DNA from: Entomortierella parvispora E1425
Taxonomy: Eukaryota > Fungi > Mortierellomycota
Reading direction: 5' to 3'
Length of the DNA: 64,000 nucleotides
NCBI GenBank assembly: GCA_020891255.1
Contig: BQFW01000010.1
Coordinates: forward strand, 1,054,001 to 1,118,000
How positions within the stretch are numbered: the first letter of the stretch is position 1; every line of letters begins with the position of its first letter. A model generated the notes under the pieces. That model was not told where the DNA came from. It was given only the letters and a program-made list of their open reading frames with translations, and did no database searches. This document shows positions 1 to 64,000 of the stretch, in pieces. Both the position numbers and the translations under genes were made by a program.

Positions 1-1
1 G

Positions 2-2768
2 AACGTCATTCGCTATTACTCTTCTTGGCTAGAGCATGCTGATTACCCAGTTTCGAAGCGCGAGCTGTATGGTGCACAGGGTGGAAAAAATCTTGAATCT
101 CAAGGAGACTATGATGACGAATATGACGACGACGAGTATGGAGACGAAGACGAGGACACCAACACTATGAGCGTCCAAGATGAGAGCTCAGCGTTTGACC
201 GACCTAGACGGAGGAGCGTCGACTATTTTAGTCCGCATGCTGAGCAGCATGCCGAGCATCCTGAAGATTTGTCCATGGGTATTGTTTTTGGCGAGGACGA
301 GGACGATGATAACAGCAACGACATCAGTTTTGATCACTCACAAGGAGGTTACACATCTCACCACGAAGCCGACAATGATGGCAAGGCGACAGAACGTTCG
401 CTGCAAGGCGAAGATATGGAACGAACCCACTCTGCCTCATCGACTCTGACCAGTCGCGCCATTCCTGGGGCAGCTCCGAGACGCAAACACCTATCACCAA
501 CAGTTTCGCAAGAGATGCAGGGAAAACCGCCGACATGGGTTGACCGTGATAGCTCGTCAGGACCCAACAAGACACCTCGGGATTCTTCACGGCACAGTTT
601 GTCCAATTCATTCTCGGCCTTGTCATCCTCCATCGAAGAAATCCAGAGGTCGTTGCCCTCTTCATATTCTGGTTCTGGTCTCGGATCTCGGTATGGCCAT
701 TCAACTTCTGGGGATCGCACGCAGGACCTCCTTCATGAGGAAAATTATGAGCTGCGACCCTTTTCTTTTCCTAATGTGCGAGAAGTCGACAGGAAGAATT
801 TTGCTGGAGGTGGAATAGGAGGTCTGCATGGAATGGGTGCCTCCAGAAACGACAGAGATCAACGAAAGCTGCGAAACAGCACTGGACAGCTAGTCACGCG
901 GGACTTGACGCTATTTATTCAAATGCAGCTTTGCCAAACGACCCTACAGGACTACTTGGTTTTCCGCAATGAACGTCCAACAGCGCTCAAGAGGCCCCGC
1001 AAAGAGATGAATCGACGGACGAGCAAGACAGGGAAAAGCCGATTCGGAATCCTGTCCACAGAGGATGACCAGACCACGCACAGTACTCCGAGCTCGCCTC
1101 ATGAACAGACGTGTCATAAGGATCTTGTGGACCCAGCGGCGAACCAACACATCTTTCGCGAGATTGTGGAGGGAGTCGCCTACATTCATGATCAGGACAT
1201 GATTCATAGAGATCTGAAGCCAAGCAATATCTTTTTGGGCATGCCCGCAGGAACTGAACATCAGCGATCTATTCGACAGGAGATGATGGCAGCAATGGGC
1301 CAGGATATGTCCCCAGGGACGATGACTGCTCCATTGTCCATGATGGACTCTGGGGACGCATCGATGCTTTATCATGGAAGATCGCCCTCGTACATGCTTA
1401 CAGCGGACGATAACTGTTCGCCACCGATTGCGCTGACCAAGGAGCAAGTACAGGAGGAGCTCTTTATGAACATTGAGACCATGGTGCCTAAAATCGGGGA
1501 CTTTGGATTGGTCACGGACATGGAAGGAGGAGCCACTTTGGATGCTGAGAGTGGTAGTATTCAGGACTCCAGTGTCGTGCCCCCTTCACCAGGTGCGCTG
1601 TCGACTGCGTCGCCGACCCCAATGCTGAGACGTCACAGTTCTGCTGGTAAGTTCAAACGTACATACATGCAGAGTCGTATAAAAGATCTTATGCAATGGC
1701 ATGGCACTGATCCCATGGTTGTATATGCTATTTCTAGTCACTACAGGGTCGCGATCATCACGGACAAGGACAACGGCCGTGGGAACAGTGACAGTAAGTG
1801 TTGGCCTTGTATGCCGACTAGTTACTTTTATTCTTGTACTTTGTACTGATACATTTTCCCCCTTTTTTTTTTTTTGTTTTTAGTATGCTTCCCCCGAGCA
1901 ATTGGCACGACCTAATCTCGGCTACGACCAAAAGGCTGATATTTATTCCTTGGGCATCATCTTTTTTGAACTTTACCACCCCTTCTCGACCTTGATGGAG
2001 CGCCATGCCGTCCTGAAAACGTTGCGTCATGGTGAGTTGCCGACAGACTTTGTCAGCCGTTGGCCCAAGGAGGCCGCGTTTGTGCTTTGGCTGATGGCAG
2101 AGGATCCACGGTTGCGACCGAGTGCACGCGAAATTTTGGAGTTTGATTTGATCCGCAAGCCAAAAGAGGAGACTGCAACCTCCACAGCTGCAGCAACTTG
2201 CTCCGTCACCGGCGCAGTTCATGGATCTTCCCCCACCGGAGTCACTTCGATGGTCACACCTACACCTGCCTCTGTTTCCAAGGGCAATGGGACAAGTAAG
2301 AACGAAGAGCTCAAGTCAAATGGACAAGCAAAGAGAGATATGTTGGGACTTGGGCTCATGAATGCCGAGAATTTGGACAGCAATATCAATGGCTGTGGTG
2401 CTCTCGCTCGGATATTGTGTGAAGGTTGCCAAGTTCAATGCCAGTGTCCACGCAGCGTTGAAAACTCTCCTATAACACATGTCCCTGTCGAGTCAACAGT
2501 GACAGCGACAGAAGATGATGCCACTCGCTGTGACAAGTCTTTGGCTTCTGGGTCCCATCCAACTCATCGCAGGACTTCTTCCAAGCTCAAGGCTGGTAAA
2601 GACAGCCCCTCCCCAAAGATGGACTACAATCAGCTGGCGGAACAAACAGAAAAGGTCAAGCGGCTAGAACAATCCATGGCGGCCCTAAGGGCCGAGAACA
2701 AGGCTCTGCTGGACAGGATCCAAGAACTCGAGTTTGAAAAAGAGCAAAACGCATGGAAGTCTCATTAG
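2..2768 (+). CDS. eIF2-alpha kinase (HRI/PEK-like), 5' end outside the window; introns 1647-1746 and 1794-1883
   Basis: The frame is open from position 2 (NVIRYYSSWLE). It has a very long kinase insert, then LFIQMQLC, HRDLKPSNIF and KIGDFGLV. Manual GT-AG splicing restores GTVTYASPEQ, followed by KADIYSLGIIFFEL and DPRLRPSA, with a C-terminal coiled coil. Confidence 0.9.
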
Positions 2769-3008
2769 AAATGAAGACCAGTATTTAAACGCTCACGTAC
2801 AGCCTAATAAAATAGACGATCCTCCTTTGGGTATCAAACATACAGCACTTTTGAGAAAGATTGGATATGGGTGGTTGTTTATGGGTATTATTGACCATGT
2901 CTATGCCAGCAAAGTCTAAAGAACTTTTTCGCAGAAACCAAATCCCGTTTTTTTGGATCAAGGACGATTTTCTTCTGTTTTTTTTTCTTTCGTTCTCTGT
3001 TGTTGGTA

Positions 3009-4681
3009 TCAAATGCCAAAGCTTGGGATCCCCGAAACAGCCTCGGCTTCAACAGGTTGATTTGCCAAAGGAGGTGGCGGTGGAACATGAGCTGGGACTC
3101 CAGAAGGAGGTGCTGGTGGCGGAGCGCTACGGTGTTTTGGCTTGAAAATGAGGATGATGAAAAGCCCTGCAATGATCAAGATAAGCAAAAGTATAATCTT
3201 TCGATTCCTGGCTTTCTTTTGGTATTTCTCTCCCTACGAATAAAAAAAGAAGTGCACTTTAGCCATCTTGTAAAACACCGGTCAAGGTTCCGTTTCCCAA
3301 TGTTTTGGTTATATCAAAGTTCCGTCTATATACCTCATCCAGCTCGTAGACTGCATCCTGAAGATGTACCGCGGCCTGTTCCACATTGAAATCAATACGA
3401 TCCAAGAGCGTGCCTTGATCAATGACCATCGTCTGCAAGTCCTTGAAAATGTCTGCCAGTTGGAATATTGACCTCGAGATGTGATTAATCTCCTGTTCCC
3501 GCTGTGTCACCGATGCATTTGACTGCTCTGCAAAAGCCAATTGGGCGCTTGTAAAGCCCTATTCAGAAGCAGACGGTAATGAATTAGTACAATGCTCCAC
3601 ATCTACGAGCGTAAGTGTGTATCTCTGTGAGCGAGTGGGAATATCATACAATCTCTTCTGACTCGTCTGATATTGAAGAGTTCATTGGTTGTACTCCAGA
3701 GGAAAAAATGTCCTTGTTTCTCATCTCCACTCCACGCATTCCTATTATTGTATGACAAACAAGAAATTAAAGGGTTACTCTCTCTCTCTCTCTCTACATA
3801 GTTCCACGAAAAGCGAACACAGGAGTGCATTTGCCGAGAAACTTACGTTGCATATAGGTGTTTTGTTTTTGTCGAAAGAGGGTAGAGGCATCCTGCACTT
3901 TTTGCGCAAGACTCATCTGCACATTCCTCGACATTATCTGTTCCTGGTTCGAGTCTGACTGCCTGCTCTCTGAATTGATCCGCTTAATCCTCCTTTGACA
4001 GCCATGGAATTGCTAAGAAAAGAGAGTGTCCCCATAGTATCATCCTGTCAATAATCAGCTCTTCCCTTGAAAGTAGACGAAAGCAACAGCTCCTGCTCGA
4101 TACCTGGGTGATTTCATCTGTTAGGCGTTCAATGTCTCTTTCTTCCTGTATGCGATCATCGAATCCTGGAAGCAAATGTTTCTTGTGCATGGTATCTAGT
4201 CTTTGGACTATTTGATTGTTTGAAAAGGTACGGTGAATAAGACGGTCTTCCCCGAGTGGGAACGACTTTGCTTTTTTTATCCAATGCTTCTTTGACATGG
4301 ACTGATCACGTTACCATTGGTCTTGATCCTATCCAACTCTTCATCGACTTCATCCACAATATCGACCCTATCGTTTTCAACATCCAAAAACAGACTTATG
4401 AATACACAAACATATTTTCTCGGGGTTGAAACAAGAAGGCCCAGAGACGATAAAAAAAAAGAAACAATTGGGTCTCCATGTTACCATTTGGGGGGGAGCA
4501 TCATCATTTCAATGGCCGTTTCGGCCCCGTCCATTAGTCCGACACGCTCATTGCTTTCGTAGGGAGGCAGCTGCTCCTGCTGTCGCAGATGGCTGTATTG
4601 CTGGCGAAGGGTCGCTGCATGGGTACCCGAGTATGAGTTGCGAAACTGCAGAAAGAGAAGCGTCCTAGAGCGGGTCGCCAT
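3009..4681 (-). CDS. TLG2: Syntaxin-16/Tlg2 t-SNARE, multi-exon
   Basis: N-terminus MATRSRTLLFLQFR, then LPPKW and HKKHLLPGFDDR. SNARE motif QREQEINHISRSIFQLADIFKDLQTMVIDQGTLLDRIDFNVE. The last exon gives the TM segment RKIILLLILIIAGLFIILIFK, with the stop at 3009-3011. Confidence 0.92.
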
Positions 4682-5187
4682 GTCGTTTTTTTTTTTTTTT
4701 TGGCTATTCGAGAATAGGCACGTTGAGCCGAGGTGAAAAAGTGTGTGGAATGTGCGCGCTATATACGCAACCCTTTGAGAAGAGTGACAGAGGGTAGTTC
4801 TGGGGGTGTAAGTGATGAACAAATGATGCAATTAAGTTGTCGATGGTATGGGGGATTGAGTGGTGAGTGAGTGAGAAGGAGATGACCGACGGTCCATCTT
4901 CGAGCCACATGGTCGCATGCGAAGGGGGGAAGCAACGTGGAGAGCAGTCACTCGATCGGTGCAATTTGCACCCTTAACTGCACCTCGCCCACTCTCTTGG
5001 CGCGGGAACCCTACGTTTGCAAACAAGGTTGGATGCATGACGACGGAGCACTGCGGCCGGAGAATACCTTGGTCATCATCGCAGAGCAAGAGCAAGAGCA
5101 AGAGCTTCACAGGTGGAGGAGATGTTACATATGAAAAGAACTTTTTTCTGTATTTCCGCGAGATTATTAATGCCGATCTGGCGTCTT

Positions 5188-6319
5188 CTAGTTGAAGTTC
5201 TTGTTGCCACCGTTGGGGCCATACGACTTCTTGCCAATGTTGAATGGAATGTACCGGTACTTGATCATGTGGCGGATCTGGCGCTTCATCGTCAGCGTAA
5301 ACAGAATGCAGAAGTAGACCAGGAGGATTGGCCAGAACACTGGGATGTCGAAGACGCGGAAGAGCGTGCAAAAGAACGCAATGACGATCGAGCGCGTGGC
5401 CGAGTGCCTAAAAGATAGAGAGAGTGAATGACGGGTTAGTTCCAAGATAGTCTTCCACCTGATTCCTATCCCACAGCGCATTCCAAACGTGTCCCAGGCA
5501 CGCAGTTTTCGAAACGTGGCGTGTTGCTGTTGTCTGCCACAATTTTTTTTTGTTTGGATCCGCCTCTTTCCTGGTTAAACTCTCCTCCCTTTTGTGATAC
5601 TGAAGGCAGGTGATTGGAATGATGCCTGCTGTCAGGCATGCAAGGTCTTTGCTCCCCCAAAAAAGAAATGGACGGAACCATGTCTGCGTCTGTTACACCA
5701 ACCCCCACAAACGCTTAATTTTGCTCACGGAAGCTTGATTGCTTCTCCATCTGGCAACAAATGTGGGAGTCGTAGAATGCAACGTACCAAAACTTGAACT
5801 CTGGTAACCGCCGGACAAAAGGTCGGAACTCCTCGTCAGATCGGGTTGGAAGTACAGGTCCCCCTTCCTCAACCGAATCGGCCTCCATGTCCATCTCGAG
5901 CGAGGGGTCGATCTTGGGCTGCAAAAATGCCAGGAAGAGGTTCAGGAGGTAAATGCCCAGGGCGTAGGTAACAATGTACCATCCCTGCGCAAAGAAGACT
6001 CTGATAAAGTAGATCACCAACACGACGCCTGTGAACGCCCAGCGCTCCCTGGTGTGGGGTGTAACCTTGTCCAGAATGATTTGGTACCGCTAGAGATTCG
6101 AGACGGTGTAGGCCAAAAAAGAAGAGCCAGGGGCCGTTTTAGCAATCGTGGATGAGATGCGAGTGCAGGAACAATTGCGCCTTCCTTGCTCCCTATCCTG
6201 ACGTAGCCAGGAGGGTGTTCTCTCTGATGATGGTGGAATCCTCCTTCTGATGGCTCTTCATGAGCAGACTTCTCATCTCGACTTTTTTTTTGTGCTGATC
6301 TTGCAACGTCATTCTTCAT
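5188..6319 (-). CDS. RER1: Rer1 ER-retrieval receptor, multi-exon; start uncertain
   Basis: [75 protein letters not shown] and [23 protein letters not shown]. Confidence 0.93.
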
Positions 6320-6975
6320 CCATCATCCACAGAGAGAGAGGCATCCTGCCCTTCATCGCTCAAGTAGAACGAAAAGATCGTGGTTGCCTTCCTGAATTCA
6401 TGGTTGATGCAATCCTGCTCCAGGAAGACGATCGCACTGAGGTCTGTCATATAATATTTTTTCGCTTGCTGTCCCTGAATAGCATTCCCGACTACGATAT
6501 CGACGACAGTTGTGCTCTGGACGAGGGGAAGGGAAACAGGAGAAGAGCTGGTACCTGTTCGAGGGCAGACTTTTGGGCCCAGAAGGCACCTTCTTCCGGC
6601 ACTTCACTGTTCATGATGGATGGAATATGCAAGGTATGGTTGAATGCAAAGAGGGCGAGTGGACACTGAATGAGGCCGTAAAAACTGATGCAATGATGGT
6701 ATTATTGGTGCTATTAGGGATGATGAAGGAGGGAGGAACAAGTGGAAGATTGCAGAAACAAGCAAAAGAAGGAACAAAGGAACGAAAGAACGAACGAAAG
6801 AAGAACGTCGGCTCGTGGAAGGACTGCTTTCTGTATGCATCCATCCCATGCACACGTTACGTGCATGTGCATGCAATTACGCTCATCCCTCCCATTTGTG
6901 GCGGTGCTGATGGCAAAACAGAGAATGACTTGACGTCCATTCTCCATCTACTTGTGTTTCATCAGCTAGACCACC

Positions 6976-8170
6976 TTGGACGAAAATGCTGCCGCGACAC
7001 CCCCACCACAATCACGACGTGCAACTGTCTTTGACATTGCTCTCCTGGTCGATCTCATCTGCCTGGACCTCAGTCCTCGTGACATTCATCGCTGTACGCG
7101 TGTCAGCGGCAGTCTCTATGTCTCCTTTTATTCCCACCTTGTCAAAAGAATCCACATCTCGAAGAGATGGACCCACAACCAAATAGCGCGTGTCCTTGCA
7201 GCCTCAGTAAACCAACGGGTACTAGATGTCAAGGGAGAGAAGCCGAACAGCGAAGGCGCGATTGATCTGACCTCGATCCAAACAGCTGAAACCGTCTTTG
7301 CAGACACGTTTCAGGTCCTTGCCAAGGGAATGCGTACTCTTCAGAAGAATTATGACTTATCTCGGGGGCTTTCTAGGAAAATATCAGATCACCACGATGG
7401 GACGCTCCCTGATCTCGATCCCTTCAACTTTTCACCAGACCTGCTTTCGGAACCTGACGACATTGCGGTGCGCAAGTCTCCCTCGCAATTCCGTAAATAT
7501 CCAGAAGAACCGACGCCGCCTTCACTTTGTCCTGGATGTAATCGATGCCAGTCCTCAACTACATACTCTAGAATTGGGATTCATGGACATGGATTTGGAA
7601 CGCAGGACACGCTTCCTTGACATGGTGCGTTCACGAGGCCGGCATTTGAAGCACTTGAAGATCAGGGACGGAACGATATAGGATCTTGATTCAAGTAGTG
7701 CCTTACTTTCTCTGGAGCTGCGCCGCTGTCCAATCGTTGACTTTGGACTTCGGAACATGGGAAGCTGTTATTAGAGGCTTTGGTTCGCTGCGCCCTTGCA
7801 AAAGACGGGACCCGAGAGAAGGATATAATCACTAATCACTTATATATATTATCGACCCCCCCCCCAGAATTCCATCTCTTGGAGCCCGACACCACCCATG
7901 TTTCTCGCCACTTTCGAAAGAATACCCGACTGGCACAAGAAACCATTGGTTTTTGCATGGAAAGAGCTCCATATCCCTTACTCCATCCTGTCATTCCCGG
8001 GTTACTTCTTTGATATTTATCGCAATTGCCCGGGCTTGGAGATTTTGACAATGCCCTTTGTCGTTGTACCGAACAAGATAGCAGAGATTTTATCCCTCAT
8101 GGAAGCGCACTTGCCGCGGCTGAGGTCCTTGGATATGCGTCGATTCAGTGACGCTAGCTCGGACGATTGC
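6976..8170 (+). pseudogene. Decayed F-box/LRR-like gene
   Basis: F-box-like start VFDIALLVDLICLDLSPRDIHRCTRVS with no in-frame ATG. LRR-like segments (PQLHTLELGF, HLKHLKI, RNCPGLEILTMP, LPRLRSLDM) are spread over at least three frames, with an in-frame TAG at 7679-7681. Confidence 0.6.
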
Positions 8171-9650
8171 ATGGTGGGAGTTGGGTACTGGGGTGAACAC
8201 TGGCCAGCAGAGATTCATTTTGTGTACCAAGACCTGCACCACAGCATCCACAGGCTGCTTCGCGGTGAAATGGGACTCGTAGGGCGAAGTTTTTTGGAAG
8301 GGCCAGTACTTTCTGAAAGAGTCCAGCCTGTCGATCATGCCGCCTTGTTCCTTATAGTGCTCATTGATCTTCTCAATCTCGGCATTAAGCATGTCCTCCC
8401 AGTACTGCAGACAGTTGTTGGTTCTCATGTCTGGGGTCAAGCGCTGATCTGGCCAAGGAACGTTGCCCATCCAAAGGAGTATCAGGTCGTCGTAACCAAA
8501 GACGGTCTTCTTATAGTACTGTTGATGTTGGTATCGCACCTCGGCCAGGCTCCAGGTCGCATTCTTCATGTACTCGACATACTCGGTGGAAGTCCACATT
8601 CTGCTGATGTTAAAGCCGCCAGCGGCCCAGGCCCCCAAAGTCAAACACGACGGTATCAGAATTCTCCAACAGAGCCAAACCCAGAGGGTTTCGTGAAAAA
8701 GGGCGTGTAGTCCGGGCTGAGCAAATACTCGGCGCGCGAGGGCAATTCCTTGAACACTAATCAAACTCGTATTAAATATGAACGCGGCCCAACCACTCCC
8801 TGTGTGGGAACCAGCCCTCAAACTTTGCAGGATCAGTTCCATCTCCATTAAACTGGTTTGTGATTCCTGACAAGAGCTGTCGAACATGAGAGTCTCCGTC
8901 AAAAAGGGCCGCACGTCTGCGAAAAAGGCATTCCACTGTTTTCTGATGATCGGCCGTGAGCTCTTCAGTTGTGGCTGCAATGAGTGGTGGACTCCCATAG
9001 GGTCGAGTCGTGGGGGGGAAGGGGGTCTCCAGTAAGGGACGCGAGAGCAATCTCTGGTGGCTCAAAAGAGGCAAGTCGAGGTTCCTGGCGACAACTTGGT
9101 CGAGCGCCTACAAACTCCAAATTCGACTGGGAAAGATCCTCATACTGGTATACTGGTGGATATGGCGAGATCGGACCAACACGCCGTATTCCCGAGCAGC
9201 CTTTATAGGCTCAATAGAGCACAAAGGCCAATCCTCGTATTTCGGACCCACACTTGGACATCTATCGCAGACTGTAAACTGGTAAACTCCTGCCGCAGTT
9301 TGCTTGTAGTCGCGATAGGCTTGGAATTCAGCTTCTTCTGTCGGAGCCTCTGGAAATTTGGGTAGAATAAAGTCGCCCTTGAACCTTGGCACAAACGTCT
9401 TATCGAAATTCTCATTCAGACTCCGGAAATCCTCATATCCGTGCTCAATGTTCATCAGCCAGAACCGTCCAGGTCGACTGAGGACATAAGGGATCGCGTA
9501 GGTACAATCGCCCAAGTTGATTTGCTGGTTGGGGACGTAGTGTTCGGGTCCATCCAGGATAAAAAAAACTCGGATCAAGGTACAAAATGTACATGTATCC
9601 ACGTGTGGACTGTACTGTATGTACATGTAGTTTACCCATCTCAAATATTA
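8090..9650 (-). pseudogene. SGNH/GDSL (PC-esterase/TBL-like) hydrolase or O-acetyltransferase, frameshifted; 5' end unresolved (may extend to ~10030)
   Basis: LFDGDSHVRQLL (GDS motif) lies in the 8772-9074 frame. DTVVFDFG and (A)WAAGG are in different frames across a G5 run near 8630. The C-terminal block is ~50% identical by eye to the paralog at 12957-13340, but has YESH where the paralog has DQAH (DxxH). Confidence 0.55.
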
Positions 9651-10032
9651 CACAAAGGGGACATCCTTCCGTCTCTGCTGTTGTGCAGCCTGTGTGAACC
9701 TTGTTGGCGAGAGAGAACCAAGTGGCCACAAAGCTCTCAAGCATCCCTTTTTGCAATGAGTTCCTGCTGATAAAATGACTGAATGTCTACAGTATGTTGT
9801 AGCTTCATGCCGAGAGACGCTTGGTCCTCGAACTTTTTTTAAACTTCCTCGCCTGACGTTCCCATCGCCCACTGCCTTTTCATCTTCCTCCTCATCCTCT
9901 TCCATCTGATCCAATCCAAATGTGGCCCTTCTCTGGCCATTAGCGAAAAAGCATCCAGAAGCAGTCGTCGCAATCTCCTTCTTACCAGTCTTGTCTTCGC
10001 CAGCGGTAAAACCGCTTGTTGCGCTCTCATCT

Positions 10033-10065
<33 letters not shown>

Positions 10066-10499
10066 AGCTCACTCTTAAATTGGAAGAGCAACTATAACAA
10101 CGAAGGCGAAAGATCTTGAACTGCGTGCTTTCAGAGGCGGACATCTCAGTTCTTTGATCATTGGTTCCCATGAATTTTTTTTCGTGTAACATTCAAGGCG
10201 GTTGAGGACAATTCGCCCCGCCAGGCACAAAGCAAGAAAAAGAGGAAGACTCGGCTGTGCGAGAAAACAAAACAAGGCGAGGGAGGTGCGAGCATTCGCG
10301 TGAGTCCTCTCGCCATGTTGCACCCTTCCTCTTTCTTCGCTTTCTCTTACTTCTCCTTACTTCTCACCCTCCTTATCAGGTTCACCTATCTCCCTGCACG
10401 AAGCGTGTCTTCGGATGGACTGCCGACAGTAGCCGCCTCCATCCGCTCAGCTCCAACTCATCCTCCCATTACCCCTCATTATCCCTTATCTTAATAACC

Positions 10500-12906
10500 A
10501 TGATCTGTCTGCTCGTTATCGCTACCAACATGCTCCCTTTACTTCTTGTGCTCATTACCTTGATACATGTCCCATCCGTGTCTGCAGTTACACCTCTCGT
10601 GGTTGTCAAACCTCAATATATAACCGTGAACGACACCCTTTACATAGAAGGTGGAGGTCAACCCGCGAATCCAACTTCGGCATTCTACTCCTTGAGCCTG
10701 ACCACCCCCTGGAACGACACAGCGCCTCCATGGACGACCCTTCCAAGTTCATCGGCTCCGAGTACTTGGTTGCAGTCTATGGCTGTAACTGTTGACAAGA
10801 CCCGATTGGTCATCTGGAACCTGGAGAGTCCCACCATTTTGTCCTCGTTCAGTGTTGGAGGTAACACTTGGAGTACTAGTTCTCTACCGGCAGTAAATAT
10901 TTCCAACCCTTTTGGTCAACAGGCTTTGGTCGATCCCACAAGTACGGGTGCAACGAGCCCAGGTGCCGGGGTCCTGTACATGCCCAATGGTTGCACAATG
11001 CCCACCACGAAGGTGAATGCCATGTGTAAGTTGGACTTGGGTTCTAATACCATCACTGCCGTTGCAATGCCTGCTCAAGTTTCGGGTAACCTGGGATATT
11101 ATTCATTCGCGTATTGTGCATCGCGGAACTCCATGCTACTCTATGGAGGGTACGATGGAGCGGGTAGCCCGAACTTGTACGAGTATGTCGTAGGAACCAA
11201 CTTGTGGACACTTCAGGTAATCGAACCACCCTCTTTGTTATTTTTTGTGAACTTTTTTTTCCCCAAGCATTGGCAAGAATCCTGGGACTGCATGGAGCCT
11301 GGACCACCGCTAATTTTTTTTCATTTTTTAAAAAAAAATACAGATACCCCTAGGCACGTCCCCCGGCGATGTAAACTCCCATTGCATGGTTCAGAGTAAA
11401 GAGAACTTCGGTTGTTTTCATTTATTCTAAACAAAAAACCAAAGAACCATTAATCTAATACTTCGTTATCTTTGATCTTTAATTGCAGCATCAGACAACT
11501 CTATGATGATTTTGTTTGGAGGCATGAGCTCATCCTCTCAGATGTTATCAGGTCTCTACCTCCTCCATATGAACAACTTTACTTGGACGCAAGGGGCCGA
11601 TGCCGGAGCGGCCAACGCCAGAGCTGGGCATGTTTGCTCTACCAATGGGGACAGCTTCATTGTCTGGGGAGGTAAATTTAAAACCACAAAAAAATGTCGA
11701 CCTGACCCCGAGAGATAACTAAGAAAATCCATATATTATACAATTCACATTCATTTAGGGCAGCAAAATTCGAATAACACAAAGTTGATGGGCCCAACAC
11801 CATTGATCTACAATATCCCGACCAACCAATGGGTCCACGAATTTGTAGTCTCGGTAACCCCAACAAGTGTTACAGCCACGGCCACATCGACATCAAACGG
11901 AACTCCTGCACCTGGTTCCTCCAATGACGTTGCTTCGCCTCCACAAGGGAAGTCATCTAATATTGGCGGGGCTATTGGCGGTGCTGTTGGCGGTGCTATC
12001 GTGCTTGCTGCGGTAGGATTCTTCTTTTTCAGACGGCACAAGAAGGCGCCCTACAACGATGGCCAAGGACGGTTTCGAAAGAAGGGAGGGTTTGTCGGAA
12101 GAGGCAACGAGAATGACCGAAGCAATTACGACGACAACGAATATACAGGCAGAGATTCAGTCCAGCTTCAAGAATCAGTGGCCGGAAGAAGCAATGGCGA
12201 AGTGTCCTACTCTTCATCTTCCTCTCCTATCGACCCTTCATCATCTTCCATGGCATTTGTGAACAAGCCTTTACATTCGCCAGCCTCACGGATTGTCAGT
12301 ACTACCCCATCCCTGTCCATGTTGCACCGTCAGGATATGTTGACGACGCCTTCGTTTTTTCCTCCGTCTACGACAGACGTTTTTCAAACCAGTGGAATAC
12401 AAAACGCGACAGGATTCCCGCCCTCGGAGCCGTCTCAATATTTAAATAATCACGGTGGGTACGAATATTCGATACCATCTCCTCAAACTTATCCAACCGT
12501 CAAGGCAAATAGCAGTCCTCCTCAATACCCCCTTGTCGGTTCGGTCGGATATGGCACGAACGACGAGGGCACTCGTGTCGATCTTCGAGGTCCACAACAG
12601 CTTGGATCAAGAAATGAAGCGAGTTTTGTGGACGTTCTCCCTTACAGTTATGCAACCACCAGGAGAGCATCACACAACCCCCAATCGATGGCCCCTACTG
12701 GTTTTGGCGGTTGGGATTCCGGAAGTAGTGGCTCTTATTACCCTCCTCCGCCTGGTCAACAGCAGGTGCTACCTGAGGATCAGGACTTGGTGCAGAAAAA
12801 GCTAAGGTTGATTAAAGCACAGCACGAGTTGGATTTGGAGAGGATTCGATTGGAACAGGAGTCGGAAGTCCAATTGATCAAGAGACAGCTTCAACACGGC
12901 CCTTGA
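10500..12906 (+). CDS. Signal peptide + kelch/galactose-oxidase-type beta-propeller + single TM + Pro/Ser/Tyr-rich cytoplasmic tail, 4 exons
   Basis: Hydrophobic leader MICLLVIATNMLPLLLVLITL. Kelch-like blades TLYIEGG, SMLLYGGYD, MMILFGG and FIVWGG. TM IGGAIGGAVGGAIVLAAVGFFFFRRHKK. The tail contains YYPPPP. Confidence 0.8.
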
Positions 12907-12956
12907 GGTGGCAGATTCGTGAGTATTTCACAAAAAAACTATTATTAAACAGCTCC

Positions 12957-13584
12957 TCATACTCCCATAGTCTCAACAGAAAAGTATCGGCTACAGTATT
13001 CTGCATCTGTTACAAGGAGTGGACCATATAATACTCTACCTATATCTTTAGTAGTGTCTGTAGCTGTCACTGTGTGGCTGTTGATGTTGCAGCAATGGAA
13101 GATGGACGCTCGGCAAAGATCAAGCTTGTGCAGAAGGACCTGAATCGCAGCATCCGCAGGCTGCTTCCCTGAATGATGAGCTTGGTCAGGTGAGCTCTTT
13201 CGGAAAGGCAAGAACTTGTCAAATACGTTCAGGTTGTCGATTGTCCCTCCTTCGACCTGGTAATGTCGATTGATCCTCTCAATCTCAGAATTCGTCAAAT
13301 CATCCCAATGCTGCAAACGTGGATTGGTTCTCATGTCAGCCGTTGTACGATTGCAAGATGCAAGGTCATACCCCTTCGAGCGGCGTATTTTTGACACGTA
13401 AAAGAGAGTCAACTTCCCTTAAGAGGTAAGAGAGGGAAAAAAGGGCAATCACACAGGCGGTGGAAAGTCCAATGGCTAGACGGGCTCGCCGTCCGGAAGG
13501 TAGTGTCGTGCATAGCGCTGACAACTCTCTGCTGGAGGAACCGGTGGTATTCTCTTCGTCAGAGGTTCCGGACAAAAGCCACAT
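12957..13584 (-). CDS. Internally truncated SGNH/PC-esterase-like paralog: N-terminal signal-anchor plus C-terminal DxxH segment (mini-gene or pseudogene)
   Basis: ATG at 13584. TM RRARLAIGLSTACVIALFSLSYLL. A possible 61-nt phase-0 intron (13311-13371, GTATGA...GCTGAC...TTTGCAG) would join it in frame to HWDDLTNSEIERIN...SPDQAHHS...LLHKLDLC, giving 188 aa. Confidence 0.5.
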
Positions 13585-14456
13585 GTGTTTCGAGGCGTAG
13601 TTTGAGGGTAGAGGAAGACGTCAGGAAGAGGTGCGCAACGGAGACTTAGAGACGAGAGAAAGAAAGAAAGAGAGTGAATGAGAAGTAAAGAGAAGCAGAT
13701 CAAAAAGACCTTGGGTGAAGATAGCAAAGGGGCGACCAATCTAGCTAGGAATGAGGAGTGCATGGTTGAAAGGTGACACAACCTCACCTTCCTGTCGCCT
13801 CCTGCGTCAGGGCAATGCAGCTAAAAATCAAGAGAAGGCGTAAATGGCGCTTCGCGATGATCATCCTCCAGCTCTTTTATATGAGCTCAATCACAAGGAC
13901 AATCAAGGGTTGGCTCCCATGTCGGGCTGGATTGAGGTTGTCCATATTGGATTGATGGGGGATGATGGGGGTAAGTGATTGAGGTAAGGATAAGAATGAA
14001 AACAAGAATGGCACCCATGTCGCGCTCTTCGCCCTCGTGGGGCACCATTTTTCTTGAGAAAGATATATAAGCGCGTTGGTCTCTTGTGGAGCAAGCGGGG
14101 GGCTCAATCCCAGTATGTGCGCGACCCATCTCTGCTGTACGTTCCCTTGAGTTTGTTCTTCCAGTCCCAAGACCAGCTACGTCGAGGTTCTCCGTACTCC
14201 TGCTCGTCCCGGCTATCTGGATGGCTGCGGCAACGATGTCATAATCACAACTTTGGACCGTTGGATTTCTGGCAGTCACAAGTTCAACCAAGAACGAAAG
14301 AGAGCGCATGCATGGTCTCTGCAAGTTTTTTGCATCTCTCCATTCCAAAGAAAAAAACTTCTCATCTGCCCCCGATTTCTTTTATACCCTCAATCCTTCA
14401 CATGCTACTTTTCTTACACTGAGACCTGTTCTGCAACGTCCCTGCCACTCTATACC

Positions 14457-15488
14457 ATGTCCCTCGAAAAGATCCTCACTTCCGTCCCAAATTCAAAGAT
14501 CCCTCCCCATCATACCCTTACCTCGCTGTCTCTCACACACGTCCAGTTCAGCGACACTGATATCTATTCCAAGATCTTTGCCCATCTTACACTTTCTCCA
14601 TTGGCTATCACGTGTGGAATCATCGCCACTGTCCTTACAACAAGAGATCTGACAGTTATTCTAATGCTGATCGGGCAACTCTTGAACGAATGCACTAATT
14701 TTGTGCTCAAGCGACTTGTAAAACAAGCCCGACCAACAGGTACCGTCGACAATCTTCAAATAGAACAAAACCATGCTCTCGAGATATGTGTACGTGTTCT
14801 TGTAGACTCTGGTACGACCCAATTGCCCTCTCTCACTCCCTTTTCACTCCCTCTCTTTGACGGGAATGCAGAATATCTCGGCGATGGATACGGGATGCCT
14901 TCTAGTCACTCGCAGTTCATGGCCTATTTTGCAACATACGTCATTATTCTCATGTTCCGATGGTAGGTGTCTATGGGTCGAAGCCCGGGAGACAGATCCA
15001 ACTGCCACCTCCTCTTCCCCGGATAACAGCATGCTAAATTGCTATTTCTGTCATCACTCTGCAGGGGCTACAATGGCGGTGTGAGCCCAATAGTCGTCAC
15101 TTGCTTTGTCCTCCTCTGGTCTTCACTGGTGATATACTCGAGGTAAGGGCACAATCTTGGACGCCCTTCCAAGCAACAACTGGCACCCACCACTTCTCCG
15201 CCGATCAACTAACCCCCACTGTCTCCTGTCAACTACAGAGTCCATCTCTTCTACCACACATGGCAACAGGTCGTTGCTGGTACTCTCTGCGGAGTGGCAT
15301 TCGCGACAGGCTATTACTTTTTCGTCAATCGATTTCTGCGATCTAAAGGATTGATGGACTGGATGCTCGACAACCCCTTTGGTCAATGGGCCTATCTTCG
15401 TGATGTGGAGCAAATGGACCATATCTATCGTTGGGAGCGAGAACAGTTTGATTTGTGGCGCAACGCCGGCCTTGGCAAAGCAAACTAG
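14457..15488 (+). CDS. CAX4: Dolichyl-diphosphate phosphatase (PAP2 family, Cax4/DOLPP1)
   Basis: SLSLTHVQF, GQLLNECTNFVLKRLVKQARP and GYGMPSSHSQFM. A later exon reads LHYHTWQQV-like; the gene ends in GLGKAN*. Confidence 0.88.
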
Positions 15489-15633
15489 ATACCCCCGCCA
15501 AAACAACATTGTACAAAACTTCAGAATAGACCGATTCCTTTTTGCATGTTTATGGACTGCCTGAACACAAGGAACGAGAAAGAGACAGGGAAAAAAAATA
15601 TGGGGTATGCACGGTTGGGGGGAATTGTACCTC

Positions 15634-16766
15634 TCAAGAGGCAGTGGATTTGAGACCCACAGCAGTGGAGAGAGAGCTCCAAACGTTGGCAAGGAAGCTG
15701 GTCTGCATCGCTGTGAGTTCCTCCTGGTTTGCCCCGCTCACGTTGGACTGCAGTCCTTGTCGAAGGGCTGCCTTTTCACGCTCCAGATCTACCAAGTTCT
15801 CAACCTGCTCCTCAGCGGTCATAGACGTGCCCTCGAGCTCACTATCAAACTCGCAAAACATATCAATGTTCCTCAGGAACGTGTCCTTAGCCTCCTGGAT
15901 AATCTGTTCTCTCAGGGTGTCATCCACCTCGATCTGGTTGAGGCGCTTTCGGAACATCTCCTTGAACATGTCGTTGTCTTCGATCAAGGGGAAATGATAA
16001 AAGGCCACACCTTGATCCTCGGGCAGGTCGTTGAACTTTTGCAATCGTTTGGCCAAAACCTGACCACCTGAGAGATCGCCCAGGTAGCGGACATAGGCAT
16101 GGGCAGCTAAGAGCTCTGGTGTGGGTGAGGAAGCACATCGTTGGATCGCGTCGATATAGGCCCGTTGTGCGGGTGTGATCGTCTGGATCATCTCGCGCCA
16201 CTGAGGCCCGTTAAAGAACTCGAGATCCTGCTCCAGCGCAGCCTTGCGGGAGAGCTCCCGTGGGAAATAGAGCAGGGCCAACTGGGCATTTTCCCTGTGT
16301 TCGTCAAGTGCCTGTTCAAGAGCACTGAGTTTAAAGGGAAGAGAAGAGGGCATTCGTCAGGACTTACTGTTCGTTTTGCTCACAATCACACCTTCACCTC
16401 CTCTCCACTCCACTGCCTAGCTGCCTGCCCATCTTCCATTCAGTCAGGAGGGACGAGTGAGGACTGTGATGTAGATGATGATATAAACGTTACTTGTAAA
16501 CTTGATACAGCGATACGAGGAAACGTCCGTAAGTAGCCAGAGAAACTTCGCCCTTGAAGAAATATCTTTTCAAAGTGGGTGTTATCAGATCAAACAAACA
16601 AAAAAAAAGATAACGCCGTTAATCTTGAGTGACGCTTGGACCCCTTCTCACTCATCAGGCGACTCCCAGGACTGAAGTCGAGGACTTACTTCATGAACTT
16701 TGAGCGACCAGCCTCGGCATGAAGGACCTTGGTGCCATCCTTAAGCTCAGCAGCGAGAAGCGGCAT
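15634..16766 (-). CDS. HMX1: Heme oxygenase
   Basis: LAAELKDGTKVLHAEA (proximal His), LLAAHAYVRYLGDLSGGQ, GVAFYHF, IIQEAKDTFLRNI and a hydrophobic C-terminus. Confidence 0.9.
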
Positions 16767-17154
16767 TGTAAAAGTAGGAAAAACCGAGGAGGAGAAAGGA
16801 AAGGAATTGCTGCGGAGCGGGGTATTGAAGAACGTGTGGTGTTGCGGCGAAATTGAACGGAAGATGTGTGGAAAAGAGGGAAGGATGAGGGCGTTGAGGA
16901 AAAGAAAAGAGAAGAGAAGAGAAAGAGACAAAAATGGCGACATTCTACCCACTTTTTATCACCACCAGGTGAAGGATTGGTCCTCCATGCCACCCTGTAG
17001 GCGTCGACTAGCTCGCCTCTGTTAATGAGCCCCGCTTCACTCTTTCTCATTTGCTCCCCCCACTTCACTGCTGACTATTCCCAAAATGTTAGAGAAAGCT
17101 GGGACCATCGTGCCTCCTTCCCTCCCCCTTTTTTTTTTTTTTTTTTTTTTTTTC

Positions 17155-17355
17155 ATGACTTTTGTCCAAAAATTCTCCGATTGGCTGGCTCGCCGTATTG
17201 GCGGACTGCAGCCTAGCCCAAAGTCGAAGGGATCCTCTCGCCACTTAGTCGCTGGATACATCACACTGGGTGTCCTTGTGATTATGTCGCTGAAGGCAAA
17301 ACCACATCCATATTCTCCTTTGGTAGGTATTATCGACACCCTGACATTCCTCTGA
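17155..17355 (+). CDS. Possible 66-aa single-pass membrane microprotein
   Basis: MTFVQKFSDWLARRIGG...RHLVAGYITLGVLVIMSLKAK. Its stop lies 35 bp from the convergent SLX9 stop. No recognised homolog. Confidence 0.3.
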   Translation: MTFVQKFSDWLARRIGGLQPSPKSKGSSRHLVAGYITLGVLVIMSLKAKPHPYSPLVGIIDTLTFL

Positions 17356-17389
17356 AAATGATGCAAAAGTTTGTATTGTACAAGGCAGA

Positions 17390-18251
17390 TTAATCCTCCA
17401 TAAGCTCGGGAGCACCGGCGACAGTTGGTTCTGGGGGGGCCATCTCCATGGTATTTTTGACATGCTGCTGAATAGTCAATAAGGGGTTGCTCTTGAACGC
17501 AGGGTGAGCCAACACGTTCTGAAATCGAAGAATCTCTTGCATACTAATAGGAAGGAAATTGTGATAAATTAATGAACTGAACCCAGGGGCTTCCAACGAT
17601 CGAGCACTGACCCTTTGCCGAGGTTAAGAGTTATATAGAACTTACGCAGCCTTTTTCTTGGCCTTCTTTGACTGCAAGGGCTTTGAAGAGTCTGAATGAA
17701 TGGTAAATTGTTGATGATCAACAGTGGGGGCTGCTGGGACTGCTGTGGGCGCCTTAGACTTGGATTTTGACTTTGTAATGGCAGTAGCAGGGGTGGGCTC
17801 CAGATTGGTGAGGGCGTTGTGAAAGGACCCAAAGTCGACTGAGAGTGTTTGTGGAGCCTTCTTCTTCTTCTTGTCAGGGTTGTAGGTTGCCTCCAATTCT
17901 ATTAGGCAAGCGAATGCAGAGTTAGACATAAATCACCTACAAATTTGCCACCAAAATATGCTCAACTGATCTCCCTCCATGCAAGTGCTTCAAGTCTCCA
18001 TCTCTCCATGGTGCCAATTTTTTTTGCATTGACTACGTACTTGACATCCATTTGTCGTGTCTCATTTTGCGCTTATCCTTCTTGTCGACCTTGTCGTCTT
18101 CAAACTCAAGTCCAAATTGCTCCTTCATTTGCTGCATGGACTCTGCAGTGGCGGCTGGCTTGGGAGCAGCAGCTGTCGAAGTAGCAACAGCCTCCTTGCC
18201 TCCGACAGCTTTGTGATGGATGCGGCTCTTGGATGCTTTAACTTTTGGCAT
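17390..18251 (-). CDS. SLX9: Ribosome biogenesis protein Slx9/FAM207A-like, multi-exon
   Basis: KKDKRKMRHDKWMS and the C-terminal signature EILRFQNVLAHPAFKSNPLLTIQQHVKNT. Confidence 0.8.
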
Positions 18252-18577
18252 GTTGTGGTGTGGATGTGCGGTTGAAAGAGGCGGTTCAATGGGCAAAAAG
18301 CAATGCATGAACTCACAAAAAAAAAGAAAAAGAGCCTCGTAAACACAAGCCACCCATTCGCTCCCACGGCTCTGGAGACCCTTTTGGGCGAAGACACCTC
18401 GCGCTTTGCCTTTACTCTGTCTGTTGAAGCATTCATTGCGTCCCATTCCTTCGACATCCTTGCTCGTCGCCTGCCTGGATTGACCACACGACTACACGCC
18501 CTCTTGACTCAATCATCAAGTCATACATTCCTGCAACTTTACATTCTCTTCAGCCTCGACAACTTCCCTTTTTTACT

Positions 18578-20974
18578 TTGCCACCAACTTTCACCGCCAC
18601 ACTGGAAGGGAAGCACGCTGACACGGCCCCATGCAGGGCTGCAGACGCCCAGCTAGATAATCCAGTCTTGGAGTCACCACAATTGACAGCAGGGATTAAG
18701 AGAAAAGCCTCGCTGGACATCTCACAGACAGTACCAGACCCGATCGCTAAGCTGCCCCGCACTGAGCCTGTGAGCTATGGGACGAGCGTCTTCTTTAAGC
18801 GACCCGTTGTGAAATGCCATGAAAGCTCTGAAGTGAAGGAGGAACCGACCTTGACGGAGCCTCGCCCGATGGTTATTGAACTGACAGACCAAGAAGCAGA
18901 GATCTGCAAAGTTTTGGATGAAGTGGCAAGAGGTTATGAAGTCAAGGAAGGCAAAAGGGTGCAACTTCGTATCGCTGGAGGTTGGGTTCGCGACAAGGTT
19001 AGTCTGCACAGTGGAACATTTGAAAGTGTACGCCCGCCATCAAAACAACAAACCAACTGACGTTCTGCCGCCCATAGCTTCTTGGCCTTTCATGCCACGA
19101 CTTGGATATTGGATTGGACACCATGATGGGTTTCGAATTTGCGACCCTGGTCAACGACTATATGCAATCCCTTGGACATCAAAAACGGACCATCGCCAAG
19201 ATCGCAACAAACCCTGAAAAGTCTAAGCATCTTGAGACTGCCACCATGGTCGTTCTCGGCATGCCGTTGGATTTCGTGAACCTGCGATCCGAGGTGTATG
19301 ACGACGAAAGTCGAATCCCAACAGAAATCGTACGAAACAGCTTGCTGTAGTCGATCTACTTTAGAGTTGCGCCTGAAAGGGTCATCTTTTTAACCAGTTA
19401 ATTTGCCATTTTTTAGACGTTCGGAACACCATCTGAGGACGCGGAACGTCGTGATATTACTGTCAATGCGCTCTTCTACAACATTCACACCCACACTGTC
19501 GAAGACTTTACGGGGAAAGGGCTGCAGGATCTCCAGCAGGGACTGATCCGCACCCCACTCGAACCCTACACTACGTTTTCGCAAGACCCACTGCGAGTAA
19601 TGCGCTGTATCCGCTTTGCATCACGGTTCCATTTTGATATTTCTGAAGAAACAAAACAGGCAATTTTAGACCCGAGGATCAAACAGGTTCTTAAGACTAA
19701 GATTTCCAAGGAGAGAATCGGAGCTGAACTGGACAAGATGATTGATGATGGCGCTGGACGCAGTACTGCAATCAGACTGCTGAATGAGCTGGGGTTGTAC
19801 GACGTTGTTTTCTCTCCGCCAGAACTAAATACAACCGCAAAGGGCACGACAGAGATTGAAGGCGACATGGGGGATATTGATGAAGCATTCAAGCTCGTAT
19901 GGATCTTGGAATGGATACTGAAGATTCATCGCAATCGGGAGATACGAAGCAAGGACAAGGAGAGCATCGGCAAAGTCGAGTATGAATCAGAGACGGACCT
20001 TGAACAAGAGGCACTGTTGCGGCAAATTCGATCGTTTCCTGATTTGGTCAGCCATTTATACCCAGTTGTGACGAGCCAGCCCACGGCTCCTCTCCATATT
20101 CCTCAAATTATCGCCAAGGAAACGGAGCTAGACCCAGTGAAGCTAGGCCAACGAAACCTGATTCTCGCTGGCATGCTTTATCCATATCGAGCTGTGTCTG
20201 CCAAAGTCAACAAGAAGTTCATGCCTGCCGCGTCATGGATATTGCGGTACAGTCTCAAAGGTCGGAATCTAGATATTGATATCGTGACCAAGCTTGTGGA
20301 GAGCCTTGAAGAAGTGCAGCGTGTAGTATCCTCCATTTCAACAGACCCCGCCCCTTCTGATGAGATAGTCCAAAAGGAACGATCAGAAATGGGTATGGTC
20401 ATTCGGGACATTGGATTTATTATTGTCGTGGGCAAAAAGTGGCCATGTGCTTTCATCCTGGCACTTGCAGCGGAGCTTCTTCCGAAGTTTGAGAATCTCA
20501 AGCAAGGTCTTCTTGGTTAGTACATTATTCACTGTGATACAGAAGAAACGGCCAGGCACTTTGGTTTTTCGAACGCACCGATTCTAACAACCAGGTTTTC
20601 ATCATCGTGTTGTGCTCCTAGATGAGGATGTTCGATCGACCATTGCAAAGTACAATTCGTTTCTTTCAAAGGCAGAGTCGTACAAGATCCAGCACTGCTT
20701 TGGCTGGAAGTACCTCGTCGATGTAAGCATCTCATCTCTTGCTTTTTGTTTATGGCGTACCTATCACGTTTTTTTATTGACCCCGCAGGTTGCACCATGA
20801 CCACTCAATTGTCCCATGTAGGGAAAGGAATTGACTAAGCTTCTACAAATTCGAGCAGGACCAAAAATTACAGACTATCTTCGAACTTTGATGAGCTGGC
20901 AACTTCGACACCCAGAAGCGTCCAAGGAGGAGTGTCAACAGTGGATATTGAGGCACACCGATGAATTCCCATAA
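18578..20974 (+). CDS. CCA1: CCA tRNA nucleotidyltransferase, multi-exon; first in-frame ATG at 18869, open upstream extension
   Basis: LRIAGGWVRDK, DLDI, NPEKSKHLETAT, DFVNLRSEVY, FGTPSEDAERRDITVNALFYN and DPLRVMRCIRFASRF. The last exon GKELTKLL...WILRHTDEFP ends at stop 20972-20974. Confidence 0.93.
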
Positions 20975-21924
20975 TTAAACATGCCCCACAGAGAGTTCCT
21001 TCTTATTCTCCCGTGACCCTCTTGTGATTACAGTGATATCCTTCCTGGGTGGATGCATGATCGTGGGTAGGGGAGATGAGGATCGCCAACTGCGTCGATG
21101 ATTGGACCAGGAGTTCATTTCAAGATAGGAATCGTCCTGACCTTCGCCTTCTTTGTTACTGCTGATACTATCAACAAGCTGACCTTACTTGCAACACGAC
21201 GATGAGGAAAGCAAATAAAGAAAGCTGCCAAAGGGGCCTAGTAGACCAGCAAGGTAAAAGGGTACAATCGATAAGATGATATCGCTTGGGACGAGATGGA
21301 ACATGAGTGGCGATCAATTGCATTGATCGGGCGTGGGGTGGATTATCGTTCACTTTGACAGTTGCAGCGAAGCAAAGCCTGTCAAGCAAGCTGACAAGGG
21401 CGGGCAACAGACAGAGACAGAGGTGGCGAGAAAAAGACACCGGGTGTCTACTTTCGGTCTCTTCATGCATTGTTATGAAAAAATTATATAAAAAAAAAGA
21501 AACAGGCTGGTGTTGCGATGTTTATGTCCGCTGGTGCATTGGCGGGAGTCTGTGTGTTGTGTTTGTTATTGTTTTCTCGCCTTTGTCAGGGTGAGCAAGA
21601 CAGAGCTGTTGAGAAGCAGCCCTTTTCCTTTCCCGCCAGGCACAAAAGAGTGAAGAAATGGAGAAAGTACTAGGTCGGTGCCACTTATTGTCATATTGTG
21701 GCACTCCGTATCGGGGGGTTTTCCGGTCTGTGCGGGTGATTGTCGCCTTGTCAAGGCTGATGGCGCACTTTGTAGAAAGAGCGACAAAGAGAAGGAAGGC
21801 GAACCAATGGCAGTCAGACGGCAAAGGGAGTGTTGTTGACTCTTTGCTGTTTGCATAAGAGAACCATCGGTGAACACGGCCAATGGATCGCAGGAATAAC
21901 AAAACGCAGGAAGCCACATTATGC

Positions 21925-21952
<28 letters not shown>
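21925..21952. repeat. (TG)14 microsatellite
   Basis: Direct reading of the sequence. Confidence 0.95.
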
Positions 21953-21955
<3 letters not shown>

Positions 21956-22759
21956 GGTCAGGTTGGCTTGCTGTCTCTGCCCGCCTGTGCTGCACAAAGA
22001 AAGAAAAAACGAAAAAAAGAACAACAAAGCAGCAGGCTTCGGATTGGGGCAGGGTGTGTTGTCATGAATGGCATGGCCAGGTGGCGGCATGGGATCGGAG
22101 GGGATGAGCGAATTCCAGTTCTGTCCGGTCGCTGGGGTGTGCGAATGAGATTCCCCTTCCATGGGACTTCAATGGCCGCCTTGCCCACTCTTTCTTTTCT
22201 TCCTGCTCCTCTCCTTTTGCGCTGAGCACGAAGCCCAGTTACTACCGACACTACCGCTGCTATTGCTCCTTTCTTCTTCCAGCCCGCCATTCCACGACCT
22301 CTTCACCCATCCTTCTCATCCTCATTGCACTCTTCATCTCGTCTCTGCAGCTCGAAAGCGTGTCCTTAGCCGCACAGGCAGGTACCGTCCCTCTCCCCCG
22401 CAGCGATAATCCTCCGACGCGCCCTTTTTTTTTATCATACTCCAACAAGAAAAAAAATAAGCGCGACGACGCGATTTTTTTTTTCTCTTTTAAATTTTAT
22501 TCTCGTCTCCATGACTCCATGATTCTGAACGTCGCCTCCTCTTTCTCTTTTTTCTCTCTTCCCCTCGTTGACTCTACTTGTCGTCTTGTCTCCCCACTTT
22601 CATTTATAATACACACACTCTTTGCTAGTCTGACAGTCTGACAGACTGACTAACTCTGACACATATCAACCTTACACTTGCCTAAACAGCTACTGCAATT
22701 TCCAACATTCGACACAACGTAGAGATCAGCCTCTCGTTGACCCTCTTTCACAGGCAAAC

Positions 22760-25700
22760 ATGTCTTCATCCGCTAGCACCCAAACAGGACTTGCGATGAT
22801 GAGCCATGGTCCTGTCCCGCAACACCGTGGATTTGATCACTTGTCCCATCCGCAGATGCAACAGCAACAGCAGCAACAGAAACAATCTCTGTGCCAGCCA
22901 CACCCACAGCAGCGACAGCGACATCAGTCTGGATCAAACAATGTGGAGGGCGGGAAGCGACCACATCAACAACAGCACCATCAGGAGCAACAACAGAGAG
23001 GCGAGCGACAGCGTGGTCGCACCAACAGCAACAGTGGCAACCACAGTCAGTATGCCTCCAAATTCAGCAACTCCAACAGTAACATTATCCACCAGCTGTC
23101 TCCAAAGGCTGGCCGTAGTCAGCAGCACAGGACGACGACAGCAGTGGCGTCAGCAATGGCAACGCTTGCTCATGTGGGTGCCGGTGGGCTTGGTCTGACC
23201 TCTCCTCGCCAGCCCTCAACTACTGATAGCAGCAGTGCTTACGGCGTCTCCAACAACCACTCTTCCTCTACTACGACTACGTTTTATTCTGGTGTCAAGC
23301 TGGCGCCCCCAGTCCTCAGCGCAAGCGTGATAGCGTATCCTTTGATGGAGCAGCAACAGCAACAGCACCATACCAAAGGCTTGGATCCAAAGACGTGGTA
23401 TACCATTCAGGTGCAACCTTGTAACCTCATCCTACCCTCGGCGACCTCTGCTATAACTGGTGGAACATCTCAGGCCAGACTCGACCCAAAGTCTGTCACC
23501 TCCATCCGCAGAAAGCCATACAGGATCTATCGACGATACGAAGATGTAGTCGACTTTTCAGATCAACTGGAGGAGGAGTTTTCAGAACTGATTGCACCAC
23601 ATCTGTCTTCCGCATCGATGCCGTCGGCTGCAGTTTCCAACGTCGTTAACGTAAGCGCAACCCCAAAGCAATTGACCATGGTCGCATTTCTCTTCCTCTC
23701 CGTTCCTTTTTTTCCCTCTCTTTTCCTCTCTTTTGCTCGATTTTCCTCTTCCCTTGCATACAGGTGCACAGGCTCAGCGGCGCACACTCTTCCTTGCTCC
23801 TAGCAAAAACAAAAAAAGAAAAAAATCGCGCTTTTTTCATTAGGCAATTGGGGGGCGAGGCCGTTTGCTGCATTGCTGGATAGGTTTCTATTTTCCGCTT
23901 ATTGTTCATCTTCATCTTGTTGCCTGTTGTGCTAGATCCCTGCTATTCAACTCCTGTCGTTTTATTGTTCGGCCTCACTGGGCTATTTTCCTGGTTTTCC
24001 CTTCTTTTTGACTTTCCGCAAACCCTTGCAGGACCCCCCTTGAAATCGCTGCAGTGTATCTCTTTCCTGCTTTCTGAGAAACGTGAACTTTCCTTGCTGA
24101 AAGGGAGATATGACAAAGAAAAATGAGAGGGGGATGAAAAAAGACAAAAGCACGGATCAGGCACCCTAAAATAACAGCTCTTTCAATGGACATGATAGTC
24201 AAAGCGGAGTGTTTTGTAAGCATCAGAGTAACGTGGAGACTGAGAAGTAACGCGATGCACTAGATCTCGAAAAATGAGCAATTGGGGAGGGAAGGGGGGT
24301 AAAGTGTCATTTTGAGTGCTTGGGTTGGTTAGGGGGTTGTTTGCAAAATGGGCGTAGGTGCGTCCTAAATGCAATTAGCTAACGACAACCTGCAGCCAGA
24401 CCGTCGACAAACGCACGATCCAGGCTCGTGGAGTGCACAGGTGTCGATTCAGGACTTTGGAAGAACAAATCACTTTCCCCTCTCCTACTGCGACTCTCCT
24501 TTCGAACAGCTCTGGAAAAAATGCTGTCTTGAAACAATACGGAAAACAGCCTTGAAGAAAAGGGTGCACAAACACACACAAATCCTGGGAAGAACTCCTC
24601 TCCTATACTTTCTGCTTTGCCATAGCTATTTTTTTTTTTTTTTTTTTTTGTCTCTGGCACTTTGTTCTTTTATCTGTCCTTCTCCTTAACTTTGTGTTCT
24701 TTGGTCCATGGACAGGGAGAGGGTGTGTCTGAGTAGACTTTTTTGTTTTGGGTGACTAGCAATTGGGTTTCTCACTGTTGTTGAATCGCGTTCCCTTTTT
24801 CTTTTATTGCAATGTAGGAGAACGGCACGCACGGGACTCTCGCGCACAAAGGGGACCCTTCTTCGACTGCGGTCTTGGATTCAATCGGTGGACACAGCCT
24901 TGGTGTAGCGGGAAATCACCCCATGGTCACAACATCCGCAACCCCTGCATCGACATCCGCGCCCCACGACCCAACAGGAACAGGGGTATTGGACCATAGG
25001 AATGCAATGGTCACTTTGCCCCGATTGAGATCAAAACTAGTCTTGTTTGCGACCAAGGCTTCCTGTTTGCAGCGCAAGGAGGAGTTGGATCGATATTTGG
25101 CAGAACTTTTTGCCCTTGGACCAATCATGGCCCAGTCGCGACTTGTTGCCGAGTTCTTTGGGATCTGGAAGACAGACATGGAGATGCATCTCAGTCAAGA
25201 AGACCGGGACCCGCTGGCCCTGCATTCTGGAATCACGACTACGCCTACAGCTGGTGTTGACGCTACTGGCACTTGCGCTGGTACCGCGGTGGCTGAGACA
25301 GCGGTATCTCAGACTGGTGCGGGAGTATTACCTGCCCTATCTAACGGCACAAAGGACTGTAAACAAAGCCAAGGATCGGGTGCGAGCAGGGTGCACACGA
25401 GAGACCCATCAAGCAGGACGGAGGACGGAAACAAGGTTAATGAAGAGGAGCTGGGACTGGACGGCAACAACGACATCCTGGCTATCATTAGCGCAGCCTT
25501 GCATCCCAGCTCGACAACCGCCCAAACCTCCCCGTCTTTCTCCTCTTCCTCTTCCTTTTCTTCTTCATCGTCGTCCCACCATCACTCAGCCTCATCTCCT
25601 CCTATGCCATCCTCATCAGTTTTCACAACCACGACTACATTTTTGTCAGCCACCGACAACAAACCAGGGAGACTGCACCTACTTAGCAACACTCGCAACG

Positions 25701-27844
25701 GCTCTGACTTTGACAGCCGCAACTCTTACTTGGCTTCCCCAGCCCTTTCCCCGAATCCCACTGTCATGTCTGGCCAATCGTTCTCAGAGGACAATGATTC
25801 AGACATGACCTCTCCAACGGCCGCTGACGAAGTAGACTCTGCAACGGTCATAGAGGAAACCGTTGAGTACGGACCAACGGCAGAAAATGGTCGACCACTC
25901 GTGGATGATATTGCCACGCGAACTCTTAAAAAGTTCAAGTCGCTCCGACGCTCTCATACCTCTTCTGCCTCCTCATCACAGCAACAACAACAGGCACAGC
26001 AGGACCAACGGAGTGGATCTCAGATCTCGGTCCTCTCCTCTCACAACAGTAGTGCTTCTTCAACGGCTGCTGGTGGTCCTTCAGTCCTTCCTAATCCATC
26101 ATCGACTCAGCCCATGAGAGCAAAGGTCATGAAGAGGTCTAAAACAGCCGTTTTCCGCACTGAAGTTAGCATGCAGCCACTCTCATCCAGGAATGTCATC
26201 CCGCCCTGGAACAGAATCCCATCCTCCATCAACGCTGTCGACTCTTCAGCAAGCAGCCGAGCCGCCCCAATATCACCGGTCAGCCCCGTCTCTCCAGGAA
26301 ACGAGTCTAACTCGCTTGTTAGCCATGGAAGCACAGTCAGTAGCCCCTCCGTTGAGGAGCCCAATCCTTTTGACACCCGGGCGTTGGAGTTGGTCCCCGA
26401 GGAAAGGTTCAGGCCTTTGAAATTGACCATGACCCAGTCCAAGACCATGCCGACGTTGAATATGTGGGGCGGGGAATACTCGGCCACAGAATCTGGTCTT
26501 GGGGGAACCACGATGACAAAGAGCCTGAGCGCAAACCATGCGGAACAGCCACAGAGCCGATCTTTAACAGGAGGGATTGGTGGTCGGTCAATGTCTGTCT
26601 CGTCTGGAACAGCGACATCTTTTGCGTCGTCCTCTGGCGCAACACCCTCGACCGCACCCTTGATTGCACCTTGGAATCGAGTTGACCCCAATTCAGAGAC
26701 CAACACACACCTCCATTCTTTGATCAAGATATCGGGACAACCCTCTCCATCGATTTTGGGAGCAACCAACGCTGCAAGCTCACCCTTTGTACCTGTTGAA
26801 CTCGGTCGATCGTTTTTGAAAAAGGAATCGGCGGCAGCAACAGCAGTGATCAAAAAGTCCAACGCCATGTCTGCAAGAGCTCTGTTGGAGCATCAAAGAG
26901 TTGTCCCAGTTCTGAGTCTTCCTCCTTCCAAAGTCAAATCCGTCGCGACATCGAGCAAAGACGCGGCCTCAATGTCGTCGTCGTCTTCGTCCGATGCTGC
27001 AATGCAGCCACCCAAGAGGAAAGGAATGACGCATTCTATCTCTGCACCTTCAGGTCTTGTCCCCAAGATGGTCATCTCTGCTCCCAAAGAGTCGAGCCCT
27101 GTAATGCAGAGGGCCGAACTTCAAAACACAAATCGCGGCGACCCCAGGAAACCTCTTCCAAAGAGAGCTCCCCTTGCGTCCCCGGTCGCGCTCTCGTCTT
27201 CCGACATGGATCACGCTTCGCCTGGGCTTGGCTCATTCCCCGCTGGAACAACCGTGTCTTCCACCCTTACCAAGAAACGTTATCCTCGCCGCGAATCTGG
27301 ACCTCACTCGCCTTCCATGACAACCAAGCAGCCAGTCGGGATTTTGAAGAAGACAGCACATCAGTCACAACAGCATATTTTGGGAAGTCGCAAAGCGAGT
27401 CTGACAGTCCCTGCCTCAGGAATCTTTCCAGTTCAGCCTCAATCCCTGCACTCCATCCTGGGCTCTGCAGGAGGAGGATCCCTGTCTTCGTCCCCTATCC
27501 CTTCGCCGACTCCTTCCTCCTTGACAACGACCTTCAAGATTGTCATGGACGCAGATACAATTGTAGCCTTGCAGGTAGTCGAGGACCAGGGTTTCGTCTT
27601 GACCTTGTCTGACCTGCAATCGCGTGTTCGGTCAAAGCTCCTCAAGTCCAATATTCAGCTCCCCGACACCTTTGAGCTGATCTGGTCCAGCGTTGCCTCT
27701 GCCTCGGGCACTTCAGCGCTGGCCTTGGCCACTGCTTCTGTTGAATCGGCTGGTAGTAGCATTCCTCTGAAGACAGATGAAGATCTTCACACGGCTATCC
27801 TCGGATCTCGAAACCACAAGGTGACTCTTCGATGCACTGTTTGA
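22760..27844 (+). CDS. ~1305-aa PX-domain protein with C-terminal PB1-like domain; one 1167-nt intron (23651-24817)
   Basis: PX halves WYTIQVQP/YRIYRRYEDVVDFSDQLEEEF and LPRLRSK...RKEELDRYLAELF...LVAEFF join in frame through a phase-0 GTAAGC...ATGTAG intron. The C-terminus TTFKIVMDADTIVAL...IPLKTDEDLHTAI...KVTLRC resembles PB1. Confidence 0.8.
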
Positions 27845-28429
27845 AGAAAAGACACTTGAAAAGGACGCTGAAAAATTTTCGTCCCCGCTGGTTTTGAGAA
27901 ACTCTCTGTAAATAATGTCTATAATGTCCATAATGTCCATAACGATCCCCTACATCCTTCCTCCTAACACTTTCCATTTCTCATGTTCATAACGACCCAT
28001 TCCCCTTTCCTGGCCTCTGATGATTATAACGCACCCTGTTCGTTGTTAATAGCTTTCTTCATAATATTATTACCTTAATCCTGTACATAGTCAGTTCATC
28101 TTTTCTGCCTTTTTTCCAAATAGACCACAAATAAACCCGTTCAGTAATAAGCAATTCTTGATTTATTTGACGAGGATCGAAAGCTTATAGGGACAGCCGG
28201 GCTTGACCACCCTCAGCGCCGAAAACGGGATTTGGAGATGAAATCAACGGAATTTTTTTTTCGCATTTCCCTTGGGCTATTTTATTTTGTTGAGCACCCC
28301 GAAACCGAAACTATCAATTAAAATCATGGGTAAAACAAGGAAAGAGGGAGCAAGGTGGGCAACAAGAGACGGTGGGGTGGTGTTGAAAGAGGATATCAGT
28401 ATGAAACAGGAGAGCCTCTATTTGAATCC

Positions 28430-29279
28430 TTAAACGGCGAGGTTGTGAAGCTTCAGGTAATCCGCCAAGATCTCCTGGCATCCAGTCAGGGATTTCCTAG
28501 GCTCCCAGGTACAATCTGAAATAGGGTACCCTTTCCACTTGATGAGGAATACATAGTTGCCTCTTGGACCCTTTTCGTGACCCGTGATCGCCTCTACCTC
28601 ATATTTCTCTCCAAAGGCCTCAGCATCCTTGACTTTCTTGGGCCTTACGTCCTTGATAAGAGTCAACTTGGCAGCTATCATAGAAACTCGATTAGTTGAG
28701 CGAACTTTTTTTTGTTGGATTTCCTTCTTTTTTTTGCTTGAAATGACCTGAGCTTTTCCTTTCCCTTCATAGAATCGAGATAAACCTCGGCTGAAAAGAT
28801 AAAAGAAAGAGAGGCTTACCTTTGCCCCTCTTCTTCAGGGATTGTCGAGCCGTCTGGCGGAGAGTTGATTTTCGGGGTATACCGGCCACTGTTGCCGCTG
28901 CGGACGCGCTAGCCTCTTTGATGATGGCCCCAAAGGCTCTGGAAGCTCTTTCCAACGCGTCCTCTGTGACAATGGACCCACTGGGAAGAGCAAGCTGCAG
29001 GATGGTGTAGATATTTCCCTCGAGAGTCGCCTCTTCTTGCTGATTATCCTCTTCTTTTGCTTCCTGCTCGTCTACCTCCTTTTCCTCCACCACTTCCTCC
29101 TCTTGTTCTCCTCTCTCGACTTCCACCTCTTCTGCGGTATGAAGTTCCACTTCTTTTTGAATTTTCAGCTTCTTGGCCTTTGTGCCTGGGCCGGACCGGG
29201 CTGGACGACGTTGCTGGCCACTCGACAAAAGAGAGTCTGGTGATGAGTCGGACGCGTATTTGTGATGATCAGTTCCCAT
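28430..29279 (-). CDS. Acidic protein with C-terminal chromodomain; intron 28675-28819; start uncertain
   Basis: YEVEAITGHEKGPRGNYVFLIKWKGYPISDCTWEPRKSL is a canonical chromodomain. The phase-1 intron joins it in frame to the Glu-rich upstream exon. Confidence 0.8.
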
Positions 29280-29587
29280 TTCTTTTTCTTCTTTTCTGAT
29301 TGCCGTTGATGTGGGTTGATGAAGTTCAGCTAAACTCCCCAGTGTTGCTTGTGGTTGTAGTGGTGGAGAAAGGTGAGGAGAAGGGAAAACGAGATTAAAC
29401 AGTCGACGCGACATCATGGACGGATCGCGCTTCCCCCTTTACGACTTTTTCTGGCCTCACTTCATCCGATTAAGGGGCCACACAAGATATTATACTTTTC
29501 GTATTTGTATCCTCGCCGCAGATCACCTGCATTCATGCAAACGTCTTGTTGCTCTTTCCTCATTTTCATTCCACCACTCTCACCACA

Positions 29588-30656
29588 ATGCCAAAGATCA
29601 TCAGTAATAGTATCGTATCGACCTCGGACAATCGGGATGACCAGCAGCAAGGATTGCATTCCTACTACTGCCTGTGCAGTGAATTCATTCTCGTCATTGG
29701 TAAAGAACTCAAATACTTTGGAGGCGCAACACTTAAGGACCTCAACCTGAACCAGCAACAGCATCGGATCAAGGGGGACAGGAGTTTTCAAAGGACCGAC
29801 ATAAACATGAATGTTGAACATTCACTCGACCCTGCAAGCAACAAAAACAATACTCAGTTGATGGAATCGATAGTCGAAAAGGGACCGCTGCAAAATGAAA
29901 TCGACTCTGATGATGACTGACAGTGGATCGTCCAGAAAACTATCAGGGCAATGAAAAAGAGGAGTCAGTCCACTAAGAAAAGACACCGCCCGCTGAGACA
30001 ATAGAATGCCATTTTGGAGTATAACATCGTCTCTACTTGGAAAAGTCAACAGTCGAACTAACCCACTGTACGGTTTATTCATTGACAATCAACTCTAGAT
30101 ATGGAATTGGGTCAACTGCCCAGGCGAGAGACCGACAACGCAATCATCATCTCCAATGCAACAAGGATGTACAAGCTTCATACCAATCAAGGAGAGATCA
30201 AAATTGTTAAGAGGTAGGAGGTCCTAGGCTAGTATCCTTTTTCCTTTTTTTTTCCTTTTTTTTTTTTTTTTTTTTTGTTGGTATTGCCAAAATCTTCTTA
30301 CTCGTGTTTCCTTCCACATCGACTTTTATAGAGGAGACAAATTCGAGAAACAGTACCGGTTAAGTTGCCAAAGATGCCACCTCTTGATTGCATACGAGAC
30401 CACACCCCATCTCAAAGGTGGACCTTACACTTATATTGTTCAAGGAGCGCTGAATGAGATGCAGGGAGTGCCACCAGAGGACTGGGAACTGGATTTACCC
30501 AATGGACATGGCCCAGCTACAGTAGTAGAGGTTGCCGCCGGATCATCATCGATCGAAGAGGAAGAGCAACGGGAACTGAAGAGAAGGATGGACAAAAACC
30601 AAGCAGCGGCTGCAAATGCAAGAGCCATGATTGCCGCCGCCGCTTCATCATCATAA
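29588..30656 (+). CDS. STEEP1: STEEP1/CXorf56 (UPF0428) homolog, multi-exon
   Basis: LHSYYCLCSEFILVI|DMELGQLPRRETDNAII and GPYTYIVQGAL; intron 1 is 29700-30098. Confidence 0.82.
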
Positions 30657-30788
30657 CCAATATTATATAATAATTATATTCTCTCCGCAACATTATGAAT
30701 TGTACATTATGTTTTCATGAAGGGTGGGGGCAAATGCATTTGTTGTTTTGATATTTTGAGATGGCAACTACATTGGCAAAAAAATCGC

Positions 30789-32951
30789 TCAGACCAACAT
30801 CTTGGACATGTAGGGTCCATCCAAGGTATAGCCAAGCTTCGCATAATAATTTCGAACTCCCACACCACTGATGACGCTGAGCTTGACACTTCCGTGCTCC
30901 TCGCGAGCAATGCGCTCTGCCTCCTCCATCAGGAGAGTACCATAACCCTGATGCTGGAACTTGGACGGGTCTCTGGAATGCACTGGGACGACTGATCCGT
31001 AGACGTGAAGCTCACGGACAATCGAAGTCTGGCCGGCCTTGGTCAACTCTGGACGGAAAGCCAGAGGAGAACACTTTCGAAGTCGAAGCAATCCAATCAG
31101 AATATCCTGCTCTGGATCCTCATAACTCAAAAACGTCTCCCATCCGCTGTTGGCTGTGTAATCGCGTCGGATCAACTCCACTTGGTCAGGCTTGACCTTA
31201 TTATGAATATCGACAATACCGACCTCACGCGTCCGTACATCCCTGCACTCTGTTCCTAGATCCTTCATCCTTTGTAACGCCAGCTCACGCAAGTTTCCAT
31301 GCTCCACTCCAGAGGTGACAAGAGGCATAGGAATATCACGCTGAACTCTATAAACACGGGTCCATGGTGGCACAAGGGCCAAGATCCTGGCCACGAGATC
31401 AACTAGAGCGTTGGGAGTATAGTTCTTGTAACGTCCAGTCCTCCACAGCTCGTACAGTCCTGTGCCACGAATAACCAAGGTTGGATAGAGTTTCAAACCA
31501 TCCGAGCGGAAGGCTGGGTTCTCAAAGTACTCCTTAAACTGATCCATATCACGCTCCATGCCCACGTTGGGTAGATCGGGCATCATGTGAGCCACAACCT
31601 TGAATCCTGCATCCTTGGCCAGCTGGAATGACTCTGTAACTGCCTTCACGGTATGTCCTCTGTTGGTATCGCGCGCCACATCCTCGTACACACTTTGCAC
31701 TCCAATCTCCAGACGCGTGCAACCATATCGGAGCATTTGACTAAAATACAGCATCCAGATACGTCAGTAACTCAAAGAAATGAATATCAGCTCAGTACAA
31801 ACGCAACTCCTTTGGGATCTCCTCCTTTACCTCAAATGTGGCTTTAGACAGTAATCTGGTCGAGTTTCGATGGTGATTCCAATGCACTTTGTGGGACTGA
31901 CTTCGGACATCCTCACAGCCTCATCGACATCATTACTGGAATGACCCGACAAAGAGTCGTGCAAGTTGCTGATGAACCAGTCCCTGTAATCCTCAGGCAG
32001 AGACATAAAGGTTCCTCCCATGACAATGTATTCAACCTTATCCACACTGTGTCCAAGAGATTTGAGCTGATCCTGACGACCTCTGGACTGCTCGAAAGGA
32101 TTATAGCGAGCTCGGATGGCACGCATACTCGTAGGTTCATATCCAGTATAAGACTGTGTCGAGTATTCGAAATCAGAGTCCGGTCCTCCTGGGCAGTACC
32201 TAAAGAAAGATCCATTGGACGGCAGTTGTCAGCGATCCGGAAAGAAATATCGTCGCCATATGTCTCAAGCACTCTCCCTTACACGCAAATGTTTCCAGTC
32301 ATGGCGATGTGAGGGCATCTGTGAGGCTTGCACATAACAGCAACCACAGCGATCTAGTTTTGAAAATAAAACAACCATGGTCAGTCCAAGTGTGTCTTCC
32401 TCAGCTGCGCCTTCAAAAAAAAACCTCCCAATCAAGTGCGCGCCTCAGGGATCACAAAATACATACACCAGAGGCTGTTCGGACTGGCTTAGCCTTCAAG
32501 TTTGGCAAGAGTACGGCCTTGTACTGCTCTGGGATAGCAGCAATAATGTCGACAAGTTTGGGTTGGTTCTGAGCCTTGTGCTTCCTCGAGTACCGCTGCT
32601 TGAGTCCATTCAGGTTGACGTCTTTGCCTGCGTCGTGAGCTTGAATGAGCTCGGCAACAATCTCACTGCAGACCTTGATCATGATCTCGGCCTAGTATAC
32701 ATGAAAAAAACAAAGAGAACTCGGTTGAGTCAGAAGGCATTAAAAACCAAAGACGCTGAAAAAGTCCTGATGGTGGTGAATCCTTCTCCTGGTCCATGAT
32801 GTACCTGCGAAGGGCCTAACAAAAGAAATAAAGATAATAAAAAAAAAAAAAAAAAAGTCAATAAAGGGTAATGTCCGAGGCAACCTGGGCATACAAGGCA
32901 AGGCCACATGGACGGTCTATATCGCTTACCTTTCTTTTTTATCGTTGACAT
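30789..32951 (-). CDS. ELP3: Elongator complex catalytic subunit Elp3 (radical SAM + GNAT), including an 11-nt micro-exon at 32805-32815
   Basis: [82 protein letters not shown] and [15 protein letters not shown]. Confidence 0.97.
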
Positions 32952-33113
32952 GCTGGCTGGCTATGGGATGTGTGCTGCTGAATGTTCTGAGCAAGAGAGA
33001 GAACCATGAGATCTCCGAGGTCGGTCAGCTTGATTTTGCATGGCGATTAAACGCAGTCACGATGTTTTTTGCACTTTTTCTTTGGGCAATGCGTCTCATT
33101 TCACCCACAGACC

Positions 33114-34307
33114 ATGGAACGGACATCCGCTACCCGACTACGCTTCAAAGCTACATCGACATCCTCTAGCAAGAGGAAGGAGCGCCGGCGCTCCCGCTCA
33201 CCGACGTCCACGCATCAGAGATCAATATCACCACCAAGGTCCCGTCGGCGGCGATCGCGGTCCAGAACAAGGTCACGGTCCCGATCACCGCGCCGGAAAA
33301 AGAGTCGAAAGGACCGCTCCTCATCTCCAGCATCACCTTCTTCGTCCTCTCGTAGACTCAAGAGAAGCGAGCGTTATCATGTCAAGCAATGGAGAAGTCC
33401 GCCAAAAACATTTGCACCGAATTTTGACGATATTGATTATGAGCAGGAGCTCGCCAACGCTCGAGCTCGGGATGCACAAGAGGAAAGGGAAGCACAGGAA
33501 GCTTGGACAAATCACCTCTTTGACGAACTTGCAAACGATGATCCGTTTGATTATCATTCCGGTCGATTTGAAGGCCAATCTCAGCCTCGGCACCAATCTT
33601 CGAGATCCAGAGTGGATGTTCATTCCATGGATGATGAACGTTATGCGGACTATATGCGAAAGGGTATGGGCCGAACTCAGACTCAGAAGGCTGATCAAGA
33701 ATGGGAGGAGTGGGTACAGGAACAGGAAAGATTGAAGCACTTGAAAGAAAAGGAAGAGAGTCGATGCAAGGAAGATGCAAAGAGGGAAAAGAGAAGGGCA
33801 AAGAAACTGGCCGAGGAAGCGGAGAAAAAGATGATGGCACAAGAGGAAGAATCACCGGCAAACACACTAAGAAAGAAGGCACTTGTAGAAAAGACCAAAG
33901 AAGAGTATGAACGCAAGTGGAGACTGCTACTACTGCTAGACGAAAGCGATATCAAAGACAACAACACAGAATCCGTAACGAAGACTTTTCTCTCTTGGGA
34001 TTCGATCCCATGGCCACCTTTACAATCCACATTGGAAGAACCCCCTGGCACTCTTCCACTCTCTGGTTCAGGACTCTCGTTGTTCGACTTTTTGTTTTTT
34101 GGAACTAGCGCAGATCAAGCAGATGTCAGGAAACAGCTCTTGAGACGTGAGCAACTAAAGTTCCACCCGGACAAGTTTAGACAACGGTTCGGTGCCCGAT
34201 TGCCAAGAGCAGAGGATGGTCCAGATGCAGCAGGTGAGAAAGACCGCATCCTAGAGATGGTCGACAGAGTTGCAAGAGCCTTGAACGAAGTCAGCGAACT
34301 TCTCTAG
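33114..34307 (+). CDS. RS-rich/coiled-coil protein with NFKBIL1-like C-terminal HPD domain
   Basis: An RS-rich N-terminus, then WDSIPWPP and RREQLKFHPDKFRQRFG...VARALNEV. Confidence 0.7.
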   Translation: MERTSATRLRFKATSTSSSKRKERRRSRSPTSTHQRSISPPRSRRRRSRSRTRSRSRSPRRKKSRKDRSSSPASPSSSSRRLKRSERYHVKQWRSPPKTFAPNFDDIDYEQELANARARDAQEEREAQEAWTNHLFDELANDDPFDYHSGRFEGQSQPRHQSSRSRVDVHSMDDERYADYMRKGMGRTQTQKADQEWEEWVQEQERLKHLKEKEESRCKEDAKREKRRAKKLAEEAEKKMMAQEEESPANTLRKKALVEKTKEEYERKWRLLLLLDESDIKDNNTESVTKTFLSWDSIPWPPLQSTLEEPPGTLPLSGSGLSLFDFLFFGTSADQADVRKQLLRREQLKFHPDKFRQRFGARLPRAEDGPDAAGEKDRILEMVDRVARALNEVSELL

Positions 34308-34361
34308 TTTGTACAATAAAGCAATAAAGTGTGGCACCCCTTAATCAAAACTGCAACGCCC

Positions 34362-35535
34362 ATGAACCCACAGCCCATGTTCAATGCCCTCACCTTTCAC
34401 TCTTTCATCAACGAACGACATCTTCTCGACATGGAACCAACGACGATCAGGAGTGGCTCCTCCTCTGCTCGCCTAGATGCGGTGGCACCTACCTACCCGT
34501 TACTTCGAATGACCCTTTTTGCAATGGCCAATCTCTCGATCGCTTACGCGACCTTGACGGTGATTCCCTCCTTGGTCGTTAACAGCAACTTCCCAGCGTT
34601 GGCCGAGGACGGCGGTGATCTGAAAGATAAGGGTGAAAGGAATAGCAGTAGCAACAGCGGATCGACGCTGCATACATTACCCTCACTCTCGTGGACGCTG
34701 GTAGCCCTCTTTGGTCTCCAAACTGTTCTTGGGCTGATCCAGGCACATCTACACGCCACCTCCAACAACGACCGGGCTGCACCACGGAAATCAGGCCAGG
34801 GCAAGAAGAAAAAGAACTCTGGAACTGCAGCACTCTCAACCTCGCCATCGTCTGCATTGTCATCATCTCTGTTTGGGGTTTTGAATACCTCTATTTCCAT
34901 TGGTGCCGTTGGATCGTTGATCTGCCACGTTTTTGCCATCCTCTTTGGCGCAGGAATCATCCAGTATGTAGCACGCTCACAGAGAGAATTTTATCCGCAT
35001 CGGGACGTGTTCCAAAAGGCTGTCATTAACCGATCGACTAATTGATCTTCATTAGCCAAGCAAAGGAAACTAGCCAACTGGCCTGCTACCTGTCCTTGCT
35101 GACCTTCTACCCGGCATCTTTTATCCTGGGCACTGATCTGACCAGCTGGCTGAGGGTTTTCATTCACAACAGGTACGAGTACAAGAGCTTAGACTGGACA
35201 TATAGTGCAACTCTAATAGACTATGGGACTAATTTTGTCATTTTGATGCGGAAACTCAACTTAGCCCTGAGACATACACAGAAGCTGCCCTTTACTGCCA
35301 GGGAATGATGGCCATTTTCGGAGCCTGGTTGGGCTCCATTGTCATACCCTTGGATTGGGATCGGCCCTGGCAGGCCTGGCCCGTACCTTGTGTGCTTGGT
35401 GCGTTCTTATTTTATATGATCGGAACCGTAGTAGGATTGATCGTGAGCATTGTGATGAGGCAGCGGGCTGCCCGGAGGGAATTCCTCGGCGAAGACTATC
35501 AGCAACAGCAACCACACAAGAAGAAATCGCAATAA
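34362..35535 (+). CDS. GPI11: GPI biosynthesis protein PIG-F/Gpi11, multi-exon; start 34362 or 34431
   Basis: HVFAILFGA and [24 protein letters not shown]. Confidence 0.88.
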
Positions 35536-35610
35536 GAAGCGAATACATCTCTAATAGAAAATAGACCCGCGTACTCATGAAAAGAATATTGTTGCCTTTT
35601 ATTCCTGTTT

Positions 35611-36711
35611 TTACTCGATTTTGCCGTCAGCCTTGAGCGCATCGTAAAGAGCCAAGGAACTGAGGAGCTTCGCATCAGGCGCAGCTTTGTACGCTTCTCT
35701 CAGACCAACAATAGACAATGAAATGCTCTCCCCGTGGTCGCGAAGACCGCCTAGACGCCCTTTCAATCCCTGAAGCTCCTCCCAGTCCATATCTAAAAAA
35801 AAATCCGAGAAAATATCAATACGGGAACAGGAGGACGTGGCGAGAATAAGACTCTGAAGGGTAATCCTGCTCTCATGATCCATCGAACTTTTTTACTCTA
35901 CCTTTTCGGCTTACAAACAGCCTCAAGAACTCGTCGCAGCCTCCAGCAGAGGGGTACACCCCTTTCCAGTTTGATCCGTAAGCCAGCTGTGTCATGTCTA
36001 CAAGAGAGTCATTCTCCAATGTGATGCCACATTCCTCCTTGAGCTCCTCTGCACATTTACCCTATACATGATATTCCGGATTAACACACTGGCGCGAGAA
36101 GTTCACATTTTTTGTTTTGAATGCCATTCATCTATCGTTCTCTTACCACGAAGTCACCACTACCATCCAGCATGCCTGCAGGGATTTCCGGAAAGTCAAA
36201 GGAGGGGATCGAGAGTCGCGGCTGATTTGTCAAGACTACGTGCTCAGAGATCGCTCCAGTCGAGGGTTGCTTGGAGCGGAGGATCAGCAACACGGCAACT
36301 GCGCCGCCGCGCTATATTTTCGTTGAAGAAATATAGTTAAAACGACTGACCATTTTCATGACAAGGCAAACCCTGACCGTCCTTCTAATGGCTCTTTCAT
36401 CTTGAATTTACCATGAAGATGAGTCCGGGGGGCTTCTGTCCAGACTCTGTCAGTTTTGCATCGACAGACAGGTTAACGAACCCCACTTTGCTGGAACCAA
36501 AATACTCGACGTTGTTGACCTCCACCTTTGACACAACAACAGAAGGCTCCTTGCTTGATGATTTGGCCGCGTCAGCTTCTTCCTTTTCAAGACCCTTCGC
36601 CCAGTCCTGAAGGGGCTTGAATTCAGAAATCTGCTGCAGGTTTATCTTGTCTCTGGATGTAACCAAAGGAATAGAGCGCGACCCGACCTTGAGAGAGTAT
36701 TTGGCTGCCAT
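35611..36711 (-). CDS. Nudix hydrolase (ADP-sugar pyrophosphatase/NUDX14-like), multi-exon
   Basis: FKPLQDW, KVGFV, PPGLIFM|RGGAVAVLL, EIPAGMLD, Nudix box AEELKEECGI, YPSAGGCDEF and DAKLLSSLALY. Confidence 0.85.
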
Positions 36712-38498
36712 TGCGTGTAATGTTAAAATTGGAAGAAGGGGATGACGATGGCCAAACTAAGGCAAATTGTAGTATTGTAGTGTCAAAGGAATGAAAAGAA
36801 CGAGTTTCGATGTAAGAACTTGATGCGGTTGGAGGAGAGAAGCAATGGATGACAATTGTCCGACATGTCAGAAGGCAGAAGGTGAACGCGCTGTAGCAGT
36901 CACTTTTTTTTCGCGGCAATTGGCGTCTCCGACGCGACTCTTTCTGGGTTCTTCCTTCTTCTCCACTTTGCTCCCTTCCCTCGTAGTAAGTTTCCTTTTG
37001 AACGTGCTCATTAAGTGTAAATATGGCTGTTGTGGAGGAGGCTAACGTTCTGGTTCGCGGGTAATTGATTGTCATGACAAACCAATGAGAGCTCCTGCTG
37101 ACCCTTCCTTCTCGTTCTCTGCCTCCCGCCTGATCCCTTTTTGTTTGGACACTTCATCATTCGCCAACAAAGTTTTCAAAGGTACAAAAACTGTTGCACC
37201 CATTTCTCGCTTCCGTTGTGTTGATGGACGCCTTTGCTAGAACGAAAGGATGGGTGCCAGATGTCATCTCGCAACTACTCCAATAGACCAATAGATGCCA
37301 TTGCTGCAGCCTATAAAAAAAGCATTCCAGTCACCATCGAACGCTCGGGTTTCCTGTTTGTGACACTGGCCCCGAAAGATTGGTCTCAAGGGATCATCAA
37401 AAAAATAACATCAACAATTGGCACATGCAAAGATGGAACGAGAGAGCAACTGGGACAAACGCAAGGGCTTTGTTGTTGATGCGGGGGGGAGGAAGGAGGG
37501 TCTCTGGTCTAGTCTGATAAACCAGCGAGAGTCATATGAAAACCAAAACGAACCCTCTGGTCACAAACAAAAACGAGAAACAGAAGTGGGAAAGGAACCA
37601 TCTTGTCGCTTGCCGCCCTTCGTCTCCCTGTGCGACCTGCAGCCTGAGTGACAAACAAAAGATGATGGAGGAAGGAGAATAAAGGGCCGATCGAGACAAT
37701 TGTGTATGTGTCAAATGATCATTAGACAACCGGGATCAGACTGAGAGAGGAACAGGACATGAGAAGGAATAAGAGGAGAGATGGGAGGCAATTGGGGCAT
37801 GACCGGCAGAGAAAAGGTCCCAGGAATGACAAAAGTGAAACCATGGACCGTAGTGGGCATGCCTAAAAGAGAGCCCCGAGATTGTTATTATTGTACATGG
37901 AGCAGTGGCGAAGGCACCGGTGATTTTATTCACTGGTCGAGGCAGCAACGGAGGACGTTGTGAAAGAATGACGATCGCCAAAGTTGCGGGTGCATGATCA
38001 AGGGTGCATGGTGTTCGGATCCCAGGTCTCACTTCGGTTCGAATCGTAGGTATGAAGGAACGGAAGCATGCAGGCAATGCATGCATGCAAAGTAAAAAAG
38101 CAAGCATGTCCCAGACAGTCCGAGAGGCAAGCTGGAAGACTCGGGAACTCGGACTTTGTGCCCGATCGCAGAAAAACAGGCGGGGGTCCACCCCTTCTTC
38201 CGCATGCGGTTGACAGACAGGGAAGGAGAAAGACAGCACAACAGCACGCCCTGAGGCGTTTACCTGCTTCTCCACAACCCAGAGACACACGGTCGAGAAA
38301 GGGGACCGTGGCTGCGAATCCATCATAAAATGGCCCTTCCTCTCCCTATCATCTCTCTTCTCTCCTTTTCCTCTTCCCCCCTCGTGCCTTTTTCCCTCTC
38401 TGCTCCTTTTCCCGTCCTTTTCCCTTTTCCCTGTTCTCTTTCCTTCCAACTCAAACCACTTGTTCTCCACAAACACAACAGTAGTAACACACACGATC

Positions 38499-40825
38499 AT
38501 GTCCAACTACTTTTCAGTCTCCCAAGTCGCCTCCCACAACTCGGAGGTAAAAAGAGATCTCGCCTTCCTTCTATTCATAAAAAAAAAATGTCTCCGACCT
38601 CTTTTCCTTCTTTCACACTGAAACTTTTTCTGACCTACATCATTTATGAACTCGTTTTTCCTCACTGTAGAACGACTGCTGGGTCATTATCCGCGATAAG
38701 GTCTATGATGTCTCCAGCTTCTTGAACGACCATCCCGGTGGAAAGGTATAAAACCCCAGACGATAAATGAATAGAATGTGGCGTATCATTTGCGGAAAGG
38801 AATAGACTTAACGGACTAGAAGAGGCTGTGGAGAGGGCACCGGAAAAGAAGTCCGAGAAATACAACACCAAAGAGAGCCTGCCCTTTCAAGGATGCGGAG
38901 AACAAGGGAGAGCGAAAAAGTGTGGAGAAAAAGCTCAAGGCTGACAACCAAAAAAAAACTCTTTTTTATCTCCCCTCCCTTTCCTGCCCGCCAAACTAGA
39001 AAATCATCCTTAAGAACGCCGGAACGGATGCCACCAAGCAGTTTGATGCTTTCCATAACCCCGGTAGGTTGCCATGACGTTGACCCTGGACTGATGAGGT
39101 GGAGGGGTGGGAAGACACCGTGCATGCGAGTCCAGAGTCGCCCTCTGTTCCAGACGGGGGACACGGACACAAACAGGAAGAGGGGAATCGCTTGGAATGA
39201 CATGTGAAATAGCCGTCACCGCCATCTCGTCTGTTTTTTGTGTCCACGTTACTGATGTGACCCCTTCTCTCATTTATTTTATTTGCTACACAACAACAGG
39301 TGTGCTGGAGAAGTACGGTGCCCTCTGTATCGGATCCGTTGGCGAGCCTCCTAAGGAAGGTACATCCGCACCCGCCGCTGCTTCTGCTGACGACGATGAC
39401 GAGATGCAGTTCGGTGAGATGATTCCCTTCGGTGACCCATCCTGGTAATGCGCTTGACTCTGCTCCATGTCTTGTTCACGCAAAGTACTGTCCTACTGTT
39501 CGTTTTTACTGACCTACTTTATAATTATCAACCACTCCTCCTACACCAACAGGTACCAACAGTGGGGCAGCCCTTACTATAAGGAATCTCATCGCAGCCT
39601 CCGTCGCTACCTTCGCCAGTTTGTCGACACGGACATCATGCCCTTCGCACACGAGTGGGACGAGGCTAAGCAGGTACCCATGTTCTTGTTCAAGAAATGT
39701 GCCGAGATGGGTATCTTGGCTGCCGTGGCCGGTAACGGTCACTTGCCTCTGGAATACTTTGATGCCGAATCGACCACGCTCTTCCGAGGAGGTGACAAGG
39801 CTATTGTGCCTATTTCCGAGTTTGATCCCTTCCATGCCTTCATCATCTTTGATGAGCTGTCCCGCTGCGGCTCTGGCGGTGTTCTCTGGGGTATCCTCGG
39901 AGGTCTCGGTATCGGTCTTCCCCCCATTATCAAGAACGGATCTGAGGAGTTGAAGCAGAGGATCGTGCCCGACGTGTTGGCTGGACGCAAGACTATTTGC
40001 TTGGCCATCACTGAACCCCAGGCCGGCTCCGATGTCGCCAATTTGACCTGTGTTGCCAATGAGTATGGAGACGGATTCATTGTTAATGGCGAAAAGAAGT
40101 GGATCACCAACGGAACCTTCGCTGACTACTTCACGGTCGCTGTCCGCACCGGTGGTGAGGGCATGGGTGGTGTCAGTTTGTTGGTTGTGGAGCGCTCGAT
40201 GCCCGGTGTGACCACTCGTCAGATGAAGTGCTCCGGTGTGTGGTCCTCTGGAACTGCCTACATCAACTTTGAGGACGTCAAAGTGCCCCGTGCCAACATT
40301 GTCGGCAAGGAGAACCGTGGATTCAAGTACATCATGAACAACTTCAACCATGAGCGTATGGGAATTGTCATCCAGGCCAACCGCTTGGCCCGTGTCTGCC
40401 TCGAGGAGGCTATCAAGTACGGAAGCAAGCGCAAGACCTTTGGTGTCAAGCTTGTTAACCACCCAGTCCTTCGTAACAAGTTGGCCCACATGGCCCGTCA
40501 GATCGAAGCCACCCATGCTTGGACCGAGAACGTCATCTACCAGACCATGACCATGCCCGAGGACCTGCAGATGATCAAGCTCGGTGGTCCCATTGCCTTG
40601 CTTAAGGCTCAGGCCACTCAGACGCTCGAATACTGTGCCCGTGAGGCGTCCCAGATCTTTGGAGGTTTGGCTTACACTCGTGGAGGTCAGGGTGAAAAGG
40701 TTGAGCGCATTTACCGTGAGGTTCGCGCATACGCCATTCCCGGAGGATCTGAGGAGATCATGTTGGATCTCGGTATGCGTCAGTCTATGAAGGTCGCCAC
40801 TGCCATGTATGGTGCCAAGTTGTAA
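38499..40825 (+). CDS. Cytochrome b5-domain acyl-CoA dehydrogenase fusion, multi-exon
   Basis: Small exons spell VASHNSE|NDCWVIIRDKVYDVSSFLNDHPGGK|KIILKNAGTDATKQFDAFHNP (b5 heme motif HPGG). The ACAD motifs CLAITEPQAGSDVA, NGEKKWITNG, NFNHER and IPGGSEEIMLDL follow. Confidence 0.93.
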
Positions 40826-41022
40826 ATAACGTCCCACAGGTTCATCCCTTAGTAAGCATGCAATTGCTAATGACAAATCAAAATACCATTAAAAAAACAA
40901 ATCTCCTCCCTCAAGATCCCAACTTTGAAACTTGCCCATGTTGCGAGTGACGCTGTTATATTGATATGCGAAAATGGATCTATGTTCTGGAAAACTCTGT
41001 ACAGTGGATGGGGCCTGACCCT

Positions 41023-43146
41023 TTAGACACGTCTTGAAGACGTAGGCTCCTCAAGACCCATGGCAAACCTCATGATCTCAGTTTTGATTGGTCCCATATT
41101 ATCGACGGCTGTCAAGCCCAAAGACCGTGCCCATACGACAGGTCCAAAGTCAGTGTTGTAAAGCTTTGAAAGCTTGTCCACTGTTCCGAGCATGGCCAGA
41201 TTTGGGAAGAAACGCTCGCTGGAGTAGGGCGTCAGAGAATGGATGTTACCTACAAAAAGAAAGAATTGCTTGAATATTAACACCAATGCAGGATTGCTTA
41301 CAGGCGTTACACGGAAGCAGGAACTAACCGATATCTGATCCGCTGAGAAGACCTTGCTCAATAACGCGAGCCAAGCACTCTACATCCGCCAACCCTTGGT
41401 TCAGTCCTTGTCCTGCAAGAGGATGCACAGTGTGGGCGGCGTCACTACAGAGTGGAGACAAAAAGGAATTAATGCAAGCTCACTTTGGTAATCATCAAAG
41501 AAATGCCAAATGAAAACAAAGAAGAGGACTTACCCAACCAAAACGACGCGATCTTCAACATAGCTGTTTGAGTTCCTCATTCTCAATGGGAAGGGGGCTC
41601 TCGTGTTTTCCTGCACATCAACAACCTTGGGAGCCTTGTAATCCTCGCGTCCGCGGTTGATACCACCCTTTTCAGCGTCCTGGACGCTTGCCCTCCACTC
41701 GATTTCGCTCTGGAAATCCACCAAAGGTTGCCCATCTGGCCCAATGTTCTTGCAAAGGTACTCCAACTCGGCGGGGCTGGCATTAAACGCAGCATTCACC
41801 AAAGCACAAAACTCCTTTGCGGGCAGTTTCTTAAGATCCTGCGCGATTTTTGGTGTTGTAGACCAGACCAAACTTGCGAATCCATTGTTCAGCTACGACA
41901 AGAAAATGTGAAGAGGGCGCAAGATATTGAATATAAGTGGGACGTTCCGTTGCTATGCAGGATAAGTCACGAATAGGTACTTACTGGCAACATTGCAATA
42001 GGTCCAGTTGGCAGGAATCTCTGCCAAGCGATTCCTTTACCTTGATCAGGTGCTGTTGAGGTTGAGGGATCGATCTGCAGTGTCGCGACTAATCCAAACT
42101 GTGAATAATCCCAGCCAAGAGACTCGATCTTGGCAAATGTCCGTACGGGCGAGTTCACGCCGTCGGCTCCCACCAACAGTCTTGTCTGTAGCTTTCTGCC
42201 ATTGTCAAGTTGGATCACCGGCCAGTCAGAGATATCGACCGATGCATCAGACTCCTGTCCTGAGGATGTGTTGGAGCTGATATCCTGAACCTTGGTCCGT
42301 TCAAAAATGTCAAGTTGAATGCCACGGGCCTTGTGAGCCAGGATCTGCTTTTGAAGTCCGTACTGAACATGTAGATTCTCGGTCATGTAAGCTAACGGAG
42401 AGGATTCTTGCTCCTTGGAGAAATCGGGTTGTTGTTGCTGATCATCGAAAAACTCGGCTGATGATGCCGGGGTACTACTGGCGCCAGAAAACACCTGGCG
42501 CAGAAAACTCGAGCGCGTTGAGTCTTTCTTAGCGTCCGCTCCATCAAACGTGATCCTGGCGCCACTGACACCATCCCAGACCTGCATACCCTCACAGGGC
42601 GCAACTCTGGACAAATCCAACTCGGACCAGACACCGATCTGCTTCAAAAATAGAACGGATCGAGGAGTCAAGGAAGAGACACGGTTGGAGTATTGATCTG
42701 GCTTCGGGGACCATTGCATATGACCACTGAGATCAAATGCCTCAATCAAGGCAATCTTTTGAGTCCCAGAAGCTCTTCCAGATGCTGCGAGAAAGAAGAA
42801 ACCCAGAAAATGATACGAGAACGGGGGGTTAGGCTCTTCGTTTCGTTTCGTCTGTCCTTGTCACCAAGTCGACTTGTCTCTTACCAAGAGCACAAGCCAA
42901 TGCACTTCCAGCGATGCCACCTCCGACGATGACAACATCGTACTGCTCAGGCGTTCCATTCAGTGAATTAGAAGCATCATTGCCTGCGGATCCTGATTGT
43001 GAAGAAGAAGAGAATCGTACTGTGGATGTCGCGCGTTGCGCCGAAATGAAAGGTGACGAAGCCCGGAAGGCGGCCCTCGCAGCAGACGCAGTTGAGGCCT
43101 TGGTCCGTACTGCAGCGGCTAGGTGAGAAAGCGTACCAGCAGTCAT
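41023..43146 (-). CDS. COQ6: Ubiquinone biosynthesis FAD monooxygenase Coq6, multi-exon
   Basis: A mitochondrial-type leader, then YDVVIVGGGIAGSALACAL, RVSSLTP, LLVGADGVNSPVR, AWQRFLPTGPIAMLP, RAPFPLR and RVVLVG. Confidence 0.93.
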
Positions 43147-43374
43147 GGGAAAGAAAGATGGTCGTTGGTTGGAAAACGAAAGGATGGGAGGATGGAAGGG
43201 AACGAATGAAGGAACGCAGGAACGCTTAGCATGCAATGTAGCTTGGTCGGACACAGACCTTCTTTGCGCCGTTTGCGGACACTTTCGTGATCGCCCTGTC
43301 ATGTGACGCTATTTGTGTAAAGTAAAAATCGGACCCGTATAATCGTAATTTGAATATAAAGAGGTAGTATCGGT

Positions 43375-43771
43375 GGAGGTCGTCCCAGATCTGGATGGGA
43401 GTCCAAACTTGCTGGACTGGCCTGAATCTTCCTAGACTGTGGGACACAGCCTGTTTTTTAAAAGCACGCTTTGTTCGTGCAGGTATCGCTGGGTCGCTCT
43501 GTAGGGAATAGTCCTCCCTTCGCCTCCAGAAATATTCAGGAATAAACAAGAAAGAATGTGCCTCCCAGCTCCCAGTGGCCACCGAGTTAGAGAGGAACCG
43601 CACGCTGCAGCCAAAGAGGCCTGACTCTCGTACCAGCCCTTGTAGGAAACACTCAAACCCACACCAGCGGCGGACGACAGAGCCTGACTGCTTTTTGATT
43701 TTTTTTTTATTTCTCAGGAGAGCAGGAAGCCCAATGTGTGGCCTGAGTCTGTCAGACCCAGAACAACCCCC
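43375..43771. repeat. Left 397-bp direct repeat (MITE-like, imperfect TIRs)
   Basis: Runs GGAGGTCGTCCC...AGAACAACCCCC. The ends are an imperfect inverted repeat (13/19 matches, all mismatches transitions). It contains four same-strand RGCCTGANT(C/G) motifs. Confidence 0.95.
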
Positions 43772-43821
43772 TTCTAGTCTCTCCAAAAAGCCGTTCTCAG
43801 AGAAGCCATGTTCCAAGTCGC

Positions 43822-43892
43822 GCACGGGCCACGGTGGGTAAGATTCAGAGTCGTTCTTAGAGAGCTACTCTGCATCCTACCCACCGGCTAAA
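43822..43892 (-). repeat. Hairpin unit copy 1 (19-bp stem 43833-43851/43867-43885)
   Basis: Reverse complement of the units at 47637 and 50788; lies just 3' of the primase-helicase stop codon. Confidence 0.92.
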
Positions 43893-43907
43893 TATTATGC
43901 CGGGTTT

Positions 43908-46900
43908 TTAGAACCCCGTGGTTACTGTGCTGAACGCGGCTCGAGGGCTGTTGTTTTTCGACCCAACTTTCGAATGGTGCTTGAGTATATACTTCTCCGA
44001 ACGCTTGTTAACCGCAGAGATTTTGGTCCCGAGGACTGCATGCAGAATGGTGTTGATGTACGATAGCTTGTTCCTGAATGACCAATTGTTGTGTGTGGGT
44101 CTTTCGCGCTTTAGTGTGGTGCAGATTTGCTTCATCCCGCTTTCGAGGTCTGGCCATATCACATCAAGCCCCTTCTTGAGATCCGTCGCCAGAACCTCGT
44201 TCGCCGCAAACGTGTCAGTGAACCCGAATGCAGTCAAGATATCGACCACAAATTCCAGCTTCACGAACCGGGACTGTTCTAGCCTATTGTGCGCCTCAGC
44301 CGATGTCACATTCCCCAGACTATACTGAAACGCCATAGCTTCACACTGCTGGGGAAGTGCGAGGCAGTCGTGTAAAGTCTTGCCAGGGGGTACTGACAGA
44401 GCCTGAAGGTTCTTGAAGCATTCCTTCTCATGTGGTTTATCATACGTCGCGACCCATTCTTCTGTTACTGTGCTGTGTTCCTGAACACCGTACGTCCGCA
44501 TGAGCGCGAACTTGTGCACTGACGCTCGCTGTGCTGCATCCAGGTCTTGGAAGCCAGACGACAGCTGTTCGAACTCGTCTGCACTGATGGACGCTGCACT
44601 CGCGATCTGCTGGTTCCTAGCAGCTGTTATCTCGGCCTTTTTTTTTCTAGGCTACTCACGATTGGATCGTCTTTGTCAAGCTTGTCGTCTTGATATGTCA
44701 CAACGCAGCCAGCTTGAGTAAACCTCGTTGCCAGCCGCAACCTAAAATTGTTCATCGAGAGGTGCTTCAGGGAGGTGACATGGCAGTACATGCGGTGGAA
44801 CAAGTCGTCAGGGAGCTTCAGCTTAGTGTTGTCATCAAAAGTAAACTTCAGCGTAGGGCTCAACTGGCTTACGCCGGTGACAATGTCAACCTGCTTGCAG
44901 AGCCAGCTCTTGATCTCTTCTGGAAGAACTGGGAGGTTGTTGGTCTTAGCATCTGCATACACCAAATACGTCTTGGACTTGACGTGTCGCGTGCGTCGCA
45001 TCATCTGCATGCTGGTTTCGACATCCACAGTCTGTGAGCTGAACAGACCGATCACGTAGTCCACTCCATCCTCAGAATCGTAGTTGACACCCACGCTGAC
45101 GGTCGGGGTGTGGATAAAATAGTCGAGCCCTTTCATGATAGTGTTGATGCTCCTACCGACGTCTTTCTTTACGCTCTCAGGCGTGTTTTTTGTCACGCAA
45201 ACGCCCTTGAACTCAGCTTTCTCGAACTCAGCATGCACAGCCTCCGTGTTTTCTGCGCTCATCGTGCTTGAGATCCACAGCCGCTTGCCAGCCTTGAGTA
45301 ACTCCAGTGCTTCTTTGATCAGTTTTAGCTTGTCCGTGAACAGTACTACTTTATCGTCCTTCTGCTGCTGGAACGTGTTGTCGATGACCACAAAATCGCT
45401 TCGGAGGCTCTTCATGATCTCGACCTCCTCCTCGCACAGGTCAGCGTCGAGGCAAATCACGCGTTTCGCGCGTCGGATGAGCAGCTCGAACACCTGGAGA
45501 TTCAGGTTGTGCACGTTTCCCATTGTCTTGTCGCTGCACATCTGCTTGATCAGCGAGCTGAGCTCGTCCAGGATCAGGATCGTGCCCTCGTCGACGTAAG
45601 CTTTCAAGTTGAGCCTGAAAAGCGACTCAGCTTGCACAACAAGTCTCCTGCAGTCTATTTGGCCTGGGATATTCTGATAGTTCTCAAAGTCCAGCCGCGC
45701 TTCCAACATTTCCGCTAGTGTCCGACGACACGAGATTGCGACGAACCGGGGCTTCGGATTGGCCTTCACAATGGCTTTGGCATTGGCTTTAACAAGGGCT
45801 TCTGTGAAATTAGTCTTGCCGCCGCCTGTGTCGCAGCGGATCAGTAGACTGGGCGGCTGTTGAGAGTCTCCTGGAAGAGGAGAGAGGAGACGGTAAGTCA
45901 GGTATCGTGCGTCATCCTTTATGTCAGCGCAGGAGAGCCCTCGTGGCACTGCAGAGCTTGTCTCAATTCCAGAAGCCAGACTGATGTCTTGTTTGAACAG
46001 CTCAAGGCCCTTTAGACCCTCAGCCCGATGGCAGTGAAAGAAGATGGCACCAGACCTTGTGAGCTTCAGATACGCATTCTCGTGCTCGTGCTTCCTGTCA
46101 CAAACAACACAGTCCCCAGGTGTCTTGCGCTGCAGCTTGAAAATCATGGCTCGGTCAGGGATGCACTGCATCTCGAACTGCGCTGCGTGTGGTGTCTGTT
46201 CAAACTTGGCTCGCACCGCATCCACGATGTGCTTAGGAAGACTCGACACGACAGCAGCGTCCTGTTTGGCCTTTGACGAGGCCGTAAACAGGGATCGAGG
46301 AGCTTGCACAATCGAGGTCACCTTGCAGCTGGGCACTTTGGCACAATCTGGATCGACATTGGTGATCAGAAACTCGTGGTCCTCAGCAGCTACAGAAGGC
46401 TCGTGCCATTGTGCTCGCTTGAGTGGGCGGCTTGGATCCTTAGCCTTGTGGCTCCCAGAATGCGCATGTTCCGGTTGCGGCTATAGACTTTGTCATCGAT
46501 GTGGTCGAGAAGCTCTGCGTCCTCTGTTGTGCGCCAGAATGCCTGAAACGCAAGAAAGAACGCCTTCATGTGGCAGTGGTTGTTCTCAAACACGAATTTA
46601 GGCACCACAATGTGTAGTGACACCTTTTTTTTTTCGCTCTTCGACGAGCTGAGCACGCGGCAATCCGCCTCATCAAGCGCAACCTCGGGTGCATACTGGT
46701 TGCGTACGCACAGGAAAGCTGCAAAAAGCTGCTTCTCTCGCCTCTGCAATTCGGCCTCGTCAGCAGGCTCATCGAGCTCCCAGTCGATGTCATAATACTC
46801 TTTGCACGCCTGGCCTTCGCGTATCAGCTCATAGAAGCATCGCTTGGCCTCTGGGATGGAGTCGTAGGCTGTGAGGAAGGCTGTCTCGTCCCTGTAGCTC

Positions 46901-47049
46901 GAGTACTCGTTCCCATACACTGCACCGTCGTTGACAACCACAAAGAAGCTGTGAGACTTCTGGTCGCTCCATTCGTAACATCTGTCTTGTGGGCCTTTTT
47001 TCTGATCCTTGCTGAACTTGAAAAATGTGGAGTCGAATTTGTTGTTCAT
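43908..47049 (-). pseudogene. AEP primase + Zn-finger + UL9/origin-binding-protein-like SF2 helicase fusion (~1047 aa reconstructed; two single-base frameshifts)
   Basis: AEP motifs RCFYELIREGQACKEYYDID, KVSLHI and IDDKVYSRNRNMR. Zn-binding CVVCDRKHEHENAY...FFHCHR. Helicase motifs IRCDTGGGKT, ISCRRTLA, VVQAESLFRL, ILILDELSS, HTPTVSVGVNY and QMMRRTR. Adding one base at 46454-46456 and one in the T9 run at 44638-44646 joins ORFs 46390-47049, 44627-46336 and 43908-44519. Confidence 0.82.
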
Positions 47050-47272
47050 GTTGAGTAGTAAAGAAGGGTTTTATGAACCGCGGCAGGGCCGATCATTTTT
47101 GCTGAGTTACGGCGCGTGGCAGTGCCAGATCACATGATTCAGCTGTGACTGTTTCTGATGCGCGTCATCATCAACAAACGAAATGGGGCCTTTCATACCT
47201 CTCTTCCACCATTCACACCACCTTCCATTCCTCATTCACCCACTCCCTTCCTCCACAATCAATCACTCCTCC

Positions 47273-48921
47273 ATGGCGGCAGACACACTCACACTCTTCT
47301 GTCTCATCAGTGGCGAGCTTCTATCCACAGCATTCCCCGTCGAAGTGGCGTCGAGTAAAACAGTTGGCGCACTCAAAAAGGCCGTCTTTGAAGAGAAACC
47401 AAATGCGTTCGAGCACATTGACGCCAACGACTTGGTGCTCTGGCAAGCCACGGTCCCCATCGACGAAAATGCAGGACCCAAGAGAATCATTACTCACAGC
47501 ACTCTCGACGACAAGACGCAGCTTGACAACCCAAGGATAAGCCTTTCTAAGCTGTTCCCCGAGAGTCTTGACGACAGCACATATATCATTGTCGAGCGAC
47601 CAAAGGTACGACGCCCATGTTTTCCCGGAGGTCAAGTTTACCCGGTGGGTAGGATGCAGAGTAGCTCTCTAAGAAACGACTCTGAATCCTACCCACCTGG
47701 CCCGTGCACGGCTTACTAATCAGGTCTTTTCTAAAATACTAGGCACAAAGCACGCCACAGACGCTCGAGCTGGAGGCGAAGATGGAGGAGCTGCTAATGG
47801 AGCTTGAGGATCTGCGTGGAGGCAAGAGCACTGTTACATTCAACGTGATTGTGCGACCCAACCGTACTGAGGGCTTCCCATGGACGACAGACATAGAGAC
47901 CGCGACTGTCGAGAAGCTTGAGAAAGCCATTTACGCAGCGCATCCGGACAGGGAGGACGGTGATGTTGTGGTGGGAATTATTCATTCGAGTAGGGGTAAT
48001 AAGGAGTACCCCAGTGACCATGCACACTTCCGCGACATCCTTCAGCAGTACCGAAGAACGAGCACCAGGACAATAACAGTGGTGCTGGAGACACCGACAA
48101 AGAAGTATACCGACTTCACGCTCAAGGAGGTCAACACCCTCTATGACATTTCTAACATGGACTCTCCCAACATTTCTGACCTGCCGCCCTTCAAGGACAT
48201 CTCCACTGAGGCTCTCGATTCAGACTTACACAAAGAGTCTCTGCGACGACTGCTTGATGAGCTCGATTCCAGGATACGGGCGATACCAACAGACACCATT
48301 TCCAACGAGGCCACATGCTCTGCCTATGTCTGCTCGTTCCTCACACAGGCTGTTTTAATTTTTAATGGCGAGCTGACACTTGCTCCAGAGAGGCCGCTGC
48401 GAGGCAAGAATGGCCACGGAAAGGTGGATTACGCGATCGAGGCGCTTGCTAAAGATGGCACGAGACACGTCCTGGGCGTCACAGAGGTGAAGCACGAGAA
48501 CTATAAAAAGGGGCTGGCGCAGAACTTCGTGCAGCTGGAGTCAGCACTGACTGTGAGGAAGCGCAAGCACAGCACCGACGACGACGATGATGATTATAAA
48601 GATGGAGGGCAAGAAGAGGACAACTCGGGGCCCCTGAGGGCGTATGGGATTGTCACTGACGCCTCGTACTGGTTTTTTGTGGAGTGCACTATCGACCCAT
48701 CGCAAGACTCAGGGGAGCGCCCAAGGTTCAGGATTTCGAGGCTGAAGGATATCGTCAACTACAACAAGGACACCTGGAGAGCTGAAGCTGAGTCTGTGCT
48801 GGGACATGTTGTGTGGCTCATGAGGAAGATGCACTCGGAAACCCCAGCACGCGAGCTCAGGACCAAAAAACAGAAGTTCAGCGCAGCTGAGCAGTCTGCA
48901 AGCAAGATGGTGCGCGTGTAG
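47273..48921 (+). CDS. Crinkler (CRN)-type effector with PD-(D/E)XK REase-like C-terminal domain, 503 aa; intron 47606-47742
   Basis: N-terminus TLTLFCLISGE...AFPVEV...TVGALKKAV...IDANDLVLW is the CRN ubiquitin-like header. The C-terminus has NEAT, GHGKVDYAI, GVTEVK...GLAQNFVQLES and YGIVTDASYWFF. The phase-0 GTACGA...TACTAG intron joins the exons in frame. Confidence 0.85.
47637..47707 (+). repeat. Hairpin unit copy 2 (stem 47644-47662/47679-47697), inside the CRN intron
   Basis: GGTGGGTAGGATGCAGAGT-AGCTCTCTAAGAAACG-ACTCTGAATCCTACCCACC followed by TGGCCCGTGC. Confidence 0.92.
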
Positions 48922-49247
48922 CCTTTTCAAAACACTCGTGCACCGGAGACCATAGTGTACTTCTAGTCGACATGTAACATAAAATATCATACCATTTTTC
49001 TGATTTCAAAATTTTGTCTGGGAGTGGTAGCAGTGGTAGCAGTCAAATATAGAGGGGCAACCAATTAGAGAGGGATCAGAAGGGCAGGACCAACAAGCGG
49101 AAGTTTGATACGACACAGCAGTCTACAAGCAAGATTGTTCGCGTGTAGCTCAGGGGCCGCACTACCACTTTTATATAATAAAAGAGTTCTAGAAAGAAGC
49201 CAGTCGGATTTCCCAGAAGAGCCCCTGCGAACATTGCTGGGCACAGT

Positions 49248-49743
49248 TTAGTTTTCCTTTAGAGACTTGACATCCAGGCGATCGTTGTCTTTGCCAGCGG
49301 GAAACGCATCCTCATAAGCGTCCTTGCTCATGTGGGTGGCGTTCCGCGCCAAAAAAATCGGTGAGTTTGGTGTTGAGATCAGTCAGGGGCATGGGCCTTG
49401 AACACTGGAACGAAAAGTGGTCCCCTCTCTCGTACAACAAGACAAGGTCAGCTGGGATCGAAGTACCCTCCTCAATAATGAAAATGTCGACGTCCGTATC
49501 GCCGAAACTGTCAGCTATATCATGAAAAGTCGTGCTGTACGGCGATCGAAGAGAGCAACCGTTTGGGTGCGTCCACTGTTTTTGTGTGGGAGGAATAGGC
49601 TCAACAGTGCTGTTTTTTGTAAGAAGATCAAACGGGCCTTTCTTCTTGACAAGCTTATCCCGTAGGTTGACTTTGGTCCCTGACTGGATTCTAGCCAGCG
49701 TGGCTGGAAAAAACTTGGTGAACCTCTTGATTGGAGTCGACAT
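49248..49743 (-). CDS. Tse2-like ADP-ribosyltransferase-fold toxin domain protein (164 aa after removing one T from a T7 run)
   Basis: FPATLARIQ...LRD, HPNGCSLRSP, IFIIEEGTSIPADLVLLYERGDHFSFQ and MPLTDLNTKLTDF match the fungal Tse2-like family pattern from memory. Deleting one base of the run at 49351-49357 gives the tail FLARNATHMSKDAYEDAFP...* with the stop at 49248. Confidence 0.6.
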
Positions 49744-49998
49744 AATGGTGTGAAGTGGAAGAAGAAACGTTGCGTCCAAAAGATTCCTTTGTGACGCAAA
49801 AAAATGAAGTCACGCTCATTCAAGGCGTGAAAAAACGATCACAATCGCATCGTTATCGCATCTCATCTTACTTCGCCATGCTTCCAGCTTCGCCATGCTG
49901 CAGCGGACTTAAAAAGCGCCATGGAGGCCTCCATTCGCCATTTTTTTGGCTCTCCATTCCTCATTCACCTCCTCCCCACCTACCACCCACACTGAACC

Positions 49999-50663
49999 AT
50001 GTCTGCCAGTAAGTTTTCTGTCTCTCTTCACGCCCTCTGCACGCTTCAGAACTCCCAACAGCGCACTGACACGATGTCGAACCCGCCATAGACAAGCCAC
50101 AGAAGTCTGCTTCGAAGGGCTCCAGTGCTTTGGAGCGACCCGAGTCTGCGCTGGAGGCTGCGCTTGAGGATGCCACGCGTGAGCTCAGTGAATTGAAGCT
50201 GGAGCTCGAAGACGCGTATGACCAGCTGGAGGACACCCGTGCAAGACTGGACGGGACGGAGCTCGAGCTGCAGAACACCCAGGCAGCACTGGCCGCTGCG
50301 AACCGTGAACGAGTCCTCGCTCTGCCCGAGAACAGGCAGGAGGTCTTCGCGGTGCTGAAATTCAGGAATCCGCAGCCTCTGCCTGTTGGTGGCTTCTGCT
50401 TCTTCGCACGGCAGAGGAGGGCCGTGGAGCGCACACTGGAGCAATTCATCGCCAAGAACCCGGACCTGGATGCTGTGGAGGTGGATGAGCTGCGGCTCGA
50501 ACGCACTCCCAGGGCCCGTAACGTCTACCAGTACATGAAGGGCGACAAGAACGCTCCGATCGAGTTCAGTCGCAACAACTTCATCGTCAAGGAGGGCCAC
50601 ACTGAGGACAAGATGAAGGAATACATCCTCCGCGTCTTCAACACCCACACACGAGAGGAATAG
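49999..50663 (+). CDS. Coiled-coil + DUF3627-like domain protein; intron 50009-50091
   Basis: ATGTCTGCCA|GTAAGT...CACTGAC...CATAG splices in frame into the 50130 ORF. A heptad-rich coil is followed by FCFFARQRRAV...TPRARNVYQYMK...FSRNNF...EDKMKEYIL, resembling DUF3627 of large-DNA-virus proteins. Confidence 0.55.
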
Positions 50664-50787
50664 GAGTCCCTAGCGGTTTTCGAATCGAGATTCAGCTGTA
50701 GGAGATGCAGGAAATAAACTTGCTTTACAGTGGCATTTGGGTTCGTGCCCTTGTGGTGGCCAGACAACGCACCTTCTCGACACAACA

Positions 50788-50858
50788 TTTAGCCGGTGGG
50801 TAGGATTCAGAGTAGCTCTCTAAGAAACGACTCTGAATCCTACCCACCTGGCCCGTGC
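50788..50858 (+). repeat. Hairpin unit copy 3 (perfect 19-bp stem 50795-50813/50830-50848)
   Basis: GGTGGGTAGGATTCAGAGT and ACTCTGAATCCTACCCACC are exact reverse complements; located 125 bp 3' of the DUF3627-like stop. Confidence 0.95.
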
Positions 50859-51082
50859 GCAAGACCATGAGGATGAGAAATGAGGAAAAAGCTGCTCGGG
50901 GAGGGCTTTATTAAGAGTGTGTGGTGTTTCTTCATCTGGCCAGACTCTACTCCGCTGATCGAGCATTGACACCCTCGTTCACCAGCTCTCTGGCTGTCCG
51001 TTTTCGGTCAAAAGGGCAAAGAAACTATGATGGCCAGCTTTTTTTAGGGAGAGAAACGACAAGCAGCAGCTATCAATGGTTA

Positions 51083-51115
<33 letters not shown>

Positions 51116-51164
51116 GATATTGAGAGAATCTAAACTGAGTGTTGGCAGAGGAAATATAAGCAAC

Positions 51165-51617
51165 ATGGACCACTCTACAGATATACGAGATACGCTGCGG
51201 AAAGGAGAGGTGGAAGGGACCGTTAGAGCTGTGCCGGTCAAAGACGTGTACGTGCGAGTGTGCACCGACAGGGAGGTCTATACAGTAAAGTATGTACACA
51301 AATTCGACAAATACCATGTTCTATCTGAGAAAGGGTCATCCGTCCTTATAGATGTCGACGCAGCAAAAGCGTTCGTCTACATCATAGCTTTTGCAGAGGA
51401 TTCGTCCAGGAGGAAATTTTTACATATACTGGGGAGGGAAATCGAATTCCATGAAAAGGATGAATTTGTCGAAGCACTGCACATCCTGAAAGGCACTTTC
51501 ACCTGGGCCGAAGCAGAGACTACCGGTTTGTTACAAAGAGAGAGCGAAGCGCTAAAGGAAGGCAAACACGAAACACCTGTCTCTAGGGAACATCTCTCAT
51601 CATCGGCTTCCGACTAA
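51165..51617 (+). CDS. Orphan 150-aa protein upstream of the transposase
   Basis: Intact ATG-to-TAA ORF with globular-looking composition; no recognised motif. Confidence 0.5.
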   Translation: MDHSTDIRDTLRKGEVEGTVRAVPVKDVYVRVCTDREVYTVKYVHKFDKYHVLSEKGSSVLIDVDAAKAFVYIIAFAEDSSRRKFLHILGREIEFHEKDEFVEALHILKGTFTWAEAETTGLLQRESEALKEGKHETPVSREHLSSSASD

Positions 51618-51760
51618 TGACCCCTCCCAGCTACAACAGAGCCTCTTGATGTTGAGCGTAGAGAGGCATAAATGCCTGGAGTTCTGCCCCATCCCGTGCA
51701 CTGGTTTTTAAAAACTGAGAGTTCCTCGAGAGCCAGTAACGAAAACATTATCGTCATATC

Positions 51761-53134
51761 ATGGACGAGGCACTTGCACGTGAGTACGATGCCATTGTGC
51801 AGACGCACTGGAAGTTCCTGTACAAGGACTGGCCCATTATTGACAGAGTGAAGCATCACCGCACAGAGATTGCACCCGTGAACGACATCGACAGCATCAA
51901 ACCCTTTGTATTCAACCGCCTGGGAGTCATACCCGTGTTCTTCTTCTTGACCGTGATCTTTGGTACAAGAGCCTATTCGTGCCCGTACAGAAATGTCGAG
52001 AAGGGCGTCATGCTGCTCTACGTGCTCGTGAAAGGTGTCTTTCTGAGCGACATGGCACGGCACATCCCAAAAACCTCCTTCCACGCCATCCACAAGGAGT
52101 TCTACAATTGCAAACCAGCCGCTCTTAACGGCCTTCTAAACACGATGCTGTCTGAGATGTTCTCGACGCTGAAATCGCGTCATCTTGTTGCAGAGAGGAA
52201 CCCTCACCCCTTCAAAAATGTCACACTCAACCTGGACGGCCACGACTCCAGGATTACCTACGTGGGCGCCGACAAACCCAGTCTGTACTCGTACAAGCTG
52301 AAGAAATCAGGCTTCCGTGTGCAGGTGTGCACTGACATGAACAATATGGTCCTGTTTGTGTCTTCACCTGAGCCGTGCCGTGACAACACTGACGGCACCA
52401 TGCTGCTTCGCCTGGGCATCCAGAACAGGATTCACAAACTGGACTGTGTTGCGCTGGATGGCGGGTACAATCTATATATTGGCAAGCTGGTGGACAGCGC
52501 AGACGAGCTCCAGTACGAGAATTTCTGCTATCCAGTCCGCAAGAGGCATAAAATTGCGCTGACTGAGGAGGAGGAGGCCTACAACGAGATTTTTGGGACC
52601 TTTCGGTCTCGCATCGAGGGCCACTTCGGTGAGATGCAATCAACGTTCACCAAGTTCAGCCATACGGTCGTGAACAAGGTTGCAGAGAAGGATACGTTTG
52701 ACATCCAATACAAGCTGGCGTCTGTCCTACTGAACATCAAAAGATTTGTGGCACTCAAGAGCATCCCATCCGAGCAGCATCACACTCTGTGGCTCAATGA
52801 CAGCTTTGACTTCCCCAGCAAGGCGGAGCAAGAGATCTTGTACACGCTCCCGAGCATCAAAGTCAAGCTGTCCCAGAGTCATGATATGCTTGCTACACGG
52901 AAGAAGTTTTTCGACATGACAATTTCCGCTCCTACAGGGGCTACTGATATGGACATGGCGAATGGGGACGATGGCGAAATCAAAGTCATTGGTCACCGTG
53001 GAGAAGGCGACACAAGAGAGTACCAGATCGTCCAGAAGAGTGTCGGCTTGAGCGTGGCTCAATGGGTGCCAGTCCACGCTGTCTCTGACAGGATGGTGAT
53101 CGTCGAGTACCTGAAGTCCCTGAAGTCGACTTAG
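51761..53134 (+). CDS. DDE transposase (PIF/Harbinger-IS5-like, DDE_Tnp_4 type), intact 457 aa, with chromodomain-like C-terminal tail
   Basis: NLDGHDSR (D), LYSYKLKKSG, TDG, ALDGGY (D) and YNEIFGTFRSRIEGHFG (E). The tail reads IKVIGHRGEGDTREYQIVQKSVGLSVAQWVP...IVEYLKSL. Confidence 0.85.
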   Translation: MDEALAREYDAIVQTHWKFLYKDWPIIDRVKHHRTEIAPVNDIDSIKPFVFNRLGVIPVFFFLTVIFGTRAYSCPYRNVEKGVMLLYVLVKGVFLSDMARHIPKTSFHAIHKEFYNCKPAALNGLLNTMLSEMFSTLKSRHLVAERNPHPFKNVTLNLDGHDSRITYVGADKPSLYSYKLKKSGFRVQVCTDMNNMVLFVSSPEPCRDNTDGTMLLRLGIQNRIHKLDCVALDGGYNLYIGKLVDSADELQYENFCYPVRKRHKIALTEEEEAYNEIFGTFRSRIEGHFGEMQSTFTKFSHTVVNKVAEKDTFDIQYKLASVLLNIKRFVALKSIPSEQHHTLWLNDSFDFPSKAEQEILYTLPSIKVKLSQSHDMLATRKKFFDMTISAPTGATDMDMANGDDGEIKVIGHRGEGDTREYQIVQKSVGLSVAQWVPVHAVSDRMVIVEYLKSLKST

Positions 53135-53207
53135 CTCTGGAACAGGATGGCTATCGTCGAGTATCTGAAGTCCCTAAAGTCGAGTTAGCTCTGGATTAGC
53201 TCTCCAA
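53089..53207 (+). repeat. Tandem duplication of the last 54 bp of the transposase gene plus a partial third copy
   Basis: CAGGATGGTGATCGTCGAGTACCTGAAGTCCC...TTAGCTCTGGAA (53089-53142) is repeated at 53143-53196, followed by TAGCTCTCCAA. Confidence 0.9.
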
Positions 53208-53604
53208 GGAGGTCGTCCCAGATCTGGATGGCAGTCCAAACTTGCTGGACTGGCCTGAATCTTCCTAGACTGTGGGACACAGCCTGTTTTTTAAAAGCAC
53301 GCCTTGTTCGTGCAGGTATCGCTGGGTCGCTCTGTAGGGAATAGTCCTCCCTTCGCCTCCAGAAATATTCAGGAATAAACAAGAAAGAATGTGCCTCCCA
53401 GCTCCCAGTGGCCACCGAGTTAGAGAGGAACCGCACGCTGCAGCCAAAGAGGCCTGACTCTCTTACCAGCCCTTGTAGGAAACACTCAAACCCACACCAG
53501 CGGCGGACGACAGAGCCTGACTGCTTTTTGATTTTTTATTTATTTCTCAGGAGAGCAGGAAGCCCAATGTGTGGCCTGAGTCTGTCAGACCCAGAACAAC
53601 CCCC
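53208..53604. repeat. Right 397-bp direct repeat
   Basis: Aligned base by base to 43375-43771: 4 substitutions, no indels. Confidence 0.95.
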
Positions 53605-53680
53605 GGTATCGGTATCTCCCAGGAACAATAAAAACGGACGCGTTTTCACACTGAAAACAGATTTGTTCATCCCATCCACC

Positions 53681-54120
53681 ATGTTGGACTCAACGTTGCG
53701 GTACCAATGTGCAAGGACATCGAACGAAATGATCGCCGTCATTCGCCTTCTTGACTACTTTGATCCCTCTATCGTCAAAGAAACGCCACGAGCCTTCCCA
53801 AAGAATCGGGAGCACCTTACCTCGATACTTGGGACTGGCACCAAGCAAGCCCAGGAGATACTGAACTACCGCAAGAACAGGGAGTGACCGCCTTTCGAGG
53901 TCCATTAGACGTCAGGAGGGAGAAAATCCATTAAGCCGAAATAGTCTGGAATGATTAAAAATCACGTCTAAGAACAAAATCTTAAAGGCAAACACGTCTC
54001 TAGTAGTCCTCAAATCCAACGACCTCGACATGCCCGTCTCCACCGTTCGCAGCCTGAATCAAATGAAGAACATAATGCTGGCGTTCTCGAACCCCTTTTG
54101 CTCCATGACGAAGACTGACG
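53681..54120 (+). pseudogene. Probable Tc1/IS630-like transposase N-terminal remnant
   Basis: EMIAVIRLLDYF...ILGTGTKQAQEIL (HTH-like), then GRKS...MIKNHV*EQNLKGKHVS, interrupted by stops. Confidence 0.35.
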
Positions 54121-54670
54121 AGTGACCGGCGCGCCTCTCCTTATGTCAATTTTTTTTCCGATCTCCTATTTCTTTCTTTTCTTCACTCAATTCATGTCCT
54201 CCTCCTCTTTCGATATCTATATCCCACGGTTCCTTCATATCTCTCTGTATAGTAATATGTTCTATGATCCTCATGACCATTTTTCATGGCGAAAATCATA
54301 CTTGAGGGTTGGCCATTCATCGAAATCTTGGATAAAAATGACCGAAAAGATTCTAATTGAGTCACACCAAAAAAGTACTTCCAAACAGCGCTCATTACTT
54401 TGAAGCATCGAAACTTCATTCATACACATTCGGTGACATCCAAACCTAGGATTTTTGATAATACTGGTGAATGTGAAATGGACCTTACAAAAATATGTGC
54501 ATCCCTTTCTCCGTCAAGTGTTTTAATAGGTTGGTTCATATCTGTCCACGACCAGGAGTAATTTGGCCTGATAAAAGAGAAATCTCAATTGAATGCAACA
54601 AAACCAGAGTTTTATTTGAAGACAAAAAGTGAGATGTTCAGAGCCAAATAAGTGGCATTCTCTGAACACT

Positions 54671-55090
54671 CTAGCAGGAACCCAACTGGGCGATCTCGGC
54701 TCCATGGTACTGGTTGATGGTACCCTGACCAGTCTTTCCTCCCTTGGTGACCATGACGGATCCCGCAATGCCGCTAAGGGTTCCGAGCTGAGGCCATTGC
54801 TGGAAAACATTGGTACCGAAGTTACCAGAGATTCTGGTATACTTTCCACCGCAGTTACCAGTCTCGAAGAAGGTGACGGAAATCAAGCCGCTGTTGGGAT
54901 CCTGGTTCAAGAATGAGGCGGATCTGGGCAAGTAAAACTGGGAGATGGTGTAGCACCAGTCGTACTTGGAGATTGGGAAGCTATCGCAGCTGCCCTTGAT
55001 GTCCTGGAGGTTATAGAGCTTCATCAACGCGGCATCGGAGGTGACGGCCAAAGTGATGGCGGAAATGGCGGCGACAATAGAAAACTTCAT
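54671..55090 (-). CDS. Small secreted protein, 139 aa, 4 Cys
   Basis: Signal peptide MKFSIVAAISAITLAVTSDA; intronless intact ORF. Confidence 0.75.
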   Translation of the reverse strand: MKFSIVAAISAITLAVTSDAALMKLYNLQDIKGSCDSFPISKYDWCYTISQFYLPRSASFLNQDPNSGLISVTFFETGNCGGKYTRISGNFGTNVFQQWPQLGTLSGIAGSVMVTKGGKTGQGTINQYHGAEIAQLGSC

Positions 55091-55474
55091 TGTGTTCAAA
55101 GGGGTTTGAGGGTTAAGGCGAATGTGGATGGGTTGGGTTGGGATGGGATGAAAGAAAAGTGGTCTCTTTTATACTCTCGAAATTTTCATCCTCTGAAAAA
55201 CTGCTGTTCAGCCTGCATTGGCACTTTACTGTACTGTACATGCACAGGAAGAGGTTCAGCGGGAGTGTTTGCTCGTGTCGCTTTGAGTCTCCTATAGTCC
55301 GACAGACGCAACAAAAAAATCAAGATGTCGACTCTTTTGAAGCTCACAAGTGGAAAAGTTCAAGGCAAAATTGCTGCAGAGATACGACGATAGCAAACTA
55401 CCTGAAAGAGCACTGGATCTTCTAGGAAGTGTCTATTTGTCGTCCGATGCTCTTAACTGTCGTCGTTGGATCTC

Positions 55475-55546
55475 TGCACCGCGCCCCAGTCATGCACCAC
55501 GCCCCAGTCGTGTACCGCGCCCCAGTCATGCACCGCGCCCCGAGTG
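55475..55546. repeat. 18-bp tandem repeat x4 (TGCACCGCGCCCCAGTCA)
   Basis: Direct reading; four slightly variant units. Confidence 0.9.
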
Positions 55547-55817
55547 CAAGTGGCACATTTGTATGATTTGAGAGATGCCATTAGACCGAAAATGAATTCA
55601 ATAGCCTGCCTCCTTTCTTTGAGTCCAAGAGAATCACTTTCTTGACTCTTTGAATTGATTGGCTTTTCTTTAGTTTCTGTGTAACTTGATCCTCTCTGGA
55701 AAGCAGAAAAAAGTTGATTTCCAGAGAGAATCAAAAAGTGATTCTCTTCGACACACAAGAAAGGAGGGCGCAGTGAAGTTACACAAAAAAAATATATTTC
55801 AGTCAGCACTGGCTCAT

Positions 55818-57400
55818 CTACGAGCGACGGTTTCGCGCCACGCACTCCTCCTCCTCCTCTTCTTCCTCCTCCTCCTCTTGGTCTTCATAATCAATGTCTG
55901 AGTATAGGATCTCACTACAAGAGGACTCACCATCCATATTACCATCTTCTTCAATATGATTTATGTCTGGCAATATGGTGGAGTCACTGGCGAGCTGACT
56001 GCTGTCTTGACTTGAAGGGATGTCATAATAATCATGTGGGGGTAGCAACATTGCCACCAGGTCTCGATGACATTCAACGGCCTGAAGGATACTATGTGCA
56101 GACTTTAACGGCATCATTCTTGAAACGCTTGGGATTGAAAAGCCGACCAGCTTGAGGTCATCATGGAAATGGTCGAATGGTCGATAGAGGTTCTTGGCTC
56201 TGTTACCGCATTCACAGCACGTTCAGTGTCTGGGAGATCTTCTGTTCTTGGGAACACAGGGAGGTTGTCTAGATCATAATCCGGATCGTCAGGATCATCC
56301 TGGTAGATCGCCTCCATATCCTCAGGAGACACAGAGAAATGAGAGAAATCCGAAGTGAGCGACACGGCTTTTATCGCTTCCATAATCCTTGGACTTGATC
56401 CCAATCCCTCACAACTCTTCAGGTAAGTTAGGACATCGAAGCTGGTCTGAGAGTTGATCGTTGCCTTGTGATTCAGAGATGGGAATAAAGCAGCCAACTC
56501 CTGCTTGAGAAGCTCTAGCTCTTCGTCAGTTGTATCTACCACGTTCACTCGAAGACCTTCTGACATCTCGGCTGGAGTAGTAGGGACATGAGCAAAGCAG
56601 TTTCGAACAGTGGATGCTGCAACTTGATCCCAGGCCTTTGCAAAGTAGGGGTAGAGCAATTTGTTTGGAATGGGGGGCATGCTAGCATTCGCAGCTTTAG
56701 GTGTAGCCGCTTCAGGAGAAGCCTTTGCGACCTTCTTCTCGATGTGGAGGTACCTCTCCTGAGCAGCTGCTGCATTACATTTCGTTGTTAACAGGGATGC
56801 TCTGTTTCGGTGTTGTGATAAGATGTGGGCCATGTGTCGGCCATACTTGACTTTGAGGGAGAGAATTATCCCTGCATCAAGCGGCTAGGAAACAAAAGTC
56901 GTTTTTGGAGGCAACCGGACAAGCAGGACGCCAATTGGGCTGTCTTTTCCAAACTGCTGCTCATCACCGCGATGGCCGGGGTGGTTGTCCATTAGTAAGA
57001 CAATTGCTCGGTTTTGTTGCTTGATATCAGCATCCAAAACGCCCAGCCATTGCTCAAAGAGCTCCTTGGTCATGTAGCCGCAACCTTTGAAGTTTGTCAT
57101 CATCTTATTTTTAGTGTCTTCGTCGCGGCCACCCCTGGGTTCGTGTGCACCTGATTGACAGATCAAAGCGCAAAATGTCAGCAGGATGAAAGTGCAAACC
57201 AGAGACATTTCATCCTCCATATTCTTACTAAGTACAAAAGGTGGCCGTTTATCTGTCCCAGTAACATTGTAGCAGGGCAATATGGATACCCGTGCATCGC
57301 TAGCCACTTTTTCCCTTGCAATTGGCTCCGTATCCAGCGATCGACTCGTCACAGCTACAGTACAAATATTCTCTGACGCGAATGCCTCCAGACAGATCGT
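55818..57400 (-). pseudogene. pogo/Tigger-like (DDE_1) transposase pseudogene
   Basis: RVSILPCYNVTGTDKRPPFVLSK, YMTKELFEQWL, IVLLMDNHPGH and LPPKTTFVS*PLDAGII, with TAG at 56885-56887 where Gln is expected. Acidic tail. Confidence 0.8.
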
Positions 57401-57448
57401 ACATACACGTGAATTTTTTTTTGTCGTAGTTCGAACTCTGGAAGGGCA

Positions 57449-57538
57449 AAGGTGAACACAACCACAGCAGAACGTGGGGCAACAGCCGCGGACAAGGTGA
57501 ACACAACCACAGCAGAACGTGAGGCAACAGCCGCGGAC
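57449..57538. repeat. 45-bp tandem repeat x2 plus partial downstream units
   Basis: AAGGTGAACACAACCACAGCAGAACGTG(G/A)GGCAACAGCCGCGGAC occurs twice. Confidence 0.9.
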
Positions 57539-57905
57539 AAGAAGGGGCTCTGAAGCAACAGCCGCGGGCGACAAGGAAGGGGCTCTCGGACCGGAAGACA
57601 AATCCGTATCTGGGATACAGATCAGTGTTAGAGAATCCACACCATCGGCATCAAGGATGTTCGCGTATTTAGATTTGTGCACAAAAAAAATTATGTGTTT
57701 GTGCACAAATGAAAATCGTGTGTTTGCGCACAAAGAAAATTTTCAGTGGGTCTGGGAGAAAACCCAAGGGTGAGTTGGGTGGGAACCTGTCCGTGTATTC
57801 TCTGGCAACTCAGGAGTAGCATTCGCGAAGGAGGGGGAAGACCAGCTGCCGTGTGCTGATCATCCATCTGAATTTGTTACTAAGCGTGAGAGAGGTGCCA
57901 GCCGC

Positions 57906-58300
57906 TCAAGAGTTTGGTCGTGGTTCGCTTACTTCTCGTGGCATGAACTTGTCATAGTGAGCTGTCCTTGCTCGGTATTCTTCCACGACCCTCACCGGGC
58001 AGACGAACTCTTCCGAATACACTTGATCGATGATCATTTTGGTGATGACCATTCTAGTGATCACCGCTCCACACACATTTCGAAACTTGGGGTGGATGAC
58101 TTTGAGCTCGATCTTGCCATCATTCACCAAAGTCCGCATGATGTCCCTGCAAAGGTCATATCATCGGGTCTCATAATACGACAATGGCTACAAAGAAGCA
58201 GACTCTGCTTGTGGTTGAGGTCCTTGTTTGAGTCCATCATGTGGACGGCGTCACGACCATCTCATAGTGGCGGATCCTCCTCAACGTGTTGGATCCCCAT
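57906..58300 (-). pseudogene. Tyrosine recombinase fragment (DIRS/Crypton-like)
   Basis: DSNKDLNHKQSLLLCSHCRIMRPDDM (catalytic-Arg region pattern), then in another frame VIHPK...ITRMVI and VCPVRVVEEYRART. Confidence 0.45.
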
Positions 58301-59013
58301 ATCCCGATTTGAAGTCATCGCCTTCTTGCACCTCGTGGCGGTATTCAGGTGAAACATGATAGAGCGCGGAGGTTGAGCTGGACACGAGTTGCAAAAAAAA
58401 AAACTCACGATTTACAAAGCGCAAGTACATAATGTCGCAGCAAAAGCCGACCGGGTCAATGGGGTAAACCATTGCGCCATTTGATGTTGGTCCACCAAGC
58501 CGCCCTTGCCCCGTAACTGTATCTTGGAGAGTCGCTGCGACTTTGCCTACCGATCGACGTTGGGCACGTAACTGCACTTGGGAATAAGGGAAGCAGCAGC
58601 GCGATAGGCACGTTAGCCCGGGGTTTGGAGAAACGGTGAGGAAGACACAAGGTACGAAATATGGCGTTCCAGCGCGTGTCGCCTCTCTTTCTCGCGTGGC
58701 TCTTCTAGTGTGCGCTGCAGCTCTTCATCGTGGAGAAAACTATACAGATGTTTGAAGGCAAATGATGAATGGGCCAGGGATATTGGCGATAACACAGCCA
58801 ACATCCTTCATGGTCCACAACAGACATTGCATGAAGGAAACAAGTTTTTGCGGATGAAATTGATCGCTTTTATATGGAAATAAATTTCTTCTACATGTTT
58901 GTCTATCGGGGCAAAAAAACGGATACTCACAAAAGAACGAAGTGGAGGGGAAGAGAAGGATGAATAAACGGGAGATGATGATTCGAAGGGGCAGGAAATC
59001 AAACAATAACCAT

Positions 59014-61732
59014 TTACAGGCGGTCCAAGAAACGGTCGAGGGGAGGGATCTCCTCCTTGAGACCCTTGCGCTTGCGGATGGAGAGAACCTTCTCGATCAA
59101 CTTGGGGTCCTCGTTGGAGACACCGTTCATCAACTGCCAGTGATCGAAGACAGACTGGGGGAAAGCCTGACCACCGGTGGCCTGACGAAGATCGGCAGTG
59201 AAACCGAAAGACTCAGCAACGGGCAAGTGAGCCTTAACGATGTACATGGGGGTACCGGGGCGCTGCTCCTCACCGATGGTGTGACCACGACGCTTGTTCA
59301 AGACACCGTAAATACCACCCATAGCCTGCTCAGGGCAGGTAATCTCGACCAAGTAGACGGGCTCCATGAGACCGGGCTGGGCGACGTAGGCGGCGGCGTA
59401 GATGGCGCTGCGGCAGGCGGGGATGATCTGTCCACCACCACGATGGATAGCATCAGCGTGAAGGACAACATCCAAGATGTTGAAACGGCATCCACGCATG
59501 TTCTCCTCGGCGAAAACACCCTCACGAGTGGCCCACTGGAAGGCGGCAACGCAAGAATCCTTGATTTCGTTCAAGTAAGCAACACCCTTGGTCAAATCAA
59601 CCATGACGTTGGCACCGTTGGCATCGGGACCGAAAGCCCAAATCTTACGGGCCTCCTGGTTGTCCCACTCGTACTCATCGGACAAGACACGGGCACGGGC
59701 CTTGAACTCATCACGGGGACCGACCTTTCCGTTCTCAATGGCGAGGGAAAGCTCCTCACCGAGAGGGGCAGCCTTCATGAAGATACGGTTGTGCTTGTTG
59801 GGGGACTTGGCAAGAGCAGTGACGGAAGACTCGGCCTGGATGGTCTCCTTGTACTGGACGACGGGGTCGGACTTGCGAATGGGGACCTGAGCGTGATCCT
59901 CCTCGAGATCCTTCAAGCAAATCTCGAGATGGAGCTCTCCGGAACCAGCAACGATGTGCTCACCAGTCTCGGAGGTGTAGCAGAGAACGCAAGGATCGGA
60001 CTTGGAAAGACGCTTGAGACCCTCGACGAGCTTGGGGAGATCGGAAGCCTGCTTGCACTCGACGGCGACCTGGACGACGGGGGAGACAGAGAACTTCATG
60101 ACCTTCAAGTTGTGGGCAGTCTCGGAGGTGGTGATGGTACCAGACTTGAGCAAGAACTGATCAATACCGACCAAACCGACAATGTTACCGGCAGGGCAGT
60201 CCTCAATGGGCTCGACGGAACGACCCATCATGAGAACAATACGCTGGACAGACTTGACGAACAAGTCGGTCTTGGAGCCGGGGACGTAGTTGGGGCCCTG
60301 GATGCGGACCTTAAGACCGGCACGGACGGTACCAGAGAAGACACGACCGAAAGCGTAGAAACGACCCTTGTCGGAGGTGGGGACCATCTTGGAGACGTAC
60401 AACATGAGGGGACCGTTGGGGTCGCATCCGCGAATACCCTCGGCGCAGTCATCGTCCATGGGACCCTCGTACAAGTTCTCGACACGGTACTTCTGGGCAG
60501 TGACGGGGGAAGGCAAGTGGATAACGATCATCTCCAAGAGAGCCTCACCAGCGGGCAAGAACTTCTTCATGACGGTCTTAAGGAGCATCTTGCCCTCCAT
60601 CTCCTTCTCATCGTTCTTCAAGGTGATCTCCAACTTCTCCAACATGGCGAAAGCGGCATCCTTCTTGAAGTTCATGATAGAGTCAAAGAGCTTGAAGATG
60701 GGGTCCAAAATGAACATGTTGAAGGCACGCTCGAGGGGCTTGCCGTTGGCATCCTGACCCTTGGTGGTCCACTTGCGGGTGGCGGGGTTGAAGTAGTTCT
60801 CACCCCAGAGCTTGTCCATCATCTTGGAGCGGTCAACACCGAACTTCTTGGCGTAACGGTTGGCGAACTGACGGATGGTGAAAGCCCATCCGTGAAGACC
60901 GGAAGCGAAAGCGACGGTACCCTGCTCGGGGTAGACCATGACATCACCGAGAACCTTGTCGTTGTAGGTGGCGATGATGACGTTGACGGACTCGATGGTA
61001 CGGAGGAAGGAAGTGTAAAGATCCTCCTTGGTGACCTGCAACTCGAGGAGAGCACGATCGACCTTGTTGATGACAACAACGGGCTTGATACGCTCACCCA
61101 AAGCCTGACGCAAGACAGTCTCGGTCTGGACACAGACACCGTCAACGCAGTCGACGACGACGAGAGCACCATCGGTGACACGGAGAGCGGCGGTAACCTC
61201 AGAGGAGAAATCAACGTGCCCGGGGGAATCGATCAAGTTGATCAAGAAGGCGGCACCTACAAGAGCGAATCAGGCCATTAGTCAGTCATTCACGTATTTA
61301 TCAACAAGAGAAAAACTTGTTTCGTTGTTTGCTTACCATCGGACTTCTGCTTGATGTCGGGGAGATCACCCTCAGTCATCTCGAAGTACAGGGAAATGGC
61401 AGTGGACTTGATGGTAATACCACGGTCCTGCTCATCCTGACGGGTGTCCATGAAACGGGCATCACCGGCACGTCCAGCGGAAATAATACCGGCCTTGGAG
61501 ACAAGGGAATCGGTAAGGGTGGACTTTCCGTGATCGACGTGAGCAATGACGGACATGTTACGAACGTTCGTAACCTTGTCCATCTGTTTAGATAAGGAAA
61601 GAAAAAAGAAAAGAACAAGGTGATTAGTCACTGCACTGTACAGAATCGATGGACATCATTCAGCAAAGATGCTCTCAGCAGATTGCTCTAGCTTACCAAG
61701 GCACGGATTTGGTCGATAGTGAAGTTAACCAT
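59014..61732 (-). CDS. EEF2: Translation elongation factor 2, 3 exons
   Basis: [12 protein letters not shown]|[42 protein letters not shown], and the diphthamide loop [14 protein letters not shown]. Confidence 0.98.
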
Positions 61733-63052
61733 TTTCTTTCAACTTTCTGTTGGGAGAAGATGGAGGCAACGGTTCGAAAGAGAGGGTACAAAGGATCATT
61801 GATTGTAGTCAGGAAGAAAGAAAGCGGTTAGTGCCCATGGTTATATACCCGTTCAAACTGCGGAACAGAAAGTAAAGAGGATGATTGTGGCAACTGTGCC
61901 CCGGAGAACCGTGGGCCGCAGTCAATGTAGAGTAGAACGACAGTGCAAACTCGAAGGAGTGAGGAGGAAAGAGTGTCGATGGTATTCAGAGAGAAGGGCG
62001 TTGCGACGCGGCTGGGTGCGCTGCAACGGTTACGCTGTGCACCACGCACTGATAGCAAAAAAATTTTCTGAAATCAGAATATTTGCTGAGTGTGCAGGAA
62101 TGGTGATGATGTCTGATCTCTCAAGACCAGGCATCGATGGAGGGTGATGGTGGAGAGGAGGATGGAGGCACTGATGCACAGAACAAGAAGAGCGAAGGGG
62201 ATGGATCGACGGATGGATGGATGGATGCAGCGGATGGGGATGGATTGGAGACAACGCTCTGCTGTAGCAGGGGTTACATACGATCTTCGTGAATGGGAAA
62301 GGATAAAGGGAAAGAGCGAGCAGCAGCGAGTTGGTTATTATTCTTGCCCCGGGTGGCTTGTGTTTGCCTCGCCCTCGCTTTCTAGCGTCCCTTTCTGGCC
62401 ACACGCACTCCATCCATCCACTCGTCCACGAGGGACCAGTGCCGGCCGCGAGAAAATATTTTAAGGTCTTGTTTTTTCAGTCTGTCTTGCCCTCCAATGC
62501 AAAGAAAAAAATTATTTTTTCGCGCCCCGCTCGCTGTTGTTGGTCCAGTCTTGGCCCGGTCTCGCTCTCTCCCCCTCCCAGACAGTGCAGGCGACCACCC
62601 CCGCGGGCGACTGGCTGTGCCAGCTGCCTCGTCTGCTCTCGCCCGCATTGTTGGCCCATCCAGAGAGAGAGACCAGGCCAGTGGATAGAGCCTTAGGTCC
62701 CTGAGGCTGCCTGTCCGAGTGGCTGCTCGGTCATATATGACAGTGGGGTCAAACACCCAACCAGTCAGCGCCCTCTTTGACTGAAGGAGACCCTCGCTCA
62801 CTACACCTGTGGAGTCATCCCGTTCCTTGTTCCTGGACACCTTCTCTCTTCACTACCACACTTCATCCCCCACCCCCTTCCTTTCCTGCTACCTCTGAAC
62901 AATTGCACCCTTGAATTCGCCTGTGCACCCACTCGAAGACTGCATCGCATCGCATTGCATCGATCAATCACCTCTGCCGTGCAGCAAACGTGGACGCACA
63001 GACTCTTGACCCTGCATCACCGTCAACAGAGACAAACACAGACTCTTTGGAC

Positions 63053-64000
63053 ATGGCACAGCAGGCTGGAATATATGCCGCAACGGCCGTTGGTGTCATC
63101 GCCTTGCTTGGCGTCGGTGCTGGCATCTTGTACAGAAAACATTGCCAGGACAAGATGGAGCAACAGGCAAGGGAGCAAGTCATTCAAGAACGAATGCAGC
63201 ATGCTGCGGGTATGATGCATGAAGCAATGACAAAGGGCGAATGATGTCCTAGGACCTTGAAGCTGGTCTGTGTAACCAACCAAGGTCGACTCTGACTGTT
63301 TTTTCTCGTCGTCCCTGCTCTACAGATTTGAATTTGCCTCCGTTATATGTTGATCACGAACAAGACCCTGTTTGCATCTACGAGCACGAACTGCCCCCTG
63401 ACGCTCTGCCTCCTGTCCAACCCATCCTTGTCCACTCTATCTCCGAGGATCATATTCTCATCCCGCCCGAGGAGGACCCCCTGGTGGTGTCACCGACAGT
63501 GCAACGGACTTTCTCGGCTCTTGGGATGCCGGTAGATACAGTTGCTGACGAATCTTTTGTGGTGATCGAGGAATTGAATGCTATGGATACAACTGAGGCC
63601 ACAGTGACAGAAACAACTCGGCTTCCGAATGTCGCCATCGCCTCAACTTCCCCCTCAGGAACATCGACACCACAGACGAACCAGAGTAATACTAGTTCGA
63701 CAAGACCTTCTCTCGTTATGAGACTCACTGGACTCTCAGGACTATCGACTCCTACCTCGATGTCCACTCCTCCAGAGGGCGCATCACCTGCCACATCGTT
63801 CACACAAGCACAATCTCCTGCCGCGGCAGTGTTGTCACCCAGAATCATTGATCGAGAGATGTTGAACCGAGCTAGACTACGGGCACCACCTTCCTATGAT
63901 GTTCCCAACAGAGTGATTGACCGATCACCTCATATGATCCAATACCTTTCTCCAGAACATCCTCAGGATGACTTTTATCTTCCCTCGGCATGTGTGCGGG
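63053..64000 (+). CDS. Single-pass membrane protein with PY-like motifs; runs off the window end
   Basis: TM GIYAATAVGVIALLGVGAGILYRK. A phase-1 GTATGA...CTACAG intron joins it to an open frame containing LPPLY and PPSY. Confidence 0.6.

What the first reader, a model, noticed from the sequence alone, without database searches (positions are those of the whole stretch)
43366..53613. Candidate new element class: direct-repeat-bounded unit combining a virus-like primase-helicase, a DDE transposase and toxin-type cargo
Seen: 397-bp ~99% identical direct repeats 9833 bp apart, an 8-9 bp duplication on the outer flanks only, and six genes (AEP-ZnF-UL9 fusion, CRN-REase, Tse2-like, DUF3627-like, an orphan, and a PIF/IS5-like transposase). 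Established: LTR elements need RT, Polintons have long inverted repeats plus PolB, Helitrons have HUH-Pif1 and no TSD, PIF/Harbinger make 3-bp TSDs, and Starships use a tyrosine recombinase. None of these fits. Inference: this is either a eukaryotic composite transposon or a cointegrate, where a ~9.8-kb self-replicating circle carrying one repeat integrated by replicative transposition. That would leave exactly this pattern: two direct copies with an outer TSD. Spliceosomal introns in two cargo genes imply long residence in fungal nuclei.
Basis: partly seen in the sequence, partly recalled or inferred. Interest (0 to 1): 0.92.

Follow-up and report, generated by a model that had tools for sequence, protein, structure and literature searches.

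The report
Harbinger-type fungal transposon with viral primase-helicase
The flagged 10-kb unit is one copy of a mobile-element family found across Mortierella-like soil fungi: a PIF/Harbinger-type DNA transposon that has LTR-like direct end repeats and carries a giant-virus-like primase-helicase and a Crinkler toxin gene, a combination I could not find described.

Summary
The repeats are real: 397 bp at 43375-43771 and 53208-53604, 393/397 identical. All six genes are confirmed.

The window is Entomortierella parvispora. The same unit occurs at unrelated loci in Linnemannia hyalina (two copies), L. zychae, L. elongata, Mortierella hygrophila and E. lignicola. It has four core genes: an AEP-primase/UL9-type helicase, a Crinkler-toxin gene, a small coiled-coil protein (p19x) and a DDE_Tnp_4 transposase. 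It also has three conserved hairpins and ~400-bp direct end repeats with conserved tips.

The target duplication is 3 bp, not 8-9. This holds for 4 of 4 complete copies and 6 of 6 copies of a helicase-less relative. The extra matching bases in the window come from a GGTATC tandem at the target.

The new features are the virus-like replication gene, the Crinkler gene as a core gene, the hairpins, and end repeats that stay at least 99% alike within a copy but are only 44-85% alike between copies. The repeat pattern suggests, but does not prove, a one-repeat circular or concatemeric replicating stage.

The window's helicase gene carries two frameshifts.

Verdict: real, a new variant of a known superfamily, interest about 0.7.

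The parts
43375..53604 (.). Whole element (10,230 bp), from the first base of the left repeat to the last base of the right repeat
   Evidence: Repeat bounds. The conserved tips match those of copies in other species.
43372..43374 (.). Left copy of the 3-bp target-site duplication (GGT)
   Evidence: A 3-bp duplication is seen in 4/4 complete copies and in 6/6 copies of the simpler relative.
53605..53607 (.). Right copy of the 3-bp target-site duplication (GGT). It is followed by the GGTATC tandem that produces the apparent 8-bp match.
43375..43771 (+). Left terminal direct repeat (397 bp). It carries both tip types: it starts GGAGGTCGTCC and ends AGAACAACCCCC.
53208..53604 (+). Right terminal direct repeat (397 bp, 393/397 identical to the left one)
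43815..43902 (-). Hairpin module 1, just downstream of the helicase gene and in that gene's sense orientation
43908..47049 (-). Primase-helicase gene (AEP/PrimPol-like domain, zinc finger, UL9-type SF2 helicase). It is broken in this copy by two frameshifts and has no introns.
   Evidence: The bounds are those of the public model EMPS_07559.
47273..48921 (+). Crinkler gene: a ubiquitin-like header exon, one conserved intron, and a C-terminal PD-(D/E)xK nuclease domain. It appears intact.
47627..47716 (+). Hairpin module 2, inside the Crinkler intron
49312..49779 (-). Tse2-like ADP-ribosyltransferase ORF. It is found only in this copy (cargo) and is not a called gene in the public record.
   Evidence: E 2e-26. 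It is absent from all other loci.
49999..50663 (+). p19x: a small coiled-coil protein with a conserved C-domain (weakly DUF3627-like) and a short first exon plus conserved intron. It is the constant partner of the transposase gene.
50778..50867 (+). Hairpin module 3, downstream of p19x
51120..51617 (+). Orphan ORF (165 aa) in a 0.9-kb segment specific to this copy. A T30 run precedes it.
51761..53134 (+). DDE_Tnp_4 (PIF/Harbinger-type) transposase, 457 aa. It is intact, has the D-D-E triad, and has a degenerate chromodomain-like C-terminus.
41967..43302 (-). Neighbouring host gene (FAD-dependent monooxygenase, COQ6-like). The element sits about 70 bp upstream of its start.
   Evidence: FAD_binding_3.

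Best explanation
SHOWN:
- The unit is an autonomous DNA transposon of the PIF/Harbinger (DDE_Tnp_4) superfamily, belonging to a family spread through Mortierellaceae.
- It inserts with a 3-bp target duplication.
- Its tips are short imperfect inverted repeats. Each ~400-bp terminal direct repeat carries one tip of each kind.
- Its transposition module is the DDE gene plus p19x. That pair also occurs without the other genes.
- Two further core genes were added to this module: an AEP-primase/UL9-type helicase of giant-virus type and a Crinkler header-plus-toxin gene. Three hairpin modules were also added.
- The window copy additionally carries a Tse2-like gene and an orphan ORF as cargo. Its helicase gene is broken by two frameshifts.

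INFERRED:
- Between insertions the element passes through an extrachromosomal form with a single repeat. This would be a circle formed by recombination or annealing of the two terminal repeats, or head-to-tail concatemers of it.
- The primase-helicase would replicate this form, perhaps starting at the hairpins.
- The transposase would then use the left tip of one repeat and the right tip of the next. This could happen by cutting from a multimer or through a cointegrate. Either route restores two repeats copied from one template.
- This would explain why the two repeats of a copy are nearly identical while copies differ widely.
For: Family and co-inheritance:
- The same genes, order and direct repeats are seen in L. 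hyalina (L003), M. hygrophila (L008), L. zychae (L005) and L. elongata (L002), and in a deleted copy, L009.
- A divergent subfamily in E. lignicola still has all four genes and the hairpins.

Tips and duplication:
- The tips are conserved across genera.
- A 3-bp duplication is seen in 4/4 plus 6/6 insertions; chance is 1/64 for each.

Transposition module:
- The D-D-E triad is invariant and present in the window copy.
- p19x genes lie next to chromo-DDE genes in several species, judging by locus tags.

Primase-helicase:
- The family profile hits PrimPol at 3e-18 and UL9 at 1e-47. The AEP and Walker motifs are invariant.
- Full-length relatives include Marseillevirus replication proteins.

Selection: dN/dS is 0.08-0.30 for all four core genes.

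Terminal repeats:
- Within a copy they match at 393/397, 415/417, and 379/379 with one indel.
- Between copies they are 44-85% identical. Two copies in the same L. hyalina genome are only 65% identical.

Hairpins:
- They are found only inside the elements.
- 9 of 17 stem pairs show compensatory changes.
- They are absent from the helicase-less relative.
Against: - No circular or concatemeric form was observed. No tool here could search fungal reads or whole fungal genomes by DNA.
- Long terminal repeats of ordinary DNA transposons also stay alike by unknown means. The helicase-less relative keeps 428-bp inverted ends 99.5-99.8% alike, so near-identity does not by itself demand a replicating stage.
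- Only four complete copies were available.
- The origin role of the hairpins is a guess. Their constant sense orientation, and the one inside an intron, would fit an RNA-level role equally well.
- PIF/Harbinger transposases are regarded as cut-and-paste enzymes (my own knowledge). A cointegrate route has no precedent in eukaryotes.
Confidence: 0.45

Rival explanations
1. It is the same PIF/Harbinger-type transposon, but it moves only by ordinary cut-and-paste. On this view the direct end repeats are a long terminal repeat whose orientation flipped, and gene conversion keeps them alike. The primase-helicase and Crinkler genes are retained for another purpose, such as help with repair at the donor or target site, conflict with the host or with rival elements, or an addiction-like effect. 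They would not copy the element outside the chromosome.
For: - In the helicase-less relative, near-identical copies (99.8%) have the terminal 285-bp module either inverted or direct. Orientation can therefore flip in this transposase family without any replication gene.
- That relative keeps its long ends 99.5-99.8% alike.
- The 3-bp duplication and short inverted tips need nothing beyond a standard transposase.
Against: - The direct orientation is fixed in all four species where both ends can be seen. In the relative it is polymorphic.
- The repeat here has only about 20 bp of imperfect inverted tips, which is poor substrate for flipping.
- A primase fused to an origin-binding-type helicase, conserved with catalytic motifs at dN/dS 0.08-0.30, is hard to explain without DNA synthesis on the element's own DNA.
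- Each repeat holds an inward-facing second tip. That would be a liability for plain cut-and-paste.
Confidence: 0.35
2. One reading: a class of element outside all known superfamilies, either a composite transposon or a cointegrate that makes an 8-9-bp duplication, with the PIF/IS5-like transposase as mere cargo.
For: - The 8-mer GTATCGGT is on both outer flanks of the window copy.
- The gene combination was not found in the papers searched.
Against: - Three other complete copies share 3 bp and no more.
- The right-hand 8-mer is offset by one base from the repeat end.
- The transposase is the most conserved gene of the element, at 74-85% identity between genera. It is always present together with its partner p19x.
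- Relatives with the same tip (GGAGGTC) also make 3-bp duplications.
Confidence: 0.04
3. Two independent insertions of a 397-bp MITE that happen to flank resident host genes.
For: Each repeat has both tip types and so could move alone as a MITE-like unit.
Against: - The inner flanks carry no duplication.
- The enclosed genes travel with the repeats to unrelated loci in other genera. In one case the neighbour is a peptidase S41 gene array, in another a LEA-like gene.
- The 3-bp duplication is on the outer flanks only.
Confidence: 0.01
4. An endogenised DNA virus, giant-virus-like or herpes-like, rather than a transposon.
For: - The primase-helicase is related to Marseillevirus replication proteins and to herpesvirus UL9 and PrimPol.
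- p19x is weakly DUF3627-like.
- Terminal redundancy is a viral trait (my own knowledge).
Against: - No capsid, packaging or polymerase gene is present. Every ORF of 100 aa or more in the element is accounted for.
- The ends, the duplication and the integrase are transposon-type.
- Two genes have host-type introns.
Confidence: 0.03

Closest known systems
PIF/Harbinger superfamily DNA transposons (DDE_Tnp_4 transposase plus a second accessory ORF)
   Same: - A DDE_Tnp_4 transposase with an intact triad.
- A 3-bp target duplication.
- Short inverted tips.
- A constant second small ORF next to the transposase.
   Different: - The second ORF is not Myb/SANT-like by Pfam.
- The duplicated triplets are not TWA-like.
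- The element has ~400-bp terminal direct repeats, three internal hairpins, a primase-helicase and a Crinkler gene as core genes.
- The transposase has a chromodomain-derived C-terminus.
LTR retrotransposons
   Same: Long terminal direct repeats that are near-identical within a copy and divergent between copies. Each repeat has short inverted ends.
   Different: - There is no reverse transcriptase, no rve integrase and no gag.
- The ends are GG...CC, not TG...CA.
- The duplication is 3 bp, not 4-6.
- The repeats cannot be made by reverse transcription.
Bacterial IS26/IS6 translocatable units and replicative cointegrates (IS903 of the IS5 family also forms cointegrates); cited from my own knowledge
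   Same: A circle with one copy of a short unit fuses with a target. The result is two direct copies with the duplication on the outer flanks only, which is the geometry seen here.
   Different: In those systems the transposase lies inside the repeated unit; here it lies outside. They are prokaryotic, and the route has not been shown for any eukaryotic DDE_Tnp_4 enzyme.
Virus-transposon chimeras and self-synthesising transposons (Teratorn = piggyBac plus herpesvirus; Polintons/Mavericks; casposons); cited from my own knowledge
   Same: A transposase or integrase is joined to replication genes of viral type.
   Different: There is no DNA polymerase and no capsid module. The element is small (9-10 kb). 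It combines a different transposase superfamily with a different replication protein (an AEP-UL9 fusion).
AEP-primase/UL9-type helicase 'replication proteins' of Marseilleviridae and other giant viruses
   Same: Same domain order over nearly the full length, at about 25% identity with E about 3e-29. The profile hits PrimPol and UL9 structures.
   Different: The fungal clade is encoded in a transposon, is intronless but chromosomal, and sits next to a divergently transcribed Crinkler gene.
Crinkler/CR effectors and transposon-borne Crinkler-like genes (AACRNL on hAT/mariner in fish, PMC12957317; CR overview in PMC5289972)
   Same: A ubiquitin-like Crinkler header followed by a swappable toxin domain: PD-(D/E)xK here, and other domains in other copies. 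The gene spreads by riding on a DNA transposon.
   Different: Here the Crinkler gene is a conserved core gene of an autonomous element in saprotrophic fungi, under purifying selection. It is not a passenger flanked by non-autonomous ends.

Membership tests
PIF/Harbinger superfamily | DDE_Tnp_4-type transposase with a catalytic D-D-E triad | tested here: met
   Pfam DDE_Tnp_4 scores 4e-6 for the window protein and 1e-11 for a relative. D159, D233 and E286 are invariant in 11 sequences.
PIF/Harbinger superfamily | 3-bp target-site duplication | tested here: met
   GGT, GAG, ATT and TCA in 4/4 complete copies. ATT, ATA, AGT, TAC, AAT and AAT in 6/6 copies of the simpler relative.
PIF/Harbinger superfamily | Short terminal inverted repeats | tested here: met
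   The outer tips are imperfect inverted repeats (13-14 of 19-20 positions) and are conserved across genera.
PIF/Harbinger superfamily | Second ORF encoding a Myb/SANT-like DNA-binding protein | tested here: not met
   A constant partner ORF (p19x) exists. It has no Myb/SANT match and only a weak DUF3627 match. Whether it does the same job was not testable.
PIF/Harbinger superfamily | Preference for TWA-type targets | tested here: not met
   The ten duplicated triplets are varied.
LTR retrotransposon | Reverse transcriptase, rve integrase, TG..CA ends, 4-6-bp duplication | tested here: not met
   No RT or rve domain is found in any ORF. The ends are GG..CC and the duplication is 3 bp.
Polinton/Maverick | Protein-primed PolB, rve integrase, capsid genes, long inverted repeats | tested here: not met
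   None of these is found among the element's ORFs. The terminal repeats are direct.
Helitron | HUH Rep fused to a Pif1 helicase, no duplication, no terminal repeats | tested here: not met
   The helicase is UL9-type SF2 with an AEP primase. A duplication and terminal repeats are present.
Starship | Tyrosine-recombinase 'captain' at one end, size of tens to hundreds of kb | tested here: not met
   No tyrosine-recombinase domain is present. The element is 9-10 kb.
IS26-type cointegrate / translocatable unit (as a mechanism) | Transposase encoded inside the repeated unit; the single-repeat circle is observed | tested here: not met
   The transposase gene lies between the repeats, not in them. 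The existence of a circle is not testable with these tools.
AEP-primase/UL9-helicase replication proteins of giant viruses | N-terminal AEP with three catalytic motifs, a zinc finger, and an SF2 helicase of origin-binding-protein type | tested here: met
   (PrimPol 3e-18, UL9 1e-47, poxvirus D5/E5 primase 1e-5). (Marseillevirus relatives). A low-confidence fold model gives PrimPol, UL52 and E5 as top hits at E about 0.02-0.05.
Crinkler/CR proteins | Ubiquitin-like Crinkler header followed by an enzymatic toxin domain | tested here: met
   Pfam Crinkler at 1e-21. PD_DExK at 2e-7 in the C-domain. Other copies have different C-domains.
Endogenous virus | Capsid and packaging genes | tested here: not met
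   No such genes are found among the element's ORFs.

The most novel reading that the evidence does not exclude
A capsid-less replicon-transposon hybrid. On this reading a cut-and-paste transposase lineage of early-diverging fungi captured a giant-virus primase/origin-binding helicase. The element now cycles between a chromosomal form with terminal redundancy and a self-replicating one-repeat circle or concatemer whose origins are the three hairpins. The transposase would play the part that a terminase plays for terminally redundant viruses. The Crinkler toxin would serve the element in conflicts with the host or with rival elements.
Probability: 0.35. Interest if true: 0.9.

Novelty: new variant of a known kind. 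Interest (0 to 1): 0.72.

Why it matters
- It adds a fungal case to the short list of transposons that carry viral replication genes. The transposase superfamily involved (PIF/Harbinger) was, to my knowledge and in the papers I could search, not known to do so.
- It shows that long terminal direct repeats can exist in a DNA transposon without reverse transcription. This matters for automated LTR annotation and raises the question of how the two repeats are kept identical.
- It places a Crinkler 'effector' gene as a conserved, selected core gene of a selfish element in non-pathogenic soil fungi. That bears on the open question of what Crinkler proteins do outside pathogens.
- It gives a compact system of four genes and three hairpins. 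Sequence data alone could test for an extrachromosomal stage.

Tried and rejected
- Rfam and tRNA scans of the window found nothing.
- Exact-protein look-up of the Crinkler C-domain ORF found nothing on record, because the public model is spliced.
- A single-sequence search of the helicase against solved structures gave no hit. Only a family profile worked.
- The AlphaFold model of the N-terminal ORF was poor (pLDDT 51). Its fold matches are supportive only.
- The metagenome scan with the 20-nt tip gave three contigs. Two are the same truncated remnant and one is bare. No solo repeat with both flanks was recovered.
- Profiles of p19x and of the Crinkler C-domain against solved structures gave nothing significant.
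- Locus L007 (Gamsiella) has a transposase and a broken p19x with 6 kb of unidentifiable sequence between them. I dropped it.
- L004 and L006 show the helicase followed by the transposase on the same strand. I treat them as rearranged remnants, but this is unexplained.
- Literature searches found no description of this element. The paper 'Transposons to toxins' (PMC4857004) is not held. I know it only through a review.
- Rejected explanations: LTR retrotransposon, Polinton, Helitron, Starship, two independent MITEs, and endogenous virus (see the membership tests).
Full report
1. OBSERVATION

The two repeats are real. They are 397 bp long, at 43375-43771 and 53208-53604, with 393/397 identical positions and a spacing of 9833 bp. 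No further copy occurs in the window. The inner flanks are unrelated.

On the outer flanks the 8-mer GTATCGGT occurs on both sides. On the right it begins one base after the repeat ends. The three bases directly abutting the element are GGT on both sides, and the right flank continues as a GGTATC tandem.

2. SOURCE AND GENES

The transposase ORF is found, residue for residue, on one contig of Entomortierella parvispora (GCA_020891255.1, BQFW01000010.1).

Pfam assignments:
- Herpes_ori_bp for the large minus-strand gene.
- The Crinkler header for 47183-47719.
- ADPRTs_Tse2 for 49312-49779.
- DDE_Tnp_4 for 51761-53134.
- No match for the 165-aa orphan.

The Crinkler C-domain matches a PD-(D/E)xK profile at 2e-7. 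The small protein, here called p19x, is a coiled coil plus a conserved C-domain. One of five relatives touches DUF3627 at 5e-4.

3. A CONSERVED FAMILY

Helicase relatives (50-63% identity, about 950 aa) occur throughout Mortierellaceae. I fetched the loci around them.

The same arrangement appears in L. hyalina L003, M. hygrophila L008 and L. zychae L005: the helicase on one strand, and on the other strand Crinkler, p19x and the transposase. L. elongata L002 has it without the transposase side. L. hyalina L009 has it with a deletion.

Terminal direct repeats in these copies:
- L003: 417 bp, 415/417 identical.
- L008: 412 and 379 bp, identical at all 379 aligned positions, with one 33-nt indel.
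- L005: a full right repeat, and the end of a left one cut by the contig start.

The first ~19 and last 20 bases of the repeat are conserved across genera. The two tips are imperfect inverted repeats of each other, so each repeat carries one tip of each kind.

A divergent subfamily in E. lignicola (L021; helicase 41% and transposase 55% identical to the window's) still has all four genes and the hairpins. In every gene L021 is the most distant copy. The genes therefore diverge together.

dN/dS is 0.08-0.30 for the helicase, transposase, p19x and the Crinkler C-domain.

The Tse2-like ORF and the orphan are absent from all other copies. They are cargo of this copy.

4. THE DUPLICATION IS 3 BP

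The four complete copies are flanked by GGT/GGT, GAG/GAG, ATT/ATT and TCA/TCA, with no longer match in the last three.

A helicless relative is present in six full copies in one JGI fungal genome. It is 4.17 kb and encodes a chromodomain-DDE_Tnp_4 protein 41% identical to the window's, plus a 556-aa ORF. It starts with the same GGAGGTC and is flanked by ATT, ATA, AGT, TAC, AAT and AAT.

That is ten of ten insertions, each with a 1/64 chance match.

5. TRANSPOSASE AND PARTNER

- The window protein is one intact ORF with the invariant D-D-E triad.
- The clade found with helicases is 72-85% identical to it.
- A wide family at 40-53% identity in Mortierellomycota and Mucoromycota carries a C-terminal chromodomain. 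In the helicase clade that region is recognisable but degenerate.
- p19x relatives (96 clusters, all from Mortierellaceae or unnamed samples) often carry locus tags adjacent to chromo-DDE genes of the wider family.

The transposase plus p19x is therefore the old two-gene module. The helicase and Crinkler genes are additions.

6. PRIMASE-HELICASE

A profile of 24 family members hits solved herpesvirus origin-binding proteins at 1e-47 (helicase part), human PrimPol at 3e-18 (N-terminal part) and the poxvirus D5/E5 primase at 1e-5. The acidic, Ser-x-His and Arg/Lys motifs of AEP enzymes and the Walker motifs are invariant. A low-confidence model of the N-terminal ORF has PrimPol, UL52 and E5 as its best fold matches.

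An exhaustive search finds 2560 relatives. Full-length ones at about 25% identity include Marseillevirus replication proteins.

In L. elongata and L. hyalina the gene is a single uninterrupted ORF of 961-970 aa. In the window the same span is read in three frames. That means two frameshifts and no introns. The public 939-aa model bridges them with artificial introns. Assembly error is not excluded.

7. INTRONS

The Crinkler gene has one intron with a conserved GTATGT-type donor, a CTAAT-type branch site and a TAG acceptor in five species. p19x has a short first exon and a conserved intron in four species.

8. HAIRPINS

Three modules of about 85 nt lie downstream of the helicase, inside the Crinkler intron and downstream of p19x. 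Each is in the sense orientation of the adjacent gene, and the positions are the same in every species.

- A 17-bp stem shows compensatory changes at 9 pairs.
- The loop and the outer flanks are conserved.
- The three copies within one element resemble each other more than they resemble copies in other species.
- None occurs in the flanking host DNA that I fetched.
- None occurs in the helicase-less relative.
- One copy has its loop flipped.

9. MECHANISM

Shown: integration by a PIF/Harbinger-type transposase acting on the outer tips.

The feature that needs explaining is the repeats. They are at least 99% alike within each copy and 44-85% alike between copies. Two copies in the same L. hyalina genome are only 65% alike. 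Synonymous divergence between copies is 0.4-3. The two repeats of a copy must therefore be renewed from one template, or be converted against each other, far faster than lineages diverge.

My preferred reading is inferred, with confidence about 0.45. The chromosomal copy, or an excised linear copy with its terminal redundancy, gives a circle with one repeat. The primase-helicase replicates this circle. The transposase then pairs the left tip of one repeat with the right tip of the next. Either route restores two repeats.

The main rival (about 0.35) is ordinary cut-and-paste, with gene conversion keeping the repeats alike. In its favour, the helicase-less relative flips its 285-bp terminal module between inverted and direct orientation among 99.8%-identical copies, and keeps its long ends 99.5-99.8% alike.

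Against the rival:
- The direct orientation is fixed here.
- The tips are too short to support flipping.
- It is hard to see why a catalytically conserved primase/origin-type helicase would be maintained without a replicating stage.

10. KNOWN OR NEW

Surveys list PIF-Harbinger in Mortierellomycotina only in general terms (PMC5751038). I found no paper describing a Harbinger-type element with a primase-helicase, a core Crinkler gene or direct terminal repeats.

A 2026 paper shows Crinkler-like genes spreading on hAT and mariner elements in fish (PMC12957317). That is a partial precedent for the Crinkler link.

I file the element as a new variant of a known superfamily.

11. LIMITS

- Only four complete copies were available.
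- No DNA search of fungal genomes or reads was possible.
- Whether the element exists as a circle or concatemer was not tested.
- The E. parvispora copy number is unknown.

12. SLIPS TO DISCLOSE

- After I reasoned about roughly where one frame change of the helicase lies relative to a motif.
- The script used the three ORF pieces as separate queries and printed their bounds (the same numbers as the ORF list).

I stopped at that point. I built no joined, mended or consensus sequence of the element or its genes. The degenerate 20-nt pattern was used only as a search pattern for the tip.

Noticed in passing
window 53088-53195: A 54-bp unit is present twice in tandem (90% alike). It duplicates the last codons and stop of the transposase gene just before the right repeat.
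   Followed up: no
window 51085-51114 (also about 10030, 17127, 24623, 30236): A T30 run lies inside the 0.9-kb segment that only this copy has, between hairpin 3 and the transposase gene. Similar T/A runs occur elsewhere in the window.
   Followed up: no
L002 270-3174 and 3431-6335 (L. elongata): A perfect 2905-bp inverted repeat, with arms 256 nt apart, sits where the transposase side of that copy should be. It may be an assembly artefact or a fold-back rearrangement.
   Followed up: no
L003 9307-9396: The intronic hairpin of the L. hyalina copy has its loop inverted relative to its conserved flanks. The other two hairpins of that copy do not.
   Followed up: partly
L010-L015 (JGI 3300066330), element about 5494-9662 in each: A 4.17-kb chromodomain-DDE_Tnp_4 element has a 556-aa second ORF with no known domain. 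Its 285-bp terminal module, bounded by 67-bp inverted repeats, occurs in either orientation. Near-identical copies therefore have either 428-bp inverted or 284-bp direct end repeats.
   Followed up: partly
P0117 (Cunninghamella blakesleeana, 641 aa): One gene model combines a retroviral-type aspartyl protease, a chromodomain and DDE_Tnp_4. It may be a fusion or a mis-joined model.
   Followed up: no
window 43908-47049 (public model EMPS_07559): The public 939-aa model skips conserved primase sequence by means of artificial introns. The gene is intronless in relatives.
   Followed up: yes
L003 1906-4037 and 14072-22771: The L. hyalina copy sits inside a tandem array of peptidase S41-like paralogues.
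   Followed up: no
L004 336-2560 and L006 3-4234: In M. claussenii and H. gracile, helicase sequence is followed by the transposase on the same strand, unlike the canonical divergent order. In L004 a public model fuses the two.
   Followed up: partly
window 55475-55541: An 18-bp tandem repeat (three or more units) lies 2 kb downstream of the element.
   Followed up: no
window 39467-40876 and 58942-61281: There are pairs of long ORFs of about 450 and 750-780 aa, fully overlapping on opposite strands. They are probably host genes with an antisense ORF by composition.
   Followed up: no
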